DNA of 64,000 nucleotides from the NCBI GenBank assembly GCA_964471535.1, contig CAYYHA010000001.1:6285-70284 (forward strand), in the 5' to 3' direction. Both the position numbers and the translations under genes were made by a program. Positions within the stretch are counted from its first letter, which is position 1. Each line of letters starts with the position of its first letter. The notes beneath the pieces were generated by a model. It saw only the letters and a list, made by a program, of their open reading frames with translations, ran no database searches and was not told the origin of the DNA. Shown piece after piece: positions 1-64,000 of this stretch. Origin of the DNA: an uncultured Myxococcia bacterium (lineage in GTDB: Bacteria > Myxococcota > Myxococcia > SLRQ01).

Positions 1-724
1 CCCAATAGGTGATTTGGCTGCGCGACCCCTCCACGAGGTCGATGCCTCCGACCACTCGGGCGGGAATGCCGGCGCTGCGGGCCAGGGCTACGAAGAGACG
101 CGCGATCCCCAGCGGGCCGCCGCGTTCCCGCTGCAGGACCGCGAGTGCATCGCTGCGGCCGCTCACCTCCTGGGGGACCACCTCGTCGGCGAGGTAGTCG
201 AAGATGCTGCGCACGAGGAGGAGCGGGGGCGCATGGGGGGGGGTGACCTCCTCGAGGCGCATCGCCACCCGGGGGTCGTTGCTCTGGATCTCGGGCGTGG
301 GCGCAAGGTAGCGAGGGTCCACCCGGTCCCGCCGCCGCGATTCTTCGATGGCTTCGGGGGAGGGCAACTCGGCCGGCCGAGGGCGGAGATGGACGGCGAA
401 GCGATAGGAGAGGTTCAGGATCCCGTCTACGACGTCCGAGACGTAACCCACGCGGTTGGGTCCCTTGGGTCGAATGAAGAACTCGATGCCTTCACTCAAG
501 ACCCGCTCGTCGTAGATGCGTTGGTAGGGGGAGGAGACGGGAAGGAAGAAACGCGCCTTCGCCGGCTCCCCGTGGCCGCGGCCGGTGAGGAGCATCTGCA
601 CGATCCACCGGTCCGCAGCCGCGCGCGGGAAGAGTTCGTAGTCGAGGACTGTGGTCTTGTAGAGGACGAGGCCGCCACTGCTGAGGACCAGGAGGGCGGC
701 CAAGGCCCAGATGCGTGCGTTCAC
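1..724 (-). CDS. Transglutaminase-like domain membrane protein, partial (C-terminus lies beyond the window start); N-terminal TM anchor
   Basis: This frame is open for all 724 nt in the same frame as the upstream peptidase and is absent from the ORF track because it has no in-window stop. A GTG at 722-724 begins VNARIWALAALLVLSSGGLVLY, which is hydrophobic. Downstream there is ...DALAVLQRERGGPLGIARLFVALARSAGIPARVVGG, resembling the transglutaminase-like core motif (G-x-C-x-x-F-A-x-LF-x-AL-R-x-x-GIPAR) with the Cys position apparently occupied by Pro or Leu. Confidence 0.5.
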   Translation of the reverse strand, partial: MNARIWALAALLVLSSGGLVLYKTTVLDYELFPRAAADRWIVQMLLTGRGHGEPAKARFFLPVSSPYQRIYDERVLSEGIEFFIRPKGPNRVGYVSDVVDGILNLSYRFAVHLRPRPAELPSPEAIEESRRRDRVDPRYLAPTPEIQSNDPRVAMRLEEVTPPHAPPLLLVRSIFDYLADEVVPQEVSGRSDALAVLQRERGGPLGIARLFVALARSAGIPARVVGGIDLVEGSRSQITYW

Positions 725-760
725 GGGCGCCCGCTCCTGGGGGCGGGCGTGCCCGTTCGA

Positions 761-3700
761 TCAGGGTGCGGGGACGCCGGGAACTGGCGCAGCGCCTTTT
801 TCTTCCTCCCCACCTCGTCGAGCGATCGCAGCCGGATGCCGGTAGATCGAGAGAGTCCTTCGACTGATGAGATCGTCATTCTCTCGAGCGAAGACTACGA
901 CCGTGTTCGGGCCCTCGTCCAGCGGGACCTCGGTGCTGAACGGGAGCGTGGGGTCGCCCTCTCCGTTGTGGGCCCGGAAGAAGATCTTTTGGTTGTTAAG
1001 GAAGACGTAGACGTCCCTTACCTGCCGGTCGTCGCTGGCCACCCCCGACAGCTTGAAGCGCTCGGCATCGGTGGTAACGCCCTCGGCAGGCGCGTTCAGC
1101 ACGATGCGGGGCGGGGTGTGGGGGAAGACCGCGGCAATCTCGCCTCGGGCCTTGCGGCGCGCTTTGGGCAGGCGCCGGGCGTGTGCAGCGGAGACGAAGC
1201 CCACCCTGCCGTTGCCGAAGCGCACCCTCCAGAAGCTGCCGACACGATGGGTCACGGGCAGCAGCGCACCCCGCCCTGCCTCTGCAATTACCTCCCCGTC
1301 CTCGGCAGCCCAGGCGAGGATTGGCGCATCGGAGTCGAGGCGGATGGTGCCCTTCACCGCCTTGGAAGGTAGGGACTCCGGTGCCGTGGGGATGTGGATC
1401 TCGTCGGCGGTGTACTCGCCTAGCTTTCGGTCGTAGACGGTCACCCGCATGCGGGCGAGGGGACGGTCGTAGCCCGGCTTCAGGTCCAGACGCATGGGCG
1501 CCCGCGCGACCTGGTTCCGGGGGAGCTTGCCGATGACGTGGCGGCCCTGGCGGATGTACACCTTCTCGTTCTCGAGGTTCTTCAGTGAGGCCACCGCGTC
1601 GAGTGCAGGCCCCGCGCCGGTGTTCTTCACCACCACGACTACTTCCGCTTCCTCTCCCGGGGAGAGACGGCCGTCTGCGTTGCCCTTCTCCGAATCGTCC
1701 ACCTCTACGGCGAAGGCGAAGACAGGCTCTGGGAGGCCCTCCACACTGACCTCGGCGGGGAGGGTTTCGATCTCGTCCAACCCTTCTGCCTCGATATGGA
1801 CCTTCAGCAGTTCCCGGCGGGAGGGGAGATCCTCGGGCAGCTCCACGGGGACCTTCCAGGTGCGGCTGGATCCCGGTGGAAGCGCGCCGAAGAGGAACTC
1901 CAGGCGATCGAAGAGGCGGGAGTAGGGAACATGCGGCGGGGAGGCCGTCTCCGTCCACGCTCGCACACGGTAGAGGGGCAACGTGCCCTGGTTCGTCAGC
2001 GTGAGCGCGGCCTGCACCGTCTCGCCGGCGCGGGCCTTGCCTTCGAGGCGCAGCGTTGCCGCGAGGTCCGGCTGCTGCACCTTCACCTGCGCGGGAGCGC
2101 TCCAGTCCACCCCGAGGGCTTCGATGGCCTCCTTGATCCGCTTGGCCTCGGCCTTCCGCCGCGCCGCGATCACTGGCCGTGCCTTCTCCAGCATGGCGCT
2201 TCGCGTGGGTGCCCCCGCCTTGGCGATGAGCTCACGCGCGAAGCTGACGTGGAAGTCCTCCTTCCACTCTGGTTCCTCGAATTCGTCGAGCTCCTCCCCT
2301 TCGGGCGGGGGCTCTCTCAGGAAGTCGAGGGTCGCCACTGGCTTCTGGCGGTCCTTCTCCACGCCACCGAGAGCGAGCCTGGGCGTGGTGCCCGGGGCGG
2401 CACCCGCCACGTCCTTGGCGATGGCCTCTTCCAGGTCCTTCTCCCGCATCGAGAGTCGGGGGGCGAAGAGCATCACCCGCCGCTTGCTGACCAGGGTCGG
2501 ACGCAGCCGGATGTCGGGGGTGATGCCCACCTCCTGGATGGAGACATCGCCTGGGGTCAGGTACTGCGCGATGGTCAGCTTCAACGCGCTCTCGTCGAAG
2601 AGATCGTAGAGCACCTGCACCGATCCCTTCCCGAAGCTCTGGGATCCGATGACCACCCCCCGATCGAGGTTCTTGATCGCACCGCTGACGATCTCGGAGG
2701 CGGATGCGGAGTGGTGGTCGATGAGGACGACCAAGGGCAACTCGGTCTCGGTGCCGGGGCGGGTCGCCTGCTTCCGCTGCCGAAGCTTGTTGCTCATGCC
2801 CACCGTCGACACGATGGTGCCCTCGGGCACGAAGAGATCCGCGACCTCCACCGCCTGCTCTAGGAGGCCCCCTGGGTTCCCTCGGAGATCCAGCACCAAG
2901 CCTTTGAGATCGCCGCCTGCCTGCTCGCGCAGGTTGCGCAGCGCCTTCTTCAGATCCCGCGGGGTGTTCCCCTGGAAGTTGGTGATACGGATGTAGCCCA
3001 CGTTGCCGTCGAGGAGCTTCACGGGATCGATCGATGCGATTTCGATTCGGGCGCGGGTGAGGGTGAAGGGCCGCTCCTTGGGGAAGGACTTACGTGCGAC
3101 GTAGAAGGTCACCTTCGTGCCCGGCTTTCCGCGCAGGCGATTGACCGCATCGGTCAGGTCCATGTTCACCGTCGATTCGTCCTCGATCCGGGTGATCACG
3201 TCTCTGGGGAGGATGCCGCCGCGATGCGCCGGCGTCCCCTTCAGGACCTTCATCACGGTGAGCTTTCCGTCGCGCATCGACACGACGAAGCCGAGTCCTC
3301 CGAACTCGCCCCGCGTGTGCATCTTCATGTCGGTGTACTGCTCCGGGTCGAGCAGGTTGCTGTGGGGGTCGAGGGTGGCGAGCATGCCGTTGATGGCTGC
3401 GTACTCGATCTCGCGCGTATCTTCGGTACTCACCAGGTTCTTTTCGATGAATGCGAAGATGTCGCGCAGTCGAAAGCTCATGTCCCACAGCGAGTGCACT
3501 TTGGAGATATCGAAGCTCCGCGTCTTTTGGCCCACCGTCACCACCACCTTGCCCGTGGCGAGCGCATCGCTCTCGTCCACGAGGACCTCGGCGATACGCT
3601 TCTCCACGTGATCGAGTGCGGAGAGGAGCATCTGCTGGGGGTGGAAGCGGTCCGGGTCCACGTAGTGGTCCTTCACCAGGAGGACGACGCGGTTGAACAG

Positions 3701-3838
3701 ACGAAGGGCGGCGAGGTTGTGGTCGCTCTCGCTCGTGGTGGCCCGAGCCACTGCGGTGGCCGGGCCACCGGGTCCGCCCAGGACCAAAAGCCAGGTGGCG
3801 AGTAGGAAGGCGAGCGTCAACCGAAGAGTGCGCTTCAT
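761..3838 (-). CDS. S41 family C-terminal processing (tail-specific) peptidase, large multidomain, secreted
   Basis: The signal-like N-terminus MKRTLRLTLAFLLATWLLVLGG follows the second Met (the ORF also allows a start at 3871). There is a PDZ-like segment (KLTVMKVLKGTPAHRGGILPRDVITRIED), the S41 catalytic region (DLRGNPGGLL ... ASASEIVSGA) and a long C-terminal extension. Confidence 0.85.
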   Translation of the reverse strand: MKRTLRLTLAFLLATWLLVLGGPGGPATAVARATTSESDHNLAALRLFNRVVLLVKDHYVDPDRFHPQQMLLSALDHVEKRIAEVLVDESDALATGKVVVTVGQKTRSFDISKVHSLWDMSFRLRDIFAFIEKNLVSTEDTREIEYAAINGMLATLDPHSNLLDPEQYTDMKMHTRGEFGGLGFVVSMRDGKLTVMKVLKGTPAHRGGILPRDVITRIEDESTVNMDLTDAVNRLRGKPGTKVTFYVARKSFPKERPFTLTRARIEIASIDPVKLLDGNVGYIRITNFQGNTPRDLKKALRNLREQAGGDLKGLVLDLRGNPGGLLEQAVEVADLFVPEGTIVSTVGMSNKLRQRKQATRPGTETELPLVVLIDHHSASASEIVSGAIKNLDRGVVIGSQSFGKGSVQVLYDLFDESALKLTIAQYLTPGDVSIQEVGITPDIRLRPTLVSKRRVMLFAPRLSMREKDLEEAIAKDVAGAAPGTTPRLALGGVEKDRQKPVATLDFLREPPPEGEELDEFEEPEWKEDFHVSFARELIAKAGAPTRSAMLEKARPVIAARRKAEAKRIKEAIEALGVDWSAPAQVKVQQPDLAATLRLEGKARAGETVQAALTLTNQGTLPLYRVRAWTETASPPHVPYSRLFDRLEFLFGALPPGSSRTWKVPVELPEDLPSRRELLKVHIEAEGLDEIETLPAEVSVEGLPEPVFAFAVEVDDSEKGNADGRLSPGEEAEVVVVVKNTGAGPALDAVASLKNLENEKVYIRQGRHVIGKLPRNQVARAPMRLDLKPGYDRPLARMRVTVYDRKLGEYTADEIHIPTAPESLPSKAVKGTIRLDSDAPILAWAAEDGEVIAEAGRGALLPVTHRVGSFWRVRFGNGRVGFVSAAHARRLPKARRKARGEIAAVFPHTPPRIVLNAPAEGVTTDAERFKLSGVASDDRQVRDVYVFLNNQKIFFRAHNGEGDPTLPFSTEVPLDEGPNTVVVFARENDDLISRRTLSIYRHPAAIARRGGEEEKGAAPVPGVPAP

Positions 3839-4024
3839 TCGTGCTCCATCGCTGTGGAAGGGCAATCGCATTCAGAGCCCCATGGTACTCGTGGCGTGCC
3901 CGCGTACACAACGCGGGGACCTGCCTGGCAGAATGCCCCAGCCACGGCCACTATTCCCCCGGCGGAGCTCCCGATGCGCCGCGTCCTGCGTCAGGCAGCC
4001 GCCCCAGCACCGGGACTCCGGGGC

Positions 4025-5086
4025 TTAGTTGCCAGCCGGCGCGGGGTGGCTTGGTGGCCGCCGGTGACGCTTCGTCCTCCGGCTCGCCTTCCTCCGCGCC
4101 TTGGGCTTCTCTTTCTTCGTTGCCTGCGCGGCGCCGCCGCGGCGCAGGCGCTCGAGTGCCGCCCGCACGCGCTGGCTCTCCGGGGCCAGCTCGAGGGCCT
4201 TCTCGAAGGCGGCCTTCGCCCCGGCGCGATCACCGGATGCCTCGAGAATGCGCCCATAGGCGAAGTGCACCGACGCGTCGCCGGGATGCCGTGCTGCGAG
4301 CTGTCGCGCCGCCGCCACCGCCTCGGCGTGTCGTCCGAGTGCGGAGAGGGTCAGCGCCCGCCGCAGCGCCGCTTGTGGGTGCTCGGGTGCGAGGCGCAGC
4401 GTTTCGTCGTAGGCCGCAAGCGCCTCTTCGGCTCGCCCCAGCGCCGCCAGGGCGTTTCCATGGACGAAGTGGGCCTCGGCGTCCTGCGGCGCCTTCGCCA
4501 GGGCCGCCTGGATGGGTGCCAAGGCGTCGGCGGCACGTCCGGCGGTGACCAGCGCATAGCCCAGATCCACGAGCACCTCGGGCGATGGGGAGACCTTGGC
4601 GGCCGCCTCGAGGTGGTCCAGAGCCTCCTTCTGCTTCCCCGCGAGCAAGAGCGTCATCCCCAGCTCGTGGTGCGCCTCCGGGCGCTTGGGATCGATTCGA
4701 ATGGCCTCCCGGTAGCTCTGGGTCGCCCTGGCCGAGGCGCCGGAGAGGTCGTAGGCGAGGCCCAGGAAGAGTCGCACCTCGTAGTCCTGCGGCGACTCGG
4801 CCGCGGCGGCCTCGAGGTGAGTGATGGCGCGCCCGAGGTCGCCGGTGCGCGAGTAGGCGATGCCGAGTGCACGGTGGGCACCCGGGACCTTCGGGTCCTG
4901 CTCGAGGGCCATCTCGAGGGCTTCGATCGCCTTCTGCTCCTCACCCCGATCGAGATAGCTCGTCCCCACCTTCACCAGCTGCGAGGCGCTCAGCTCGGCG
5001 TGGGCGGGCACCGCGAGGAGGAGCGCCAGGAGGAGGGCGAGGCGGTGCGCCGCCCGCCAGTCGAAGACCGTCGTTTGGCATCTCAT
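4025..5086 (-). CDS. Secreted tetratricopeptide (TPR) repeat protein with Lys/Arg-rich C-terminal tail
   Basis: It has the signal peptide MRCQ..LALLLALLLAVPAHA and multiple TPR-like 34-aa repeats (AxxxLGxAYxxxGxxxxAxxxxxxA pattern). Confidence 0.75.
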   Translation of the reverse strand: MRCQTTVFDWRAAHRLALLLALLLAVPAHAELSASQLVKVGTSYLDRGEEQKAIEALEMALEQDPKVPGAHRALGIAYSRTGDLGRAITHLEAAAAESPQDYEVRLFLGLAYDLSGASARATQSYREAIRIDPKRPEAHHELGMTLLLAGKQKEALDHLEAAAKVSPSPEVLVDLGYALVTAGRAADALAPIQAALAKAPQDAEAHFVHGNALAALGRAEEALAAYDETLRLAPEHPQAALRRALTLSALGRHAEAVAAARQLAARHPGDASVHFAYGRILEASGDRAGAKAAFEKALELAPESQRVRAALERLRRGGAAQATKKEKPKARRKASRRTKRHRRPPSHPAPAGN

Positions 5087-5571
5087 CGCGGGCGCGCTCC
5101 GTTGGAATGGGTGCGGGCAGCCGGGCCGCTTGCCGAGCCCTGTGCGTCCGAGGCATCTCCCACGCGCGGATCGTCGGCCATGCCGAAGACCGCCTCGAAG
5201 CGCTCGTAGTACTTGAACTCGAGCAGGTTGTGGGAGGGGTCCTCGAGGAAGAAGTGGCGGTGCTCCATGGGCTGTCCCACGAAGCGGCGGCCGGGTCCGC
5301 GGTAGAAGGGAATCCCCCGCGCCTGGATCCGCTCCACGAGGCGCTCGTATGCGGCAGCCTCGTCGAAGACCAATCCAAAGTGACGGGGGTAGATGCTCCT
5401 GGGGGGAGCGGGCGGCGCATCGACGCGGTGGGCCACGATCTGATGGCCGAAGAAGTTCAGAATCAGCGAGCCCTCGGAGCGCCGCCCCCGGGTGCAGCCA
5501 AGCCCTTCCACGTAGAACCGCTCCGCCGCGTCCAGATCGTGGACGGGAAAAGCCAGGTGGAAGCGGATCAT
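5083..5571 (-). CDS. VOC family protein (glyoxalase/bleomycin-resistance/dioxygenase fold)
   Basis: The sequence MIRFHLAFPVHDLDAAERFYVEGLGCT ... HFFLEDPSHNLLEF is typical of glyoxalase-like VOC domains. Its start overlaps the stop of the upstream gene and its stop overlaps the TPR gene start. Confidence 0.75.
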   Translation of the reverse strand: MIRFHLAFPVHDLDAAERFYVEGLGCTRGRRSEGSLILNFFGHQIVAHRVDAPPAPPRSIYPRHFGLVFDEAAAYERLVERIQARGIPFYRGPGRRFVGQPMEHRHFFLEDPSHNLLEFKYYERFEAVFGMADDPRVGDASDAQGSASGPAARTHSNGARPR

Positions 5572-5990
5572 CGGTGGGTCTCCCCGCCCAGTGGGAGCAC
5601 CCGAACTTCGTCGGTGGGGATAGGCCCTAGGTCATGGAACCGCGCCTCCATCTCCTCGATCTCTCCGCGCATGTGCATGAGCAGCAAGCCACCGCCGATG
5701 CCGGCCACGCCAAGGAGCCCGGCGAGCTCACCCAAGGTCTGCTGGCGCCGGGCCGCACGCTTCCGCGCCTCGAGGGCGATGCGTGCGTCCCGTCGCGTTC
5801 GGTCTCCCGCGATCTGCCGCAACCTCTGTCCCCGAGCGACGTAGGACCGGGCAGCAAGGACTGCGTCCCCAGAGAGGCGCGCTTCAGCGGCGCGGATCGC
5901 GTCCATCTCCAAGCGCGCTCCAAAGCCGAGATACAGCCCAGCGCCCACGAGGATGAGGCCGGCGGTGAGGAGGAGGTGGTGAGCCTGCAC
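5568..5990 (-). CDS. Hypothetical small membrane protein (N-terminal TM helix, then a charged helical region)
   Basis: This is the C-terminal part of the long ORF 5568-6581; its 5' portion overlaps the SDR gene and is rejected. A candidate GTG start at 5990 gives VQAHHLLLTAGLILVGAGLYLG..., and an alternative ATG lies at 5905 (MDAIRAAE...). The stop overlaps the start of the VOC gene. Confidence 0.35.
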   Translation of the reverse strand: MQAHHLLLTAGLILVGAGLYLGFGARLEMDAIRAAEARLSGDAVLAARSYVARGQRLRQIAGDRTRRDARIALEARKRAARRQQTLGELAGLLGVAGIGGGLLLMHMRGEIEEMEARFHDLGPIPTDEVRVLPLGGETHR

Positions 5991-6070
5991 GGGACCCAAA
6001 TGGTAGCAGGATGCCGTCAGCCCACAAGGCGGCGCCGCAGGGTGCGGCCACCGCGTCGCGCCCGCGGCGC

Positions 6071-6838
6071 CTACGTCTCCTGCTGCGTCGGACGAAGCAG
6101 CAGGTCGTGGTACTCGACGTGGGGCGGCGCGGAGAGCACGTGGACGAGGGCGTCGGCGAGGTCCTCGGGGGTGAGGACCGGGTAGCGCCCGTACGCGGCC
6201 GCCTCCGCTTCCAAAGAGCCGTGGTACTTCCGTGCGAACTCGGTGCGGACGAAGCCGGGGGAGAGGGCGGTGACGCGGATACCACTTCCGAGGCTGCGCA
6301 GCTCCCGGCGAAGCGCCTCGGTGAGCGCTCGCACGGCGAACTTGGTCGCGGCGTAGACGCCGCTGCCGTCGGGGACACGGTGGCCAGCCATCGAGGAGAC
6401 GTGCACCACGTGGCCGGCATCGCCGCGGCGGCGCATGTCGGCGACGGCCTCCCGTGTGGCGATGCACAGCGCGAGCACGTTCACTTCGAGCATCTCCCGC
6501 CAAGCGTCGGCGGGCCCCTCGGTGAGGGGCGCCGCGCGTCCGAGCCCGGCATTGTTCACGAGCACGTCGACTCCACCCCACTCGGCACGGATCCGATCGA
6601 AGACGGCCAGGATCTCCTCCTCGCGGCGCAGGTCGGCGCCGATGGCGTAGAACTCACCGCCTGCCGCCGTGATGGCCTCGCCGAGCGATTCGAGGCGGTC
6701 GGTGCGCCGCGCGCACCCTGCCACCAGCAGTCCCTCCTGCGCCAGACGCAGCGCCATGGCGCGGCCGATGCCACTCGAGGCACCGGTGACGAGGGCCACC
6801 TTCCCCCTCCAACGATCCATCCCGGAAGCCGTTGCCAT
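6071..6838 (-). CDS. Short-chain dehydrogenase/reductase (SDR), NAD(P)-dependent
   Basis: It has the glycine-rich motif GKVALVTGASSGIGRA, NNAG and the catalytic YxxxK (YAATKFAV). Confidence 0.9.
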   Translation of the reverse strand: MATASGMDRWRGKVALVTGASSGIGRAMALRLAQEGLLVAGCARRTDRLESLGEAITAAGGEFYAIGADLRREEEILAVFDRIRAEWGGVDVLVNNAGLGRAAPLTEGPADAWREMLEVNVLALCIATREAVADMRRRGDAGHVVHVSSMAGHRVPDGSGVYAATKFAVRALTEALRRELRSLGSGIRVTALSPGFVRTEFARKYHGSLEAEAAAYGRYPVLTPEDLADALVHVLSAPPHVEYHDLLLRPTQQET

Positions 6839-6937
6839 GCGCCGAGCCTAGACCGGCGCCTCGCCACACCCAAGCCGCGCCGCAGGTGAAGGGGGCCCTT
6901 TGGGCCAACAGGGTGACGGGACTACCATGGGGCGGCG

Positions 6938-8029
6938 ATGGATCTTCGCACCGCTGCGCACCGTGCCGTCCACCGCTTCGTCAACGGCCTCGACTGGTGG
7001 CTCCGGGATCCCTCGGAGATCGTCGACCGAACCCCGCACGAGATCGTCTTCCGCCAGGGAAAGCTCAATGTGCGTCACTACCTGGTCGAGGAAGACGAGG
7101 ACGAGTGGGAGCTGGGGCAAGGGGCGCTGCGCGTCGAGCGGCACACGCAGCGCTATCCGGTGCTCCTCGTCCCACCCCTGATGATCAAGCCCTTCGTCTA
7201 TGACCTGGCCCCTGGGCGCAGCTACGTGGAGGTGCTCCTGCGCGAAGGTTTCGAGGTGTACCTGGTCGACTTTGGCGAGCCGGACCGGGCCGACGAGTAC
7301 GTGAGCCTCGACCACTACGTGCTGGAGTGGATGCCTGCCGCGATCGATGCCACGATCCGGCACCACGGCGGCGGGGGGATCGGCCTCGTCGGCTACTGCA
7401 TGGGCGGCCTCTTCGGGCTCATGCATACCAGCGTCAACGAGGACGAGCGCGTCAAGGGGATCGTCACCATCGGTGCGCCCATCGACAGCCACGAGATGGG
7501 GCTGCTCGCCTTCGTCGTGAAGCACGCACACGGTCAGGTCGACTTCTTGGCGCGTCGCCTCGGCAACATCCCCGGACGTCTCTCGAGCACCGCGTTCAAG
7601 ATGATGGCGCCGGTGAAGAATGCGACCCGCTACGCCGACCTGTTCATCAACATGTGGAACGACGAGTACGTCAACCGCTTCGATGCGCTCGGCCAGTGGA
7701 CCGAGAACTTCATCGACTACCCGGGAACGGCGTTTCGAGAGTTCCTGGAGAAGTTCCTCAAGGAGAATCAGCTCAAGGACGGCCGCATGACCTTCCGCGG
7801 GAAGCCGGCAGACCTCTCCTGGATTCGTGCGCCCATCCTCGCCTTCGCCGGCAAGACGGACCAGGTGGTGCCGGTGAAAGCGGCGGCGGGCATCCTCGAC
7901 GTGGTGGGGAGCGAGGTGAAGGAGCTTCGCGTGGTCCCCGGTGGCCACATGGGGGTCTTCGCAGGGAGCCACGCACCCCGGGCCGTGTGGGAGCCCAGTG
8001 CGCGCTTCCTGGCCCGCCACATGGTGTGA
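6938..8029 (+). CDS. phaC: Class III-type poly(3-hydroxyalkanoate) synthase catalytic subunit PhaC (alpha/beta hydrolase)
   Basis: It is about 360 aa with the lipase-box-like G-Y-C-M-G-G, which carries Cys rather than Ser, and the conserved blocks VYLVDFGEPDRAD, NIPGRL..., FREFLEKF and PGGHMGVFAGS. These are colinear with the class III PhaC of Allochromatium as I remember it. Confidence 0.8.
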   Translation: MDLRTAAHRAVHRFVNGLDWWLRDPSEIVDRTPHEIVFRQGKLNVRHYLVEEDEDEWELGQGALRVERHTQRYPVLLVPPLMIKPFVYDLAPGRSYVEVLLREGFEVYLVDFGEPDRADEYVSLDHYVLEWMPAAIDATIRHHGGGGIGLVGYCMGGLFGLMHTSVNEDERVKGIVTIGAPIDSHEMGLLAFVVKHAHGQVDFLARRLGNIPGRLSSTAFKMMAPVKNATRYADLFINMWNDEYVNRFDALGQWTENFIDYPGTAFREFLEKFLKENQLKDGRMTFRGKPADLSWIRAPILAFAGKTDQVVPVKAAAGILDVVGSEVKELRVVPGGHMGVFAGSHAPRAVWEPSARFLARHMV

Positions 8030-8116
8030 CCCGTCCGGTCGGCCTCCGCGCGAGGTGGGGTGCCGAGCTCCGAGCTCGGGCTGTGCGGCCCTGCAGGCGC
8101 GGCACTTCCCGCGCCT

Positions 8117-10528
8117 CTAGCCTCCCGGATTGATCACCACGATCGATTGCAGGTCGAGGCCCGCTGGATAGCCGTAGCTCACGTACTCGTCGTAGCCGTA
8201 GACGGTGACGCCGAAGGGCTGGTCGCTGGAGATGCTGTGGGTGCCGTCCGTGACGGAGACGCGGCCAACCTCGTAGCTGCTGCTTCCCGCCTGGATCCAG
8301 GTGGTGTTCACTGGAGAGCCGTCGAGAAGGATCGTCGCGCCCGTGGGGCGGACGACGTTCACGTAGTCCTGCGCGATCGTGGAGGGGGTGACGAAGCTGT
8401 AGCGGCGCTTGTACTGCGCGGTGGGCGCGGCGAGGATCATCGTGGGATCGCCCATCGTGCTGCCCGTGGCGTCCTGTCCCACCATGAACTGCCCCACCAG
8501 GATGGGGTGGTCGATGTCCTGGCTCTGCACCACGAAGTCCATCGCCGTCTGCAGCTCCACCCACTCGCCGGCGTTGAGGGTGACGTTGGCGTGGACGGAC
8601 GGCGGCGAAAAGCTCAGCACCGTTCCATCTGCCGCAGCCACGATCCGCCACAGGTCCCCCACGGCCGTGTTGCCGCCGGGGGGCGGCTGGGTCCGCGCCG
8701 CGACGTAGTGGTTGCCCCAAGTGGCGAAGGGCGGCATCTGCTGCTCCATGTGGTCGCAGGCCCACTTGTCGTAGGGGAGCAGGCGGCAGTCCGAACCGGC
8801 GTAGACGGCGACGGGCTTGTCGCTGGTGATGATGGTGCCCGTCAGATCGCTCCCTGGATACTCGGTGTGTGTGTCGGTGAGCGTTTCCAGGTTGAAGAAG
8901 CCACAGCTGAGCGGGCGGGTGAAGGTTTGCGCCGCCGGCGTCCCGTAGCGATCGCTGGCGAGCTGCAGCACTTCGAACTGCGCCAACGAGACGGTGACCT
9001 GCTGCCCCGGTGCGATCTGGCTGGGAAGGGATCCACCCGGTGCGATGGCGCCGCGTGCCACGATGGTCACCTGGGTCGTCCCCGGTGCGGTGGCGACGAT
9101 CGTGACGAAGGAGGGGAGGTCGAAGTCGACCTGCTGCCCGTCGCTGCACTCCCGGTGCAAGCTCATGTGGGGGACGGTCATGGCGAGGTAGGTGCTCGCT
9201 GGCGAGGCCGCCGGGTCGCCGAGGATGTGGGCCGGCAGGAGCAGGGAGGCATCGTTGCTGTACGAGAACGTGCCTCCATCCGCCGAGAGGATCGGGTTGA
9301 ACTGGTAGACGGTGACCGGCACCGTGCTGGTCAGCCGGTAGGCGGTCGCGCCCTTCTGGGTCTGACTGCGCCCGTTGGCGTCCACCGCGGGGAGCGCGTT
9401 CCAGGGCAGGCGCAGCTCCTGCAAGTTGCCGCCTGGGATGCTCGCCGACGCCACGGTGCTCCCGCTCGCGTCCTCGACGGTGATCTGTGCGGTGGTCCCC
9501 AGGTGGGGATTGCCGATCACCAGCGCATAGTCGTCGTGGAAGATCGGGTCGATCTGCGTGTTCGAGAGCGCCACCGGCCAGTACTCACAACCGATGTAGG
9601 ACCGCGTGTTCACCGCCTCGTCGCAGAGCGAGACGCAGGCCCCCTGGCGGCAGGTTGCCGCCTGCGCCGCGCAGTCCTCGACGGGGTCATAGCCGGTGCC
9701 ACTCGCGTTGCACTCCTCGACCGCTTCCCCGTTGCAGATGCGTGTCCCCGGCGTGCAGCTGAAGGCCACGCACTCACCTAGGTTGCCATCGCAGGTCGCG
9801 TTGGCGCCGCACGGCTCGGTCTGCCAGGCGGTGCCGGTGGCGTTGCAGACCTCGCGGGTGTTCTGATCGGCGCAGCGGGCCTCCCCCGGGCTGCAGAGCT
9901 GACAGGTTCCCTCGATGCAGGTGCCGGCGCCGCAGTCGCTCGGGCTGCCCCACCCGCTCCCGTCCGCCGCGCAGGTCTCCACCGCGTTGCCGTTGCAACG
10001 GGTGGTGCCCGGGGCGCAGGCGGCACAGGCGCCCGCCACGCAGACCGGTGTGGAATCGGCGCAGGGCGTCTCGATCCATTGGCTTCCGTCGTCCGAGCAG
10101 GTCGCAAGGCCCGTTGCGTCGCTGTTGCACTGCACGGTGCCGGGCGTACAGATGCCCATGGGGCCGCCGTCCTCCGAGCCGCCGTCGGCGGGGCTCCCGC
10201 CATCGGAGCCGCCGTCGGGACCGCCCGCACTTTCACAGGCACCGGTGAGCACGTTGCAGGTCTCTCCCGGCCCGCAGTCGCTGTCGCGCATGCACACCGA
10301 GGGCGCCTCGCAGACCCCGCCGTTGCACACGGTTCCGGAGGGGCAGTCGCTGTCGAAGAGGCAGGTACCGGTGGCGCCGTCGCTTCCACCGCCTCCACCC
10401 CCATCCCGTCGGCCGCCACTGTCCGGCTCGGGGCAGGCCACCATCGAGAGAGCCAGCAGCGCGCCCACGATCGGCAGCGCCCGGCGCGCCCTCCACTTTG
10501 GTCCCGTCTGGTCCGGCGTACGGTGCAT
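8117..10528 (-). CDS. Secreted lipoprotein with four tandem ~45-aa six-cysteine repeats (Myxococcota-type putative metal-binding Cys-rich repeat) and a large C-terminal beta-rich domain
   Basis: It has a signal plus lipobox (LALSMVAC) and a Gly-rich linker. The repeats have the form CxPGTxxCNGxAVExCxxDGSGWxxxxDCxAGTCxxGxCxxC. The C-terminal region is roughly 550 aa. Confidence 0.8.
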   Translation of the reverse strand: MHRTPDQTGPKWRARRALPIVGALLALSMVACPEPDSGGRRDGGGGGGSDGATGTCLFDSDCPSGTVCNGGVCEAPSVCMRDSDCGPGETCNVLTGACESAGGPDGGSDGGSPADGGSEDGGPMGICTPGTVQCNSDATGLATCSDDGSQWIETPCADSTPVCVAGACAACAPGTTRCNGNAVETCAADGSGWGSPSDCGAGTCIEGTCQLCSPGEARCADQNTREVCNATGTAWQTEPCGANATCDGNLGECVAFSCTPGTRICNGEAVEECNASGTGYDPVEDCAAQAATCRQGACVSLCDEAVNTRSYIGCEYWPVALSNTQIDPIFHDDYALVIGNPHLGTTAQITVEDASGSTVASASIPGGNLQELRLPWNALPAVDANGRSQTQKGATAYRLTSTVPVTVYQFNPILSADGGTFSYSNDASLLLPAHILGDPAASPASTYLAMTVPHMSLHRECSDGQQVDFDLPSFVTIVATAPGTTQVTIVARGAIAPGGSLPSQIAPGQQVTVSLAQFEVLQLASDRYGTPAAQTFTRPLSCGFFNLETLTDTHTEYPGSDLTGTIITSDKPVAVYAGSDCRLLPYDKWACDHMEQQMPPFATWGNHYVAARTQPPPGGNTAVGDLWRIVAAADGTVLSFSPPSVHANVTLNAGEWVELQTAMDFVVQSQDIDHPILVGQFMVGQDATGSTMGDPTMILAAPTAQYKRRYSFVTPSTIAQDYVNVVRPTGATILLDGSPVNTTWIQAGSSSYEVGRVSVTDGTHSISSDQPFGVTVYGYDEYVSYGYPAGLDLQSIVVINPGG

Positions 10529-10779
10529 GGGCTCCCTCTCCTTCCCAGCATAGCCCCCGGCAGGGCGTCGCGGAGAGTAGCCGCTCGAGAGCGCCTGTGG
10601 GTCCCGCCGGCGCTTTCGTAAGCCTACATCGACCTACATGGCCTAGAAGGGCCCCGGGCGCGGGCGCGCCTTCGGGGCGCCGACACCTAGGGCCTCCCCT
10701 CGGTTCCTATGCTCCGCCGCCCGGGCTCGGTGGGGCTCCACTTCTCTCGGCCGCGCGCCTTGGCGTACCGTCCTCGCCC

Positions 10780-12954
10780 GTGGACCCCGCCCGACGACCG
10801 GCGCGCTTCGCCGCGCTCCTTCTCCTTGCGCTAGCCGTGGCGGTCGCGGCACCGGCGCTCGTGGCGGCGCCCGTGGCGCTGTGGGGAGACTCGGGCGACG
10901 CGTGGCAAAACCTGTGGAACGGCTGGTGGTTCGCCGAAGCCGTCGCCTCGGGGCACTCGCCGTTCTACACCCATCACCTCTGGTACCCCGACGGCGTCAG
11001 CCTGTGGCTGCAGACCTTCGGCCCCCTGAACGCGGCGGCGACGGCGCTCCTCTCGCGCCTCCTCCCGGGCTTCCTCGGCTACGACCTGGTGGTCCTGGGT
11101 CACCTCTTCTTCGGTGCCTTCGCCGCATGGTGGCTCTGCGACCGCCTCCTCGGGGAGGCCGGCCTCGCCCGTGGCCCGGTGCGGCTGCTCGCCGCCCTGG
11201 CTGGCGCCGTCGTCTTCGGCTTCTCCCCCTACGTCTGGGCCCACCTCTCGGTGCACCTGCACCTCTCCTCCATCGGTTTCCTGGCCCTCTTCGCGGGAAC
11301 GCTCCCCCGGGCGGCCGATCCCAAGGCGGGATGGAGACCCCTCCTCGGTGCGGGCCTGCTGGCGCTCTGCCTGGGGCTGTGCGGCTGGTACCTGGTGCTC
11401 GACGCGGCGCTCCTGGGCGCGGTGTTCCTCTTACTGGCCCTCGCCCGCGCCCCACAGAGCGGCCTGCGCCCCGCCCTGCGCCTCGCCGGCGCCGGCCTCC
11501 TCGCGGGTCTCTTGCTCCTGCCTCTCCTCGTCCCCACCCTCCTGGCCCTCCGCGAGCCGGTCGAAGGGGCCCACGACCCCGTCACCTTCTCCACCGACCT
11601 CCTCTCCCTCTGGCTTCCCACCCCGAAGCAGTGGCTGGGCCGCTACTTCCTCGAGACGACGACGCGCTTCACCGGCAACGCCGGGGAGAACGGCGGATAC
11701 CTGGGCTACCTGCCCCTGGCCGCCACGGGCCTGGCCCTGTGGCGCCGGCGTACGCCCGCGCTGGTGGGCCTGGGGCTCGCGGGACTCGCCGGGGTGGTGC
11801 TGTCCTTTGGTCCCCACCCGCACCTTGCCGGGGCGATCCACCGGGAGGTTCTGCTGCCCTATGCGGCGCTCGCCCGGATGCTCCCCTTCCTGGGGCAGCT
11901 CGGCTGTCCGGTGCGCCTGGGGCTCCTCGGCCACCTGGCCCTCGCCGCGGGGACCGCGCTGGGCGTCTCGGTCCTCCTCGAGGCGTTGTCCCGCCGGCGC
12001 ACCGGCCCAGAGGATCCGTCCCTTCGTCCCCCCTGGCGCCTGTGGGCCGCGGGTCTCCTCGCACTGGCCCTCCTCCTCGTGGAGTACGCCCCGGCGGGAC
12101 AGCCGACCCACCGCTATCCCCGCCCCGCTTTTCTCGAGGCCCTCGGGCAGGTTCCGCCGACGGGCGCGATCGCCGATCTCACCGGCTGGACGCACCCCCT
12201 CTACAACCAGATGCTCCACGGGTGGCCCATCGTGCACGGCTACGTCTCGCGGCGGCCGCTGCGCCTGGTGCGGCGCCTGATGGCCGACCCGGTGCTGGGG
12301 CCCCTCTACGAAGAGGCGCTCTACGGCCGGGCGCCGCGGCAGCGTGCGCTCACGCGCATCGACGGCCCCATCGACTTCGACTGGGGCGAGGCGCCGCCGG
12401 CCCCCGGGGTTCAGGCCGACTTCGAGGCCGAGTGGGTGGGGCAGCTTCGCATCGACCGTCCGGGCCGCTACGCCTTCCGCCTGGGAAGCGACGACGACGC
12501 GGTCCTCTACCTCGATGGCCGGCGCGTCGTCGACAACTCGGGGGCACACCCCTTCGTCACCCGGGAGGGTGAGGTCACGCTCGCAGGCCCGCCCACCCTG
12601 CGCCTCACCTTTCGTGACCGCGGCGGCGCGGCGGCCGTGCGGCTGTGGTGGCGGCCACCTGGCGCCGCGGACTGGTCGATCGTGCCCCGCGAGGCCCTGC
12701 ACACCCGGGCGGGTGCGCCGGGCCTCGAAGGGGTCTACACCCACCGTGCCGCCCGGCCGCGCCTCCGTGGCGAGGCCGCGGCGCGCCACCTGCGCGCGCG
12801 CTGGGGCATCGCCTACCTCATCGCCTACGAGGGGCGATCCGCGGCGCTGTCCACCCTCGGCCTCGAGCGGGTGGGGGCCGCCCAGGGCATCGAGCTGTGG
12901 CAGGTTCCTGGGCCCGCGTCGCGGCCGGATCCCGCCCCCGCCGGCGATCGTTGA
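10780..12954 (+). CDS. Polytopic inner-membrane protein (glycosyltransferase-like, many TM helices) with C-terminal PA14 domain
   Basis: The putative GTG start at 10780 gives VDPARRPARFAALLLLALAVAVAAP; the ORF-track start at 10498 overlaps the divergent gene and is unlikely. There are at least 10 hydrophobic helices. The C-terminus (DFDWGEAPPAPGVQADFEAEWVGQLRIDRPGRYAFRLGSDDDAVLYLDGRRVVDN) matches the PA14 carbohydrate-binding fold signature. Confidence 0.7.
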   Translation: MDPARRPARFAALLLLALAVAVAAPALVAAPVALWGDSGDAWQNLWNGWWFAEAVASGHSPFYTHHLWYPDGVSLWLQTFGPLNAAATALLSRLLPGFLGYDLVVLGHLFFGAFAAWWLCDRLLGEAGLARGPVRLLAALAGAVVFGFSPYVWAHLSVHLHLSSIGFLALFAGTLPRAADPKAGWRPLLGAGLLALCLGLCGWYLVLDAALLGAVFLLLALARAPQSGLRPALRLAGAGLLAGLLLLPLLVPTLLALREPVEGAHDPVTFSTDLLSLWLPTPKQWLGRYFLETTTRFTGNAGENGGYLGYLPLAATGLALWRRRTPALVGLGLAGLAGVVLSFGPHPHLAGAIHREVLLPYAALARMLPFLGQLGCPVRLGLLGHLALAAGTALGVSVLLEALSRRRTGPEDPSLRPPWRLWAAGLLALALLLVEYAPAGQPTHRYPRPAFLEALGQVPPTGAIADLTGWTHPLYNQMLHGWPIVHGYVSRRPLRLVRRLMADPVLGPLYEEALYGRAPRQRALTRIDGPIDFDWGEAPPAPGVQADFEAEWVGQLRIDRPGRYAFRLGSDDDAVLYLDGRRVVDNSGAHPFVTREGEVTLAGPPTLRLTFRDRGGAAAVRLWWRPPGAADWSIVPREALHTRAGAPGLEGVYTHRAARPRLRGEAAARHLRARWGIAYLIAYEGRSAALSTLGLERVGAAQGIELWQVPGPASRPDPAPAGDR

Positions 12955-12985
12955 CACCCGCGGTGGGGCTGGGCAGGAAGGAACC

Positions 12986-13609
12986 ATGAAGCTCGTCAGC
13001 AACTCCTTCGCCCATGAGGCCCCCATCCCCGAGCGGTACGCGATGGGCAAGCCCGATCCCGAGACCCACGCGACCTTCTCGGACAACCTCAATCCCCACC
13101 TCGCCTGGTCCGAGGTCCCCGAGGGCACGCGCTCCTTCGCGCTGGTGGTGGTGGATCCCGACGCACCCTCGGTGCCCGACGACGTGAACAAGGAGGGTCG
13201 CACCATCCCCGCCGACCTGCCCCGCGTGGACTTCCACCACTGGGCGCTCGTGGACATCCCCGCCGATGTGCGCGAGATCGCCGAGGGCAGCCATTCGAAG
13301 GGGGTGACCCCGAAGGGCAAGCCGGCCGACGCCGCGCCGGTGGGCCGCCACGGGATCAACGACTACACGATGTGGTTCGAGGGCGATCCGGAGATGGGCG
13401 GCGACTACTACGGCTACGATGGCCCCTTCCCCCCGTGGAACGACTCCATCGTGCACCACTACCACTTCATCCTCTACGCCCTCGACGTGGAGCGCCTGCC
13501 GGTGGAGGGCCGCTTCACCGGGGCCGATCTGCGCAAGGCGGTCGCGGGGCACGTACTCGCCGAGGCCACCCTCACCGGCACCTACGCGATCCATCCCGCT
13601 CTGCGCTGA
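12986..13609 (+). CDS. YbhB/YbcL family protein (PEBP/Raf-kinase-inhibitor-like)
   Basis: The ATG at 12986 is preceded by AGGAAGGAA. The sequence MKLVSNSFAHEAPIPERYAMGK...VVDPDAPS...FHHW...HHYHFILYALD is the typical bacterial PEBP signature. Confidence 0.85.
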   Translation: MKLVSNSFAHEAPIPERYAMGKPDPETHATFSDNLNPHLAWSEVPEGTRSFALVVVDPDAPSVPDDVNKEGRTIPADLPRVDFHHWALVDIPADVREIAEGSHSKGVTPKGKPADAAPVGRHGINDYTMWFEGDPEMGGDYYGYDGPFPPWNDSIVHHYHFILYALDVERLPVEGRFTGADLRKAVAGHVLAEATLTGTYAIHPALR

Positions 13610-13652
13610 CGCGAGCCCGAAGAGCAGGCGGGGCGGTCTGGGCACCCTCGGG

Positions 13653-14273
13653 CTACCACCCGGGGGGCACCGCCCCGTGGAAGCAGGTGATGGTGTGGGG
13701 CCGGCCGGGGCCGCTCCACCGCGCCGCCACGGGTTCCTCTGGGCGCCCCGCCTTCAGACCTTCGGTTTCGCTCCACCCCGGCGCTTCGCCGGGGCCGAGG
13801 CTGTGGAGCCCGCTCTGCCAGGGGCCGATGATGAAGGTGTGGCCCGCTGCCCGGGTGCCGAAGAAGTCCACCCAGGCGCGGGCGAAGTCGTGGCCGGGGC
13901 GTGCGCCAAAGGTCTCGCAGGTGCGAAACCACCAGAGCGCCCGCGCACCGCACAGCCGCGATCTCAGCGTTCGGAGCAGGGGGCTTAGCGGGTGGCCTGG
14001 ACGGAGTGCACGCCGGTCGAGGGGCTTTCGGTCCATCAGCAGGGTGCCCCAGGTGCCGTGCCCCCAATACTGCACCTCGGAGATGGGCCGCTCGGGCGCG
14101 TAGCCAGCGAGCCACTCGAGCGCGTCGCTCCAGCGCTCGAAGCCGCGGTAGGCATCGAGCCGCCCGAGTGCCCGGTAGAGCCAGCCGCCGGCGATCCAGC
14201 TGTGGGTGAGCCCAGGAAGCGGACCCCATCCGCGACAGGTTCGGTCGTAGATCATCAGGCGGAGGCCGGACAT
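13653..14273 (-). CDS. Hypothetical Trp-rich protein (206 aa), translationally coupled to the upstream VWA lipoprotein
   Basis: The start ATG at 14271-14273 overlaps the TGA of the upstream gene as TGATG. The protein (MSGLRLMIYDRTCRGWGPLPG...WGHGTWGTLLMD...GHTFIIGPW) has no family I can recognise. The upper part of the long ORF 13653-15836 is an antisense artefact. Confidence 0.5.
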   Translation of the reverse strand: MSGLRLMIYDRTCRGWGPLPGLTHSWIAGGWLYRALGRLDAYRGFERWSDALEWLAGYAPERPISEVQYWGHGTWGTLLMDRKPLDRRALRPGHPLSPLLRTLRSRLCGARALWWFRTCETFGARPGHDFARAWVDFFGTRAAGHTFIIGPWQSGLHSLGPGEAPGWSETEGLKAGRPEEPVAARWSGPGRPHTITCFHGAVPPGW

Positions 14274-17200
14274 CAGAGACACGCAGCGTCGTACTCGATC
14301 ACGACGGTGGCCCCGGGGGGCGGGGTGGCGCCAGCGTCGAAGACGATCCGGTTCTCGGCGGCGTCGTAGCTCCAGGCGCCGGCGCCCGCGGGTACCTCCT
14401 GCCCATCGACGTAGACCCGGATGCTTCCCGCGACCGCGGGTTGGCTCAGAGGGTAGCCGCCCAGCGCACCAAAGATGCCCTCCGACAGGGCATCGGCCAC
14501 GGCCCCAAAGTCGGTGCACAGGTCGTAGATGCCGCCGCCGGTGGCGCTGGCCAGCGCCTCGTAGCGCATCCGTCGGGCCTCCTCGCCGGTTCCGCATGCC
14601 ATCGGTCCCACCACCGCGTGCAGCGTGGCCCCGTCCGGGGGCAGGTTGTTCAAGAACTCGATGGCCTCGTCCACCGTCTCGATGCTCTGATCCTCCTCGT
14701 CGCTGACCACGATGATGTGGAGCGGCGCGCCGGGGCGGCGGAAGCCGGCGTTGTCCGTCGAAGCGAGGGGCTCGCTCAAGGCGGCCATGAAGGCGGCGAT
14801 GCCCCGCTCGGTCCCGACGCCCGGCGGCAAGCTCCCCAGGGCGGCGGAGAGGGTCGCCGGTGGCGTGGGGTCCGTGCGGTCGAGCCATCGCGCACCGCTG
14901 GGGAAGCTCTGGAGCCGGCCCTGTTGCCCGGCGGTGAACATGTCGGTGGTGACCAGACCCACCCGAAAGTCGAGGCCGAGCTCGAGCGCCCGGCGCATGA
15001 AGCGATCGGCACTTCCCTGCAGCCGGGCAATGTCGTCGGACATCGAACCCGAGTTGTCGATGACCAAGAGCACGTCGACCGCCGCCGAACGACCGTTTGC
15101 GTAGACCTCGGTGCGGGCCGCGCTGCCCACCGCCTGCCCATAGAGCATCACCGGGGTCACGCCGACGACCGGGTCGGTCTCGATCTCCAGGGTGGCGGTA
15201 TCGAGTCCCACCCCCGTAGGGGCATAGCGCAGGCCCAGCGTCATCATCGCCCCCGGGTCGAGCTGCGCTGGCAGAGGGGGACGCGAGGTGAAGACGAAGG
15301 CGCCCGCCGGGACGACCCGGAGCGCCGTGATCTGCACCGGCTCCACACCGCTCCGATAGAGGGAGACTGTGGCCTCGGTGGAGGCGCAGCCCACCTGCAC
15401 GGCGCCGAAATCGAGCTCCTCCGGCGCGGGCAGGACCTCCCCGTCGAGCCCGATGCCGAAGAGCCCGATGGTCCGGCAGCCGGGGGTCCCGTCGCTGCAC
15501 TCCGAGGCCTCCGTCCCGTCGTCGGTGACGATCTCCAGGAGCCCGCAGCTCGGCTCGGCGAGGCCCGGCCGGTAGCGTACCTCGACGGTGCCCACCGCCC
15601 CCGCAGGAAGGATGGAGGTGGCGATACCGTCCACCAGGACTCGATCGGCGGGGGAGGCGAGGGAGTAGGGGCGTTCGCTGGGACTGGTGGCGTGGTCCGT
15701 CTGCACGCGCACTCGCTGAATGAAGCAGGCGCTCGGGCCGACATTGTGGATCTCGTAGCGTTTGACCTTCGTGGCCCCCACGGCCACGCCGCCGAAGGTC
15801 CCCTGCCGCCGGGAGAGCAGGGTCCCGTCGGTGCAACTCGAGCGGGGATTGGCCTCGGCGATGGGGGTGGGGATGGAGATATGGCAGCCGGAGGAAAGGT
15901 CCGGCCAGGCGACGAGCTCCACCTCCACCGGGGCCTCGATGTCGCCGGTGAGGCGGAGCCGGGCGACGTCCGCGTCGGGACGACCGTCGGAGTGGTATGC
16001 GACGCGGAAGGAGAGCGCGTCACCGGGATCCATCTGGAAGGGAAAGTGATCGACGGGCCACTGGCTGATGCGAAACCGGCCCTCACCCCCGGCGATCTCC
16101 GCTACCAGCCCGGTACATGGCGCATCGCCCACGTTGGCGAGCACCACGGTGCGCTCCGCCGTCTCATTTGGCGCCACGACGCCGTAGCTCACCGTCCACG
16201 CCGCCGGCTCGAGGCGGCAGCCCGGGGGAAAGGCAGCCTCGGCGCGCAGCGGCACCCCCATCTGTCGCTGCGCGGGATCGTTCGACTGCACCATGAAGCG
16301 GCCGAGCACGGTGCCGTAGCGGCTCGCCACGAAGGAGAGCACAAGCTCCGCCTCTTCCCCCGGTGCGAGGGTGAAGGGCGGCGTGTGGGAGGCCGTCTCG
16401 AGGGAGAAGGCATCACTCTCGCGGACGCCGTTGCCGTCGCGCATCGCCCAGGCCTCCACGGCGACGGGGCGCAGCCCACAGCTCCGCAAGGTGAGCGAAG
16501 CCTCGGCTGCTTCTCCAACGACCACCTCACCGAAATCCACATGCGACGGATCGGGGCACAGGCGGGGTGCATCGCCTCGGCCAAAGAGGTCGAGGAGCAG
16601 CTCCCCCCGCGGGTCGTCGGATCCGATGCGGAGGAGGGCCCGATTCGTGCCTCCGACGCGGGGATGGAAGCGGACCGTGAGCGGGATCGAGGCACCCGCC
16701 TCGAGGCGCGTGGGCACTGCGGCGGGCAAGAGCTCGAAGCTCGAGGCTTCCTCGCCGTCCACGTTGGCTTCGAGGGAGGCGAGGGCGCCGGGACCATCGT
16801 TGTGCACCTCGAGGGCGCAGCGTTGGTCCGATTCGAGATCCAGGTCGGGGAAGGTCACCTCGAACGCCTCACCGGGGCGGGCGCATCGCCGCGCTTCGGC
16901 GCACGGGCCCGCCGGCAGGCACACGGTGAGCGCCGGGACCACACCGTCGCCGCGGACTGGGACCTGCAGCTTGGGTGAGGAGCGGTCGTTGGTGTGGAGC
17001 AGCAGGCTTCCCTCGTCGGGGCCCGTATCCACCGGGCGATAGGCGATCTCGAGCGCGAGGCACTCGCCGGGATCGATGCGATCGGAGGCGAGCCCGGGCC
17101 GCTCGACTCCGGTGCGGCAGTCGATGGGCACGAGGCGCCCGTCCCAGGTGAACTCCCCGGTCGAAGCCTGCAGCAGGGGCGTTTCGAGGAGGACGAGGCG

Positions 17201-17380
17201 GGCGCTGCCCTCGTTGCGCAGGACCACCTGCCGCGTCGCGCCCGCGGCCTGCGTCTGGCCCGGGAAGACGATGGGATCGGGTGTCACCTTGAGGACGGGG
17301 CCCACGTCTCGAAGACCCGTGCCCCCATCGAGGCACCCCACCGCCAGGGTGAGCATGGCTCCCAGCACGACGACCCGCAC
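14273..17380 (-). CDS. Large surface lipoprotein with at least 5 Ig-like repeat modules (ASH/choice-of-anchor-D-like) and a C-terminal von Willebrand factor A (VWA) domain with MIDAS
   Basis: It has a signal plus lipobox (MLTLAVGC). The repeats recur as [FY]G.V.VG..(6-8)..L.N.G...L (DPIVFPGQTQAAG..VVLRNEGSARLVL, HVDFGEVVVGEAAEASLTLRSCG, VSYGVVAPNETAERTVVLANVGDAP, GTFGGVAVGATKVKRYEIHNVGPSA, ELDFGAVQVGCASTEATVSLYRSG). The VWA domain is DVLLVIDNSGSMSDD ... HIIVVSDEEDQS. Confidence 0.85.
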   Translation of the reverse strand: MRVVVLGAMLTLAVGCLDGGTGLRDVGPVLKVTPDPIVFPGQTQAAGATRQVVLRNEGSARLVLLETPLLQASTGEFTWDGRLVPIDCRTGVERPGLASDRIDPGECLALEIAYRPVDTGPDEGSLLLHTNDRSSPKLQVPVRGDGVVPALTVCLPAGPCAEARRCARPGEAFEVTFPDLDLESDQRCALEVHNDGPGALASLEANVDGEEASSFELLPAAVPTRLEAGASIPLTVRFHPRVGGTNRALLRIGSDDPRGELLLDLFGRGDAPRLCPDPSHVDFGEVVVGEAAEASLTLRSCGLRPVAVEAWAMRDGNGVRESDAFSLETASHTPPFTLAPGEEAELVLSFVASRYGTVLGRFMVQSNDPAQRQMGVPLRAEAAFPPGCRLEPAAWTVSYGVVAPNETAERTVVLANVGDAPCTGLVAEIAGGEGRFRISQWPVDHFPFQMDPGDALSFRVAYHSDGRPDADVARLRLTGDIEAPVEVELVAWPDLSSGCHISIPTPIAEANPRSSCTDGTLLSRRQGTFGGVAVGATKVKRYEIHNVGPSACFIQRVRVQTDHATSPSERPYSLASPADRVLVDGIATSILPAGAVGTVEVRYRPGLAEPSCGLLEIVTDDGTEASECSDGTPGCRTIGLFGIGLDGEVLPAPEELDFGAVQVGCASTEATVSLYRSGVEPVQITALRVVPAGAFVFTSRPPLPAQLDPGAMMTLGLRYAPTGVGLDTATLEIETDPVVGVTPVMLYGQAVGSAARTEVYANGRSAAVDVLLVIDNSGSMSDDIARLQGSADRFMRRALELGLDFRVGLVTTDMFTAGQQGRLQSFPSGARWLDRTDPTPPATLSAALGSLPPGVGTERGIAAFMAALSEPLASTDNAGFRRPGAPLHIIVVSDEEDQSIETVDEAIEFLNNLPPDGATLHAVVGPMACGTGEEARRMRYEALASATGGGIYDLCTDFGAVADALSEGIFGALGGYPLSQPAVAGSIRVYVDGQEVPAGAGAWSYDAAENRIVFDAGATPPPGATVVIEYDAACL

Positions 17381-17488
17381 CCTTCCAGGCTAGAGAAGGC
17401 GGAGCCCACGGTGCAAGGGCGGGCCACGCATCGATGCCGCGCTGCGGACAGCGAGGTCGCTCGGGGGCGCCGCGCGCCCGGTACGACC

Positions 17489-18442
17489 TCATCTGTCCGG
17501 TGAATCGTCCGATGGCTCCGTGAGGGGAGCGAGGGCGTCGAGGCGCTGCAGGGTCTCTGCGAGGTCCGCCGGCAGGGGTGCCTCGCTGCCCACCCGATCA
17601 CCGGTGAGGGGGTGGGGCACTTCGAGGTGGAGGGCGTGGAGCAGCGGGCGCTCGAAGTCCAAGCGCTGCCCCGACTCGGCGGTGAAGTGGGCGGGGCCGC
17701 CGTAGCGGCGGTCACCGGCGATGGGGTGGCCAAGGTGGGCGAGGTGCGCCCGGATCTGGTGGGTGCGGCCGGTGAGGGGCCGAAGTTCCAAGAGAGAGAA
17801 GCCCCCCCACCGGCGCAGCACGCGGTAGGCGGTCTCGGCGGCGCGTCCGCTGGGGGAGACGCGCACGCAACCCGGGGCCCCGGGGTCGGGGCCAAGCGGG
17901 GCCTCGATGCGGCCTGAGGCGACCTCGGGGACGCCCACCGAGAGTGCGAGGTAGACCTTTTCCACCTCCCGGCGGCGAAAGGCGGCTCCCAGCGCCCGTT
18001 CGGCGCGCCGCGTTCGGGCGAGCACGGTGACGCCCGTGGTGTCCCGGTCGAGGCGGTGCACCGGGTAGACCCGCTGGCCGAGGAGGGCCTCGAGGCGCGC
18101 CGGGAGGGAGGCCGCGGTCCCGTCGAGGCCCGGCTGCGCCGGCGTGCCCGCTGGTTTGTCCACGAAGAGCAGATGGGGATCCGAGTGGAGGATGCGGTGC
18201 GCCTCGAGGGGCTCGGCAGCGGCGAGCGGCGCAGCGCCGCGGGCCTCGAGGGTGACCTCCACCCGCTGGCCCGAGCGGACCGGCCGGCTCGCCACCTTCA
18301 CACGGCGCCGGTCTACGAAGACCGCCCCCGCTTGGAGCAGCGCGCGGGCCCGGCGCCGGGAGAGGGGCGTGCGCCGGGCGAGGACCTGGTCGAGACGATG
18401 GCCTGCGTCCTCCTCGTCAGCGACGAAGCTCAGGCGCTTCAC
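17489..18442 (-). CDS. RluA-family 23S rRNA pseudouridine synthase (RluD/RluC-like) with N-terminal S4 domain
   Basis: The motifs HRLDRDTTGV (catalytic Asp) and GRTHQIRAHL are present, together with an N-terminal S4-like region. Confidence 0.9.
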   Translation of the reverse strand: MKRLSFVADEEDAGHRLDQVLARRTPLSRRRARALLQAGAVFVDRRRVKVASRPVRSGQRVEVTLEARGAAPLAAAEPLEAHRILHSDPHLLFVDKPAGTPAQPGLDGTAASLPARLEALLGQRVYPVHRLDRDTTGVTVLARTRRAERALGAAFRRREVEKVYLALSVGVPEVASGRIEAPLGPDPGAPGCVRVSPSGRAAETAYRVLRRWGGFSLLELRPLTGRTHQIRAHLAHLGHPIAGDRRYGGPAHFTAESGQRLDFERPLLHALHLEVPHPLTGDRVGSEAPLPADLAETLQRLDALAPLTEPSDDSPDR

Positions 18443-18460
18443 CGGGCCGCTCGACCCCCG

Positions 18461-18748
18461 TCAGCTGGACGCGGCCTTCGACTCGCCGCCGCTGCTCGGT
18501 TTCTCCGCGCCGCCGGACGCCTTGCTCTCACCGCCCTTACCCTGGGAGCCCTTCGGCTTCAGGCCGTAGTGGTCCGAATACCAGCCGCTGCCCTTGAGTG
18601 CGAAGGAGGTGGTCGAGATGAGCCGTTTGACCTCGCCGTCGCAGGCGGCACCCGCCTCGGAGTGCTTCTTCAGAGCCTCCTCGGTGATGCGCTGCTCCAC
18701 CTCGAACTCCTCCCCGCACTTCTTGCATGCGTACTCATAGATGGGCAT
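18461..18748 (-). CDS. FmdB-family zinc-ribbon putative regulatory protein with Gly/Ser/Lys-rich tail
   Basis: MPIYEYACKKCGEEFEV...EAGAACDGEV shows the CxxC...CxxxE pattern of the FmdB zinc ribbon. It is the internal start within ORF 18461-18982. Confidence 0.75.
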   Translation of the reverse strand: MPIYEYACKKCGEEFEVEQRITEEALKKHSEAGAACDGEVKRLISTTSFALKGSGWYSDHYGLKPKGSQGKGGESKASGGAEKPSSGGESKAASS

Positions 18749-19062
18749 CTGTGTCGACCTCCGGCAGCGTGCGTTTCTCGAAGCAGCGTAACCATCTTGT
18801 GACGAAGTCAACAAGGCATGGCCCGTACGACCCGACCGCCCAAGCCGCAACCTGGCCGCGCGGTGGCCGCGTCGAGGGGACGGAGCGTACCCGGCGGAAT
18901 GCACGGTGCCTCCTTCGTTGTTCCTTGCGCGCCGGTGCCGCCGCGGCGGCGCCGTGCGAGGATCCCCGACCCATGGACGCATCCTGGAACCCCCTGGTAG
19001 TGGTCACTGGCCGCGGCCGCTGTCACAGCGGCCGCACACAGGCGGCCGCTGCGGAGCAGACG

Positions 19063-20589
19063 ATGGAAGATCCCCGACCCGAGCCCGTTGGAGCCATGGC
19101 ATCGCGCGCCCGTTCCCCCGGCGCCACGCGCGCGTCCCTCGTGATTCGCCTCCTTGCCGCGTTCACCGTGGTCGCGGCTGCTGCGGCCGGCGGCTACCTC
19201 CTGCATCCGGGTGAGGCTGCCCGCGCCGCACCCCCGCCGGCCCCCGCCGCCGCGGCGCCCGCGCCGCTTCCTGGCGCCGGCGGCGGGGCGGCCGCCGCGC
19301 GCCGTGCGGGGCTGCCCGTGTTCACCGACCTGGCCCGGGAGATCATTCCCTCGGTGGTGCACATCGCCAGCGTCATCGAGGGTCCTCGGCCCGCAGTGCC
19401 GCCGGGCCATCCCTTCTTTGGCGGCCCGGGAGGCGGCGGCAAGGCCGTGGGGCTCGGCTCCGGCTTCGTGATCGACCGGGAGGGGCATATCCTCACGAAC
19501 AACCACGTGGTCGCCAACGCCTCGAAGGTCACCGTCACCTTCACCGACTCCAAGACCGAGTATCTCGCCGAGGTGGTGGGGACCGACCCCCTGACCGACA
19601 TCGCCCTCATCAAGGTGGTCGACCCGCCGAAGCACCTCAAACCCGTCCCTTTCGGGGACAGCGACGCCCTCGAGGTGGGGGAGTGGGTGGTGGCCATCGG
19701 CAGCCCCTTTGGGCTGCGCTCGACGGTGACCGCCGGAATCGTGAGCGCCAAGAATCGGAACATCGGCGCCGGCCGCTACGACCACTTCATCCAGACCGAC
19801 GCCTCGATCAACCCCGGCAACTCCGGCGGCCCCCTGGTGAACCTCGAAGGCAAGGTGATCGGTGTGAACACCGCCATCTTCAGCCGGTCGGGGGGGAGCA
19901 TCGGCATCGGCTTCGCCATCCCGATCAACCTGGCTCGCGACGTGGTGGAGCAGCTGAAGACCAAGGGTCGGGTGACCCGCGGCTGGCTCGGCATCGCCTT
20001 CCAGCCGGTCAGTCCCGAGATGGCCGAGGCCCTTGGTCTCGACGCGCCGCAGGGGGCGCTCGTCGCCGAGGTCACAGAGGGCGGGCCCGCCGACGAGGCG
20101 GGCATCGAGGTGCAAGACGTCATCGTGGGATGGAACGGCAACCGCCTCGAGGACGCCTCGGACCTCCCCCTCTGGGTCGCGCGGACGCCCCCGGGGAGCA
20201 CGGCGACGGTCGAAGTGCTCCGTGACGGGAAGCGCCGGCGGATGAAGGTGCGGATGGGCGAGCTCGCGCCCGATGGCGAGCCCCCCGTCGCTTCGGGGCC
20301 CGGGCGGGCACGGCTGGGTCTCGTCGTGCAGCGGATGACGCCTGAGCTGGCCCGGCAGCTGGGCCTCGAGCGACCCGAAGGTGTGGTCGTGACCGGTGTC
20401 GAGCCGGGCAGCGCCGCCGCCGATGCCACCCTTCAGCCAGGCGACGTGATCCTCTCCATCAAGGGGGAGCCGATCCGGTCGCTGGGCGACTACCGGCGCG
20501 TGATCAACGACCTGCCCGAGGGGCGCCCGGTGCTCTTCCGGGTGCAGCGGGGCGACCGCACCCTCTTCTTTGCCCTGCGCGCTCGCTAG
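19063..20589 (+). CDS. DegP/HtrA-family periplasmic serine endoprotease with two PDZ domains
   Basis: It carries the trypsin-like triad context HILTNNHVV, DIALIK and GNSGGPL, followed by two PDZ-like segments. The ATG at 19063 (or 19096) precedes a hydrophobic anchor; the ORF-track 5' extension to 18727 is rejected. Confidence 0.9.
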   Translation: MEDPRPEPVGAMASRARSPGATRASLVIRLLAAFTVVAAAAAGGYLLHPGEAARAAPPPAPAAAAPAPLPGAGGGAAAARRAGLPVFTDLAREIIPSVVHIASVIEGPRPAVPPGHPFFGGPGGGGKAVGLGSGFVIDREGHILTNNHVVANASKVTVTFTDSKTEYLAEVVGTDPLTDIALIKVVDPPKHLKPVPFGDSDALEVGEWVVAIGSPFGLRSTVTAGIVSAKNRNIGAGRYDHFIQTDASINPGNSGGPLVNLEGKVIGVNTAIFSRSGGSIGIGFAIPINLARDVVEQLKTKGRVTRGWLGIAFQPVSPEMAEALGLDAPQGALVAEVTEGGPADEAGIEVQDVIVGWNGNRLEDASDLPLWVARTPPGSTATVEVLRDGKRRRMKVRMGELAPDGEPPVASGPGRARLGLVVQRMTPELARQLGLERPEGVVVTGVEPGSAAADATLQPGDVILSIKGEPIRSLGDYRRVINDLPEGRPVLFRVQRGDRTLFFALRAR

Positions 20590-20659
20590 TCGGCAGGACG
20601 CAGCCCCGGGCACCGCGCGCTCGTGCGAGGGGCCCGAGCCGTCGCGCGCGCCCGATACC

Positions 20660-21049
20660 CTACGACTTCTTGCGAAGGGCGCGGATGATCTTCGACTTGG
20701 TGCGCCCGTCGACGGGGGCGGTGGGCTCCTCGCACGCGTCTCCGGGATCCGAAGCGAGCTCCGCGCCCGCAGCCTCGACCTCCGCCGTCTCCTCTGCTTC
20801 GAGCGCGCCGGCGAGATGGGCCTGGTAGCGCTGCACGATCCGCGCTTCGAGTTCGGCGAGGCGGGCGGCGGCCGCGGTGCCCGGCGCCGCCTTGCCCGTC
20901 AGGGCCCCGGTCTCGGCCAGGGAACGGCCGTGGTGCATCCGCAACGCCCGCTCCTCTTCGGCGTCGAGGGTGTCGACGGGCCCTTCGGGATCGAGGGCCG
21001 CCTCGACGGTTGCGTCGGTGACCGTGCTCGTACTCTTTCGCTTCGCCAT
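20660..21049 (-). CDS. Hypothetical small acidic protein (129 aa) with Lys-rich N and C termini
   Basis: The composition looks non-artefactual (few Arg, balanced). It lies downstream of a good sigma70-like promoter. I recognise no family. Confidence 0.5.
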   Translation of the reverse strand: MAKRKSTSTVTDATVEAALDPEGPVDTLDAEEERALRMHHGRSLAETGALTGKAAPGTAAAARLAELEARIVQRYQAHLAGALEAEETAEVEAAGAELASDPGDACEEPTAPVDGRTKSKIIRALRKKS

Positions 21050-21160
21050 GACCCGTGTGCTCCTCGCTGGGGCCTGCTCGGATGGGGTCCTGCCCCATCG
21101 CGAGATCCTGAAAGATCGTTCATGTGGGCAACTGGCTCCACCTGTCGCCCGTGCCCTTGG

Positions 21161-21188
21161 AGTCTAGTGGAGTCCCGGCCCAGGTCAA
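21161..21188 (-). promoter_or_regulatory. Sigma70-like promoter (TTGACC-N16-TAGACT on the minus strand) flanked by an unusually AT-rich upstream tract, in front of the small acidic protein gene
   Basis: The minus-strand sequence reads ...AAAAGTATCGTATTTTCAACAGCTTGGATCGAGAGAAAAAATTTGACCTGGGCCGGGACTCCACTAGACTCC. This is the only markedly AT-rich tract in the window (about 21170-21250). Confidence 0.3.
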
Positions 21189-21318
21189 ATTTTTTCTCTC
21201 GATCCAAGCTGTTGAAAATACGATACTTTTGGTGGTGGCTTCGGGCCTTTGGAGGCGTTGTCCCACATGAACGCCCGTCCGGTGCATAGGGACGGATCGC
21301 CCGGTGGCCCACCGCCCG

Positions 21319-22461
21319 TCACGGGCTCGCGCTACCCGCTTCGCCTGCGGTGGCCTTCTCGCCCGCGGCCGCCTTCTCGCCCTCGGCCGCCGCGCCCGCC
21401 ACCTTCGCCTGCGCGGCCACATAGGGGGGCCAGAAGGCCAGCGGGTCCTTCACCGCCCGCGGGCGGGGCTCGAAGGGGAGGTGCTCGGGTACCTCGATCG
21501 TAGCCGGGCGGCCGATCCCCTCGAGGGTGCGGGTCAGGTGGATCTCGAGCGTTGCCGGCTCGGGACGCGCGTCCTGTGGCGGGACGACGAGGCGGCCTTC
21601 GATGTCGAAGGCGAGGACCACGCCGGTCAAGCGGTCGACGAGGACCTCTCCGGCAACGCTCACCGGCTCGCCCGCTTCGAAGACGGCCCTGCGGTGGCGA
21701 AGTGCTGCATCGGGTCCGTCCTTCGGGTAGCGCGGCTTGGCGGCCCAGGCGGGCTTCGGCGGCGGGAGCAGCGCGGGGTCGGAGGTCTCTGCCGTCGCGA
21801 GGACGTAGCGCACCGCCCCGCGCCCCTGGTGGGTTGCCGTCCCCATGTTGGCGAGGGTGATCTTCCCGTCGAAGAGTTCGAAGAAGGTGGCGAGCTGGCC
21901 CATCGCCTCCTCCCGCCAGGCCTCGTGTCCCGCGCGGTCGCTGCGGCGCTCGTGGAACTTCCCGTGGCGGCTCTTCACGTAGATGACTCCATCCACGTAG
22001 CGAAGCTCCATCCCGAAGTCCTGGTCGTTGTCGATCTTCACTTGAAAGTCGCCGCTCGCGCTCTGCAGCAGCTCCGCCCGCTCGGAGAGGGAAACTGCGT
22101 CCTTCCCGCGCTTCCAGGTGAACTCCACCTCGTTGATGGCGTGGAAGTCACCGAGCCGGTGGCGCATCTCCACCGCGCGCATGCGCAGGATGCGCCGCCG
22201 CATCGCCGCGTCGGTCGCCACCGCATCGGCGTCGAGGGCCTCGGCGGCCAAGCGCTCCTCCTTCGGTGGCTCCTCCGGCGAGAAGATTCGCTCCTTGGCC
22301 GCCTGATCCTCGCTCGTGGGACAGGAGGAGAGGCAGCCGGACAAAGAGGCGGCCGCGAGCCACAGGGCGGGCAGGCACGCGGCGACGCGGCAGGCCGGCC
22401 GCCTTCCCGCGGTGGGGGGGGCGCACCGGACGGCGCGGGCTTCGCGAGGCGGCGTTGCCAT
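21319..22461 (-). CDS. Hypothetical lipoprotein (380 aa), Ala/Glu/Lys-rich C-terminal tail
   Basis: The internal start MATPPREA... at 22461 is followed by a signal and lipobox (AASLSGCLSSC). The rest of ORF 21319-24264 upstream of this Met is antisense to the acyltransferase and is rejected. Confidence 0.55.
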   Translation of the reverse strand: MATPPREARAVRCAPPTAGRRPACRVAACLPALWLAAASLSGCLSSCPTSEDQAAKERIFSPEEPPKEERLAAEALDADAVATDAAMRRRILRMRAVEMRHRLGDFHAINEVEFTWKRGKDAVSLSERAELLQSASGDFQVKIDNDQDFGMELRYVDGVIYVKSRHGKFHERRSDRAGHEAWREEAMGQLATFFELFDGKITLANMGTATHQGRGAVRYVLATAETSDPALLPPPKPAWAAKPRYPKDGPDAALRHRRAVFEAGEPVSVAGEVLVDRLTGVVLAFDIEGRLVVPPQDARPEPATLEIHLTRTLEGIGRPATIEVPEHLPFEPRPRAVKDPLAFWPPYVAAQAKVAGAAAEGEKAAAGEKATAGEAGSASP

Positions 22462-22605
22462 CGTCGCGCGGTGGTACCATCGCCAGCGCCGGCGAACAAG
22501 CGAGGGCCGGCGCCCGCCGGGCCGCGGCTCGGGCCCGCTGATGCACTTGGGCCGGAGGCCCCCCGGGGCAGCCGCAGAGCGCAAAAAGACGGTAGACTCG
22601 TCGCC

Positions 22606-24186
22606 GTGAGCCAGGCCGGGCAGCACCGCGCCGGGTCCGCGGCCGCGCCCCCGGGGACCGGAGGGAAGGCCCCGGAGGGGGGCGGGGCGAAGCCGGGTCG
22701 CCCCTCGCTCCTGTACCGGGGTTGCCTCTCGCTCTTCCGTCTCCTCGTCAGGGCCTACTTTCGGGAGGTGCGGGTGGTCGGGACCGAAGAGGTCCCCCGC
22801 GATCGAGGGGGGCTCGTCGTCTCCTGGCATCCGAACGGCCTGGTGGACCCAGGCCTCATCCTCACCACCTTTCCCCGGCGCATCGTCTTTGGGGCGCGCC
22901 ACGGCCTCTTCCGGGTCCCACTGCTCGGCGCCTTGATGCGCGCCATCGGGACCATCCCCATCTACCGCGCCATGGACCAGGCGGGGGTGCCCGATGAGGT
23001 GCGCCGAGCCCGAAACCGCGAGAGCCTCGACGCGCTGGCCGCCGAGATCGCCGGAGGTGCGTTCTCGGCGCTCTTCCCCGAGGGGGTGAGCCACGACGAT
23101 CCCCACCTCGCGCCGCTCAGGACGGGTGCAGCGCGGCTCTACTACCGGGCCCGCGCGCTCTCCACGCCCGGGCGGCCGCCCCCGGTGATCGTCCCCGTCG
23201 GTCTCCACTACGACCACAAGCGTTCGTTTCGCTCCCATGCACTGGTCGAGTACCACCCCCCCATCGCCCTTCCCCCGCATCTGGACGTCACGCCGGGGCC
23301 GGAGTGGGGTGAGGCCGAACGCCGCGACCTGGCGCGGGCGTTGACGGAGGAGATCGAGCGTGCCCTCGCCGAGGTGGTGCAGGCGACCGAGGATTGGGAG
23401 GTCCACCACCTCCTCCACCGCGTGCGGAAGATCGTGCGGGCCGAACGAAGCAAGCGGCGGGGCGTCGACCCTGGGCCCAGCGACATCGAGGAGCGGACGC
23501 TCGCCTTCGCACGGGTGCGCACCGCCTACTATGCGCGGGTCGGTCAGGACCCCGAGGGGGTGGCCCGCCTGCGTGACCGCATCCGCGACTACGACGCCGA
23601 TCTGCGGGCCCTTCGGATGGAGGACCACGAGCTCGACCGGCCCCCCGACCTCTTCCGCCCCTGGCTGGCAGCGGCGTTGGCGTTGCAGGTCGTCACGGTC
23701 TTCCTCCTGGTGCCCCCGATCCTCCTGGTGGGCTATGCCGTCAACGGGCCGCCAGCGCTCGTGATCAAGGGGCTGTGCAAGGTGGTGGCCCAGAAGAAGA
23801 AGGACGAGGCGAGCTGGAAGGCGCTCGCCGGTGCCGTGCTCTTTCCACTGACCTGGCTGGGCGTGGGGGCCGCCGGATTCTTCGGCTACGAGCAGCTCCA
23901 CGCGAGCTTTCCAGCGGTGCCCGAGGTGCCCCTCCTCGCCGGCGCGTTGCTCGCGGGGCTCTCGGTGGCCGGTGGCTTCCTGGCCCTGCGCTACCTGCGG
24001 GTGGCCGCCGAAACGGCGCGGGCCCTTCGGGTGCGGCTGACGCGCCGCCGCCGCCGCCAGGCGGTGGCGCGGCTCCTCGCCGAGCGCGCTGCCCTCTACG
24101 ATGCGCTCACGGAGATGGCCGAGGGTCTCGACCTGCCTGGCGCCATCGCTCCCGACGGGACGGTGCGCCGTGCGCCTGTCACGTAA
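22606..24186 (+). CDS. Lysophospholipid/glycerol-3-phosphate acyltransferase family protein (PlsC-like) with long C-terminal polytopic membrane extension
   Basis: The HX4D motif (WHPNGLVDP), FGARHGLF and FPEGVSHDD blocks of PlsC-type acyltransferases are present. The putative GTG start is at 22606. The C-terminal ~220 aa contains several TM helices. Confidence 0.75.
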   Translation: MSQAGQHRAGSAAAPPGTGGKAPEGGGAKPGRPSLLYRGCLSLFRLLVRAYFREVRVVGTEEVPRDRGGLVVSWHPNGLVDPGLILTTFPRRIVFGARHGLFRVPLLGALMRAIGTIPIYRAMDQAGVPDEVRRARNRESLDALAAEIAGGAFSALFPEGVSHDDPHLAPLRTGAARLYYRARALSTPGRPPPVIVPVGLHYDHKRSFRSHALVEYHPPIALPPHLDVTPGPEWGEAERRDLARALTEEIERALAEVVQATEDWEVHHLLHRVRKIVRAERSKRRGVDPGPSDIEERTLAFARVRTAYYARVGQDPEGVARLRDRIRDYDADLRALRMEDHELDRPPDLFRPWLAAALALQVVTVFLLVPPILLVGYAVNGPPALVIKGLCKVVAQKKKDEASWKALAGAVLFPLTWLGVGAAGFFGYEQLHASFPAVPEVPLLAGALLAGLSVAGGFLALRYLRVAAETARALRVRLTRRRRRQAVARLLAERAALYDALTEMAEGLDLPGAIAPDGTVRRAPVT

Positions 24187-24223
24187 GCCCTGCGAAGGCC
24201 TCCTCGTACATGGACCCGATTCG

Positions 24224-25408
24224 TCATGCGTCTTCTGAGGTCGTACTCGAGGCGCCACTTCCATCCGAGAGATCTGGCGGTGACTGCTCGCTCTCGGCGT
24301 GGGCCTCGCGGATCGAGATCGTGTCGACGAGCGATCTCCAAGTCTCGTGGACGCGGCGGCAGTACTCGAGGAAGGGACCGAGGCGATCGAGGGTGAGCGC
24401 CTGGGGTCCGTCGCAGAGCGCCTCGGACGGGGCGGGATGGAAGTCGACGAGGACGCAGGTGGCCCCAGCGATGAGGCCCTGCCCGGTTACGTGAAAGATA
24501 TCCGGCAGCCCGTCGGGGGCCACCGCGGCGCGACCGACGCTGTGAGAGGGATCGATGCACACGGGCAGGCGCGTCTGCCGGCGCACGACGGGGACGTGGC
24601 CGAAGTCCACCAGGTTGCGGTGGGGATCTCCGAGGTGGGTCTTCACGCCCCGCAGGCAGAAGACGATGTTGGGGTTGCCCTCGGTGGCGACGTACTCGGC
24701 GGCGTTCAGCGACTCCTCGAGGGTGATCCCCATCCCGCGCTTGAAGAGCACCGGGAACGCCCGCTGCTGTCCCACCTGGCGCAGGAGCTCGAAGTTCTGG
24801 GCGTTGCGGGTGCCGATCTGCACCATGACACCAGTGGGCTGCCCCGCCTCTTCGAGCGCCCGGGCGATCTCCTCGAGATGCCGCGCGTCGGTGACCTCCA
24901 TGGCGATGACCCGGATGCCGTACTTGCCCGCCAGCTCGAAGACCCAGGGGAGGCAGGCGGCGCCGAGGCCTTGGAAGTCATAGGGGCTGGTGCGCGGCTT
25001 GTAGGCCCCCATGCGTGTGGTCGTCACCCCGTGCTCGGCGAGTGCCGCGAGCATCGCCTCCACGTGCGCCGGCGTGTCGACGGCACAGAGCCCCGCGAGG
25101 ACGTTGAGGGTGCGCCGGTCGAAGGTGACGCCGTTGTAGGTGAACCCAAGGTCTCGGGCATCGGCTTCGTGGCGGCCGATGAGCCGGTACTTGTGGGAGA
25201 CGCGCACCACCTGCAGCACGCCGGGGAGCGCTGCAAAGGGCTCCTTGGGGACCAGGCGGGTGTTGCCGATGAGGTGGATTTCCACCACCCGCTCCTGAGC
25301 GCCCTCGAAGTCGTAGCGCCGGGTGCGCACCCCGGGATGCCGGCGGGCGATCCCTTCGACCGCCGCCACCGTCTCTTCGGAGGCGCTGGGATCGATGGTG
25401 ATGATCAC
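24224..25408 (-). CDS. 3-deoxy-7-phosphoheptulonate (DAHP) synthase, type I-beta with N-terminal ferredoxin-like regulatory domain
   Basis: The putative GTG start is at 25408 (VIITIDPSASEE..., resembling the N-terminus of Thermotoga-type DAHPS). KYRLIGR, KPRTSPYDFQG and the TIM-barrel KDO8PS-like core are present. Confidence 0.85.
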   Translation of the reverse strand: MIITIDPSASEETVAAVEGIARRHPGVRTRRYDFEGAQERVVEIHLIGNTRLVPKEPFAALPGVLQVVRVSHKYRLIGRHEADARDLGFTYNGVTFDRRTLNVLAGLCAVDTPAHVEAMLAALAEHGVTTTRMGAYKPRTSPYDFQGLGAACLPWVFELAGKYGIRVIAMEVTDARHLEEIARALEEAGQPTGVMVQIGTRNAQNFELLRQVGQQRAFPVLFKRGMGITLEESLNAAEYVATEGNPNIVFCLRGVKTHLGDPHRNLVDFGHVPVVRRQTRLPVCIDPSHSVGRAAVAPDGLPDIFHVTGQGLIAGATCVLVDFHPAPSEALCDGPQALTLDRLGPFLEYCRRVHETWRSLVDTISIREAHAESEQSPPDLSDGSGASSTTSEDA

Positions 25409-25500
25409 GGCGGGCGAGAATACACCACCGCGGCGGGTGGAGGTGTTGGGCCCGGCCGCCACCCTCCCGGCGCCCCGGGGCCCTGGGGTAGGGTGCCGCC

Positions 25501-26415
25501 ATGGCGCGGGCACCCTGGATGGTCTCGATGCACGGGGGTCACAGCTTCCCCTTCTGCGATCACGCGATGGGCGCCCTCGAGGACACCGTCGAGGCGGCCG
25601 AGGAGGCGGGCTTTCGTGTCTACGGTCTCACCGAGCACGCACCCCGGCTCGACGACCGCTTCCTCTATCCCACCGAGCGCGCCCGGGGGTGGAACGCCGC
25701 ACGGCTGGCCGAGCACTTCGACGAATGGGCGGAGCTCTCCGCCGAGCTGCTCTCGCAGTGGAGGGGAGAGACGCGGCTCCTGCGAGGCATCGAGGTGGAG
25801 GTGGTCCCGGCACAGACGTGGCTCGAGTCGGTGCGGGCGCTGGTGGACCGGCACCGCCTCGACTACGTGGTGGGTGCGGTGCACCACGTGCGCGAGATCC
25901 CCATCGACGGCAACGAGAAGGACTTCGCGCGGGCGGTGGAGGCGGCGGGTGGGGTGGAGCGATTGGCAGTGGAGTTCTACAAGGCCACCGGCGAGATGGT
26001 CACTGCGCTGAAGCCTGAGGTGGTGGCCCACTTCGATCTCATCCGCCTCCGGGCGGCGCGGGTGGGAAAGATCAACACCCCGTCGGTCCGGGAGGCGGCG
26101 CGGGCGGCGCTCCGGGCGGTGCAGGCGGCCGGGAGCATGCTCGAGGTGGGTGCCGGTGCGCTGCGCCGGGGCTGGCGCATTCCCTATCCCGCACCGTGGG
26201 TGCTGGAGATGGCGCTCGAACTCGGGGTGCCGCTGACCCTTGGAGACGGGAGCCACGCCGTCTTCGAGGTGGGGGACGGCATGGACGCGCTGCGCACCTA
26301 TCTCCTTGCTCGGGGGGTCGAGACCGTCCACTTTCTCGACCGTGCCGAAGATGGCCGCATCGTGCGCAAGAGCGCATCTCTCGAGCCTCCCCTCGAGCCA
26401 GCCCCGGGCGGCTAA
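25501..26415 (+). CDS. PHP-family histidinol-phosphatase (HisJ/HisK type)
   Basis: MVSMHGGHSFPFCDHA...GLTEHAP...VVGAVHHV matches the metal-binding His/Asp pattern of the PHP domain. The start may be at 25519 (MVSMHGG). Confidence 0.8.
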   Translation: MARAPWMVSMHGGHSFPFCDHAMGALEDTVEAAEEAGFRVYGLTEHAPRLDDRFLYPTERARGWNAARLAEHFDEWAELSAELLSQWRGETRLLRGIEVEVVPAQTWLESVRALVDRHRLDYVVGAVHHVREIPIDGNEKDFARAVEAAGGVERLAVEFYKATGEMVTALKPEVVAHFDLIRLRAARVGKINTPSVREAARAALRAVQAAGSMLEVGAGALRRGWRIPYPAPWVLEMALELGVPLTLGDGSHAVFEVGDGMDALRTYLLARGVETVHFLDRAEDGRIVRKSASLEPPLEPAPGG

Positions 26416-26520
26416 GCGGCGGGGCAGGTGCCGCGCCTTCCGGCGCGCCCGCCGGGGAGCGGGGGCGCGAGCACAGCGCCCCCCGGGCGGGCGCGGGCCA
26501 CCCCGGCTGCGTGCCCTTCG

Positions 26521-26549
26521 TTGACGTGGCCCGGGCCTCCCCCTATCTA
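26521..26549 (+). promoter_or_regulatory. Sigma70-like promoter TTGACG-N17-TATCTA immediately upstream of the KamA-family gene, implying a leaderless or near-leaderless transcript
   Basis: TTGACG lies at 26521-26526 and TATCTA at 26544-26549. The ATG is at 26560, only about 4-6 nt after the predicted TSS, and I see no Shine-Dalgarno. Confidence 0.35.
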
Positions 26550-26559
26550 ATCGCCCGCG

Positions 26560-27945
26560 ATGGCACGAGAAACGAACGACGCCCGAGCCGCGCTGCCCTC
26601 GGCTCCCGAGCAGCCCTTCGAGTACCCCCTGAAGACGCCCTTCGAGGAGCCCGATTGGCGGCGCATTCCCGCCTATCGCGCGGTGAGCCGTGAGGAGTGG
26701 GAGAGCGCGCGGTGGCAGCGCCGGCACACGGTCAAGAACCTGAAAGAGCTGAAGGAGACGCTCGGCGAGCTTTTGCCCGAGGACCTTCTCGAGAGCATCG
26801 CGGCGGACCAAGCGCGCATGGCGACCATGTCCATCCTCGTCCCCCCGCAGATGCTCAATACGATGAACTTCGACGACCTGTGGAACGACCCGGTGCGTCG
26901 CTACATGCTTCCGGCCCTCGCCGACAGGCATCCCGAGTGGCCGAGTCATCCCAAGGCCGAGCGCGACAGTCTGCACGAGGCCGACATGTGGGCGGTCGAG
27001 GGACTCACCCACCGCTACCCCACGAAGGTCCTCGCCGAGATGCTGCCCACCTGTCCGCAATATTGCGGCCATTGCACGCGCATGGATCTCGTGGGGAACG
27101 ACGTGCCGCAGGTGAAGAAGACGCGCTTCACCCTGAAGCCGGCGAGTCGCTACGAGGCGATGCTCGAGTACATCCGCAACACGCCGATGATCCGCGACGT
27201 CGTCGTCTCGGGGGGCGACGTGGCCAACCTGCCCATCGATCGCCTGGTCGACTTCGTCTCGCGACTGATGGAGATCCCGCACATTCGCGACATCCGGCTC
27301 GCTTCCAAGGGGATGGCCGGCATCCCACAGCACTTCCTGCAGGACGAGGTGCTGCGTGGCCTCGAGACGCTCGCCAAGAAGGCGCGCGAACACGACGTCG
27401 ACATCGCGCTGCACACGCACATCAATGCGGCGCAGCAAGTGACGCCGCTGGTGGCGAAGGTGGCGGAGAAGCTCCTCGACATGGGCTTCAGGGACGTGCG
27501 CAACCAGGGGGTGCTCCTGCGGGGAACGAACACCACGCCCGAGCAGCTCCTCGAGCTGTGCTTCCGCCTCCTCGATGACGGCAACATCATGCCGTACTAC
27601 TTCTACATGTGCGACATGATCCCCAACTCGGAGCACTGGCGGCTCGCCGTGCACGAGGCACAGAAGCTGCAGCACGACATCATGGGCTATCTGCCCGGCT
27701 ACGCGACGCCGCGTCTTTTGTGCGATGTGCCCTTCGTGGGCAAGCGCTGGGTGCACCAGACCGATGCCTACGACCGCACCCGTGGCATCTCCTACTGGAC
27801 GAAGAACTACCGCACCCTGGTAGAGCGCGACGATCCCGAGGCGCTCACGCGGCAGTACCCCTACTACGATCCGGTCTACACCCTTCCCGAGGAAGGGCAG
27901 GCCTACTGGCGAGAGAGAGTGCAGGAGGCCGGCACCGGGGCATGA
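26560..27945 (+). CDS. KamA-family radical SAM aminomutase (lysine 2,3-aminomutase-like)
   Basis: The CPQYCGHCTR radical SAM CxxxCxxC cluster is present, and the sequence is colinear with lysine 2,3-aminomutase (PLP-binding region ...SGGD... and C-terminal domain). At 461 aa it is of KamA length, not the shorter EpmB. Confidence 0.85.
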   Translation: MARETNDARAALPSAPEQPFEYPLKTPFEEPDWRRIPAYRAVSREEWESARWQRRHTVKNLKELKETLGELLPEDLLESIAADQARMATMSILVPPQMLNTMNFDDLWNDPVRRYMLPALADRHPEWPSHPKAERDSLHEADMWAVEGLTHRYPTKVLAEMLPTCPQYCGHCTRMDLVGNDVPQVKKTRFTLKPASRYEAMLEYIRNTPMIRDVVVSGGDVANLPIDRLVDFVSRLMEIPHIRDIRLASKGMAGIPQHFLQDEVLRGLETLAKKAREHDVDIALHTHINAAQQVTPLVAKVAEKLLDMGFRDVRNQGVLLRGTNTTPEQLLELCFRLLDDGNIMPYYFYMCDMIPNSEHWRLAVHEAQKLQHDIMGYLPGYATPRLLCDVPFVGKRWVHQTDAYDRTRGISYWTKNYRTLVERDDPEALTRQYPYYDPVYTLPEEGQAYWRERVQEAGTGA

Positions 27946-29149
27946 GCACGGCGCGCTCCTCGTGGAAGGTGCGCGGCGCTTCTCCTCGAGGGTCGCGTTC
28001 GATGTGCACACCGATCCGCCCCAGGGTGCGCCCGTCGCTGGTTTCGATGGACACCCGCCACTCTCCCTCGCGCCAGTGCTCCTTGTAGGCGAAGGCGCGG
28101 TAGCCGGCTTCGCGGCCACCGGTGATCTTCATCCGGATGCGGTCGGTGCGCGTCCAGCCCGTCTTGGGATGGTCGTACTCCCAGACCATGTAGATCGAGT
28201 CCTGGAACTCGGCCGGCGCGAAGATGCGAGCGAAGATCCACACGCGATCCCCGGGGCGGGCATAGAAATGCTGGTCGCCCTCCTCGAAGAAGCGCCAGGC
28301 GGGCTTCTCGTGCCGGAGCACGTAGTGATCGCCGGCGCGTTCCACGTGGTGGTAGACGCCGAGATGTCGGACAGACAGGGGCACGGGAGGCACGGCATCG
28401 AGCACGAAGAGGGCGACGAGGCCGGCCTGTACCGCCGCGCCGGGGAGCGCGGCGCGCTTCCAGCCCAGGCGGCGCTCGCCGGACCACCGGCTCAATAGCT
28501 GTGCGCCGCCTAGGGAGACAGCGAGCGCGAGTCCCGCGGAGAGGAAGAACCACCAGCGGGAGAGGCGACCGGCGAGGACGGGGAGCAGGTAGGCGAGGAA
28601 GGAGGTCAGGCAGAAGGAGAAGAGGGCGAGGCGCACCACCGGTCCGAGGCGGCGCACCTCGGGCAGCTCGTTCCCGATGAGCAGGGCGAAGACCACCGCC
28701 ATGAAGAGGACGGTGGACAGGTGGGAGGCGCTGCGCAGGTAGAAGAGAGAGTAGGCGGAGAGAAGACTGCCTAGAAGGAAGTGGATCGCGTCCTCACGGA
28801 AGGGCCAGAGGGGCTCGAGGAGGCGGGGCAGCTTCGGCTGGGCAAGCTCCGCCCACTGCTCGACGAGGAGGAGTGCGGCGAGGAGGAAGAGGTAGGCGCC
28901 CTGCATCGCGAGGGTCATCGCATCGTCGATGCGGCCCAAGGTGAACACGTCGAAGAGGAAGCCAGCGGTGAAGAAGAGGGCGATCTCGAGGCGGGGGTGC
29001 GCCTCACGGAGCGTTTGCACGCGTCCTGTGACCGCGGCGAGCCGCGGGGGGAGCCGCAGCCGGCCCCTGCCCTCTTGGGTCTCGGGCGGCGTCGCCGCTT
29101 CCGACCTCTCGCCGGCCTGCGGCGAAGGGTCTCTCTCCTCGACCTCCAT
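27845..29149 (-). CDS. Membrane protein with N-terminal polytopic domain and C-terminal DUF2914-like soluble domain
   Basis: It has at least 6 TM helices. The C-terminal block YHHVERAGDHYVLRHE...WIFARIFAPAEFQDSIYMVWEYDHP...WRVSIETSDGRTLGRIGVHIER I recall as DUF2914. The last ~100 nt overlap the convergent KamA gene. Confidence 0.6.
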   Translation of the reverse strand: MEVEERDPSPQAGERSEAATPPETQEGRGRLRLPPRLAAVTGRVQTLREAHPRLEIALFFTAGFLFDVFTLGRIDDAMTLAMQGAYLFLLAALLLVEQWAELAQPKLPRLLEPLWPFREDAIHFLLGSLLSAYSLFYLRSASHLSTVLFMAVVFALLIGNELPEVRRLGPVVRLALFSFCLTSFLAYLLPVLAGRLSRWWFFLSAGLALAVSLGGAQLLSRWSGERRLGWKRAALPGAAVQAGLVALFVLDAVPPVPLSVRHLGVYHHVERAGDHYVLRHEKPAWRFFEEGDQHFYARPGDRVWIFARIFAPAEFQDSIYMVWEYDHPKTGWTRTDRIRMKITGGREAGYRAFAYKEHWREGEWRVSIETSDGRTLGRIGVHIERDPRGEAPRTFHEERAVLMPRCRPPALSLASRPALPREGCRPDRSRGTAA

Positions 29150-29263
29150 GCGCCCGAAGATACACGAGTGCGCCCCTTGCCGATTCCCCGCCGTGGCGCA
29201 GCCATTTGACCGCCAAGGCGCCTCGCCGTAAGAGGCGCCAGCTTTCGGAGGAGGATCCGGGTC

Positions 29264-30475
29264 ATGTTGCGGAGGCGTGCGGTTGCGGGTGGAGCGTGGA
29301 ACTTGGATTGGGGAGGTCGCAGGGCCCTAAAGCCCGCACTGCGGCGCTGCGGTCCGGCCCTGGGCCTGCTCCTTACGCTGATCCTCTTGCCCGGGCGTGC
29401 GCAGGGGGGGCCTGCGCAGGCCGAGCCGAGTTCCGAATCCGCGGCCAAGCCGGCGGCGGAGCCTGGCGAGAGCAGGCACGACGCTCCAGAGGAGGAGGCA
29501 AAGGAGGAGAAGGAACCGGGCCGCGCTGCGGCACCGGCGGCCACGGGCCAAGGCGGCGGTGCGCTGGGGGAGGACAGTCTCGCCGAGGCCCTGCGCGCCG
29601 CGGCGGCAGCGGCCGAGGCGGCACGTGAGGCGGCGGAGGCGGCGCGGGCGGCGGCGGAGGCGAGCCGCCGCGCCGCCGAGGCCCTGGCGGGGAAGGCGGA
29701 GGCGACCTCGGACGCGCAGGAGACACCCACAGGGGCGCAGACGGGGGACGAAGGGGCGAAGAAGGAGACGCCCGCAGGGCCCTCCGCGTGGAGCTACCAG
29801 CTCGGCTTGAGCTTCATCTCGGTCACCGGCAACGCCAACGCGGTGACGGGCAAGGTCAGCGGCCTGGCCAGCGGAAGCTGGGCGAAGTGGCGGGTGAAGT
29901 TCGAGGGCGGCGGTGCCTATGGACAGGCGACCAACGGGCTCTCCGAAGTGACCGCCCTCAACGGGAACTTGAGTGCGCGCGGCGACCGTCGCCTCGGGCC
30001 GAAGTTCACCGTCTACCTCACCGGCGGTCTCGCCACCGACCACGTGGCCAGCATCGAGCTGCAGTACTTCGGTGAGCCGGGGCTCTCGCTCCTCTGGTGG
30101 GAGGAGAAGGAAGCGAAGTTCGTCCGCAGCTCCCTCCAGACCGATCTCGGCTTTCGGCTCACCCGCGAGAGCCGCTTCCAGTACTTCCCCGTGCCCAGGG
30201 ACCTCGATGACAAGGACATCTATGCCCCGCGTCTGGCCCTCTCCTTCCGCTACGCCCTGACCCGCCGGGCCGTCTTCACCGAAGAGGCGGAGATCCTCCC
30301 CGACATCGTCGACACCAAGAACGTGCGGGCGACCAGCACCTCCACTCTGACTGCCCAGATCGTCGAAGGAGTGGGCATCACCGTCTCGTTCAAGGTGCGT
30401 CACATCGGGGCGCCCGCGGAAGGCAAGGTGCCCACGGATACCGAGCTGGCGGCGGGTGTCTCCTGGACCTTCTGA
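29264..30475 (+). CDS. Outer-membrane beta-barrel protein, DUF481/YdiY-like, with Ala-rich coiled N-terminal region
   Basis: It has a signal peptide and an Ala/Glu-rich low-complexity stretch, then alternating beta-strand pattern ending ...VSWTF with a C-terminal Phe (OMP signature). The SYQLGLSFISVTGNAN block is typical of DUF481. Confidence 0.65.
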   Translation: MLRRRAVAGGAWNLDWGGRRALKPALRRCGPALGLLLTLILLPGRAQGGPAQAEPSSESAAKPAAEPGESRHDAPEEEAKEEKEPGRAAAPAATGQGGGALGEDSLAEALRAAAAAAEAAREAAEAARAAAEASRRAAEALAGKAEATSDAQETPTGAQTGDEGAKKETPAGPSAWSYQLGLSFISVTGNANAVTGKVSGLASGSWAKWRVKFEGGGAYGQATNGLSEVTALNGNLSARGDRRLGPKFTVYLTGGLATDHVASIELQYFGEPGLSLLWWEEKEAKFVRSSLQTDLGFRLTRESRFQYFPVPRDLDDKDIYAPRLALSFRYALTRRAVFTEEAEILPDIVDTKNVRATSTSTLTAQIVEGVGITVSFKVRHIGAPAEGKVPTDTELAAGVSWTF

Positions 30476-30607
30476 CGGAGATCGCGCCCGACACAGGTAT
30501 CCCTGGAGGGAAGCGCCGGAGCGTCGTACGGGGGCGAGGTGGCTCGACAACACCCACCCCGCTCTCTACCGTGGATCGAGACGCGACCGACTCCGCGAGA
30601 CGACGCC

Positions 30608-30967
30608 ATGCGAGTACTCATCATCGACGACGATGACGACGTGCGCTTCATCGCCAAGCTCACCCTCGAGCAGGAGGGCTCGTGGCGGGTGGAGGTGGCA
30701 TCGTCGGGCGAGGAAGGGATCGCGCGTGCTAGGCGCTTTTGTCCCGACCTGATCCTCCTGGACGTGCAGATGCCCGGCCTCGATGGCCTGGCGACGTTGG
30801 ATGCGCTGCGCCGCGAGCCACTGCTCGCCGCATCCAAGGTCATCTTCCTCACTGCCGGCCGGCCCCACGATGCGGGTCTCTCCGCCGGCGTCGTAGGCGT
30901 CCTGGAGAAGCCCTTCGACCCCCGGACCCTCACCGAGGAGATCCGCAGGCTCATGGAGACCCCGTGA
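30608..30967 (+). CDS. Single-domain response regulator (CheY-like receiver)
   Basis: MRVLIIDDDDDVRF (acidic pocket), ...LILLDVQMPGLDG (phospho-acceptor Asp) and ...KVIFLTA are present. Confidence 0.85.
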   Translation: MRVLIIDDDDDVRFIAKLTLEQEGSWRVEVASSGEEGIARARRFCPDLILLDVQMPGLDGLATLDALRREPLLAASKVIFLTAGRPHDAGLSAGVVGVLEKPFDPRTLTEEIRRLMETP

Positions 30968-31257
30968 GGGAACACCTCGCCAAGCTGCGGCAGGTCTACG
31001 CCGCGAAGCTGCCTGCCTACCTCGATGCCATCGAACGCGCCATCGACGCAGGGGCGCCCGTCGAGGTGCGGGAACGCGCGCATCGCGTCCGAGGGTCCGC
31101 GGGGAGCTATGGTTTCCCCGAGGTCAGCCGCGCCATGGCGAAGATCGAGGGCGCCGTGCGCGAGGCCGAAGAGGCGGGTGCGGCGCCCGACTGGCAGGCC
31201 GTGCGCACCTGGCTCGCGGAGGCGCGCGTCGCCGCGGGGACCCCGCTGGACTCCTAG
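30964..31257 (+). CDS. Histidine phosphotransfer (Hpt) domain protein
   Basis: The GTG start overlaps the RR stop as GTGA. The motif HRVRGSAGSYGF matches the Hpt active-site His context H..kGsa...G. Confidence 0.7.
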   Translation: MREHLAKLRQVYAAKLPAYLDAIERAIDAGAPVEVRERAHRVRGSAGSYGFPEVSRAMAKIEGAVREAEEAGAAPDWQAVRTWLAEARVAAGTPLDS

Positions 31258-31275
31258 TGCGCGCCCGGGCGCCCG

Positions 31276-34200
31276 CTACAGCGCCTGCCGTTCACCGTCG
31301 TCTTCGGACGCCTCGGGATCGTAGTCGAGGTGGGCCGCAAGCCAGCGCTCGGCCTCTCGGCAGGTCCAGCCCTTGCGCTTCGCGTAGTCCTCCACCTGGT
31401 CGCGGCCGATGCGGCCGACGTTGAAGTAGGTCGCGTCCGGATGCGCGAAGTAGAGCCCGCTGACACTCGCTGCCGGGGTCATCGCGTAGGCCTCGGTGAG
31501 GCCGATGCCCATCGACTCGGCGTCGAGGAGCCGAAAGAGCTTTGCCTTCTCGGTATGGTCGGGGCAGGCGGGATAGCCGAACGCGGGGCGGATCCCGCGG
31601 TAAGCTTCGGCGATCAGCTCCCGGTTGGAGAGTCGCTCGTCGCGCCCGTAGCCCCATTCCCGGCGCACGCGGGCATGGAGATCCTCGGCGAAGGCCTCCG
31701 CAAGGCGGTCCGCGAGCGCCTTGACCATGATGGCGTTGTAGTCATCCCCCCGCTCTTCGTACCAGGGCGCCAGGGTGTCGAGGCCGATCCCTGCGGTCAC
31801 CGCGAAGGCGCCGATGTAGTCGGTGCAGCCGCTCTCCACTGGCGCGACGAAGTCCGCAAGGCACAGGTTCGGCTCTCCGTCGCGCTTCTCGAACTGCTGC
31901 CGGAGGAAGCAAAAACGCAGGAGCTCCTCGTTGCGGCGCTCGTCCTTCCAGACGATGATGTCCTGCCCCAAGGCGTTGGCGGGGAAGAAGCCGTAGACCG
32001 CACGTGCGCGGAGCATCTTCTCCCGCACGATCATCTTCAGCATCTCCTGCGCGTTCTCGAAGAGATCGCGGGCGGCCTCGCCCCGCTCCGGGTGGTCGAG
32101 GAGTTCAGGGAACTTTCCTTTGATGCCCCAGGCGTAGAACAGGTACTGCCAGTCGATGTAGGGGACGAGGTCGTCGAGGCGCCAGTCCTCGATGCGGTGG
32201 AGGCCTAGAAATTCGGGACGCGCGAGGAGCTCGTCATCGAAGCGCAGCCGGGCGCGCCGACGCTGTGCTTCCTCGAAGCTCAAAAGCGGCCGCGCTCTGC
32301 GGCGCTCGTGGCGCGTTCGGATCTGCGCCTGTTCCTCGCGCACCCGTGCCTCGAAGAGGGGACGCTGCGTCTCGTCCAGGAGCGCCGCGACGACGCCGAC
32401 GGCGCGTGAGGCGTCGAGCACGTGGACCACGGCCCCTTCGTATTCGGGTGCGATCTTCACCGCGGTGTGGGCGCGGCTGGTGGTCGCGCCCCCGATGAGC
32501 AGCGGGACCTCGAAGGCGCGGCGCTGCATCTCCCTGGCCACGTGCACCATCTCATCGAGGGAGGGAGTGATGAGTCCGGAGAGCCCGACGACTCGTGCCC
32601 CTTCCCGCTCAGCCGTCTCGAGGATCCGCTCCGCTGGCACCATCACGCCCAGGTCGACGACGCGATAGCCGTTGCAGCCAAGGACCACCCCGACGATGTT
32701 CTTTCCGATGTCGTGGACGTCACCCTTCACCGTGGCCAGGACGATGGTCGCCGTATCGTGGCGCTCCTCGTTCTCGATGCGTTCCGCTTCGAGGAAGGGG
32801 GTGAGGTAGGCGACCGCCTTCTTCATCGCTCGGGCACTCTTCACCACCTGCGGAAGGAACATCTTGCCGGCTCCGAAGAGGTCACCGACGCGCTTCATGC
32901 CGTCCATCAGCGGCCCTTCGATCACGTCGAGTGGCCGGCCGAGCTTCTGCCGGGCTTCCTCCGTGTCCTCCTCGATCCATTGCGTGATGCCCTTGACGAG
33001 GGCATGTGCGAGCCGTTCCTCCACCGGAGCCTTACGCCATTCGAGGTCCTGGCTGCGCTTCTTGCTCTGACCCTTCACCTGCTCGGCGTAGGCGATGAGG
33101 CGCTCGGTTGCATCGCTCCGGCGATTGAAGATGCAGTCCTCCACCAGCTCCCGAAGCTCGTCAGGGATCTCCTCGTAGACGACGAGATGCCCGGCGTTGA
33201 CGATGGCCATGTCGAGGCCGGCGGTGATGGCGTGGTAGAGGAAAGCCGAGTTCATCGCTTCGCGTACCACGTTGTTGCCGCGGAAGGAGAAGGAGAGGTT
33301 GCTCACGCCGCCGCTGACCAGCGCGCCCGGACAACGCTCCTTGATGAGGCGGGTGGCCTCGATGAAGTTCACCGCGAAGGCATCGTGTGCCTCGATCCCG
33401 GTGGCGATCGCCAGCACGTTGGGATCGAAGATGATGTCCTCCGGGGGCAGCCCCACCTTCTCGGTCAGGATGCGGTAGGCGCGGGTGCAGATCTCCACCT
33501 TGCGCTCGACGCTCTCCGCCTGTCCTTCCTCGTCGAAGGCCATCACCACCACAGCCGCCCCGAAACGGCGAATGGTCTCTGCCTGCCGGATGAACTCGGC
33601 CTCCCCCTCTTTGAGGGAGATCGAGTTGACCACCGGCTTGCCCTGGATCTGCTTGAGCCCCTCCTCGAGCACCGACCACTTCGAGGAGTCGATCATGATC
33701 GGCACCCGAGCGATCTCCGGCTCACTGGCGACGAGCCGCAGGAAGTGGCCCATCACCCGCTCGGACTCGAGCATGCCCTCGTCCATGTTGATATCGATGA
33801 GGTTGGCGCCGCCCTCGATCTGCTGCCGCGCCACCTCCAGCGCCTCCTCGTACCTCTCCTCCCGGATCAGGCGGGCGAAGCGCCGGCTTCCCGTCACGTT
33901 GGTCCGCTCGCCCACCATCGTGAAGTTCACGTCGGGACCAATCTCGTAGGCCTCGAGCCCGGCGAAGCGAGGCCGGCGCGGGATCTCGGGGACCTTGCGC
34001 GGCGGCAGGCCCTCGACTGCACCGGCGATGGCCCGGATGTGCTCGGCGGTGGTTCCGCAGCAGCCCCCCACCACGTTCACCTGACCCGCCTCGGCGAAGC
34101 CACGGATCAGAGACGCAGTGATCTCCGGCGTCTCGTCGTACTCGCCGAAGGCGTTGGGGAGCCCCGCATTGGGGTATACGCCGGTGAAGGTGTCGGCGAG

Positions 34201-35016
34201 ACGGGCGAGCTCGGCGACATAAGGGGCGAGCTGTCTGGCCCCCAGGGCGCAGTTGAGGGCCACGACGAGGGGCTTGGCGTGCCGGATCGACGTCCAGAAA
34301 GCCTCCAGCGTTTGACCCGACAATGTGCGACCCGATGCGTCGGTGATGGTTCCTGAGACGAAGATCGGGAGGCGCTCTCCCCGCGCTTCGAAGACCTCCT
34401 CCATGGCGAGCAGACACGCCTTCAAGTTCAGGGTGTCGAAGACCGTCTCCGCGAGGAGCAGGTCCACGCCGCCTTCCATCAAGGCGTCGATCTGCACCTG
34501 ATAGGCCGCCTTCACCGTATCGAAGTCCACCGCCCGATAGGCCGGATCCTCGACCCTCGGGGAGATGGAGAGCGTGACGTTCATGGGGCCGATGGCCCCG
34601 GCGACCAGACGAGGACGATCCGGCGTTTGGGCGCTCATCGCGTCGGCCGCCTCACGCGCCAGGCGCGCCGCGGCCAGGTTCAGATCGCGGGCCGCATCGG
34701 ACAGACCGTACTCCGCCTGCGCGATGGGCGTGGACGAGAACGTATTGGTTTCGATGATGTCTGCACCGGCCTCCAGGTAGGCCCGGTGCACCGCGGCGAC
34801 CACATCCGGTCGTGTGAGCGAGAGCAGGTCGTGGTTGCCCTTCAAGTCCTTGGGATGATCGCGGAAGCGCTCGCCCCGGTAGTCGGCTTCGGTGAGCCCG
34901 AAGCCTTGCAGCGCCGTCCCCATCGCGCCGTCGAGGACCAGGATGCGCTCGGTGAGGCGCGCGCGCAGCCACTCGGCACGGCGGGTGGATCGGGTATCGC
35001 GGGAGGGGGTCTTCAT
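31276..35016 (-). CDS. metH: Cobalamin-dependent methionine synthase
   Basis: It is about 1246 aa. The N-terminus [18 protein letters not shown] aligns with the E. coli MetH start. Hcy-binding, pterin-binding, B12-binding ([14 protein letters not shown]...) and AdoMet-activation domains are present in order. The ORF-track 5' extension to 35190 is probably not translated. Confidence 0.95.
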
Positions 35017-35155
35017 CGGCGGCACCATTCTGGGAACAACGCGCAGCGTCAAGGGTAGCCCCGTCGAATCGCCGCGCCAAAGCCTCTCGGGCCTGCGGCC
35101 AGCCTTGCGCCCTCGGCACCGGGGACCTAGCGCTTTGGAGGAGGAGGCCAGGGCG

Positions 35156-35554
35156 ATGAGCGCACAACACGACGAAGTCCTCGAGGCCAACGCGGCCTTC
35201 TACGATGCCTTCGCCCGCGGTGACTTCGCGGCGATGGAGCGCCTGTGGGCGCGGGAGCACCCTGTTGCCTGCATCCATCCCGGCTGGCCCCCGCTCTTCG
35301 GGCGCGAGGCGGTGCTCGAGAGCTGGGCGGCCCTCCTCGGTGGCGGCGGGGGTCCGGTGCGCCCCGTCGACCCCCAACCGGCGCTCCTCGGAGCGGTGGC
35401 CTTCGTCCTCTGCCAGGAGGACCTCGATGGGGCGCGGCTCGTCGCGACGAACCTCTTCGTCCGCGAGGGGGCGCGCTGGTGTCTTTGCCACCACCAGGCC
35501 GCACCCGCGCCCTTCCCCGAGCGCCCCGTCCCCCCGGGTGGCTACGTCAACTGA
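35156..35554 (+). CDS. SnoaL-like/NTF2-fold small protein (ketosteroid-isomerase-like)
   Basis: A strong RBS GGAGGAGGAGG precedes the ATG at 35156. [23 protein letters not shown]...[10 protein letters not shown] is typical of DUF4440/SnoaL-like proteins. Confidence 0.65.
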
Positions 35555-35655
35555 GCCGCCCGGCGGCGCCCCACGGGCGTCGCCCTCGGTCTCTCACCGG
35601 CGCCGACCAGGGAGCTTCCAGCGGCGCGGCGGGCGCCTGTAGCGCCCGAGCCTCT

Positions 35656-37530
35656 TCAGAGGTTCAGCCCCGCCAGGAGGAGGAGACGCCGATCGATCGC
35701 TTCCACCGCGCGCCCCTCCATCACGCCCCACCGGCGGCGCAGCTCGTACAGGAGGGTGAGGCGTGTGGTGGGAGAGAGGTCGTGGGCGAGCCATCCCCGC
35801 AGCCGGAGGACGCCGTCGGCGACGTCCAGCCCCGGCCGGACCGCCTCCTGGTAGCGGTCGAGGAGGCCCAGGTTCTGGAAGCGGTGGATCCACACCTCAC
35901 CGCCGAGTTCGACGCGGTCTCGATGGAAGACGGCGCGTTCGCGCAGCGTGGCCCCGTAGGCGTAGTAGTAGCGCTCCTTCGCCAGCGAGCCGGGCAGTCC
36001 CGCCTGCGTGCCGCCGTCCTCCAGGTAGGCCTCGAAGGCCAGCGCACGGGTGAGCGCGAAGATGGGGTACAGCTCACTCACCAGCCGCAGAGACCACGGC
36101 CCCTCGAAGAGCGTGAGATCCACGACCGGTCCCAGGGGACCCGCTGCACCGAAGTAATCGTCGAAGGCGGCGTAGCGATGGGTGGCGTGGTGGTAATCGG
36201 CGCCCAGGCCCAGCGTCAGGGCGTAGCCGAAGCGCCCGCGGGGCGTGCTCTCTCCGATCTCCTGCTCGTGCCAGGCGAGCAGCACGGTGTTGCCGTGGAG
36301 GAGGAGGTCGAGCACCCCGGCAGCGCCGGCGCTAAGGGACAACTCGAGACTGGCTCGCACCGGATCGCGGAGGAGACGGTGGCTGCTGCGGGCGCGGCCG
36401 AACTCGGGAATGCGCAGGATCTCCGCTTCGAGTTCGAGCACCAGATCGGCGCGGTACTCCAGGGGATCGGCACGCTGGGTCACCGATCCGCCGCTACGCG
36501 CCTCGACCCGATGCCAGATGTCGGCGGGATGGCCGCCGCGCCCCAGACGCGGTGCGCGGTGCCAACCCTCGGGACCCACCCCGTCCATCCACAGGTGGAG
36601 GCCCGTGAATGGATCGAAGAGGGTCGCCAGGACGCGGTGCAGCGGGGTGTCCGCGCTCGCCCGGAAGAAGCGCCCCAGCTGAAAGCTCGCCTCCCCCAGC
36701 GAGAGCGCCCCGGCCCCGCCGAGAAACACGTCGCCCATGGAGAGCACCTCGCGCCACTCGGGCCCCACCTCCCACACGATCGATCCGAAGAGGGCCGCGC
36801 CGAGCCCTTCGGCCACCGAGAGCCCATTCGCCCGCGCGACCTGGTGGTATCCCACGCCGGCCAGCGCGTGGCCTGGGCTGTTGAGGTGGATCGCATTGTC
36901 GTCGAAGCGCCATCCTTCGAAGGTCACGAACTTCGCGCGCAGCGACTCGGGGAAGGTTTGGTATTGCCAATCCGGGGCGTTCACCTCCGTCGCGGTGAGG
37001 TACCAGGCAAGGAAGAGGCCCAGGCCGACGGTGAGCTCGAGGGAGGCGCGGGGGAAGTTCCGCGGGTCCGGTGTCTCCACCGCCATCCGCGCAAAGGCCT
37101 CGTCGAAGTTCAAGCGGTCGCCGGTCCAGGTGTCGAGGTACACGCCGTCCTGGAAGCGAAGCCGTTCGGAGAGGGGTAGGGCGCCGACGAAGAGGAGCTC
37201 CGCCTCCTCGGGATGCTCCGTCTTCAGCCGTTCGACGAGGCGCAGGATCCGGCGCCGATCCCGATCGCGATCGTCCCCGGGGAAGAGGAGGCGATGGAAG
37301 CCGAGCTCGGGCAGGTGGAGCTTCAGCCGTGAATCCTCCCGCACTTCGCAGATGCCTCGGGGGAGGACCCGTCCGAGGAGCGCGCAGAGGCGGGCGCGGG
37401 GCTGCGGCGCCTCGTAGGCGCCGCGAACCTCCGCGCGAATATCGGCGCGGCCCGCTTGGGGAAGAAGGGCCAGGGTGACAAGGAGGAGCGCCGAGAGACC
37501 CGCCAGCCGTCCTCTGTCGAAGCGGGACAT
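35656..37530 (-). CDS. Secreted hypothetical protein (about 625 aa), aromatic-rich
   Basis: It has a signal peptide (MSRFDRGRLAGLSALLLVTLALLPQAGRA). The long ORF has coherent, non-Arg-biased composition. I recognise no family with confidence. Confidence 0.6.
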   Translation of the reverse strand: MSRFDRGRLAGLSALLLVTLALLPQAGRADIRAEVRGAYEAPQPRARLCALLGRVLPRGICEVREDSRLKLHLPELGFHRLLFPGDDRDRDRRRILRLVERLKTEHPEEAELLFVGALPLSERLRFQDGVYLDTWTGDRLNFDEAFARMAVETPDPRNFPRASLELTVGLGLFLAWYLTATEVNAPDWQYQTFPESLRAKFVTFEGWRFDDNAIHLNSPGHALAGVGYHQVARANGLSVAEGLGAALFGSIVWEVGPEWREVLSMGDVFLGGAGALSLGEASFQLGRFFRASADTPLHRVLATLFDPFTGLHLWMDGVGPEGWHRAPRLGRGGHPADIWHRVEARSGGSVTQRADPLEYRADLVLELEAEILRIPEFGRARSSHRLLRDPVRASLELSLSAGAAGVLDLLLHGNTVLLAWHEQEIGESTPRGRFGYALTLGLGADYHHATHRYAAFDDYFGAAGPLGPVVDLTLFEGPWSLRLVSELYPIFALTRALAFEAYLEDGGTQAGLPGSLAKERYYYAYGATLRERAVFHRDRVELGGEVWIHRFQNLGLLDRYQEAVRPGLDVADGVLRLRGWLAHDLSPTTRLTLLYELRRRWGVMEGRAVEAIDRRLLLLAGLNL

Positions 37531-37556
37531 GCGTCTGCCGTCCACCGGGCGTCGTC

Positions 37557-38423
37557 CTAGCGCGAAGCGTTGGTGCCGGGGAGGGAGAGATCGGCGATCA
37601 CCGGAAAGTGATCGCTGGCGGTGGACTCCTCGCGCATCGCCGGACCCGCATCCGAGGCGAGGCTGGGATCGACGAGTACGTAGTCGAGGCGCTGGCCCCC
37701 TTCGAAGGTGGGGCCCTCGTCGAAGCGGCCCACCACGTCCACGAAACCGCGCCGGGTGAAGATCGAGGGCGCCTCCTCACCGGGCCCCATGTTCAGATCG
37801 CCGGCGACGACGGTGGGTTCTCCGGGTTCGCTATCGAGGGCCTCGGCGAGGGTGCGGGCGTTGGCGGCGGCCGCCCAGGGAAGGAAGTCCACGTGCACCG
37901 CGACGACGCGGAGGCGCTCGCTGCCTGCGCACACCGTCGCATCGATGGCGACCCGCGGCTCGAAAGCGCCTCCGGCGACCAGGGGGATGCGCCGCGCCGC
38001 CTCGATGGGCAGCCGGGAGAGCAGGGCCACGCCGTAGTCGCCACCCTCCCGTTTCATGGCACCGGCGAAGACGAAATCGTAGCCGAGGCGCTCGGCGAGG
38101 GTCCGCGCCTGGTCCACCCGTCCCGTGCGCGCCACGCCCACGTCCACTTCCTGCAGAGCGATCACGTCCGCATCGAGCGCCGCGAGGGTCTCGGCGATGG
38201 TCTCGAGGTCCGAGGAGAGCCCGGCGCGGATGTTGAAGGTGGCCACGCGCACACGCCCGGTCTGTCCCGAGACCTCTTCGCAGCGACTGAGCGGCGAGTG
38301 CACGAATGCGTTCGAGGGGGTTGCACAGCCCCCCAGGATGGCGGCACAAGGCACGAGGCAGGAGAGGATCGTCTGCCAGGCCCCGCCCGGCCGCGCCGGC
38401 TGCCTCGGTGTCGATCCATGGCT
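37557..38423 (-). CDS. Endonuclease/exonuclease/phosphatase (EEP) family lipoprotein
   Basis: The putative GTG start at 38423 gives a signal and lipobox (AILGGCATP). VATFNIRAG, LQEVD and GDLN.. followed by the terminal SDHFPV are the classic EEP motifs. Confidence 0.75.
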   Translation of the reverse strand, partial: SHGSTPRQPARPGGAWQTILSCLVPCAAILGGCATPSNAFVHSPLSRCEEVSGQTGRVRVATFNIRAGLSSDLETIAETLAALDADVIALQEVDVGVARTGRVDQARTLAERLGYDFVFAGAMKREGGDYGVALLSRLPIEAARRIPLVAGGAFEPRVAIDATVCAGSERLRVVAVHVDFLPWAAAANARTLAEALDSEPGEPTVVAGDLNMGPGEEAPSIFTRRGFVDVVGRFDEGPTFEGGQRLDYVLVDPSLASDAGPAMREESTASDHFPVIADLSLPGTNASR

Positions 38424-38443
38424 CACGGCACCTAGATCTACCA

Positions 38444-39577
38444 GCGATGTCGACCTCGATGCATGCGGGCCCCTCGCGGCGGCCACCGGAGCGCTCGGCG
38501 CCGAGACGGGTGTGCCAGCGGGTGCGCTCTGCGCCACGTCGCTGCCGCCGGACACGGGGCCTTGGCCGCGCCCTGCAGCTTTGGCTCTGGCTCGGCCTGT
38601 GGCTGGGAGTCTCGGTGCTCCTCACCCCGCGTGCTGCGCAGGCGGCGGCGCCCGGCGCCGCCGCCTCGAGGTCGGCCTCGGCAGCCGAAGCAACCGAGGC
38701 CGGCTCGCAGGCACCATCCCCTGCGTGCCGACCCATCGAGGCCAAGGCGCCTCGGTGCGGGGTATCGCTGCCCGGTCCCTACCTCGGCGACGCCCTCCGC
38801 TGGCCGAAGGCCGATCTGCCGACCCGCTTCCTTGCCGATCTCGCGGCCATCCCCCTGAACCTGCCCCGCTGGACCGGCGAAGACGTGGGCACCTTCGTGC
38901 TCTTTGCTACCCCGGTGCTCTTCCTCATGGTCGGGCCCGATCCGGTGCCCGACGTGCAGATCCAGCGCTGGGTGCAGGCGATCTTCGGGCCTCGCGAGCA
39001 GCGCTTCCAGCTGTGGACCCCCCTGGGAGACGTACTCGTCTGGAGCGGCATCTGGAGCCTCGTGGGCGCCGCCTGGCTCCATGGCACCCTCGCCGGCGCT
39101 CCGGAATACCTGGAGATGGTCTCCTTGATGCTCGAGGCCTTTGGACTCGCGCAGGTCTACCAGCTCTTCTTCAAGTTCCTCCTGGGGCGGGAGGGCCCGA
39201 AGGACGGCGACGGTCTGGCGCGGATCCATGGGCCGGCGAAGTTCTTCGAGCTCTTCCCCGCCGGCACCCCCTCCGGCCACGTTGCCACCCTCTACGCCCT
39301 GATGGGCGCCGCCGGGACTTACTGGGCGAAGCCCTGGCTCTACGCGGCGCTGATGGGCTTTGGACTGCTCTTTTCGGCAACCATCGTCATCGACGACTAC
39401 CACTTCGTCTCCGACGTCCTCTGGGGCGCGGCCATGGGCTGGTACCTCGGGCGGTGGGTGGTGCGGCATCGCGCGCGCCCGAGCCGAAGCGGCGTCGATG
39501 CGATGGCCCCCGCAGCGCTCCTCCCCGCGGCCCTGCCCGGGGGTGGGGTCGGGCTCGCGGCGGCGTGGACCTTCTAG
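38444..39577 (+). CDS. PAP2-superfamily phosphatase (membrane-associated, secreted N-terminus)
   Basis: KFLLGREGP (KxxxxxxRP), PSGH and SATIVIDDYHFVSD (SRxxxxxHxxxD-like) are the PAP2 signature blocks. There are several TM segments. The start is uncertain (ATG at 38444 or 38456). Confidence 0.75.
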   Translation, partial: AMSTSMHAGPSRRPPERSAPRRVCQRVRSAPRRCRRTRGLGRALQLWLWLGLWLGVSVLLTPRAAQAAAPGAAASRSASAAEATEAGSQAPSPACRPIEAKAPRCGVSLPGPYLGDALRWPKADLPTRFLADLAAIPLNLPRWTGEDVGTFVLFATPVLFLMVGPDPVPDVQIQRWVQAIFGPREQRFQLWTPLGDVLVWSGIWSLVGAAWLHGTLAGAPEYLEMVSLMLEAFGLAQVYQLFFKFLLGREGPKDGDGLARIHGPAKFFELFPAGTPSGHVATLYALMGAAGTYWAKPWLYAALMGFGLLFSATIVIDDYHFVSDVLWGAAMGWYLGRWVVRHRARPSRSGVDAMAPAALLPAALPGGGVGLAAAWTF

Positions 39578-39588
39578 GGAGTGGCAAG

Positions 39589-40242
39589 ATGCCCCGTTCC
39601 GATCCCGATCGCCGCGTGCAAGCGGGTGCACCGCCGGTGCCGAAGCCCTGGCCCGACGACCCCCGCCTCGACCCGAAGCTCCTCGCCGAAGGCGACCGCC
39701 GCAACGTCGCCGACCGCTATCGTTACTGGCGGCACGAGGCGATCGTCGCCGACCTGGACGCGCGACGGCACCCCTTCCATGTGGCGGTGGAGAACTGGAT
39801 CCGCGACCCGAACATCGGTGCGGTGGTGCGCAACGCCAACGCCTTTCTCGCCGCGGCCGTGCACATCGTCGGGCGCCACCGGTGGAACCGCCGGGGCGCG
39901 ATGATGACCGAGCGCTACCAGCACGTATATCACCATGCGCGTCTGGAGGATCTCCTGGAGATGGCGCGCGGTGCCGGCCTCGAGGTGATCGCCGTCGACA
40001 ACGTCCCCGGGGCCGAGCGGATCGATCGGGCGGAGATCCCCCGCGCCTGCCTCATGGTCTTCGGTCAGGAGGGACCGGGGGTGTCCGAGGCGGTGCTCGC
40101 CGCGGCGAGCCGCGTCCTGGCCATCCCGCAGTGGGGCTCGACCCGCTCGATCAACGCCGGCGCCGCGTCGGCCATCGCCATGTACGAGTGGGCCCGCCGC
40201 CACGCCGGTCCCGTGCCCGAAGAGTGCGGATGGGCCCGCTGA
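39589..40242 (+). CDS. SpoU/TrmH-family RNA 2'-O-methyltransferase
   Basis: The RBS GGGAG precedes the ATG at 39589. NIGAVVRNANAF, MVFGQEGPGVSEAVL and IPQWGSTRSINAGAASAIAMYEW are the SPOUT motifs. The ORF-track 5' extension (38125-) is rejected. Confidence 0.85.
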   Translation: MPRSDPDRRVQAGAPPVPKPWPDDPRLDPKLLAEGDRRNVADRYRYWRHEAIVADLDARRHPFHVAVENWIRDPNIGAVVRNANAFLAAAVHIVGRHRWNRRGAMMTERYQHVYHHARLEDLLEMARGAGLEVIAVDNVPGAERIDRAEIPRACLMVFGQEGPGVSEAVLAAASRVLAIPQWGSTRSINAGAASAIAMYEWARRHAGPVPEECGWAR

Positions 40243-40252
40243 GCGTGCCGGC

Positions 40253-41038
40253 TCAACGTGCCGGTCTCTTGCCCTCCGGCGGCGCCTTCGGAGCAGGGCC
40301 GGCAAGGCCGGCCCGCGCGCGGAGCGTCCTCGCCATGGCCGCGAGGGTGACGAGGCGGTCGTCCATCTCCCAGGCTCCGATCGCTCGTTCCGGCGCCAGG
40401 GTGACGCCGGGCCGCGGCCGCGCGGGTGCAGGTGCCCCTGCCGCCGGCTCCACTGCGGGCGTGGGCCCCGCGCCGGCCTGGGGCTCGGGGGCGCCTGGGA
40501 CGACGCTTCGGACCATGGCCTGCGCGCGCTGTGCTTCCTCCGCGGCGAGGGCTTCGCTGGGGTCGAGGAGGGGTGCGTTGGGATGGGCGAGGGCGGTAAG
40601 GAGTTCGCCGAGAACCACGCACGCCTGGTCGACGGCCGCCTTGCGGGCGGGCGGCGTGGCGGGGTCCACCGGCCCGCCGAGGGCGGTGGCGCATCGGGAC
40701 TCGGCCATCCACTTCGCCTGCTCGAGCCCGAGGCGGCGGCCGGGGTCCTCTCGGAAGCGCCGGCGCACGAAGAGGTTGAAGCGCCAGGGCTCGAGCGCCT
40801 CGCGCACGTCCTCGCAGGCCGCGGTCGTCGCCGCGAAGACCGCGTCGCGAACGAGGCTCGCATCGGTGTCGAAGAGGGCGCGGGCACGCGCCGGTGTCAG
40901 GAGCACCGAGAGATCCGCCTTCAGCGACTCGCAGGCGGTCTCGGCCGCCCGCGCCGCCTCCACGTTGCGCCACGCCGAGTAGGCATAGAGGGCGCCCACG
41001 AGCCCGAGGACCACGACCACCGCACCCTTCGCGTTCAT
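40253..41038 (-). CDS. Hypothetical membrane-anchored protein (261 aa), Ala/Pro-rich C-terminus
   Basis: The internal start MNAKGAVVVVLGLVGALYAYSAW gives a single N-terminal TM helix. It is divergent from rapA. The remainder of ORF 40253-44338 is antisense to rapA. Confidence 0.5.
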   Translation of the reverse strand: MNAKGAVVVVLGLVGALYAYSAWRNVEAARAAETACESLKADLSVLLTPARARALFDTDASLVRDAVFAATTAACEDVREALEPWRFNLFVRRRFREDPGRRLGLEQAKWMAESRCATALGGPVDPATPPARKAAVDQACVVLGELLTALAHPNAPLLDPSEALAAEEAQRAQAMVRSVVPGAPEPQAGAGPTPAVEPAAGAPAPARPRPGVTLAPERAIGAWEMDDRLVTLAAMARTLRARAGLAGPAPKAPPEGKRPAR

Positions 41039-41128
41039 GCCGGCAGCATAGCGCAGGGACCCGGGGACGCGGCTCGGGCCACCGGTGCTTGCGGCCTGTC
41101 CCGGCAGGCCATACATAGCCGCCGCACC

Positions 41129-44100
41129 ATGGAACTGCGCCCAGGGAAGAAGGTCCGCTATCGACTGCAGCCGGAATGGGGCATCGGGCATCTCCTCGAG
41201 CTTTCCGAAGGTGGCAGTCGAGCGCTGGTCCTCTTCCCCGGCCGCGAGGAGCCGGTGTTGGTCTCCACCCGCGATGGCGCCCTCGAGCCGGTGGTCCTCT
41301 CGCCGGGAGATCGCATCCGCATCCCCGGGGCCGTGGTCGCCACGGTCACCGAGGTCGTCGATACCGGTGAGCCGCTGTGCACCTATCGCTGGCGGGTCGA
41401 CGACGAGGAGGAAGGGGTCTCCCGCGAGGACGAGGTGCTCCCGCTGCCGCCGCGTCCCGATCTGCTCTCCTCCCTGGAAGAGGGGCGCGTGGGGAGCAAG
41501 GGTGCGTTCCTCCTCCGGCGCGATGCACTGCGCCTCGACGAGGAGCGTCGGGCCGACGCCCTGGGGGCGCTGCTCGCCTCTCGGGTGATGGTGCGCCCCT
41601 ACCAGGTGGGCGTGGTGCAGCGGGTACTCACCGCACCAGAGCCGCGCTTCGTCCTCGCCGACGAGGTGGGCCTCGGGAAGACCATCGAGTCCGGAATGAT
41701 CTTCACCGCACTTCGTCTGGCGGGGTTGGCCCGGCGAGTCCTCGTCGTCGCGCCCAGTCACCTGACGGTGCAGTGGCTGGCCGAACTCTATCACAAGTTC
41801 AGTCAGCTCTTTACGCTCATGGACGGCGCACGCTACACGAAGGAGCGGGAGGCGGTACCGGACGAGAGCCCCTGGGCCCGCTTCGACCTGTGCGTGACCA
41901 GCCTGGAGCTGCTCGCCCGTAGCGAGAGCCATCGTGCCGAGGTGGGAGCGCCCGACGCGCGCTGGGATCTGGTGATCATCGACGAGGCGCACCACCTGAA
42001 GGGCGACCGCGCCTTCGAGGCGGCCCGGGCCCTCGCCCGCAACACCTGGGGGCTCTTGCTGCTCACCGCCACACCCTTGCAGCTCGACCCCGACGAGTAC
42101 TACCGCCTGCTCACCCTGGTGGATCCCGACGCCGCACCCGACCCGGAGACCTTCGCGGAACGGGTGAAGGCGCAGGCGTTGGTCAGTGAGGCAGTGCGGA
42201 TCCTGCTCTCCGGAGGTGACGTGGAGGCGGCGCGCCGAAAGCTCGCGGATCGCTTCCCCGAGGATCCGTACCTCGCCGATCCCGAGATCGGCGAGGGGCA
42301 GCTTCTTGCCCACCTCGCCGACACCTATTCCCTCTCCGATCGGCTGATTCGAAACCGCCGGGCCGTCGTCGGTGGCTTTGCCGAGCGCCGGCTCCACCGG
42401 CATCCGGTCACCCTGGGGAAGGAGGAAGCACGGGCCCGGCAGAAGGCGCTCCAGAGCCTGAAGAACTCCGACGTGCGCGGGGCGGCCCTCGCTCGCGTCC
42501 TCCGTCGAATCGAGTCCAGCCCTGCTGCCTTCCGAGAGGTGGTCGCCTCTGGACAGGTGCCAGAATCGGTCGCACGTGAGATCCCTGAGCGAGGTGCGAA
42601 GCTCGATGCCTTCCTGAGCCTGGTCGACGAGATCCACCACAAAGAACCGGGAGCCAAGATCCTCGTCTTCACCGAAGCACGCACCACGCTGGAGTGGCTC
42701 GTGCAACGCCTCGGCGAGGCGGGGATCCCCGCGCTCGGCTACCACGGCGACATGGAGATGGTGGAGCGGGATCGGCGCGTGGCGCGCTTTCGCGATCCGG
42801 AGGGGCCCTCGATTCTCGTTTGCACCGAGGTGGGCGGCGAGGGGCGGAACTTCCAGTTCGCTCACCACCTCGTCAACTACGATCTCCCGTGGTCGCCCGC
42901 CACCATGGAACAGCGCATCGGTCGCCTCGATCGCATCGGGCAGACGCGGCCGGTGGAGATCCACTGCTTCGACGCAGCGGGCACCCTCTCCGCCGAGGTG
43001 CTGGCGATCCTGGCCGACGCGGTGGGCGTCTTCTCGGAGACCGTGGGCGGCCTCGATGCGGTGCTCGAGGGCGTCGAAGCGGAGCTGGCGCGCCTGGCGC
43101 TCGAGACACCCGCGGCCCGGCGCCGCTTCGCCAAGGCGCTCGCCAAACGCGTGGAGGCGGCGCGCGAGCAGGTCCGCCGCGCCTACGATCCCCTGCTCGA
43201 CCTCCGCAGCTTCGACCGCGCCGAGGTGGAACGCCTGTGCCGCCGCGCCCTGAAGCGTCTGGGGCTGGACGAGGAGCTCGAGGAGGACGTGGGGCTCGAG
43301 GACGCTCTGTGGGCCATCGCGCGCGACCTCGACGAACGCATGGAGGAGGTGGTGGTGGATCTGGCCCGACGCATCGGCATCGGCGCCGACACCGAGGAGG
43401 CGGTCGAGGCCTTCGAGGTCGCGTTCCACTTCGGCCACACGCTCACCGTCGACGCGCTCCCCGGCCTCGAGATCCGGGAAGAGCAGGTGAAGGTGGGCAC
43501 CTTCTGGCGTGACACCGCGATCGAGCGGGAGGAGATCGAGTACTTCGCCACCGGCCATCCGCTCGTCGAGGCGCTCTTCGGCTTCCTGCGGGATGGACCC
43601 TTCGGGCGCACGGCCGCCCGCTGGATCCGTCGGCGCGGCGGGCGCAGCGCCCGGGGCATCGAGTTTCTCTTCTCCCTCGAGCCGCCCGAGCCCGAGGATA
43701 CGCATCCAGGCGCGCGTGTCCCCTCCCGTCACCTCTCGCGCTTCCTCGAGGGGCGCCTGATCCAGGTGGTGGTGGAGATGGACGGGAAGGGGCGGCCGGT
43801 CGTGGCCCCCGACCTGACGCCGCTGCTCGAGGCCCGGGGAAAGAGCCTGCGGGGCGAGATGCTCCGGAAGGCCTTCCCGGCGCTGCCGACCTTCGTCGAA
43901 GGGGCGGTCGAGGTGGCCCGTGAGGCGGCCGGAGAGATCCTGGCGGCGCGGGCGCGGCAAGCGAGTGCCGCCATCGAGGCCGAGGCCGAGCGGGCGGTGG
44001 AGCGCCTGGGACTCGCGCTCGCCTGGCGAGGGCTCGAGGAGGAGGAGATTCTCGAGCGGGTGCGCCGTCTCTCGGCCCACTACGAGGCGGTGCTCGCTGC

Positions 44101-44155
44101 CCTCGAGGGCGTCGAGCCGGTCCTCGACTCCGCCGCCGTCTTCGTCATCGAGTGA
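41129..44155 (+). CDS. rapA: RNA polymerase-associated SWI2/SNF2 ATPase RapA (HepA)
   Basis: It is 1008 aa. The N-terminal Tudor-like region is followed by the SNF2 core LADEVGLGKTIESGMI, DEAHHLKG and the helicase C block ...EVGGEGRNFQFAHHLVNYDLPWSP..QRIGRLDRIGQ, colinear with E. coli RapA. Confidence 0.9.
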   Translation: MELRPGKKVRYRLQPEWGIGHLLELSEGGSRALVLFPGREEPVLVSTRDGALEPVVLSPGDRIRIPGAVVATVTEVVDTGEPLCTYRWRVDDEEEGVSREDEVLPLPPRPDLLSSLEEGRVGSKGAFLLRRDALRLDEERRADALGALLASRVMVRPYQVGVVQRVLTAPEPRFVLADEVGLGKTIESGMIFTALRLAGLARRVLVVAPSHLTVQWLAELYHKFSQLFTLMDGARYTKEREAVPDESPWARFDLCVTSLELLARSESHRAEVGAPDARWDLVIIDEAHHLKGDRAFEAARALARNTWGLLLLTATPLQLDPDEYYRLLTLVDPDAAPDPETFAERVKAQALVSEAVRILLSGGDVEAARRKLADRFPEDPYLADPEIGEGQLLAHLADTYSLSDRLIRNRRAVVGGFAERRLHRHPVTLGKEEARARQKALQSLKNSDVRGAALARVLRRIESSPAAFREVVASGQVPESVAREIPERGAKLDAFLSLVDEIHHKEPGAKILVFTEARTTLEWLVQRLGEAGIPALGYHGDMEMVERDRRVARFRDPEGPSILVCTEVGGEGRNFQFAHHLVNYDLPWSPATMEQRIGRLDRIGQTRPVEIHCFDAAGTLSAEVLAILADAVGVFSETVGGLDAVLEGVEAELARLALETPAARRRFAKALAKRVEAAREQVRRAYDPLLDLRSFDRAEVERLCRRALKRLGLDEELEEDVGLEDALWAIARDLDERMEEVVVDLARRIGIGADTEEAVEAFEVAFHFGHTLTVDALPGLEIREEQVKVGTFWRDTAIEREEIEYFATGHPLVEALFGFLRDGPFGRTAARWIRRRGGRSARGIEFLFSLEPPEPEDTHPGARVPSRHLSRFLEGRLIQVVVEMDGKGRPVVAPDLTPLLEARGKSLRGEMLRKAFPALPTFVEGAVEVAREAAGEILAARARQASAAIEAEAERAVERLGLALAWRGLEEEEILERVRRLSAHYEAVLAALEGVEPVLDSAAVFVIE

Positions 44156-44168
44156 GTCGCCTGCTGCG

Positions 44169-45368
44169 CTAGGGAGCGGCGAGGCGATCGGCGAGGAGTC
44201 CGACCGCTGTTGCGAAATACAGCGAGCGGTTCCAATGCAGGAAGACGCGGTAGTTGGAGTAGACCAGGTAGGTGGGGCCCCTGGGGCCGCCCGGCTGCAC
44301 CAGAGAGCCTTCCATCTCGGCGCTCGGCAGGGGCGCACCGCCGGGACGGCGCACGCCGAGCGCCTGCCACTCGGAGAGAGGTTTTTGGATCTCGAGACCC
44401 ACGAGCTTGGGATCGAAGCCCTCGGGCAGCTCGACGCGCCGCCCCCAGGTCTGCCCGGTCCTCCAGCCGTTCTTCACCAGGTAGTTGGCGGTCGAGGCGA
44501 AGACATCGGCGCGCGTCTCCCAGATGTCCCGCCGTCCATCCCCGTCGTGGTCCACGGCCCAGGCGCGAAAGCTCGAGGGCATGAACTGACACTGTCCCAT
44601 CGCGCCCGCCCAGGAGCCGGTCATCTTCTCCGGCGTGACGTGCCCCTCGTCGAGGATGCGCAGCGCCTCGAGCAGCTCGCCCCGGAAGAAGCGGGCGCGG
44701 CGCCCCTCCCAGGCGAGCGTGGCCAGCGCGCCGAGCACCGGAAAGCCACCGGTGTTGCGGCCGTAGGAGCTCTCGATGCCCCACAGCGCGACGATGAAGC
44801 GCGGCGGTACGCCGTAGGTGCGCGCGACCGCTTCGAGGGTCTCGCGCTCTTCCGCGAGGAGCCTGCGGCCGTAAGTGACGCGGTCGCCCCCGAGGATGTG
44901 GCGCAGGTAGCGACCGAAACGCATCGTGCCCTCGGGCTGTCGCCGATCGAGTTCGATGACCCGCGGCAGCGGGCGCACCCTGCGGAGGGCCGCGAGGGTG
45001 CGTTCGGAGATGCCTGCCGCCCGCGCTTCGGCGACGAAGGCTTCGAGCCAGGCGGAGAAGTCAGGCTCGGCCACCGGAGCACCGCCGGTCGAGGGGGTCT
45101 CGTTCGCCTCGATGGCTGCCGGATTGGGGGTCGCTTTCACCGCGGCAGGTGTCTTGCTGCGCTCCGATTCGTGGGTCGCCTTGGTCCCTTCGGTGGCTTC
45201 CTCGGGTTCCTCGGACGTCTGTCGAGCGTCCCGATGGGCCGTCTCGGCCGCTTGGGTATGCGCGCCTCCGGCCGTCGCTGCCGGCGGCGGGCCGCCGGGT
45301 GCGCGGAGAGCCGCCGGTGGGACGGCGAGCGTGGCAAGGAGCAGGAAGCGGAGGGCGTCCGGAAGCAT
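44169..45368 (-). CDS. Lytic murein transglycosylase, MltB family, secreted
   Basis: The internal start MLPDALRFLLLATLAV gives a signal peptide. ...ALWGIESSYG (catalytic Glu), ...AGAMGQCQFMPSS and YNRSxxY-like (WNRSLYFATAV) are the MltB-family motifs. Confidence 0.85.
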   Translation of the reverse strand: MLPDALRFLLLATLAVPPAALRAPGGPPPAATAGGAHTQAAETAHRDARQTSEEPEEATEGTKATHESERSKTPAAVKATPNPAAIEANETPSTGGAPVAEPDFSAWLEAFVAEARAAGISERTLAALRRVRPLPRVIELDRRQPEGTMRFGRYLRHILGGDRVTYGRRLLAEERETLEAVARTYGVPPRFIVALWGIESSYGRNTGGFPVLGALATLAWEGRRARFFRGELLEALRILDEGHVTPEKMTGSWAGAMGQCQFMPSSFRAWAVDHDGDGRRDIWETRADVFASTANYLVKNGWRTGQTWGRRVELPEGFDPKLVGLEIQKPLSEWQALGVRRPGGAPLPSAEMEGSLVQPGGPRGPTYLVYSNYRVFLHWNRSLYFATAVGLLADRLAAP

Positions 45369-45522
45369 GCTCCCCTCGCTAACACGAGCGCCGCTCAGGA
45401 GCATCCCGGGGGATGCTTCGGGTGAGAGGGGGGGCTCGAGGGGCGGCCGGAGGCGGCGCCCCATCTCCACGCCGGGCCCGGCCCGCACCCCGGGGCCGCC
45501 TGCCACCGGGGCGCGGCGGCCC

Positions 45523-45969
45523 CTAGGAGTTGGGCCGCTCCACCGGCCGGCCGGCCTCGGCCCATCCCTTCACACCCGGGGCGAGCACGTAGACCTGCGT
45601 GTAGCCGGCTTCGATAGCCCGCTTCGCCGCCACGTGTGACGCGGTGCAGTGCACGTTGGCGCAGTAGAAGACGAGCACCGCGTCCTTCTCCTTGGGGAGC
45701 ACCTTCGCAACGTCGTACTCCGAGGGGCTCGTCAGGAGGGTGGCCCCGGGAATGACGCCCAGCTTCTTCCGCGTCTTCTCCGAGTTGGCATCGTACAGGT
45801 GCACCGGGCCTGTCGCCTGCAGGCGCGTGAGTTCCTCCACATCGATCTTCTGGAACGCCTGCTGCTTCGCTCCTCCTTTGCACGCGCGCGCCGCCGGCGG
45901 CAGGCTCGCGGCGAGCGCCAGGGTGATGATCGCGGAGGCGAGGCGGGCGGGGGTGGGGATCGTTCGCAT
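45523..45969 (-). CDS. Rhodanese-like sulfurtransferase domain protein, secreted/lipoprotein
   Basis: A signal peptide is followed by the rhodanese active-site loop FYCANVHCTAS. Confidence 0.8.
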   Translation of the reverse strand: MRTIPTPARLASAIITLALAASLPPAARACKGGAKQQAFQKIDVEELTRLQATGPVHLYDANSEKTRKKLGVIPGATLLTSPSEYDVAKVLPKEKDAVLVFYCANVHCTASHVAAKRAIEAGYTQVYVLAPGVKGWAEAGRPVERPNS

Positions 45970-46282
45970 GGCGGACTCCTTGGGCTGGGGTGCATCGCCG
46001 TGACGGGCCACGACGGAGAGAGCCTAGTCTCTGCCGTCGCCTCTGCCAACGGCCGGCTCCCTCGGGTCGGCCCGGCCGTGGCGGGGCCCCCTACTCCGCG
46101 TGGTCACGGAGGCGCCAGCCGAAAGGGTGGCCCCACACGAGGCCCTGCGAACGACGGTCGTGGCGATCGCGGACGCGTACCGCGAGGCGGGTCTCGAAGT
46201 CGCCTGCCACGGCCTCGAGGCCATCGCACCAGTGGCCGCCGGGCCGGTCGGTGCGGGTGCGTGATCCCGCCCCGCCGCCTCC

Positions 46283-47256
46283 TCATCGGCAGGTGACGCG
46301 GGCGATCTCCCCTGAGGACTCGGAGACGGTGACGTAGCCGCCCTCGGGGCGGTAGGCCACTGCCTCTCCCTGCGGCTCGAAGCGCGCCGGGAGCCGCTCG
46401 TGGGGGCGCGTCGGGAGCGACGCGTCGATCCCGTCCCGCACATCGAACTCCCACAGGGCGGTGTAGGTGCGAAGCAGCAGGAAGCCCTCGGGGTGCAGGT
46501 CGGCCGCGGTCACCCAATCCGTCGCCGCTCCGGCCCCACCGAAGAGCGGGGGGTCGAGGCGCGCCCGGGACACGGGCCGCGGCGTCGCCTCGACGAGGTC
46601 GAGGGTGAACACCTCCACGTAGCCTTCGCGGCCCTTGGTCACGAGCACTACCGTCCCGTCCTCGGCCACTGCGAGAGCCTCGGCGTCTCGGGGCCCCCCG
46701 GGCCAGGTGAAGGAGATCGTACGCGCGGCGGCCACCTTGCGTGGTGGAAAGGGGCCGCGCACCCGAGGCTCGGGCAGGACGTGGACCGCCACCTGTGGAC
46801 GCCTGGCGTCGTTGTCTCCGATGTCACCCACATAGAGGCAGCGGCGGCCCTTGACGTCTTTGGGGCAGACGCCCGAGGCGATGTCCTCCCAATCCACGTT
46901 CGTCACCCCGGTGAGCTCGATGCGCCCGAGGCGCCGGCCGTCCTCGGTCACGGCGAAGAGGTCGGGTGGGTTCCCCGAGTCGTTGTGGATCCACAGGACG
47001 CCCGGCTCCAAGGCGCTCGTGGCCACACCGCTGGCCTCGGTGAGACCCGAGATGTCGTAGCGTCCCGAGACCTCCACCTCGCCGAGTCGCGCGCAGCGGA
47101 CGAAGTCGTGGACAGGCTGCGGTTCCGGTGGATCCGTGCCCGGCGCGGCCGCCGGCGGGCTCGGGCGCGCGCAGGCGGCCCACGCCAGGAGCAGGCCGGC
47201 GCAGCAGAGGTGGGAGGGGACATGACGGAGGCCCACGGGGCGACTATAACCTCCCC

Positions 47257-47272
<16 letters not shown>
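46283..47272 (-). CDS. Hypothetical lipoprotein, beta-propeller-like (YjiK/phytase-like fold suspected)
   Basis: It has a signal and lipobox (LLLAWAAC; the start is ATG 47272 or GTG 47236). [15 protein letters not shown]... and [10 protein letters not shown] blocks are present. The family assignment is weak. Confidence 0.55.
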
Positions 47273-47952
<680 letters not shown>

Positions 47953-48021
47953 CGCCACAGGGGGGAGGCGGCGGCGCAGGAGACGTTGTCCGCCGGGGCG
48001 CCCTGGTGCGAGATTGCGCCC

Positions 48022-48438
48022 ATGGCTGGCTATTGGCTGGTGAAGCAGGAGCCGAGCGCTTATCCCTTCTCACAGCTCGTGAAGGATCGGCGCACCGAGT
48101 GGGACGGGGTCCGCAACTACCAGGCGCGGAACAACTTGAAGGCGATGAAGAAGGGGGACCTGGTCCTCTACTACCACTCGGTGAAGGAGAAGCGCGTGGT
48201 GGGGATCGCCCGGGTGGTTCGGGAGGCCTATCCCGATCCCAGCACCGACGACCCGCGGTGGGTCGCGGTGGATCTCGAAGCGGTGCGTCCCCTCGAGCGC
48301 CCCGTGACCCTCGAGGAGATCAAGGCCGATCCGAAGCTCGCCGAGATCCCACTCGTCCGGCAGTCCCGGCTCTCGGTGATGTCCCTGAAGAAGGCCGAGT
48401 TCGATCGCATCCTGAACCTCGGTCGAACCCAGATCTAG
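48022..48438 (+). CDS. EVE (PUA-like) domain protein
   Basis: MAGYWLVKQEPSAY...DLVLYYHS... matches the EVE domain signature. Confidence 0.85.
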   Translation: MAGYWLVKQEPSAYPFSQLVKDRRTEWDGVRNYQARNNLKAMKKGDLVLYYHSVKEKRVVGIARVVREAYPDPSTDDPRWVAVDLEAVRPLERPVTLEEIKADPKLAEIPLVRQSRLSVMSLKKAEFDRILNLGRTQI

Positions 48439-48487
48439 GACCCGTTCTCAGACAACCTGCAGAGGACCCTCTCTCCAAGGACGGATC

Positions 48488-48868
48488 ATGCGTGCACTCC
48501 TCCTCGTCGCCCTCGGAGGGGCCATTGGTGCCAGCGGCCGGTGGGCCACCGGTCTGGCCGTGACGCGGCTCGCCGGCACCCGCTATCCCTTCGCCACCTT
48601 CGCCGTGAACGTGATCGGCTCCCTCCTCATCGGACTCGTCCTCGAAGCCACGGAGCGGCCCGGCCTCTTTGCGGCCGAGATCCGCCTCGCCGTGGCCACC
48701 GGTCTGCTCGGCGCCTTCACCACCTTCTCCACATTCAGCTTCGAGACCCTGCGTCTCATCCGGGGAGGCGAGTATGGGCCAGCGCTGCTCAACGCCGTCG
48801 GGAGCGTCGTCGTCTGCCTGGGAGCCTGCGCTCTCGGCGTCGGCCTCGCGCGCCTCGTGACGCGGTAG
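48488..48868 (+). CDS. crcB: Fluoride ion channel CrcB/FluC
   Basis: It is 126 aa with 4 TM helices and the G.LGAFTTFSTF motif. Confidence 0.9.
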   Translation: MRALLLVALGGAIGASGRWATGLAVTRLAGTRYPFATFAVNVIGSLLIGLVLEATERPGLFAAEIRLAVATGLLGAFTTFSTFSFETLRLIRGGEYGPALLNAVGSVVVCLGACALGVGLARLVTR

Positions 48869-48940
48869 GCGGGTGCGCGGCAGTCGTGGGTGCAGCGGGG
48901 ATCGTGGCGCGACGCGACGTGGCGGCCTACGCTCTCGGTC

Positions 48941-51130
<2,190 letters not shown>

Positions 51131-51198
51131 GCGCCGCGCGGTCTGGATGCGCGCCGGGCAGCGCCCGATTCTCTCGGGTTGCCGAGCGGCGATGCGAC

Positions 51199-52644
51199 CT
51201 ATGCGGCTTTGGCCGCCTCCTTCAGCTCGGCGGCGAGCTGTTGCAGCACGGCCTTCGCGTCCCCAAAGATCATCATGCAGTTGTCCCGCTCGAAGAGCTC
51301 GTTCTTGATGCCAGCGAAGCCCGGGGAGAGGGAGCGCTTGATGACGAAGACGGTGCGCGCCTCGTGCACCTTGAGGATCGGCATCCCGTAGATGGGCGAG
51401 CCCGGTGTGGTCTCCGCGGCCGGGTTCACCACGTCGTTCGCGCCCACCACGATCACCACGTCGGTGTTCTTGAACTCAGGGTTGATCTGGTCCATCTCGA
51501 CCAGCTTCTCGTAGGGCACGTCCGCCTCGGCGAGGAGCACGTTCATGTGGCCGGGCATGCGGCCGGCCACCGGATGGATGGCGTACTTCACCGAGCAGCC
51601 CCGCGCTTCGAGGAGGTCCCCGAGCTCCTTGCAGGCGTGCTGCGCCTGCGCCACGGCAAGCCCGTACCCGGGAACGATGATGCAGCTCTCGGCCGCCTCG
51701 AGGACCATGGCCGCTTCCTCGGGGCCGCAGCTGCGCACGTTCTTGTAGTCCCGCGCGTCCTCGCTGACGCCCGATCCGCCCTCGCTGCCGAAGCCGCCGA
51801 AGAGCACGTTGGCGAGCGAGCGGTTCATGGCGACGCACATGATCTGGGTCAGGATGAATCCGGCGCAGCCGACCAGCGAGCCGGCGATGATGAGCACATT
51901 GTTGTGGAGCACGAAGCCCGTGGCGGCCGCAGCGAGGCCGGAGTAGCTGTTGAGCAGCGAAATCACCACCGGCATGTCGGCGCCGCCGATGGGGATGACC
52001 GCCATGATTCCCAGAATCAGAGAAGCGGCAGCGACTCCAAGGACGAGGTAGGTGTTCACCTCGAGTTCGGTGAACCCGAACACGCCGTAGATACCCAGGC
52101 CGAGGCTGCCGAGGAGGAGGACGGCGTTGATGAAATGGCGGCCCGGGAGCAGGATGGGGTTTCCGCTGATCTTCCCGGCGAGCTTCCCATAGGCCACCAC
52201 GCTCCCGGAGAAGGTCACGCCGCCAATCAGGACCGAGAGGATGAGCGTGACCGCCGGAGCCGCGCCCAGAGCACCGGCCGGTGAGACGTTCCGTCCGGGC
52301 TCGACCACCTCACCGAAGAAAACGGAGAGCGCCACCAGCGCCGAAGCGAGTCCGCCCGAGCCGTTGAAGAGCGCGACCATCTCGGGCATCTCGGTCATCT
52401 CCACCTTCACGGCCGCGACGGCGCCGATGAGTCCGCCCACGGCGAAGCCAATGACGATCCAGCGGTAGTCGATGGAGCCGAGTTCCACGAAGGTGGCGAC
52501 CACCGCAATGAGCATGGCGAGCGCGGAGAGGGCATTGCCCCGGCGCGCGGTGCGCACGTGCGTCATTCGCTTCAGCCCGAGGATGAAGAGCACACTCGAG
52601 ATGAGGTAGGCGAGGGCGACGATGGTTTCGCGGCTGCTCATCAC
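51199..52644 (-). CDS. pntB: NAD(P) transhydrogenase subunit beta
   Basis: A polytopic N-terminus is followed by the NADP(H)-binding dIII domain (...GYGLAVAQAQH...GANDVVNPAA...). Confidence 0.95.
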   Translation of the reverse strand: MMSSRETIVALAYLISSVLFILGLKRMTHVRTARRGNALSALAMLIAVVATFVELGSIDYRWIVIGFAVGGLIGAVAAVKVEMTEMPEMVALFNGSGGLASALVALSVFFGEVVEPGRNVSPAGALGAAPAVTLILSVLIGGVTFSGSVVAYGKLAGKISGNPILLPGRHFINAVLLLGSLGLGIYGVFGFTELEVNTYLVLGVAAASLILGIMAVIPIGGADMPVVISLLNSYSGLAAAATGFVLHNNVLIIAGSLVGCAGFILTQIMCVAMNRSLANVLFGGFGSEGGSGVSEDARDYKNVRSCGPEEAAMVLEAAESCIIVPGYGLAVAQAQHACKELGDLLEARGCSVKYAIHPVAGRMPGHMNVLLAEADVPYEKLVEMDQINPEFKNTDVVIVVGANDVVNPAAETTPGSPIYGMPILKVHEARTVFVIKRSLSPGFAGIKNELFERDNCMMIFGDAKAVLQQLAAELKEAAKAA

Positions 52645-52934
52645 TTCGCCTTCTTCTTGGTGCCGAACATCCCCAGCATGCGATCGGTGACGAGATAGCC
52701 GCCCACCACGTTGATGGTGGCGGCCGCTACCGCGCAGGCGCCGAGAATGTTCGCGACGGTGGGGGCGCCGGTGGTCGCAGCGCTGATCGACCCCACGAGC
52801 GTGATCCCGCTGATGGCGTTGGCCCCGCTCATCAGCGGCGTGTGCAGGGTGGGCGGGACCTTGTTGATCACCTCGAAGCCGACGAAGCCGGCGAGCACGA
52901 GCACGTAGATGCTGACGATGAGCGCGCCTGTCAT
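52641..52934 (-). CDS. NAD(P) transhydrogenase alpha subunit, membrane part 2 (PntAB small subunit)
   Basis: The 97-aa hydrophobic protein lies between the alpha-1 and beta subunits, with overlapping stop and start codons on both sides. Confidence 0.9.
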   Translation of the reverse strand: MTGALIVSIYVLVLAGFVGFEVINKVPPTLHTPLMSGANAISGITLVGSISAATTGAPTVANILGACAVAAATINVVGGYLVTDRMLGMFGTKKKAK

Positions 52935-54067
52935 GACTCGAGCGCCTCCCGGGTGGGGCCGTGGCGTACCTCGCCCTGGTGGGTGAGCACCGCGGCGGTG
53001 AGGATGTCGTTCTCGAGATCGATCCGAAGCTGCCCCTCGTCGAGCAGCTCGAAGACGAGTTCCTGCACGTTGCGTGCGTAGAGCATGCTGGCGTCGGCAG
53101 GGAGGGTCGCAGGCAGGTTCGGATGGCCCACGATCGTCACACCTTCGTGGACGATGGTCTTCCCGTATTCGGAGACTTCGCAGTTGCCGCCGGCTTCCAC
53201 CGCCATGTCCACGATCACCGAGCCCGGGCGCATGCTCTCGACCATCGCCCGGGTCAGCAGCTTTGGCGCCGGTCGGCCGGGAACGAGGGCGGTGGTGATC
53301 ACCACATCGGCGTGCCGCACGTGCTCGGCGACGATGGCCTGCTGCTTGGCGAGGAACTCCGGGGTGATCTCCTTGGCGTAGCCGCCCGTCTCGGCGCTCG
53401 ACTCCTGCATCTCGGGAAGGTCGATGAACTTCGCCCCGAGGGACTCCACCTGCTCCTTCACCTCGGCGCGGATGTCGCTGACCTCCACCACCGCTCCGAG
53501 GCGGCGCGCCGTGGCGATGGCCTGCAGCCCCGCCACCCCCGCACCCATGATGACGACCCGCGCCGGCTTCACGGTCCCGGCCGCCGTCATGAGGAGGGGG
53601 AAGTACTTCGGCAGGTGGTTCGCAGCGACGAGCACTGCCTTGTAGCCGCCGATGCTCGCCTGGGAGGAGAGCGCATCCATCTTCTGCGCCCGCGTGATCC
53701 GCGGAACGAGCTCCATCGCGATCGCCGTGATCTTCCGGTCACGAAGCGTGCGCACCACATCCAGGTTTTTGTGCGGTGCCAGGAAGCCGCACACCACCGC
53801 GCCTTCCCGCAGCCCGGCGAGCTCCTCGGGAAGCGGCACCCGCACCTTCAGCAAGAGGTCGGTCTCGGGCAGGGCGCTCCGGACGTCGTCCACGAGACGT
53901 GCCCCGGCATCGGCATAGGCCTCGTCGGAGATGAAGGCCCCGGCGCCGGCGCCCCGCTCGACAGCCACGGCGAGCCCCTTCTCCGAGAGCTTGGCCACCG
54001 TCTCAGGGGTCGCCGCCACACGGGTCTCACCCTCGGCCCGCTCCTTAGGTACCAACGCTTGCAGCAC
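52931..54067 (-). CDS. NAD(P) transhydrogenase alpha subunit part 1 (alanine-dehydrogenase-like dI domain)
   Basis: VIMGAGVAGLQAIATARRLGA (Rossmann GxGxxG) and the AlaDH/PNT N-terminal and C-terminal domains are present. Confidence 0.9.
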   Translation of the reverse strand: MLQALVPKERAEGETRVAATPETVAKLSEKGLAVAVERGAGAGAFISDEAYADAGARLVDDVRSALPETDLLLKVRVPLPEELAGLREGAVVCGFLAPHKNLDVVRTLRDRKITAIAMELVPRITRAQKMDALSSQASIGGYKAVLVAANHLPKYFPLLMTAAGTVKPARVVIMGAGVAGLQAIATARRLGAVVEVSDIRAEVKEQVESLGAKFIDLPEMQESSAETGGYAKEITPEFLAKQQAIVAEHVRHADVVITTALVPGRPAPKLLTRAMVESMRPGSVIVDMAVEAGGNCEVSEYGKTIVHEGVTIVGHPNLPATLPADASMLYARNVQELVFELLDEGQLRIDLENDILTAAVLTHQGEVRHGPTREALES

Positions 54068-54095
54068 GGTGCCTTCCCTCCGCAGTGACCTCCGC

Positions 54096-54557
54096 TCACG
54101 CGAAGTAGCGGAAGACGACCTCCGCCACCATCGCCGGCTTCTCGCTGCCCTCGACCTCGGTGGTGCAGACCATCACCGCCTGCACGCCACCCTTCACCTC
54201 TTCGACGGTTTTCACCTCCACACCCAGGCGAATCTTCGAGCCCACGGGGACGGGCGCAGGGAAGCGCACCTTGTTCAGTCCATAGTTGATCGCCATCTTG
54301 ATGCCCTGCACGTCCAGCACCTGGTGGTAGAGGTGAGGGACGAGGGAGAGCGTCAGATAGCCATGGGCGATGGTGGTCCCGAAGGGGGATTCCTTGGCTG
54401 CCCGCTCGGGATCGACGTGGATCCACTGGTGGTCGAGGGTGGCGTCGGCGAAGGCGTTGACGCGATCCTGATCCACCACCATCCACTCCGAATGGCCAAG
54501 GTGCTTGCCGGCCAGTGCCTTGACTTCCTCGATGCCGTTTACCGTTGTCGCTGCCAT
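54096..54557 (-). CDS. MaoC-like (R)-specific enoyl-CoA hydratase, hot-dog fold
   Basis: The DxNPxH-type motif appears as DHQWIHVDPERAAKESPFGTTIAHG, typical of MaoC/PhaJ dehydratases. Confidence 0.85.
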   Translation of the reverse strand: MAATTVNGIEEVKALAGKHLGHSEWMVVDQDRVNAFADATLDHQWIHVDPERAAKESPFGTTIAHGYLTLSLVPHLYHQVLDVQGIKMAINYGLNKVRFPAPVPVGSKIRLGVEVKTVEEVKGGVQAVMVCTTEVEGSEKPAMVAEVVFRYFA

Positions 54558-54724
54558 CTGCCGCTCCTCCTCGCTGGGGTGTCGGGGGACGGAAGGGACG
54601 GCAACGGAGCGGTGAAGTCAACCCTAGGAGGAGCCGGTGGCGGCGCAGCGCGCCGCGCCCTCGCTGCGCCGCCCTCGCCACGATGCCCTCGCCACGATGC
54701 CCTCAGCGCGTTAGCGTAGAGGCA

Positions 54725-55114
54725 ATGCGTCTTTTCCACCTCCTGATGGCCGCGTTCTTCCTCTCCTGCGCGGCCCTCCAATGGAACGATCCGGATCCGG
54801 TGCCGTGGATGAGCGTCTACACGGTGGCCGCGGTGCTCACCCTGACGGCGCAGCGTCTCCCCAAGGGGCCCCTGCTCTGCACCCTGGTTGCGGCGACCGC
54901 GCTCTCCTGGGCGGCCATGATCGCCCCCGGAGCGCGGGGAGCGAACTGGGCCGAGGTCTTCGGCGCCGTCTCCATGAAGACCGAAGCGGTGGAGGTCGCC
55001 CGCGAGACGGCGGGCTTGCTCATCGTCGCGGCGTGGCTCTTTGGGCGCGCCGTGGCGCTGCGCCGCCGCCGGGCCTTGCGATCAGCCGGGGGCGCGGCGG
55101 AGGGACTCGTGTGA
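54725..55114 (+). CDS. Hypothetical small membrane protein (4 predicted TM helices)
   Basis: The internal ATG at 54725 gives MRLFHLLMAAFFLSCAALQWNDPDPVPWMSVY... The ORF-track 5' extension from 54545 is Arg-rich and is rejected. Confidence 0.5.
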   Translation: MRLFHLLMAAFFLSCAALQWNDPDPVPWMSVYTVAAVLTLTAQRLPKGPLLCTLVAATALSWAAMIAPGARGANWAEVFGAVSMKTEAVEVARETAGLLIVAAWLFGRAVALRRRRALRSAGGAAEGLV

Positions 55115-55278
55115 TCGACCGGGGTGAGCGGCTGCGGACGACTCTCTTCATCTGGATCGTCCTTGCGGTGGTGGGCTTCTTTGCCTGGAAACGCTACCAG
55201 GCCAAGCGGCCTCGGCCGGATCCCGGCGAGGCCCGCCGGGCAGCGCTACCGGCGGCGCCACCGGCCAAGGGCGAATAG
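55111..55278 (+). CDS. Possible 55-aa single-TM membrane protein
   Basis: The GTG overlaps the upstream stop as GTGA, giving VIDRGERLRTTLFIWIVLAVVGFFAWKRYQAKRP... It overlaps the 3' end of convergent speE by about 30 nt. This call is speculative. Confidence 0.2.
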   Translation: MIDRGERLRTTLFIWIVLAVVGFFAWKRYQAKRPRPDPGEARRAALPAAPPAKGE

Positions 55279-56142
55279 CGCCGGGTGCACCTCCGCGGAG
55301 TAGAAGCGGCACCCCGTCAGGGCTCCGGCCCGCTCCCGATCCACCTCCGCCGGGTCGTCGCCGAAGGTGGCCAGCACCAGGTTCCACAGCCCCCCCGGAT
55401 AGACGTCGCTCCAGCACACGTAGGGCTCCGCCCGCCCGAAGGCGGCAGCCAGGCCCGTGGTCGCACGTTCGAGCACCTCGGGCAGGTACCAGAAGCTGCC
55501 CCCTTGCACCGCGGCGGCGCCGCCGGGGCGGGTGTGCTCCGCCACCAGCGCATAGAAGGCATCCGAGAAGAGGACCTCACCGGGCCCCACCGGGTCGGTG
55601 CTGTCCACCACGATGAGATCGTAGGGCTCGCTCTGCCCCTTCAGGAAAGTGAGCCCATCCTCGTGGTGCAGATGGAAGCGTGGATCGTCGTCGAGGGGCC
55701 CCGACCCATCGGGCCGCACCCAGAGGGTGGGGAAGAAGTCCCGTGCCGCCCGCGTCACCGCCGGGTCGATGTCGACCAGATCGACGTGAGTCACACCGGG
55801 GTGGCGAAGCGCCTCGCGCGCCGCGCCCCCATCGCCGCCGCCGATCACCAGCACCCGTTTCGGACCCTGGGATGCCCCGCGCCGGCAGAGGCCCGGATGC
55901 ACGAGGAGCTCGTGGTAGCAGGCCTCGTCCGACTCGGCGACCTGCACCGCCTCGTCGAGGACCATCATGCGGCCGTGGCTCTCGGTCTCGAGGACCCGAA
56001 GCCGCTGGTAGGGGGTCTGTTCGTCGCGAAGCACGCGGCGGACGTGCACCGACCAGAGCAGCGCCCCCGGCTGCCAGCTGTCGGTGTACCAGTCGCCCGA
56101 GGGCGAGAGCGCATCGGGCAGGATCTCGATGGGCTTGGCCAT
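55246..56142 (-). CDS. speE: Spermidine synthase (polyamine aminopropyltransferase)
   Basis: VLVIGGGDGGAAREALRH, the DLVDIDP block and the VVDSTDPVGPGE motif are present, with the tetramerisation N-terminus. Confidence 0.9.
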   Translation of the reverse strand: MAKPIEILPDALSPSGDWYTDSWQPGALLWSVHVRRVLRDEQTPYQRLRVLETESHGRMMVLDEAVQVAESDEACYHELLVHPGLCRRGASQGPKRVLVIGGGDGGAAREALRHPGVTHVDLVDIDPAVTRAARDFFPTLWVRPDGSGPLDDDPRFHLHHEDGLTFLKGQSEPYDLIVVDSTDPVGPGEVLFSDAFYALVAEHTRPGGAAAVQGGSFWYLPEVLERATTGLAAAFGRAEPYVCWSDVYPGGLWNLVLATFGDDPAEVDRERAGALTGCRFYSAEVHPALFALGRWRRR

Positions 56143-56166
56143 GGCCGGTTGCAACGCGTTGGGGCT

Positions 56167-56565
56167 TCAGGCGACGCCCGCGACGGCGGGTGCGACCCGC
56201 AGCGGCAGGCGGCCCCGTGCCTCCTCCCGGTACTCCACCTCGGTGGCGCCGAAGCCCTCCTCGAGGAGGCCGGCGAGCCGGGCGAGCTCCGTGGTCTGGC
56301 TGCAGGTGAAGAGATCGAGGGCCGCGTAGCCGTACTCCGGCCAGGTGTGGATGGACAGGTGGCTCTCCGCGATGACGATCACGCCACTGACGCCCCACGG
56401 GGAGAAGGTGTGGAAGGTCTCCTCGACGATGGTGCATTTCAGCTCGACCGCCGTGTCGTGGAGCAGCTTCTGGATGTACGCGGTGTCCTTCAGGGTCTCG
56501 GGGTCGCAACCGTAGAGGTCCACGAGGGCGTGTCGGCCGAGGCTGTGCATCTGGAGGTCCTCCAT
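56167..56565 (-). CDS. speD: S-adenosylmethionine decarboxylase proenzyme, small bacterial type (SpeH/SpeD class 1A)
   Basis: GRHALVDLYGCDPETL and the ESHLSIHTWPE self-cleavage site are present. The start is at 56565 (MEDLQMH) or, more likely, 56550 (MHSLGRH...). Confidence 0.85.
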   Translation of the reverse strand: MEDLQMHSLGRHALVDLYGCDPETLKDTAYIQKLLHDTAVELKCTIVEETFHTFSPWGVSGVIVIAESHLSIHTWPEYGYAALDLFTCSQTTELARLAGLLEEGFGATEVEYREEARGRLPLRVAPAVAGVA

Positions 56566-56779
56566 CGTGGGGCCTGCCGGGCAGGACCCGCTTCGAGGTC
56601 GAGACGACGTGGCGCCGCCAGAGTCGGAGAAAGGAGCGCGCTTTTTCGGACGGATGCCGCCCTGTGTCAAGAAGCCGATGGGCCGTATGACCGGCTCGCC
56701 GAGGCGCGCGCTCGGCAACTTCGTGCCGATGGGGGAAGCGACGGGTCGGGTGCGCGAGGTGTGCTCGCAAGCGGCTGCG

Positions 56780-57682
56780 CTAGGAGATCAGGTACCGCTC
56801 GCCCCCATCGCAGAGCACGGTCACCACGCGGTGACCTGGGCCGAGCCTCTGGGCGAAGTGGAGCGCCACGTGTACGTTCGCACCCGAGGAGGGACCCACG
56901 AGCAGGCCCTCCTCCTTCGCGAGGCGCTCGGCCATGCGATGGGCTTCGGTGTCGGTGACGGTGACCACCTCGTCGATGAGCGAGCGGTCGAGCACCGGGG
57001 GGACGAAGCCGGCGCCGAGCCCCTGGATCCCGTGGAGACCGGGGGAACCTCCAGAGAGCACCGCCGAGCGGGCCGGTTCCACGGCGACCAGACGGGCCGT
57101 CGACCCCTGCTTCCGCAGGTAGCGCCCCACGCCGGTGAAGGTCCCCCCGGTTCCGATGCCCGCGACGAAGACGTCGAGCCGCCCCTCGAGATCCTCGAAG
57201 ATCTCGGGACCCGTGGTCTCCTCGTGGGCCCGGGGGTTCGCCGGGTTCTCGAACTGCTGCGGCATGAAGGCGCCCTCCCGCCGGGCGATGGCGCGGGCCT
57301 CCTCCACGGCGCCCTGCATCCCCTCGAGCGCGCGGGTGAGCACGAGCTCGGCCCCGTAGGCAGCGAGCAGGTAGCGCCGGCCCACGCTCATGTCGTCGGG
57401 CATCACCAGCTTGCAGCGATAGCCGCGTACCGCCGCGATCATCGCCAGGGCGATCCCCGTGTTGCCGCTGGTGGGCTCGACCACGGTCATGCCCGGCTTC
57501 AGCCGCCCGTCGGCCTCGGCCTCGCGGATCATCGCCAGGGCGGCGCGGTCCTTGACGCTCCCACTGGGGTTGGCCAGCTCGCACTTCGCATAGACCTCCG
57601 CCATGTCCTCCTCCACCACGCGGGTGAGGCGGACGAGCGGTGTGCCTCCCACCAGCCCGGGGGCGCCCGTGTCGATGCGCAT
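56780..57682 (-). CDS. cysK: Cysteine synthase A (O-acetylserine sulfhydrylase), PLP-dependent
   Basis: PSGSVKDR is the PLP-binding Lys context. TSGNTGIALA and GIGTGGTFTGVG are the glycine-rich loops. Confidence 0.9.
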   Translation of the reverse strand: MRIDTGAPGLVGGTPLVRLTRVVEEDMAEVYAKCELANPSGSVKDRAALAMIREAEADGRLKPGMTVVEPTSGNTGIALAMIAAVRGYRCKLVMPDDMSVGRRYLLAAYGAELVLTRALEGMQGAVEEARAIARREGAFMPQQFENPANPRAHEETTGPEIFEDLEGRLDVFVAGIGTGGTFTGVGRYLRKQGSTARLVAVEPARSAVLSGGSPGLHGIQGLGAGFVPPVLDRSLIDEVVTVTDTEAHRMAERLAKEEGLLVGPSSGANVHVALHFAQRLGPGHRVVTVLCDGGERYLIS

Positions 57683-57997
57683 GGGAGGACCCTACCCCGC
57701 CTCCCACGGTGGGCGGAATACACTGGGGTGTGAGCGTGACCTGGAGTCACGCTGTGGCGCGGTGGTGGCGTGATCGAGCGCACGGGAGGCGCACCCGGTT
57801 CGCGAGATCGCGCCGCAAGGGGTCGAGCGCCGGCGGAGGCGGCGTCCCAGACGCGCGCGGCGCCCTTGGCACCGTCCTTGAAGAACCAGGCGACGAGTGC
57901 GTCGGAGCGCCAGGTGGCCACCGCCTCCGAGCGGCACGAAGCCAAAACGGCACGAACGCCCAACGATCCGAACCCAAGACGACGAGGTCCACCCGCC

Positions 57998-58582
57998 ATG
58001 AAACGCCAACGTCACCTTTCTCGATGGATTCAGCTCCTTTTCCTCGGGCTCCCGCTGGGCCTCTTCTCCACCGGATGTATCATCGTCTCCGAGCACGGGG
58101 GCTACTGCGGGGAGGAGGAGTTCTGCGGCGATCACCGGGTCGAGCCCGCCGCCGGCGACCGGGATGGCGACGGCCTGCGCGACAGCGAGGAGGCCGGCTA
58201 CGGCTGCGATCCCGACGACCCCGACACCGACGACGACGGGCTCCCCGATGGGGCCGAGGTGGAGGAGGGGACCAACCCGACCGATGCCGACACCGACGAC
58301 GATGGTCTCACCGACGGCCAGGAGGTCGGCGCCGGCACCGATCCCAGCCAGCCCGACACCGACGGCGACGGCCTGATGGACGGGGACGAGCCCTCGCTGG
58401 GCTGCGATCCCGTCGACCCGGACACGGACGACGATGGCTTCCAGGACGGCGACGAGGTCGATCGTGGCACCGATCCCACCGATGCCGACAGCGACGACGA
58501 CGGCACGAGTGACGGGGACGAGATGGCCTGCGGCTCCTCTCCGCTCGACCCCTACATGACCTGCGAGAACGCCTGCCAGTAG
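57998..58582 (+). CDS. Lipoprotein with five thrombospondin-type-3-like calcium-binding repeats
   Basis: It has a signal and lipobox (LFSTGC). The repeats are [48 protein letters not shown] and [12 protein letters not shown]. The DNA shows matching tandem ~39-nt repeats. Confidence 0.8.
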
Positions 58583-58671
58583 CACGCGCCCAGGGACGCT
58601 CGCCCCAAGGGGGGACGGCCGGGAGCCGAACGGCTCCCGGCTTCTTGGTCCTCTGGCGTAGACTGCCGGAG

Positions 58672-59754
58672 ATGCTGCAGGCCGTGCTTCCCATCCCTTG
58701 GCCGAGGGTGCGACCGCCCCTCTGCCGTGCCCTCGGCCCCCTTCTCTTTGCGCTCCTGCTCGGTGCTCCTGCCCGGGCGGACGATCTCTCGCTGCAACTG
58801 CTGGGCTCGGTGCGGGCCGGTTCCAAGCGAGGCCCCGCTCTCCTCGCCACGGTGGAGAAGCCGGCGAAGCTGCTGCGGGTGGAACTTCACTCCGACCGCG
58901 GCAAGCCGGCGACCATGGTACGGCGAGGGCTGAAGCCGGGGCGTGAGTACGCCCTGAAGCTGCCGAAGCTGCCGGGCCGGACCCACTGGCGCGGCAAGCT
59001 GACGGTGCGCTTCGCCGACGGGAGCCAAGGCTCCATGCCCCTCGATTTCGAGACGGTGGTGACCACCGAGGAGCTCACGCTGACGAGCGATGCCACCCGA
59101 GAGGACGTTCTTGCAGGCCATGCCCGCATCACGGCGAACCGGAACGTAAAGAAGGTGACGGTTCGGGTCACTGGTGAAGGCGGCCGTGATCTGGGTGGGG
59201 GCGCACAGACCTTCCACCCCCCTGCGCCCGCCGGCACCCCCTTCGAGGTGCGGTGGCAGATGGGGGAGGGCGAGCCCATCAAGATCGAGGTGACGGCCGA
59301 GGACGTGGATGGCTTCACCCGCGGTCTCATCTTCATGCCTTGGGAGGTGAAGATCCCACACGAGGAGGTCGAGTTCGACACGGGCAAGGCGGTGATCCGT
59401 CCCGACCAGATGCCGAAGCTCGAGGCCGTGCTCGAACAGCTGAACGCCGCAATCCGCAAGTACGGCCAGGTGGTGGAAGTCGGTCTCTACATCGCTGGCC
59501 ACACCGATACGGTCGGAGATGCGGCCTACAACCGGAAGCTCTCGATGCAGCGGGCGCGGGCCATCGCGCGGTGGTTCCGCTCTCACGGCGTGCGTGTTCC
59601 CATCTACTACCGGGGCTTCGGAGAGGAGGCGCTCGCCGTACCCACGCCCGACGAGACGCCCGAGGCGCGGAACCGGCGCGCGGAGTACGTGGTGAGCGGC
59701 GAGGACCCCTACGCGGGGCAGGCCCTGCCCGGCCGGTGGCAGCGGCTTCCCTAG
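58672..59754 (+). CDS. OmpA-family protein (C-terminal peptidoglycan-binding OmpA-like domain)
   Basis: It has a signal peptide and the C-terminal IAGHTDTVGDAAYNRKLSMQRARAIARWF...NRRAEYVV. Confidence 0.8.
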   Translation: MLQAVLPIPWPRVRPPLCRALGPLLFALLLGAPARADDLSLQLLGSVRAGSKRGPALLATVEKPAKLLRVELHSDRGKPATMVRRGLKPGREYALKLPKLPGRTHWRGKLTVRFADGSQGSMPLDFETVVTTEELTLTSDATREDVLAGHARITANRNVKKVTVRVTGEGGRDLGGGAQTFHPPAPAGTPFEVRWQMGEGEPIKIEVTAEDVDGFTRGLIFMPWEVKIPHEEVEFDTGKAVIRPDQMPKLEAVLEQLNAAIRKYGQVVEVGLYIAGHTDTVGDAAYNRKLSMQRARAIARWFRSHGVRVPIYYRGFGEEALAVPTPDETPEARNRRAEYVVSGEDPYAGQALPGRWQRLP

Positions 59755-59821
59755 ATGAGGCGCCAGCGCAGCGGGGCAGCGGCCCTTCACCCACCGGAGG
59801 CTCTTCGCTATCACGCGCCCC

Positions 59822-61474
59822 ATGCGCCCCCAAACGCTGCTTCTCCTTCTTGCGCTCCTCCTCCCCCGCGTTGCCGCAGCCGAGGATCCATGTGCGACGC
59901 CGCGCAAGGCGGTGGACACGCTGCTCTACTGGCAGCAGCCTGAACACCACGATCCCGCCAAGGCCGCCGCCTGTCTCGATCTCTCCCGTGCTGCGGATGC
60001 GAACCCGCGGGAGCGGGCTCGGCAGATCAAGGAGATCCTCGACGCGCAGGGGCTCTTCGTCCGCCTCGAGGCCGTCCCAGACGATCCTGCTTACCGGGAT
60101 GCCGAGGGGCGCGCCCGCTACGTTCTCTTCCCGCGCCGGCAGCCCGAACTCTACGTAGAGAAGAAGGGCAAGCGATGGCTGTGGAGCGCGGAGACGGTGG
60201 CGCTTGCGCCCAAGCTCCACAAGGAGGTCATCGCCTTCGATCTCCGGCGTTATGCGGAGCAGTTGCCGGAGTGGGTGAGGGCCCGGGTGGTCGGCGTGTA
60301 CCTGTGGCAGCTCGCCGGGCTGCTCGCGCTCTTGCTCCTCGCCTTCTTCGTCCGGCTCATCGTCATGGTGCTCGTCGCCCACCAGGCCCGGCGCTGGATG
60401 GCGCGGCTCGGTGCGAGCTGGGCGGAGGATCTGCTCTCCCGGGTGGACAAGCCCATCGGCACCCTGGTTGCCGCCGGCTTCTTCGCCCTCTTCCTTCCGT
60501 GGCTGCAGCTCCCGGTGCGCGTCAACCTGGTGGGCTTTCTCGCCGCGCGGGTGGTCGCCGCCTTCTCGGTGGTGTGGGCGGTGTACCGGCTGGTCGACCT
60601 CATCGCCGGCTGGCTGGAGCAGAAGGCGAAGCGGACGGAGACCCGCCTCGACGACCAGCTCGTTCCGCTGGTCCGCAGTGCGCTGAAGGTCTTCACCGTC
60701 GCGATCGGGGTCATCTTCGTCCTGCAGAACCTCGACGTGGACGTGGCCTCGCTCCTGGCCGGCCTCGGCATCGGCGGCCTGGCCTTCGCTCTGGCCGCGA
60801 AGGATACGGTGGCGAACCTTTTCGGCGCGGTGACCATCTTCGTGGACCGGCCCTTTCAGATCGGGGACTGGGTGGTCATCGATGGGACCGAGGGCATCGT
60901 CGAGCGCGTCGGCTTTCGCAGCACGCGGATTCGCACCTTCTACAACTCGCTGGTCGCCGTCCCCAATCAGAAGGTCGCCAATGCGGTCATCGACAACTAC
61001 GGGGAGCGAAAGTACCGCCGGGCGGTGGCACGGATCGGGCTCACCTACGATTCCAAACCGGAGCAGATCCAGGCCTTCGTCGAGGGCGTGCGGGCGATCA
61101 TCCAGGCCAATCCCCACACCCGGAAGGATTACTACGAGGTCCACTTCAACGAGTTCGGGGACAGCGGCCTCATCGTGCTGGTCTACTTCTTCTTCAAGGT
61201 GCCCACCTGGAGCGACGAACTCCGAGAGAAGCACAACGTCTACCTCGAGATCCTGCGCCTCGCCGAGGCGCTGAACCTGGACTTTGCGTTCCCCACCCGG
61301 ACCTTGCACGTGGAGACCCTGCCCGAGCCGGGCACCTACCCCCACCGGGAGGTGCCCGACGATCTGGCGGCCATCGTTCGCGACTTCGGGCCCGGTGGAA
61401 AGCGGGCGCGTCCCGAGGGGCCCAAGCTCACCGACGGCTACTTCGCTCGGCCCGAGGACAAGAAGGCCGGATAG
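59822..61474 (+). CDS. MscS-family mechanosensitive channel with periplasmic N-terminal domain (MscK/YbdG-like)
   Basis: A signal peptide is followed by multiple TM helices and the MscS core FRVGLVTTD-like region (...IVERVGFRSTRIRTFYNSLVAVPN...). Confidence 0.9.
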   Translation: MRPQTLLLLLALLLPRVAAAEDPCATPRKAVDTLLYWQQPEHHDPAKAAACLDLSRAADANPRERARQIKEILDAQGLFVRLEAVPDDPAYRDAEGRARYVLFPRRQPELYVEKKGKRWLWSAETVALAPKLHKEVIAFDLRRYAEQLPEWVRARVVGVYLWQLAGLLALLLLAFFVRLIVMVLVAHQARRWMARLGASWAEDLLSRVDKPIGTLVAAGFFALFLPWLQLPVRVNLVGFLAARVVAAFSVVWAVYRLVDLIAGWLEQKAKRTETRLDDQLVPLVRSALKVFTVAIGVIFVLQNLDVDVASLLAGLGIGGLAFALAAKDTVANLFGAVTIFVDRPFQIGDWVVIDGTEGIVERVGFRSTRIRTFYNSLVAVPNQKVANAVIDNYGERKYRRAVARIGLTYDSKPEQIQAFVEGVRAIIQANPHTRKDYYEVHFNEFGDSGLIVLVYFFFKVPTWSDELREKHNVYLEILRLAEALNLDFAFPTRTLHVETLPEPGTYPHREVPDDLAAIVRDFGPGGKRARPEGPKLTDGYFARPEDKKAG

Positions 61475-61739
61475 TGCCGTCAGACCGGGCTCGGGGCGGA
61501 CTCGATGGCGAGGCATCGACTGCCTCCGGTCCCGTGCGTTGACAAGCCCAAGGGGCGCTTTACCTTCGCGGCTGAGTCGAGGCGGACGAGGATGCGCCGG
61601 TCGTTCGGGCGAGCGGTCCCGGGCCGGTCGGATGGCGCGGGCGCTCGGGACAGGGGCGTTCGTGCGGGCGGCCGTAGCGGCGGCGCATTCCCGCCGGCCG
61701 CACCGGTACACCTGTATCCACTGAAAGGAGGAGATTGCG

Positions 61740-62195
61740 ATGCTGACCCGATGGAACGATTTCGGATTCCAGAGTCCGCTGCTGGCGCTCGAGGACTTCC
61801 GCCGGCAGATGGACCAATTCTTCGACACCTACGAACGAGCCGCCTGGCCGCGGGCCGCGCGGACCTTCGAGGGGCCGCGGACCACCCTCTTCGATGCGGG
61901 GGATGCCTTCGTCGTGAAGGCGGAAGTGCCGGGCCTCTCCGAGAACGACCTCCAGATCGATCTGACCGGGGACGTGCTGACCCTCCGCGGCGAGCGGAAG
62001 GCCGAGGTCCCCGAGGGCTGGTCGGTTCATCGGCGGGAGCGCACCGACTGGAAGTTCAGCCGGAGCTTCACCCTGCCGGCGAAGGTCGACCCGGAGAAGA
62101 CCAGCGCCACGCTGAAGAACGGCATCCTGACGATCACCCTGGAGAAGGCCCCCGAAACGCGCCCGCGACGGATCGCGGTCAAGGGCGAGCACTGA
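61740..62195 (+). CDS. Hsp20/alpha-crystallin family small heat-shock protein
   Basis: The RBS AAAGGAGGAG is followed by the alpha-crystallin domain (FDAGDAFVVKAEVPGLSENDLQIDLTGDVLTLRGER...LKNGILTITL). Confidence 0.9.
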   Translation: MLTRWNDFGFQSPLLALEDFRRQMDQFFDTYERAAWPRAARTFEGPRTTLFDAGDAFVVKAEVPGLSENDLQIDLTGDVLTLRGERKAEVPEGWSVHRRERTDWKFSRSFTLPAKVDPEKTSATLKNGILTITLEKAPETRPRRIAVKGEH

Positions 62196-62208
62196 TGGGA
62201 AGGAGGTT

Positions 62209-62607
62209 TTGGCCATGAGCACCGAGATGACCCGCAAGGAAAGCCAGACGCCCGAGGTGGTGCACCAGAGCCAATGGCCCACCGTGGCACCGCCCGTGGA
62301 CGTCTTCGAGAACGACGACGCCCTGATGATCGTGGCGGACCTGCCCGGCGTGGACAAGCAGGACCTCCACCTGAACCTGGAGAACGACCAGCTCACCATC
62401 GAGGGCTACTGGTCGCAGGCGGAGGCCGCCGGTGACGGCATGGTCGCCGGGGATCTGCGCCCGGTGAACTATCGCCGCGTCTTCACCCTCCCCGGCGGGC
62501 TCGACTTCGACAAGGTCGAAGCGGAGCTGAAGAACGGGGTGCTCACCGTGCAGCTGCCCAAGCAGGAGGCGGTGAAGCCGCGGCGCATCCAGGTGAAGTC
62601 CGCCTGA
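62209..62607 (+). CDS. Hsp20/alpha-crystallin family small heat-shock protein (second, tandem copy)
   Basis: VDVFENDDALMIVADLPGVDKQDLHLNLENDQLTIEG...LKNGVLTVQLPK is present. The RBS GGAAGGAGG lies upstream. Confidence 0.9.
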   Translation: MAMSTEMTRKESQTPEVVHQSQWPTVAPPVDVFENDDALMIVADLPGVDKQDLHLNLENDQLTIEGYWSQAEAAGDGMVAGDLRPVNYRRVFTLPGGLDFDKVEAELKNGVLTVQLPKQEAVKPRRIQVKSA

Positions 62608-62656
62608 TCCGAGGGCTTCATGCGGCGGACCGTCTTCGCTGGCGGTCCGCGACGAC

Positions 62657-62694
62657 GGGCCCGCGCCCCTGGGGGTGCGGGCCCTTCCTTGTGG
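62657..62694 (+). terminator. Putative intrinsic terminator after the second hsp20 gene
   Basis: The GC-rich inverted repeat GGGCCCGC-(loop)-GCGGGCCC is followed by TTCCTTGT. A second hairpin (GCGGACCG...CGGTCCGC) lies just upstream at about 62631-62660. Confidence 0.35.
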
Positions 62695-62710
62695 TACAAC
62701 GGGGCTGTCC

Positions 62711-63990
62711 ATGGCTCGGCGTGTCTGCACCACGGTTCTCCTCTCCGCCGTGCTCTCCATGCCGGCCCGGGCGGAGGTTCCGCTGCCCGGCACGCAGCCG
62801 GAGGACCTCGCCACACCGCTGCAGCCGAGCGAGAGCTGTGCGAACTGCCACGGTGGCTTCGACGAGGCCCGCGTGGTGGAGCCCTGGGATACCTGGGCGG
62901 GATCGCCCATGGCCCATGCGGCGCGGGATCCTCTCTTCCTCGCTTCGCTGACCATCACCGAGCAAGACCTCCCCGGTGCCGGGGACTTCTGCCTACGCTG
63001 TCACGCACCCAATGGCTGGCTCGCCGGGCGGAGCACCCCCGGCGATGGGCGCCAGCTTCGCGGCGAGGACTGGGAGGGGATTGGCTGCGACTTCTGCCAC
63101 CGCCTCGAAGAGGGCACGGCCCAGGATCCGCAGGCGCCCTACGTGGGCAATGCGCAGTACTTCGTGAGCAACGATCCCGCCAAGCGTGGGGGCCTCTCCA
63201 ATCCAGCCGCGGAGCACGCAACCATCGACTCCGACTACCACCGCTCCTCGATGCTCTGCGCCCTCTGTCACGATGTGACCAACCCCCTGCTCCCGCAGCG
63301 GGATCCCGCCACCGGCGCCTCACTCGGTCGGAACGTGGCCCTCGAACGCACCTGGACCGAGTGGGCCCAGAGCGATTTTCCCGACGAGGGCATCGGCTGC
63401 ACCGATTGCCACATGGGCGCCTACGACGGGCTGACTGCGGGCACTGCGGCGGCACCGGCGCGCTTGGGCCTGCACGGGCACGAGTTCAATGGCGGCAACG
63501 CGTGGCTGCCCCTCGCCTTGGCCGAGGCGGATCCGTCCCTCGGGGCGGCGCGAGCGGAGTCCCTCGACCACGCCCGCGCGAAGGCCCTCGAAGCGCTTCA
63601 GGAGGCAGCGACCGTCGAGGTGTTGCCGCCGGAGCAGGGCCGCGTCGGGGAGCCGCTCCGCTTCGAGGTGCGGGTCACCAACCTCACCGGCCACAAGCTG
63701 CCCACCGGGTACCCCGAGGGGCGTCGGATGTGGCTGCAGGTGGTGGTGCGCGATGGCGGTGGCCGCGAGCTGATGCACAGCGGCGCCTACGACACGACAA
63801 CGGCGACCCTCGAGGAGGATCCTCAGCTCCGGCTCTACGAGGCGAAGTGGGGGGTCAGCGGCGGAGCGCCGGCGACGGAGAGCAGCTTCCACTTCGCACT
63901 GGTGGACGCGCTGCTCACCGATACCCGGATCCCGCCACGCGGCTTTCGTCCCAGCGACGAGACGCGGCCGGTGGGCCGCAGCTACGAGGG
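62711..63990 (+). CDS. Multiheme c-type cytochrome (at least 5 CxxCH), secreted; partial, continues past the window end
   Basis: The frame is open from the ATG at 62711 to the end of the window and is absent from the ORF track because it has no stop. A signal peptide (MARRVCTTVLLSAVLSMPARA) is followed by the heme-binding motifs CANCH, CLRCH, CDFCH, CALCH and CTDCH. Confidence 0.75.
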
Positions 63991-64000
63991 GCCGTACGAT

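Follow-up and report, generated by a model that had tools for sequence, protein, structure and literature searches.

The open reading frame at 6938-8029 of the window (the whole 64-kb stretch of DNA that was analysed) is clearly a genuine coding gene. We favour, at a probability of roughly one half, the reading that its 363-aa product is a stand-alone enzyme from a separate and so far uncharacterised clade within the PhaC superfamily, and that it would act as a lipid or acyl-CoA ester enzyme and not as a class III or class IV PHA synthase subunit. The coding signature of the frame is strong (GC3 of 0.88 vs GC2 of 0.40), and the layout is the one described in the first-pass annotation, with a PhaC-like gene divergent from a short-chain dehydrogenase/reductase (SDR) gene in 6071-8029, on opposite strands and 99 bp apart:

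6938..8029, plus strand: PhaC-superfamily alpha/beta-hydrolase ORF, 363 aa plus stop, apparently monocistronic
6071..6838, minus strand: classical SDR oxidoreductase, 255 aa (adh_short, E 2e-53)
6839..6937, no strand: divergent intergenic region between the SDR and PhaC-like genes, 99 bp

An NCBI record for a MAG protein, named 'alpha/beta fold hydrolase', is identical to the product, and its homologues at 50-62% identity number in the hundreds; members of the family are labelled 'polyhydroxyalkanoate synthase' by JGI pipelines. A scan of 6700-8300 gave no match to a sigma-70-like promoter or terminator consensus.

The 363-aa protein belongs to the PHA synthase (PhaC) superfamily. Its top NCBIfam match is the class III model TIGR01836 (E 7e-64, 216 bits), aligned end to end over model positions 57-347 of 350, and Pfam finds Abhydrolase_1 in it (E 1e-15). 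Its sequence matches in the PDB are PhaCs only, as are the top 15 Foldseek hits in the PDB obtained with the predicted structure (AF2 model, pTM 0.78). The best structural matches are class I enzymes from C. necator (5HZ2/5T6O), Chromobacterium (5XAV/6K3C) and A. caviae (9KNJ), with Foldseek E-values of 1e-17 to 7e-20 and a TM of ~0.7 on the query; the model shares their triad geometry and cap, whereas the window protein does not have their ~200-aa N-terminal domain, is only 18-22% identical to them and differs at pocket positions Y412/Y445, N220/N248 and W249/W277. The PhaC identity had been expected to fall if lipases or esterases proved to be the closest characterised homologues; by HMM and by fold, the closest characterised relatives are PHA synthases, and the superfamily reading stands for that reason. 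A class I or II synthase was discarded, considering the length (363 aa against the ~560-600 aa expected), the lack of a Pfam match to PhaC_N (PF07167) and scores far below cutoff for TIGR01838 (94 bits vs 622) and TIGR01839 (61 bits vs 855). We also considered that the protein might depolymerise polyesters inside the cell, or cleave them thiolytically, in the manner of the Cys-type PhaZa1 of C. necator, and so release units from PHA or related esters instead of adding them. Depolymerases of the PhaZa1 type (TIGR01849 / PF06850) have the alpha/beta-hydrolase fold and a Cys nucleophile, and the window protein has weak C-terminal similarity to them, with a PHB_depo_C match below cutoff (E 3e-4) and a TIGR01849 (PHB depolymerase PhaZ) match confined to the C-terminal part; 12 of 33 family members match TIGR01849 at E<=1e-5. 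Yet the TIGR01849 score (24 bits vs a cutoff of 300.75) is tiny beside the 216 bits for a PhaC model, the size and the N-terminal half are unlike those of the window protein, no solved or annotated depolymerase is found among the top Foldseek matches in the PDB, and no PHA synthase, phasin or other PHA gene lies nearby for such an enzyme to act with, all of which makes this role very improbable indeed.

The G-Y-C-M-G-G box reported earlier is indeed encoded, and alignment to C. necator PhaC places a predicted catalytic triad, Cys154-Asp308-His337, in the protein:

7391..7408, plus strand: lipase-box-like motif G152-Y-C154-M-G-G157, translating to GYCMGG
7397-7399, plus strand: Cys154, predicted nucleophile, aligned with C319 of C. 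necator PhaC
7859..7861, plus strand: Asp308, predicted catalytic Asp (TDQ at 7856-7864), aligned with D480
7946..7948, plus strand: His337, predicted catalytic His of the GGH motif (GGHM at 7940-7951), aligned with H508

In an alignment of 33 family members G152, Y153, C154, G156 and G157 are invariant, as are D308 and H337, and so are W254, N277 and D183. The equivalents of C. necator PhaC residues W425, N448, D351, S260 and Y292 are conserved in the PhaC-like protein. A Cys nucleophile is a hallmark of PHA synthases and is unusual for lipases; its invariance in the core family counts against a lipid or acyl-CoA ester enzyme.

Judged by its sequence, the protein is not a class III or class IV PhaC. 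The curated cutoff of TIGR01836 is 365.3 bits, and none of the 33 family members sampled reaches it (best E-value 3.9e-76). The first-pass annotation, which had called the protein a class III-like PhaC, was right about the superfamily and about the lack of a nearby partner gene; the class itself does not hold, given the score of 216 vs 365.3, a separate clade and replaced pocket residues. It had also proposed a phylogeny with characterised PhaCs, and in our trees the protein did not group with verified class III enzymes. In a neighbour-joining tree, a clade of 60 sequences stands apart from the class III and class I references with 97% bootstrap, and the core family is recovered with 96%; in a larger tree of 148 sequences, the clade has 58-60 members with 84/81% support and contains no verified PhaC. 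Both trees are neighbour-joining trees with few verified references and no class IV/Bacillus, Chromatiales or cyanobacterial sequence, and branch support inside the clade is weak. With the class III enzymes (TIGR01836; Rhizobium, H. mediterranei, Arthrospira) the window protein shares a length of ~360 aa, the alpha/beta-hydrolase core with its cap, the GxCxGG Cys nucleophile and the Cys-Asp-His arrangement, but it is only 27-31% identical to a PhaE-linked Rhizobium PhaC and to haloarchaeal class III PhaCs (including the likely H. mediterranei PhaC3), and it has no adjacent phaE. The strongest single similarity of the protein is still to class III PhaC, an observation that counts against a lipid enzyme.

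The lack of a phaE or phaR partner, first noticed around the gene itself, extends to the whole window. Pfam found no PhaE (PF09712), PhaR, phasin, thiolase or PhaZ domain in the credible ORFs of the 64 kb, and NCBIfam revealed no hidden PhaE, PhaR or phasin among the window ORFs that had no Pfam match. Searches by phmmer with Rhizobium and Novosphingobium PhaE probes, two probes of limited sensitivity, found none in the window or at 90 loci of relatives. A class IV system (PhaC + PhaR, Bacillus type) was rejected, as neither Pfam nor NCBIfam matched PhaR or phasin in the window. Across ~95 loci of relatives there was no PhaE, PhaR, phasin or other PHA gene; the relatives of the window gene are never in pha operons, a difference from class III PhaC. 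This bears on another reading, that the protein is a genuine divergent PHA synthase which polymerises 3-hydroxyacyl-CoA as a homodimer, alone or with a partner encoded elsewhere in the genome. We regard this as possible but rather doubtful. The best HMM and fold matches, the Cys-Asp-His triad, the GxCxGG box and the conserved equivalents of W425, N448 and D351 speak for it, and a class III PhaC can work alone, as the homodimeric Arthrospira rPhaC does (PMC10215190), where C. vinosum PhaC is also cited as active without PhaE; likewise, the orphan phaC1 and phaC3 of H. mediterranei function with an unlinked PhaE (PMC2939530). Against these points, the protein is below threshold for every PhaC class model, its clade includes no verified PhaC, the ~95 loci are devoid of PHA genes, and the PhaC2 of H. 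mediterranei, a short paralog with degraded motifs, gives no PHA even with PhaE.

A partner of another kind was suggested by the gene context of the relatives. In subgroup 2 of the family, a sister subgroup, a conserved ORF of ~110 aa with a DUF3303 domain lies downstream on the same strand, at a distance of 10-120 bp, in 25 loci. The protein might then be one component of a novel two-subunit enzyme; the other component would be neither PhaE nor PhaR (the small, co-transcribed DUF3303 protein being one candidate) and would here be unlinked or lost. We hold this improbable, since the window has no DUF3303 ORF, even at E<=10, and none was found locally in subgroup 1, which includes the window gene and its 83% identical relative. 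Clustering of the flanking ORFs of 90 loci yielded no universal conserved neighbour; what ranked highest reflected either antisense artefacts or synteny within lineages.

The clade also departs from the verified synthases in its substrate pocket. We used the 40 residues (C. necator numbering) listed as conserved among the PhaCs of C. necator, Chromobacterium and Arthrospira in Table 1 of PMC10215190, and compared 39 core family members with 7 verified PhaCs. The scaffold and the triad are kept in the family by this check, and the following pocket positions are replaced:

7184..7186, plus strand: Ile83, at the position of PhaC Asn248; V or I in 39/39 core members, N in 6/7 verified PhaCs
7271..7273, plus strand: Phe112, at the position of PhaC Trp277; F in 38/39 core members, W in 7/7 verified PhaCs
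7757..7759, plus strand: Leu274, at the position of PhaC Tyr445/Tyr412; M, V or L in 39/39 core members, Y in 7/7 verified PhaCs

Trp277 is present in all 51 canonical PhaC representatives, and an aliphatic residue at position 83 is the pattern of the whole clade. Y412 is the proposed hydrogen-bond partner of the substrate 3-hydroxyl (PMC7214940). At the D428 position the core members carry Q or N (39/39) and the verified PhaCs D (6/7), and Gln309, which follows Asp308 and corresponds to H481, is Q, K or R in 39/39 core members and H in 7/7 verified PhaCs. We downgraded H481 as a diagnostic, because this residue, clean with the 7 references, is variable in wider canonical representatives. The absence of W277, Y445 and N248, conserved in the verified PhaCs compared, speaks against a genuine PHA synthase; nevertheless, these changes do not prove that polymerase activity was lost, because the reported effect of Y445F in C. 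necator is altered specificity only (PMC7214940) and H481 varies among canonical enzymes. The group defined by an aliphatic residue at 83 and a residue other than Tyr at 274 comprises 59 sequences, with a Cys nucleophile in 43 and a Ser in 16. Hydrolases and transferases, more typically than PHA polymerases, show such switching between Cys and Ser.

The make-up of the clade points in the same direction. Ser-nucleophile domains fused to AMP-binding enzymes fall inside it (L086, L088, L089 and P0260), and these fusions match the model PRK07868, which we take to be of the Rv1683 type. The window protein itself aligns to this model over residues 32-358, with 125 bits vs a cutoff of 925. Rv1683/BCG1721 of Mycobacterium is a lipid-droplet TAG lipase inactivated by the substitution S150A (PMC10699116), in which the N-terminal lipase domain is fused to an acyl-CoA synthetase. 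Fusions of this type share with the window protein the supported clade and the combination of an aliphatic residue at 83 with a non-Tyr residue at 274. They differ from it in their Ser nucleophile (GxSxG; S150 in BCG1721) and in the AMP-binding fusion, the window protein being a stand-alone Cys enzyme, and identity between the two is ~24-32%. The presence of Ser-nucleophile members and lipase-type relatives in the clade is a further point against a PHA synthase.

The informative gene contexts in the clade are all lipid or acyl-CoA related. One locus (L080) holds a cluster with an acyl-CoA synthetase, a thiolase-like gene, a WS/DGAT, the PhaC-like gene, a carboxylesterase and a patatin; a patatin adjoins the PhaC-like gene at four others (L081, L082, L083 and L054), an acyl-CoA synthetase is found at L049, an HSL-type esterase at L026, L034, L039 and L071, and MMPL near the gene at 5 loci, and P0128 is a fusion with a beta-lactamase/esterase-family domain. 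An operon of the PhaC-like gene with an SDR and an acyl-CoA dehydrogenase occurs at L016, L028 and L056. A genuine PHA synthase could draw medium-chain monomers from these two enzymes, and the neighbours would also be compatible with such a supply of medium-chain 3-hydroxyacyl-CoA for PHA; a MaoC dehydratase is also present in the window. Clear lipid or acyl-CoA neighbours are limited to the outlying subclades and a minority of core-family loci. Lipid and acyl-CoA genes are abundant in the host phyla, and the window itself provides only the SDR.

Taken with the absence of a partner gene, the separate branch and the changed pocket make it probable that the protein works on lipid or acyl-CoA esters and carries a wrong PHA synthase label in databases. 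We infer the lipid or acyl-CoA ester step from the pocket changes, the composition of the clade and the gene context of the relatives. It had been proposed that the protein works alone, recruits an unlinked partner or has taken on a new role as a hydrolase or acyltransferase that keeps the fold, and the last of these options fits the evidence best. In the mechanism we propose, Cys154, activated by His337, would take over the acyl group of a thioester (acyl-CoA) or of an ester to give an acyl-S-enzyme. Asp308 would then activate a hydroxyl acceptor, which may be water or the hydroxyl of an alcohol or lipid, and this acceptor would resolve the acyl-S-enzyme intermediate. The net reaction would be the synthesis, transfer or hydrolysis of esters on fatty-acyl or neutral-lipid substrates rather than the polymerisation of (R)-3-hydroxybutyryl-CoA. 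A homodimer, as in PhaC, is the probable active form of the enzyme, a proposal we make because the Trp equivalent to W425, presumably a residue of the dimer interface, is conserved. A more far-reaching idea, which we consider unlikely, is that the clade constitutes a new class of partner-independent, Cys-dependent ester or polyester synthases (maybe DUF3303-dependent in one subgroup), for example a neutral-lipid (wax ester or TAG) synthase or remodelling enzyme with an alpha/beta-hydrolase fold, or a 'class V' PHA synthase with a pocket re-shaped for non-canonical monomers, widespread in uncultured Myxococcota, Binatia and Acidobacteriota.

The assignment matters for genome mining. BLAST-based surveys have reported class III PhaC in 23 phyla (PMC8312272), and genome-mining surveys and annotation pipelines score any short PhaC-like match as a class III PHA synthase. 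If members of the clade do not polymerise PHA, the potential for PHA storage is overestimated in uncultured Myxococcota, Binatia, Acidobacteriota and related groups; our literature search on PHA in Binatota found no papers. Such false positives could be flagged by simple markers, namely an aliphatic residue in place of N248, Phe in place of W277 and a residue other than Tyr at Y445. Should the protein prove instead to be a working synthase, with its pocket altered and without a partner subunit, it would offer a new biocatalyst of compact size. Under either reading the clade forms a bridge between PHA synthases and lipid-droplet lipases, and is therefore useful for studying how Cys and Ser chemistry diverged in one fold.

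Finally, two genes of the window had been put forward as the only nearby candidates, a distant MaoC/PhaJ-like dehydratase and the divergent SDR, the latter as an acetoacetyl-CoA-reductase-like PhaB. The first lies far from the PhaC-like gene:

54096-54557/54617, minus strand: MaoC-like dehydratase (MaoC_dehydratas, E 7e-28), adjoining pntAB

This gene is real, as the E-value indicates, but it is unlinked, and we rejected it as a linked PhaJ given the 46 kb to the PhaC-like gene and its place beside pntAB; its best NCBIfam matches are PaaZ/HadAB-like and below threshold. The SDR did not bear out the suggestion of a PhaB. Over 141 aa its identity to Legionella PhbB is 28%, and its NCBIfam matches are confined to generic SDR models, all below their cutoffs (best match NF038213, 186 vs 300). 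Its adjacency to the PhaC-like gene is kept only in the closest relative (L004/L005), whose protein is 83% identical. The SDR is not PhaB-like, and it counts as a neighbour rather than an established functional partner. The SDRs adjoining other family members are of a different type, at 33% identity.

The first-pass annotation had described an orphan, class-III-like phaC with a G-Y-C-M-G-G lipase box, divergent from an SDR gene and lacking phaE or phaR nearby, and both the divergent pair and the lack of partners were borne out.

6071-6838, minus strand: SDR gene, divergent neighbour of the PhaC-like ORF
6938-8029, plus strand: PhaC-like ORF of 363 aa, divergent from the SDR gene, with 99 bp between them
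7391-7408 (nt), plus strand: G-Y-C-M-G-G motif encoded by the PhaC-like ORF

The ORF shows the codon-position pattern of a real gene (GC3 0.88, GC2 0.40; the window is roughly 70% GC), and the identical NCBI record reads 'MAG: alpha/beta fold hydrolase [Deltaproteobacteria bacterium]'. Pfam found only generic alpha/beta-hydrolase domains in the protein. The top NCBIfam model was TIGR01836 (class III PhaC; E 7e-64, model positions 57-347 of 350), with 216 bits where the curated cutoff is 365.3, followed by the N-terminal part of PRK07868, a 994-aa acyl-CoA synthetase architecture, on residues 32-358, and then by the models for PhaC classes I and II. Significant sequence matches in the PDB were confined to class I PhaC catalytic domains. 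When the AlphaFold2 model (pTM 0.78; core confident, cap 187-259 of low confidence) was searched with Foldseek, the top 15 matches were PhaC structures, with lipases behind. The protein is a member of the PhaC superfamily; its closest characterised homologues are PhaCs and not lipases, and so the finding that the first-pass annotation named as refuting PhaC identity was not made.

All credible ORFs of the 64-kb window were compared with Pfam, and the Pfam-negative ones with NCBIfam; no PhaE, PhaR, phasin, thiolase or PHA depolymerase was found there, and phmmer with two real PhaE sequences gave no match. The PhaC-like gene is real and stands alone, without a local partner. Its surroundings tell little: upstream lie genes for an S41 peptidase, a TPR protein, a glyoxalase-fold protein, a small membrane protein and the SDR, and downstream are genes for surface proteins that carry IgGFc-binding and PA14 domains. 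The suggestion that the SDR might be a PhaB did not hold: it is 28% identical to true PhbB, its adjacency is retained only in an 83%-identical relative, and it differs in type (33% identity) from the DECR-like SDRs beside other family members. The distant MaoC-like gene is real (54096-54557/54617, minus strand), 46 kb away and adjoining pntAB. It belongs to a minus-strand run (51199-57691) of pntB, pntA and the MaoC dehydratase, then spermidine synthase, AdoMet decarboxylase and a PLP-dependent enzyme, a neighbourhood of redox and polyamine metabolism and not of PHA.

A homologue search with the protein returned 562 sequences at E<=1e-5, the best 120 of which are 375-440 aa long, mostly 50-62% identical, and belong to uncultured Myxococcota, Binatia, Schekmanbacteria, Terriglobales and comparable groups. 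Members are labelled 'alpha/beta fold hydrolase' at NCBI and 'polyhydroxyalkanoate synthase' at JGI. G152, Y153, C154, G156, G157, D308 and H337 are invariant in a 33-member alignment, and all 33 members miss the TIGR01836 cutoff. Among 1.84 billion cluster representatives, 310 matched at E<=1e-30 and 2186 at E<=1e-10, identity falling smoothly from 58% to about 26%.

We mapped onto the family 40 of the residues that Table 1 of PMC10215190 lists as conserved in the PhaCs of C. necator, Chromobacterium and Arthrospira (class III); C319 of a PDB-derived C. necator fragment fixed the numbering. The family retains P239, D254, L255, S260, G269, Y292, G317, C319, G321 and G322, as well as W425, N448, D464, D480, G507 and H508, and the window protein keeps a PhaC-type Cys-Asp-His active site. 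The pocket residues that are replaced, each in 39/39 family members, are the following (C. necator numbering).

N248: V/I, window I83; N in 6/7 verified PhaCs
W277: F (F itself in 38/39), window F112; W in 7/7
D428: Q/N, window N257; D in 6/7
Y445: M/V/L, window L274; Y in 7/7
H481: Q/K/R, window Q309; H in 7/7

For Chromobacterium PhaC, a hydrogen bond from Y412 (= Y445) to the 3-hydroxyl of the substrate has been proposed; N220 (= N248) is part of the lining of 'site B', and H448 (= H481) bonds lid residues (PMC7214940). H481 is weakened as a marker because, with wider sampling, it varies even among otherwise canonical representatives. An aliphatic position 83 together with a non-Tyr position 274 defined 59 sequences; in the canonical N-and-Y group, where every solved PhaC falls, W277 is present in 51/51. 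The PhaC of A. vinosum probably has W, Y and DH, the canonical residues, too.

Reference sequences were taken from annotated plasmids. Rhizobium supplied a class III phaC with phaE beside it, H. mediterranei a phaC of 566 aa that follows a USP gene on pHME505, Natrinema a phaC, Novosphingobium a pair of phaE and a PhaC-like gene, Sphingomonas a class I phaC and Legionella a PhaC-like gene adjoining phbB. Judged by its size, plasmid and neighbour, the H. mediterranei gene is probably PhaC3, which functions with an unlinked PhaE (PMC2939530). In the Novosphingobium pair (N. aromaticivorans pNL2, locus L092:2589-4038) the annotated PhaE, at 121 aa unusually short, lies directly upstream of a gene labelled only 'alpha/beta fold hydrolase' at NCBI, whose product has N248 and no Tyr at the Y445 position; a GNAT acetyltransferase comes after. 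The window protein is 27-31% identical to the class III references. A first neighbour-joining tree (67 sequences, 317 columns, 100 bootstraps) set a 60-sequence clade containing the family apart, with 97% support, from the references of classes III and I, and gave the core family 96%. A larger one (124 library representatives plus some of the references and loci already used, 148 sequences, 288 columns, 200 bootstraps) recovered a clade of 58-60 sequences, matching in size the 59 with the altered pocket, that includes the window protein and no verified PhaC, at 84/81%. Both trees are neighbour-joining trees with a modest reference set lacking class IV, Chromatiales and cyanobacterial sequences. 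Curated score, phylogeny and pocket residues agree that the protein is not a class III or IV subunit. Of the class-III-like assignment, superfamily membership and the Cys-Asp-His site stand; the gene is a variant within a known superfamily, and a widespread clade has probably been over-called as 'PHA synthase', which is our main practical message.

The main rival of the acyl-enzyme reading given below, a true PHA synthase working alone or with an unlinked partner, we consider rather unlikely. It does have real support in the invariant Cys, in the activity of class III PhaC without PhaE (PMC10215190) and in the use of unlinked PhaE by orphan haloarchaeal phaC genes (PMC2939530). The latter study obtained no PHA with PhaC2, a short paralog whose motifs are degraded. 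A depolymerase-like role is a minor and highly improbable alternative.

The nucleophile in the altered-pocket group is Cys in 43/59 and Ser in 16/59. Among the Ser members are a Nocardia protein with GWSLGG and fusions to AMP-binding domains about 1000 aa in length (L086, L088, L089, P0260). We take the fused proteins to have the Mycobacterium Rv1683/BCG1721 architecture, presumably the type described by PRK07868. Rv1683/BCG1721 is associated with lipid droplets, and S150A abolishes its triacylglycerol lipase activity (PMC10699116). Relatives of this type combine Ser with an AMP-binding fusion, whereas the window protein has Cys154 and stands alone. The Cys-type P0128 (819 aa, 43% identity) carries its PhaC-like domain at 475-816 behind an N-terminal domain of the beta-lactamase family (PF00144), possibly a family VIII esterase or PBP-like domain. 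A few representatives with the full canonical pocket (N, W, F, D, Y) also have Ser (P0173, P0237, P0254, P0268; alignment A2), and therefore Cys/Ser switching occurs on the canonical side too, though rarely.

We favour, with a probability of about one half, an enzyme forming an acyl-S-Cys154 intermediate whose substrates would more likely be fatty-acyl or neutral-lipid compounds than 3-hydroxybutyryl-CoA. Cys154 would probably be acylated by an acyl thioester or ester, and the acyl group then probably handed to a hydroxyl acceptor or water.

At about 95 loci of relatives, with gene calls made partly by our own ORF heuristics, we found neither PHA genes nor a universal neighbour of the PhaC-like gene. 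The only cultured carrier found was Pseudohalioglobus sediminis (34% identity, GWCMGG), an organism in which the function of the clade could be tested. Its neutral-lipid cluster (L080:5115-14542, NZ_VTUX01000003.1) comprises six co-directional genes, for an AMP-binding acyl-CoA synthetase, a thiolase-like protein, a WS/DGAT wax-ester synthase, the Cys-type PhaC-like protein, a carboxylesterase and a DUF3336 plus patatin lipase. Patatin genes also lie beside L081, L082, L083 and L054, and an orthologous acyl-CoA synthetase occurs in L049. The PhaC-like gene, an SDR and an acyl-CoA dehydrogenase form an overlapping operon in L016, L028 and L056, an HSL-type esterase follows a small DUF3303 ORF in L026, L034, L039 and L071, and MMPL transporters adjoin 5 loci. 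All informative contexts are related to lipids or acyl-CoA, which is suggestive only. Genes of this kind are frequent in these phyla, and little can be read from most loci of the core family.

In 25 loci of subgroup 2, the Binatia/Acidobacteriota-type sister of the window gene's subgroup, a DUF3303 ORF of about 110 aa lies 10-120 bp downstream on the same strand, encoding a protein whose core, about 95 residues, is well conserved and whose tail is rich in Arg/Lys. Examples are the following.

L099:7282-7614, strand of the PhaC-like gene: DUF3303 ORF
L100:7187-7516, strand of the PhaC-like gene: DUF3303 ORF
L037:11132-11479, strand of the PhaC-like gene: DUF3303 ORF (22 further loci)

This protein could be a new partner subunit. 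As an explanation for the window gene such a partner is a minor, improbable alternative; DUF3303 is absent from the window. Subgroup-2 members (for example P0084, P0101, P0111, P0118) have Arg/Lys/Ala-rich C-terminal tails of 30-70 residues (alignment A1, columns ~418-486). These presumably resemble the histone-like tails found in PhaM, PhaF and other proteins that bind granules or the nucleoid; no such tail is present in the window protein.

Elsewhere in the window, a PA14-domain ORF (10498-12954, plus strand) overlaps an ORF with no family match (11431-13359, minus strand), both with coding-like GC3; the latter is probably spurious, as in the syntenic relative L004 the PA14 gene on the plus strand is the only one called. 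A radical SAM protein of the KamA family, similar to lysine 2,3-aminomutase (26551-27945, plus strand), scored under every equivalog cutoff (TIGR00238: 176 vs 199) and gave no Pfam match at E<=1e-4. After two tandem HSP20 small heat-shock genes (61725-62607, plus strand) comes an ORF weakly similar to multi-haem cytochromes (c7, MtrC-like; 62597-64000, plus strand) that continues past the window end.

What the first reader, a model, noticed from the sequence alone, without database searches (positions are those of the whole stretch)
26521..29149. KamA-family radical SAM aminomutase with leaderless promoter, convergently overlapping a DUF2914-like membrane protein; no canonical partner gene
The aminomutase has the CPQYCGHC cluster and is of full lysine 2,3-aminomutase length. 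It lacks the usual neighbours: the beta-lysine acetyltransferase ablB, the EF-P lysyl-transferase epmA, and lysine-fermentation genes. A near-consensus TTGACG-N17-TATCTA promoter sits so close to the ATG (about 5 nt) that the transcript would be leaderless. The convergent membrane/DUF2914 gene overlaps its 3' end by about 100 nt. The substrate and role of this aminomutase here are open.
Basis: partly seen in the sequence, partly recalled or inferred. Interest (0 to 1): 0.55.

Follow-up and report, generated by a model that had tools for sequence, protein, structure and literature searches.

The report
Stand-alone divergent lysine 2,3-aminomutase gene
This is a real but fairly ordinary gene for a divergent radical-SAM lysine 2,3-aminomutase (the counterpart of Myxococcus xanthus MXAN_4699); its missing partner, near-leaderless promoter and tail overlap with its neighbour are typical of its clade and of this GC-rich genome.

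Summary
ORF 26560-27945 (+, 461 aa) carries CPQYCGHC, a TTGACG-N17-TATCTA element ends 10 nt before its only possible start codon, and the convergent DUF2914 ORF (27845-29149, -) overlaps it by 101 nt.

The protein belongs to a large clade ("K1") that is 65-76% identical across Myxococcota, Acidobacteriota, Actinomycetota, Gemmatimonadota and Elusimicrobiota. It scores below every curated KamA-family cut-off, including EpmB. It lacks the zinc site and the LAM_C domain of clostridial lysine 2,3-aminomutase. It keeps the three cluster cysteines, the SGGD motif, the PLP lysine, and the Arg and two Asp residues that I recall as lysine-binding.

In eight Actinomycetota genomes K1 is the only KamA homologue in an Lrp|K1-kdd-amidohydrolase-kamD-kamE operon, so L-lysine to beta-lysine is the likely reaction. 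In Myxococcota it usually precedes a canonical paralogue (the MXAN_4699/4698 operon). That paralogue is absent from this window.

The promoter boxes are conserved in the one close relative with enough upstream sequence. Leaderless geometry is common in this window (8 of 40 genes). The overlap is an unconstrained DUF2914 tail.

Verdict: a new member of a known kind. The clade has no biochemistry and the role of the gene here is unknown. Interest is low to moderate.

The parts
26521..26526 (+). -35-like hexamer TTGACG
   Evidence: Read directly. Conserved as TTGACT in relative L083 while the flanking bases differ. TTGACN-N16-18-TANNN[A/T] occurs only 3 times in the window against 0.5 expected.
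26544..26549 (+). -10-like hexamer TATCTA. It lies 17 nt after the -35 box and 10 nt before the ATG. An alternative register is TCTAAT at 26546-26551.
   Evidence: Read directly. CCCCTATCTA plus 10 nt to the ATG is identical in spacing in L081, L082 and L083. It matches TATAAT at only 3 of 6 positions and is not called by the consensus scan. The 10 nt before the ATG contain no Shine-Dalgarno-like purine run.
26560..27945 (+). K1: coding sequence for a divergent KamA-family PLP/radical-SAM 2,3-aminomutase (461 aa), the counterpart of M. xanthus MXAN_4699
   Evidence: ORF. NCBIfam KamA-family hits are all below cut-off. The best solved structure is 2A5H lysine 2,3-aminomutase, E 3e-46 and Foldseek E 2e-14. 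At least 8000 homologues were scored; the 120 listed are 71-89% identical. GC3 is 0.88, like its neighbours.
27052..27075 (+). CPQYCGHC, the CxxxCxxC ligands of the [4Fe-4S] cluster (C165, C169, C172)
   Evidence: Read directly. The three cysteines are invariant in all aligned family members.
27613..27615 (+). D352, aligned with Asp293 of the 2A5H enzyme (recalled as binding the lysine epsilon-amino group)
   Evidence: Pairwise HMMER alignment. Invariant in the K1 clade. Asp in all but three members of the wider Zn-less group, which have Glu. The role of the residue is from my memory of the 2A5H structure paper.
27724..27726 (+). D389, aligned with Asp330 of the 2A5H enzyme (second residue recalled as binding the epsilon-amino group)
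27742..27744 (+). K395, the PLP-binding lysine (Lys337 of the 2A5H enzyme) in the motif DVPFVGKRW
27845..27945 (.). 101-nt tail-to-tail overlap of the two coding sequences
   Evidence: ORF coordinates. The same 101-nt overlap is called in L081, L082 and L083. On the K1 strand it encodes the clade-conserved LTRxYxYYDPxYTLPxxGQxxWR. On the other strand it encodes a tail that varies in its middle among the three relatives.
27845..29149 (-). Coding sequence for a membrane protein with a C-terminal DUF2914 domain (434 aa)
   Evidence: ORF. Pfam PF11141 at residues 317-379, E 2e-11, above gathering score. 70-77% identical orthologues sit in the same position in L081-L083.
28013..28201 (-). DUF2914 domain (residues 317-379)
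   Evidence: Strongly conserved in the three-way alignment.
29157..29162 (-). TATCTT, a -10-like hexamer 7 nt upstream of the DUF2914 ATG (leaderless geometry)

Best explanation
The gene 26560-27945 encodes a PLP- and [4Fe-4S]/SAM-dependent amino-acid 2,3-aminomutase of a divergent KamA clade (K1). This clade lacks the zinc site and the LAM_C domain of the clostridial enzyme. Its most likely reaction is L-lysine to beta-lysine (3,6-diaminohexanoate) by the known mechanism. In that mechanism the reduced cluster cleaves SAM to a 5'-deoxyadenosyl radical. The radical abstracts the C3 hydrogen of lysine held as an aldimine on PLP. The amino group then migrates from C2 to C3. Where relatives give context, K1 is the entry step of lysine catabolism. 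In this organism it stands alone, so the fate of the beta-lysine is not shown. The gene appears to have its own sigma-70-type promoter (TTGACG-N17-TATCTA) that would give an mRNA with a leader of about 0-4 nt and no Shine-Dalgarno sequence. Many genes of this genome share that arrangement. Its last 101 nt are also read on the opposite strand as a non-conserved C-terminal extension of the DUF2914 gene, because that frame meets no stop codon earlier.

Shown: the family, the catalytic residues, the operon links in relatives, conservation of the promoter boxes, and the overlap.
Inferred: the substrate, the catabolic role, the transcription start, and the lack of function of the tail.
For: Family and residues:
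- The best solved relative is lysine 2,3-aminomutase 2A5H (E 3e-46; Foldseek E 2e-14).
- C165/C169/C172, R174, S217-G218-G219-D220, D352, D389 and K395 align with the corresponding residues of 2A5H. They are invariant in the K1 clade. Their roles in the 2A5H enzyme are from my memory of the structure paper, not checked here.

Context in relatives:
- In Actinomycetota loci L026, L030, L046, L072 and L078 the K1 gene (65-71% identical) is followed directly by kdd, an amidohydrolase-like gene, kamD and kamE.
- L017, L035 and L048 show the same order as far as each contig runs.
- NCBIfam scores for the L078 genes are above cut-off: kdd 233 vs 200, kamD 763 vs 600, kamE 325 vs 280.
- A divergent Lrp/AsnC regulator sits upstream.
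- K1 is the only KamA homologue in those loci.
- The published pathway needs a lysine 2,3-aminomutase upstream of KamDE and Kdd (PMC3149608).
- Five Gemmatimonadota loci and Actinomycetota L018 place K1 beside some or all of a class-III aminotransferase, an aldehyde dehydrogenase, a CoA-transferase and a GntR or Lrp regulator. This also looks catabolic.

Promoter:
- TTGAC and CCCCTATCTA, and the 10-nt distance to the ATG, are kept in L083 while the surrounding bases differ. L081 and L082 keep the -10 box and the distance, but their contigs end before the -35 region.
- No Shine-Dalgarno sequence is present.
- ATG 26560 is the only usable start.
- TANNNT lies 6-10 nt before the start codon in 8 of 40 window genes, against 0.19 expected.
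- No Rfam riboswitch lies upstream.

Overlap:
- The same 101 nt overlap is present in three independent assemblies.
- The conserved part of the DUF2914 protein ends at the K1 stop codon.
Against: - No member of the K1 clade has been assayed. The only experimental paper found concerns a swarming phenotype of MXAN_4699 mutants.
- The protein scores below the curated cut-offs of every KamA-family model, including the general subfamily model (176 vs 199).
- It lacks the zinc-site cysteines and the LAM_C domain.
- Myxococcota usually keep K1 in an operon with a near-canonical lysine 2,3-aminomutase paralogue. This argues that the two are not simply redundant.
- The window holds no gene that consumes beta-lysine.
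- The -10 box lacks the conserved final T, and its 10-nt gap is longer than the 6-7 nt typical of the leaderless-looking genes in this window.
- No 5'-end data exist.
- The upstream same-strand gene ends only 144 nt away, with no convincing terminator between them.
Confidence: 0.68

Rival explanations
1. K1 is an aminomutase with a different job from canonical lysine 2,3-aminomutase. It could use another basic amino acid such as ornithine, arginine or D-lysine. It could make the opposite beta-lysine enantiomer, as I recall E. coli EpmB does. Or it could work only as a hetero-oligomer with the K2 paralogue.
For: - It scores below all curated equivalog cut-offs.
- It has a distinct, cysteine-free C-terminal domain and no zinc site.
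- It has K1-specific insertions after the cluster motif and at PQHFLQD.
- In about 15 Myxococcota loci it is co-operonic with a near-canonical paralogue that also carries both Asp residues.
- In M. xanthus, disrupting MXAN_4699 together with MXAN_4698 gave a different phenotype from disrupting MXAN_4698 alone.
Against: - The residues aligned to the recalled lysine-binding Arg and Asp pair are invariant.
- K1 is the only candidate 2,3-aminomutase in eight kdd-kamDE operons, whose chemistry needs L-beta-lysine.
- K1 occurs without K2 in most phyla and in this window, so an obligate heteromer is unlikely.
Confidence: 0.2
2. It is an EpmB-type enzyme that supplies beta-lysine for modification of elongation factor P.
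For: It belongs to the same superfamily. EpmB genes can also stand apart from their partners.
Against: - The EpmB model scores lowest but one of the six KamA-family models (124 bits, cut-off 369).
- It is 24% identical to E. coli EpmB and sits on a different branch of the neighbour-joining tree.
- No epmA or efp lies in the window or in any of the homologous loci held.
- At 461 aa it is much longer than EpmB (342 aa) and has an extra C-terminal domain.
Confidence: 0.02
3. The gene is not leaderless. It is mainly transcribed with a long leader from a distal promoter or by read-through from the HisJ-family gene 144 nt upstream, and the TTGACG/TATCTA boxes are fortuitous or minor.
For: - The -10 box matches the consensus at 3 of 6 positions and lacks the final T, and the consensus scan finds no promoter.
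- The upstream gene is on the same strand.
- The intergenic RNA fold is no more stable than shuffled sequence, and no terminator is called between the two genes.
- Two Myxococcota orthologues (L019, L076) have a clear GGAGG before their start codons.
Against: - The boxes and their spacing are conserved in L083 against diverged flanks. L081 and L082 keep the -10 box and its distance to the ATG.
- The pattern is rare in the window.
- There is no Shine-Dalgarno sequence to serve a leadered mRNA.
- Leaderless geometry is frequent in this genome.
- Several other Myxococcota orthologues carry an AT-rich hexamer 6-10 nt before the ATG.
Confidence: 0.3

Closest known systems
Clostridium subterminale SB4 lysine 2,3-aminomutase (PDB 2A5H; NCBIfam TIGR03820 AblA/KamA type)
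   Same: - Same fold, and the best structural and sequence match.
- CxxxCxxC cluster motif, SGGD motif and PLP lysine are all present.
- The Arg and two Asp residues I recall as contacting the lysine carboxylate and epsilon-amino group are also present.
- Orthologues occupy the kamA position of lysine-degradation operons.
   Different: - Only about 31% identical.
- TIGR03820 scores 174 bits against a cut-off of 525.
- Cys268 of the 2A5H chain aligns to Thr, and there are no cysteines after the PLP lysine. The zinc site I recall for that enzyme (Cys268 plus a C-terminal CxCxxC) is therefore absent.
- There is no Pfam LAM_C. It is replaced by a conserved domain with the motif GKRWVHQ..YDR..GISYWTKNYR....YxYYDP.YTLP..GQ..WR.
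- It has an 8-residue insertion after the cluster motif and a PQHFLQDxVL insertion.
Myxococcus xanthus MXAN_4699, first gene of the MXAN_4699/4698 operon
   Same: - Same clade by inference. Myxococcaceae members are 456 aa and 71-73% identical to the window protein.
- They are followed by a paralogue about 23-30% identical, as the paper describes.
- They carry the annotation 'lysine 2,3-aminomutase'.
   Different: - The window gene has no MXAN_4698-like paralogue downstream or anywhere in the 64 kb.
- Its neighbours differ: HisJ-family phosphatase and DUF2914, instead of a Ser/Thr kinase and K2.
- I did not hold the DK1622 sequence itself, so orthology rests on close Myxococcus, Pyxidicoccus and Stigmatella homologues.
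Escherichia coli EpmB (YjeK), the EF-P beta-lysylation aminomutase
   Same: Same superfamily, cluster motif and PLP chemistry. It likewise has no C-terminal cysteine motif.
   Different: - 24% identical.
- The EpmB model is far below its cut-off.
- EpmB is 342 aa and sits beside efp. Here no efp or epmA is present.
Leaderless genes as described in Actinomycetota and Deinococcus (own knowledge)
   Same: A -10-like box lies a few nucleotides upstream of an ATG with no Shine-Dalgarno sequence. The same geometry recurs in 8 of 40 genes of this window.
   Different: The box of this gene is TATCTA, not TANNNT. It lies 10 nt from the ATG rather than 6-7 nt, so a 1-4 nt leader is as likely as a true +1 ATG. 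No 5'-end data exist.

Membership tests
KamA family (PLP-dependent radical-SAM 2,3-aminomutases) | CxxxCxxC motif ligating the [4Fe-4S] cluster | tested here: met
   CPQYCGHC at residues 165-172. The cysteines are invariant in all aligned relatives.
KamA family (PLP-dependent radical-SAM 2,3-aminomutases) | PLP-binding lysine (Lys337 of 2A5H) and the SGGD SAM-binding motif | tested here: met
   K395 in DVPFVGKRW and S217-G218-G219-D220.
KamA family (PLP-dependent radical-SAM 2,3-aminomutases) | Score at or above the curated cut-off of the subfamily model TIGR00238 | tested here: not met
   175.9 bits against a cut-off of 199.2. The hit is highly significant (E 1e-51) but below the trusted score. 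Pfam finds only a sub-threshold Radical_SAM hit.
KamA family (PLP-dependent radical-SAM 2,3-aminomutases) | Closest solved structure is a KamA-family enzyme | tested here: met
   2A5H is the only PDB sequence hit (E 3e-46) and the top Foldseek hit (E 2e-14). The model itself is of modest quality (pLDDT 63).
Lysine 2,3-aminomutase proper (AblA/KamA equivalog TIGR03820) | Score at or above the equivalog cut-off | tested here: not met
   174.3 bits against 525.4. The Myxococcota paralogue K2 reaches 475.
Lysine 2,3-aminomutase proper (AblA/KamA equivalog TIGR03820) | Lysine-binding residues: Arg134 (carboxylate) and Asp293 and Asp330 (epsilon-amino). The roles are from my recall of the 2A5H structure paper. 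| tested here: met
   R174, D352 and D389 align to them and are invariant in the clade.
Lysine 2,3-aminomutase proper (AblA/KamA equivalog TIGR03820) | Inter-subunit zinc site (Cys268 plus C-terminal CxCxxC, from recall) and the LAM_C domain | tested here: not met
   Cys268 aligns to Thr326. There are no cysteines after K395. No Pfam LAM_C hit.
Lysine 2,3-aminomutase proper (AblA/KamA equivalog TIGR03820) | Genomic link to genes that use beta-lysine (kamDE, kdd, ablB) | tested here: inconclusive
   Met for orthologues in eight Actinomycetota loci. Not met in this window.
Lysine 2,3-aminomutase proper (AblA/KamA equivalog TIGR03820) | Conversion of L-lysine to beta-lysine in vitro | not testable with these tools
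   No assay of any K1 member was found in the literature searched.
EpmB (EF-P beta-lysylation) | Equivalog score, and co-occurrence with epmA or efp | tested here: not met
   123.9 bits against 369.3. No epmA or efp in the window or in any K1 locus. 24% identity to E. coli EpmB.
Glutamate 2,3-aminomutase | Equivalog score. Basic or amide residues (Lys and Asn, from my recall of the Ruzicka and Frey paper) replace the two Asp residues. | tested here: not met
   127 bits against 650. Both positions are Asp.
Arginine 2,3-aminomutase (BlsG type) | Equivalog score | tested here: not met
   142.8 bits against 600. Specificity residues for this family were not examined.
Leaderless mRNA gene | Promoter -10 box placed so that transcription starts at or within a few nt of the start codon, with no Shine-Dalgarno sequence | tested here: inconclusive
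   TATCTA ends 10 nt before the ATG and no Shine-Dalgarno sequence is present. The arrangement is conserved in L081-L083. The box is weak and the gap is longer than the genome's modal 6 nt.
Leaderless mRNA gene | Mapped primary 5' end at the start codon | not testable with these tools
   No transcript data are available. The literature search found none for this gene family.

The most novel reading that the evidence does not exclude
The K1 clade may be a functionally distinct aminomutase rather than a sequence variant of lysine 2,3-aminomutase. The clade lacks the zinc site and LAM_C, misses Pfam's gathering score, and is 65-76% conserved across five bacterial phyla. More distant relatives (35-39% identical) occur in filamentous fungi. 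A different stereochemistry, substrate range or oligomeric state would explain why Myxococcota keep it beside a canonical paralogue. It could also mark an undescribed aerobic route of lysine breakdown through beta-lysine, using a class-III aminotransferase, an aldehyde dehydrogenase and a CoA-transferase, as the Gemmatimonadota and L018 clusters suggest. On this reading the stand-alone copy here would make a beta-amino acid for a purpose not yet known.
Probability: 0.18. Interest if true: 0.6.

Novelty: new member of a known kind. Interest (0 to 1): 0.3.

Why it matters
For this window it matters little. The gene is one more copy of a very common soil-bacterial orthologue already annotated as lysine 2,3-aminomutase, and the three features that drew attention turn out to be normal for the clade or the genome.

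The wider clade has some value. No curated model covers it, it lacks the zinc site and C-terminal domain of the only solved enzyme, and it has no published biochemistry. Yet it appears to be the main lysine 2,3-aminomutase of several abundant soil phyla. One mutated member affects predatory swarming in M. xanthus. A single enzyme assay would allow thousands of annotations to be confirmed or corrected. It would also clarify whether aerobic soil bacteria break down lysine through beta-lysine.

Tried and rejected
- Conserved partner across phyla: I clustered six-frame ORFs of 80 homologous genome loci. Apart from shadow ORFs of the gene itself, no cluster reached more than 16 of 80 loci. A universal partner is rejected.
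- EF-P link: tblastn with E. coli EpmA and EF-P found nothing in the window or in any locus.
- Riboswitch or other structured leader: Rfam found nothing in the whole window at gathering score, and nothing in 26300-26700 at E up to 1. The intergenic RNA folds no better than shuffled sequence (z = 0.36).
- Consensus promoter scan: none found in 25400-29400, because the scan requires T at the last -10 position. The call therefore rests on conservation, not on consensus strength.
- Terminator for the DUF2914 gene inside K1 (27831 to 27809, - strand, flagged): the fold is no better than shuffles and is not conserved in L081 or L083. Rejected.
- Structure prediction: the alignment of close homologues was too shallow (mean pLDDT 63, active-site loops below 50). 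It served only to confirm 2A5H as the nearest fold. Nothing could be said about the new C-terminal domain.
- Literature: searches for the enzyme in Myxococcus and Actinobacteria, for MXAN_4699, and for leaderless transcripts in M. xanthus gave one relevant preprint with genetics only.
- K1-DUF2914 functional link: the adjacency exists only in the three closest relatives, so no functional coupling is proposed.
- I ran no further search on the DUF2914 protein, because the three-way comparison already settled the nature of its tail.


Full report
**What is in the sequence**

The window is 70% G+C. ORF 26560-27945 (+) encodes 461 aa with CPQYCGHC at residues 165-172. ATG 26560 is the first start codon after the upstream in-frame stop. 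No other ATG, GTG or TTG lies before the clade-conserved QPFxYPL motif at residue 18, so the start is fixed.

TTGACG (26521-26526) and TATCTA (26544-26549) are separated by 17 nt. TATCTA ends 10 nt before the ATG.

The convergent ORF 27845-29149 (-) encodes 434 aa with a Pfam DUF2914 domain at residues 317-379 (E 2e-11). It overlaps the first ORF by 101 nt.

The other neighbours are a DAHP synthase (-), a HisJ-family PHP phosphatase (+, ending 144 nt upstream) and a DUF481 protein (+).
- The -10 box matches the consensus at only 3 of 6 positions and lacks the final T, so the consensus scan calls no promoter.
- The distance to the ATG is 10 nt rather than about 5.

**Which aminomutase it is**

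Every NCBIfam KamA-family model hits the protein, but all fall below their curated cut-offs:

| Model | Score (bits) | Cut-off (bits) |
|---|---|---|
| General subfamily (TIGR00238) | 176 | 199 |
| Lysine 2,3-aminomutase, AblA type | 174 | 525 |
| AblA-like 2 | 148 | 396 |
| Arginine 2,3-aminomutase | 143 | 600 |
| Glutamate 2,3-aminomutase | 127 | 650 |
| EpmB | 124 | 369 |

Pfam gives only a sub-threshold Radical_SAM hit and no LAM_C. The only solved relative is Clostridium subterminale lysine 2,3-aminomutase 2A5H (E 3e-46). A modest AlphaFold model (pLDDT 63) also finds 2A5H first.

The protein is nevertheless far from an orphan. At least 8000 homologues were scored, and the 120 best are 71-89% identical and 448-507 aa long. 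A genome scan found 597 loci. The best 80 come from Myxococcota, Acidobacteriota, Actinomycetota, Gemmatimonadota and Elusimicrobiota, at 65-75% identity. I call this clade K1.

In the library clustered at 50% identity, K1 collapses to a few representatives. The next tier is 32-39% identical over the full length. That tier includes Pezizomycotina fungi (Zalerion, Plenodomus, Ceratocystis).

All these proteins share a cysteine-poor C-terminal domain of the type GKR..H..YD..G.S.....Y.YFDP. A neighbour-joining tree without support values places K1 as a tight clade inside this group. K1 is separate from the 2A5H/K2 branch and far from E. coli EpmB, to which it is 24% identical.

**Catalytic and specificity residues**

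The following are invariant across K1 and the wider group:
- the three cluster cysteines
- R174 (Arg134 of 2A5H)
- S217-G218-G219-D220
- D352 (Asp293; three members of the wider group have Glu)
- D389 (Asp330)
- K395 (Lys337, the PLP lysine)

From my memory of the 2A5H structure paper, Arg134 binds the substrate carboxylate and the two Asp residues bind the lysine epsilon-amino group. Also from memory, glutamate 2,3-aminomutases replace the two Asp residues by Lys and Asn. K1 keeps both Asp residues.

The zinc site I recall for 2A5H (Cys268 plus a C-terminal CxCxxC) is missing. Cys268 aligns to Thr, and no cysteine follows the PLP lysine.

K1 also has an 8-residue insertion after the cluster motif and a PQHFLQDxVL insertion.

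**Genomic context in relatives**

No neighbour is shared across phyla. Three lineage-specific contexts stand out.

(a) Actinomycetota, eight loci.
- In L026, L030, L046, L072 and L078, K1 is the first gene of Lrp/AsnC | K1 - kdd - amidohydrolase-like - kamD - kamE.
- L017, L035 and L048 show the same order as far as each contig runs.
- In L078 the kdd, kamD and kamE genes all score above their NCBIfam equivalog cut-offs.
- These loci hold no other KamA homologue.
- In the established lysine fermentation pathway, lysine 2,3-aminomutase makes beta-lysine. KamDE converts it to 3,5-diaminohexanoate, and Kdd oxidises that (PMC3149608).
- K1 therefore sits exactly where kamA belongs.

(b) Five Gemmatimonadota loci and Actinomycetota L018. 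K1 lies beside some or all of a class-III aminotransferase, an aldehyde dehydrogenase, a CoA-transferase and a GntR or Lrp regulator. This again looks catabolic.

(c) About 15 Myxococcota loci. K1 is followed on the same strand by a second paralogue, K2.
- K2 is roughly 365-400 aa, carries CSVYCRHC, GGGGK and Pfam LAM_C, and is near-canonical (TIGR00238 337 bits against 199; AblA model 475 against 525).
- This is the MXAN_4699/MXAN_4698 operon of M. xanthus.
- A 2026 preprint reports that MXAN_4699 (456 aa) was mutated in two populations adapted to Bacillus subtilis prey.
- The same preprint reports that disrupting it lowered the evolved predatory swarming, whereas disrupting MXAN_4698 alone did not on B. 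subtilis. It gives no biochemistry.

The window has none of these partners within 64 kb. Its two nearest relatives (89% identical; L081/L082 and L083) share the window's arrangement K1 | DUF2914 | DUF481.

**Most likely function**

The conserved residues and context (a) make L-lysine to beta-lysine the best-supported reaction (confidence about 0.7). A catabolic entry step is the best-supported role where context exists. In this organism the role is not shown. The remaining pathway genes could lie elsewhere in the genome, or the beta-lysine could serve another purpose.

The main rival (about 0.2) is that K1 differs from canonical enzymes in substrate, stereochemistry or assembly. That would explain why it coexists with K2 in Myxococcota.

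**Promoter and leader**

- The relaxed pattern TTGACN-N16-18-TANNN[A/T] occurs three times in the window against 0.5 expected, and one copy sits right before this ATG.
- In L083 the upstream sequence reads TTGACT-N18-TATCTA-N10-ATG. The boxes and the 10-nt distance are conserved while the other bases differ.
- L081 and L082 keep CCCCTATCTA-N10-ATG, but their contigs end before the -35 region.
- The 10 nt before the ATG contain no Shine-Dalgarno sequence.
- No riboswitch or stable structure lies upstream.
- Other Myxococcota orthologues mostly carry an AT-rich hexamer 6-10 nt before the ATG. For example, L032, L034 and L051 have TTCAA(G/C)-N17-CATAGG-N6-ATG. Two orthologues (L019, L076) have a clear GGAGG instead.

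This geometry is not special to the gene. TANNNT lies 6-10 nt before the predicted start in 8 of 40 window genes against 0.19 expected, with a peak at 6 nt. These include the upstream HisJ-family gene (TAGGGT-N6-ATG) and the DUF2914 gene (TATCTT-N7-ATG).

A leaderless or 1-4-nt-leader transcript is therefore plausible (about 0.6-0.7). It is an ordinary trait of this genome, and it remains untested.

**The overlap**

- The 101-nt overlap is identical in length in three independent assemblies.
- On the K1 strand it encodes the clade-conserved C-terminal motif.
- On the other strand the DUF2914 protein is well conserved up to ...ERDPRG.APR.F.EE.A. That point coincides with the K1 stop codon.
- The tail is then variable, and it ends in DRSRGTAA only because that stretch is the antisense of K1's conserved ALTRQY.
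- The overlap is therefore best read as an unconstrained extension in a frame that has no earlier stop, which is common in high-G+C DNA.
- A terminator-like hairpin flagged just beyond the DUF2914 stop is neither more stable than shuffles nor conserved.

**Verdict**

The gene is a new member of a known kind: a stand-alone copy of the MXAN_4699-type clade of the KamA family, most likely a lysine 2,3-aminomutase. The features that made it look unusual are normal for the clade or the genome. The clade as a whole is uncharacterised and deserves an enzyme assay, which gives the finding low to moderate interest (0.3).

Noticed in passing
window: starts at 6838(-), 25501(+), 57682(-), 17380(-), 29149(-), 6938(+), 3871(-), 46011(-): TANNNT hexamers lie 6-10 nt upstream of the predicted start codon in 8 of 40 genes (0.19 expected), with a sharp peak at 6 nt and no Shine-Dalgarno sequence in most of them. 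This suggests that about a fifth of the genes in this genome are leaderless.
   Followed up: partly
L078:7419-14298 (also L017, L026, L030, L035, L046, L048, L072): Actinomycetota operon Lrp/AsnC | K1 - kdd - amidohydrolase-like (about 510 aa) - kamD - kamE. The amidohydrolase-like gene is conserved between kdd and kamD, matches no curated family above cut-off, and has no role that I know of in the classical lysine fermentation pathway. L072 also has a short ORF after kamE that I guessed, from its sequence by eye only, might be a Kal-type lyase.
   Followed up: partly
L066:6103-10890, L067:6165-12390, L050, L059, L068; L018:7396-14842: In Gemmatimonadota and one Actinomycetota locus, K1 sits with some or all of a GntR(FCD) or Lrp regulator, a class-III aminotransferase, an aldehyde dehydrogenase and a CoA-transferase. 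This could be an undescribed aerobic route for beta-lysine breakdown.
   Followed up: partly
L006:8004-10576 and about 14 other Myxococcota loci (L001, L008, L009, L012, L015, L019, L032, L034, L038, L041, L047, L051, L076, L084): K1 is paired with a near-canonical KamA paralogue K2 (the MXAN_4699/4698 arrangement). Both carry the two Asp residues, so why two lysine-type aminomutases are kept together is unexplained. The window and its nearest relatives have lost K2 or moved it elsewhere.
   Followed up: partly
P0186 (Zalerion maritima), P0193 (Plenodomus lindquistii), P0196/P0278/P0279 (Ceratocystis spp.): Filamentous ascomycetes encode full-length relatives (35-39% identical, 531-556 aa) of the Zn-less KamA group, with all catalytic residues. 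They are annotated as lysine 2,3-aminomutase or as hypothetical proteins.
   Followed up: no
window 21304-24264: Two ORFs of 960 aa (+) and 981 aa (-) overlap almost completely on opposite strands. By eye, the C-terminal half of the + ORF has an acyltransferase-like HPNGLVD motif, and the C-terminal half of the - ORF looks like a real secreted protein. The region probably holds two shorter convergent genes plus shadow ORFs.
   Followed up: no
L081:3766-5241 compared with window 30475-30540: The 89%-identical relative has a sigma-54 activator response regulator between DUF481 and the small response regulator/Hpt pair. By ORF layout the window appears to lack it, but I did not search for it directly.
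   Followed up: no
window 61539-61566 (+) and 21188-21161 (-): These are the only other two matches in the window to TTGACN-N16-18-TANNN[A/T]. By their positions relative to the gene list, both precede genes that have ordinary leaders and Shine-Dalgarno sequences (starts at 61740 + and 21049 -).
   Followed up: no
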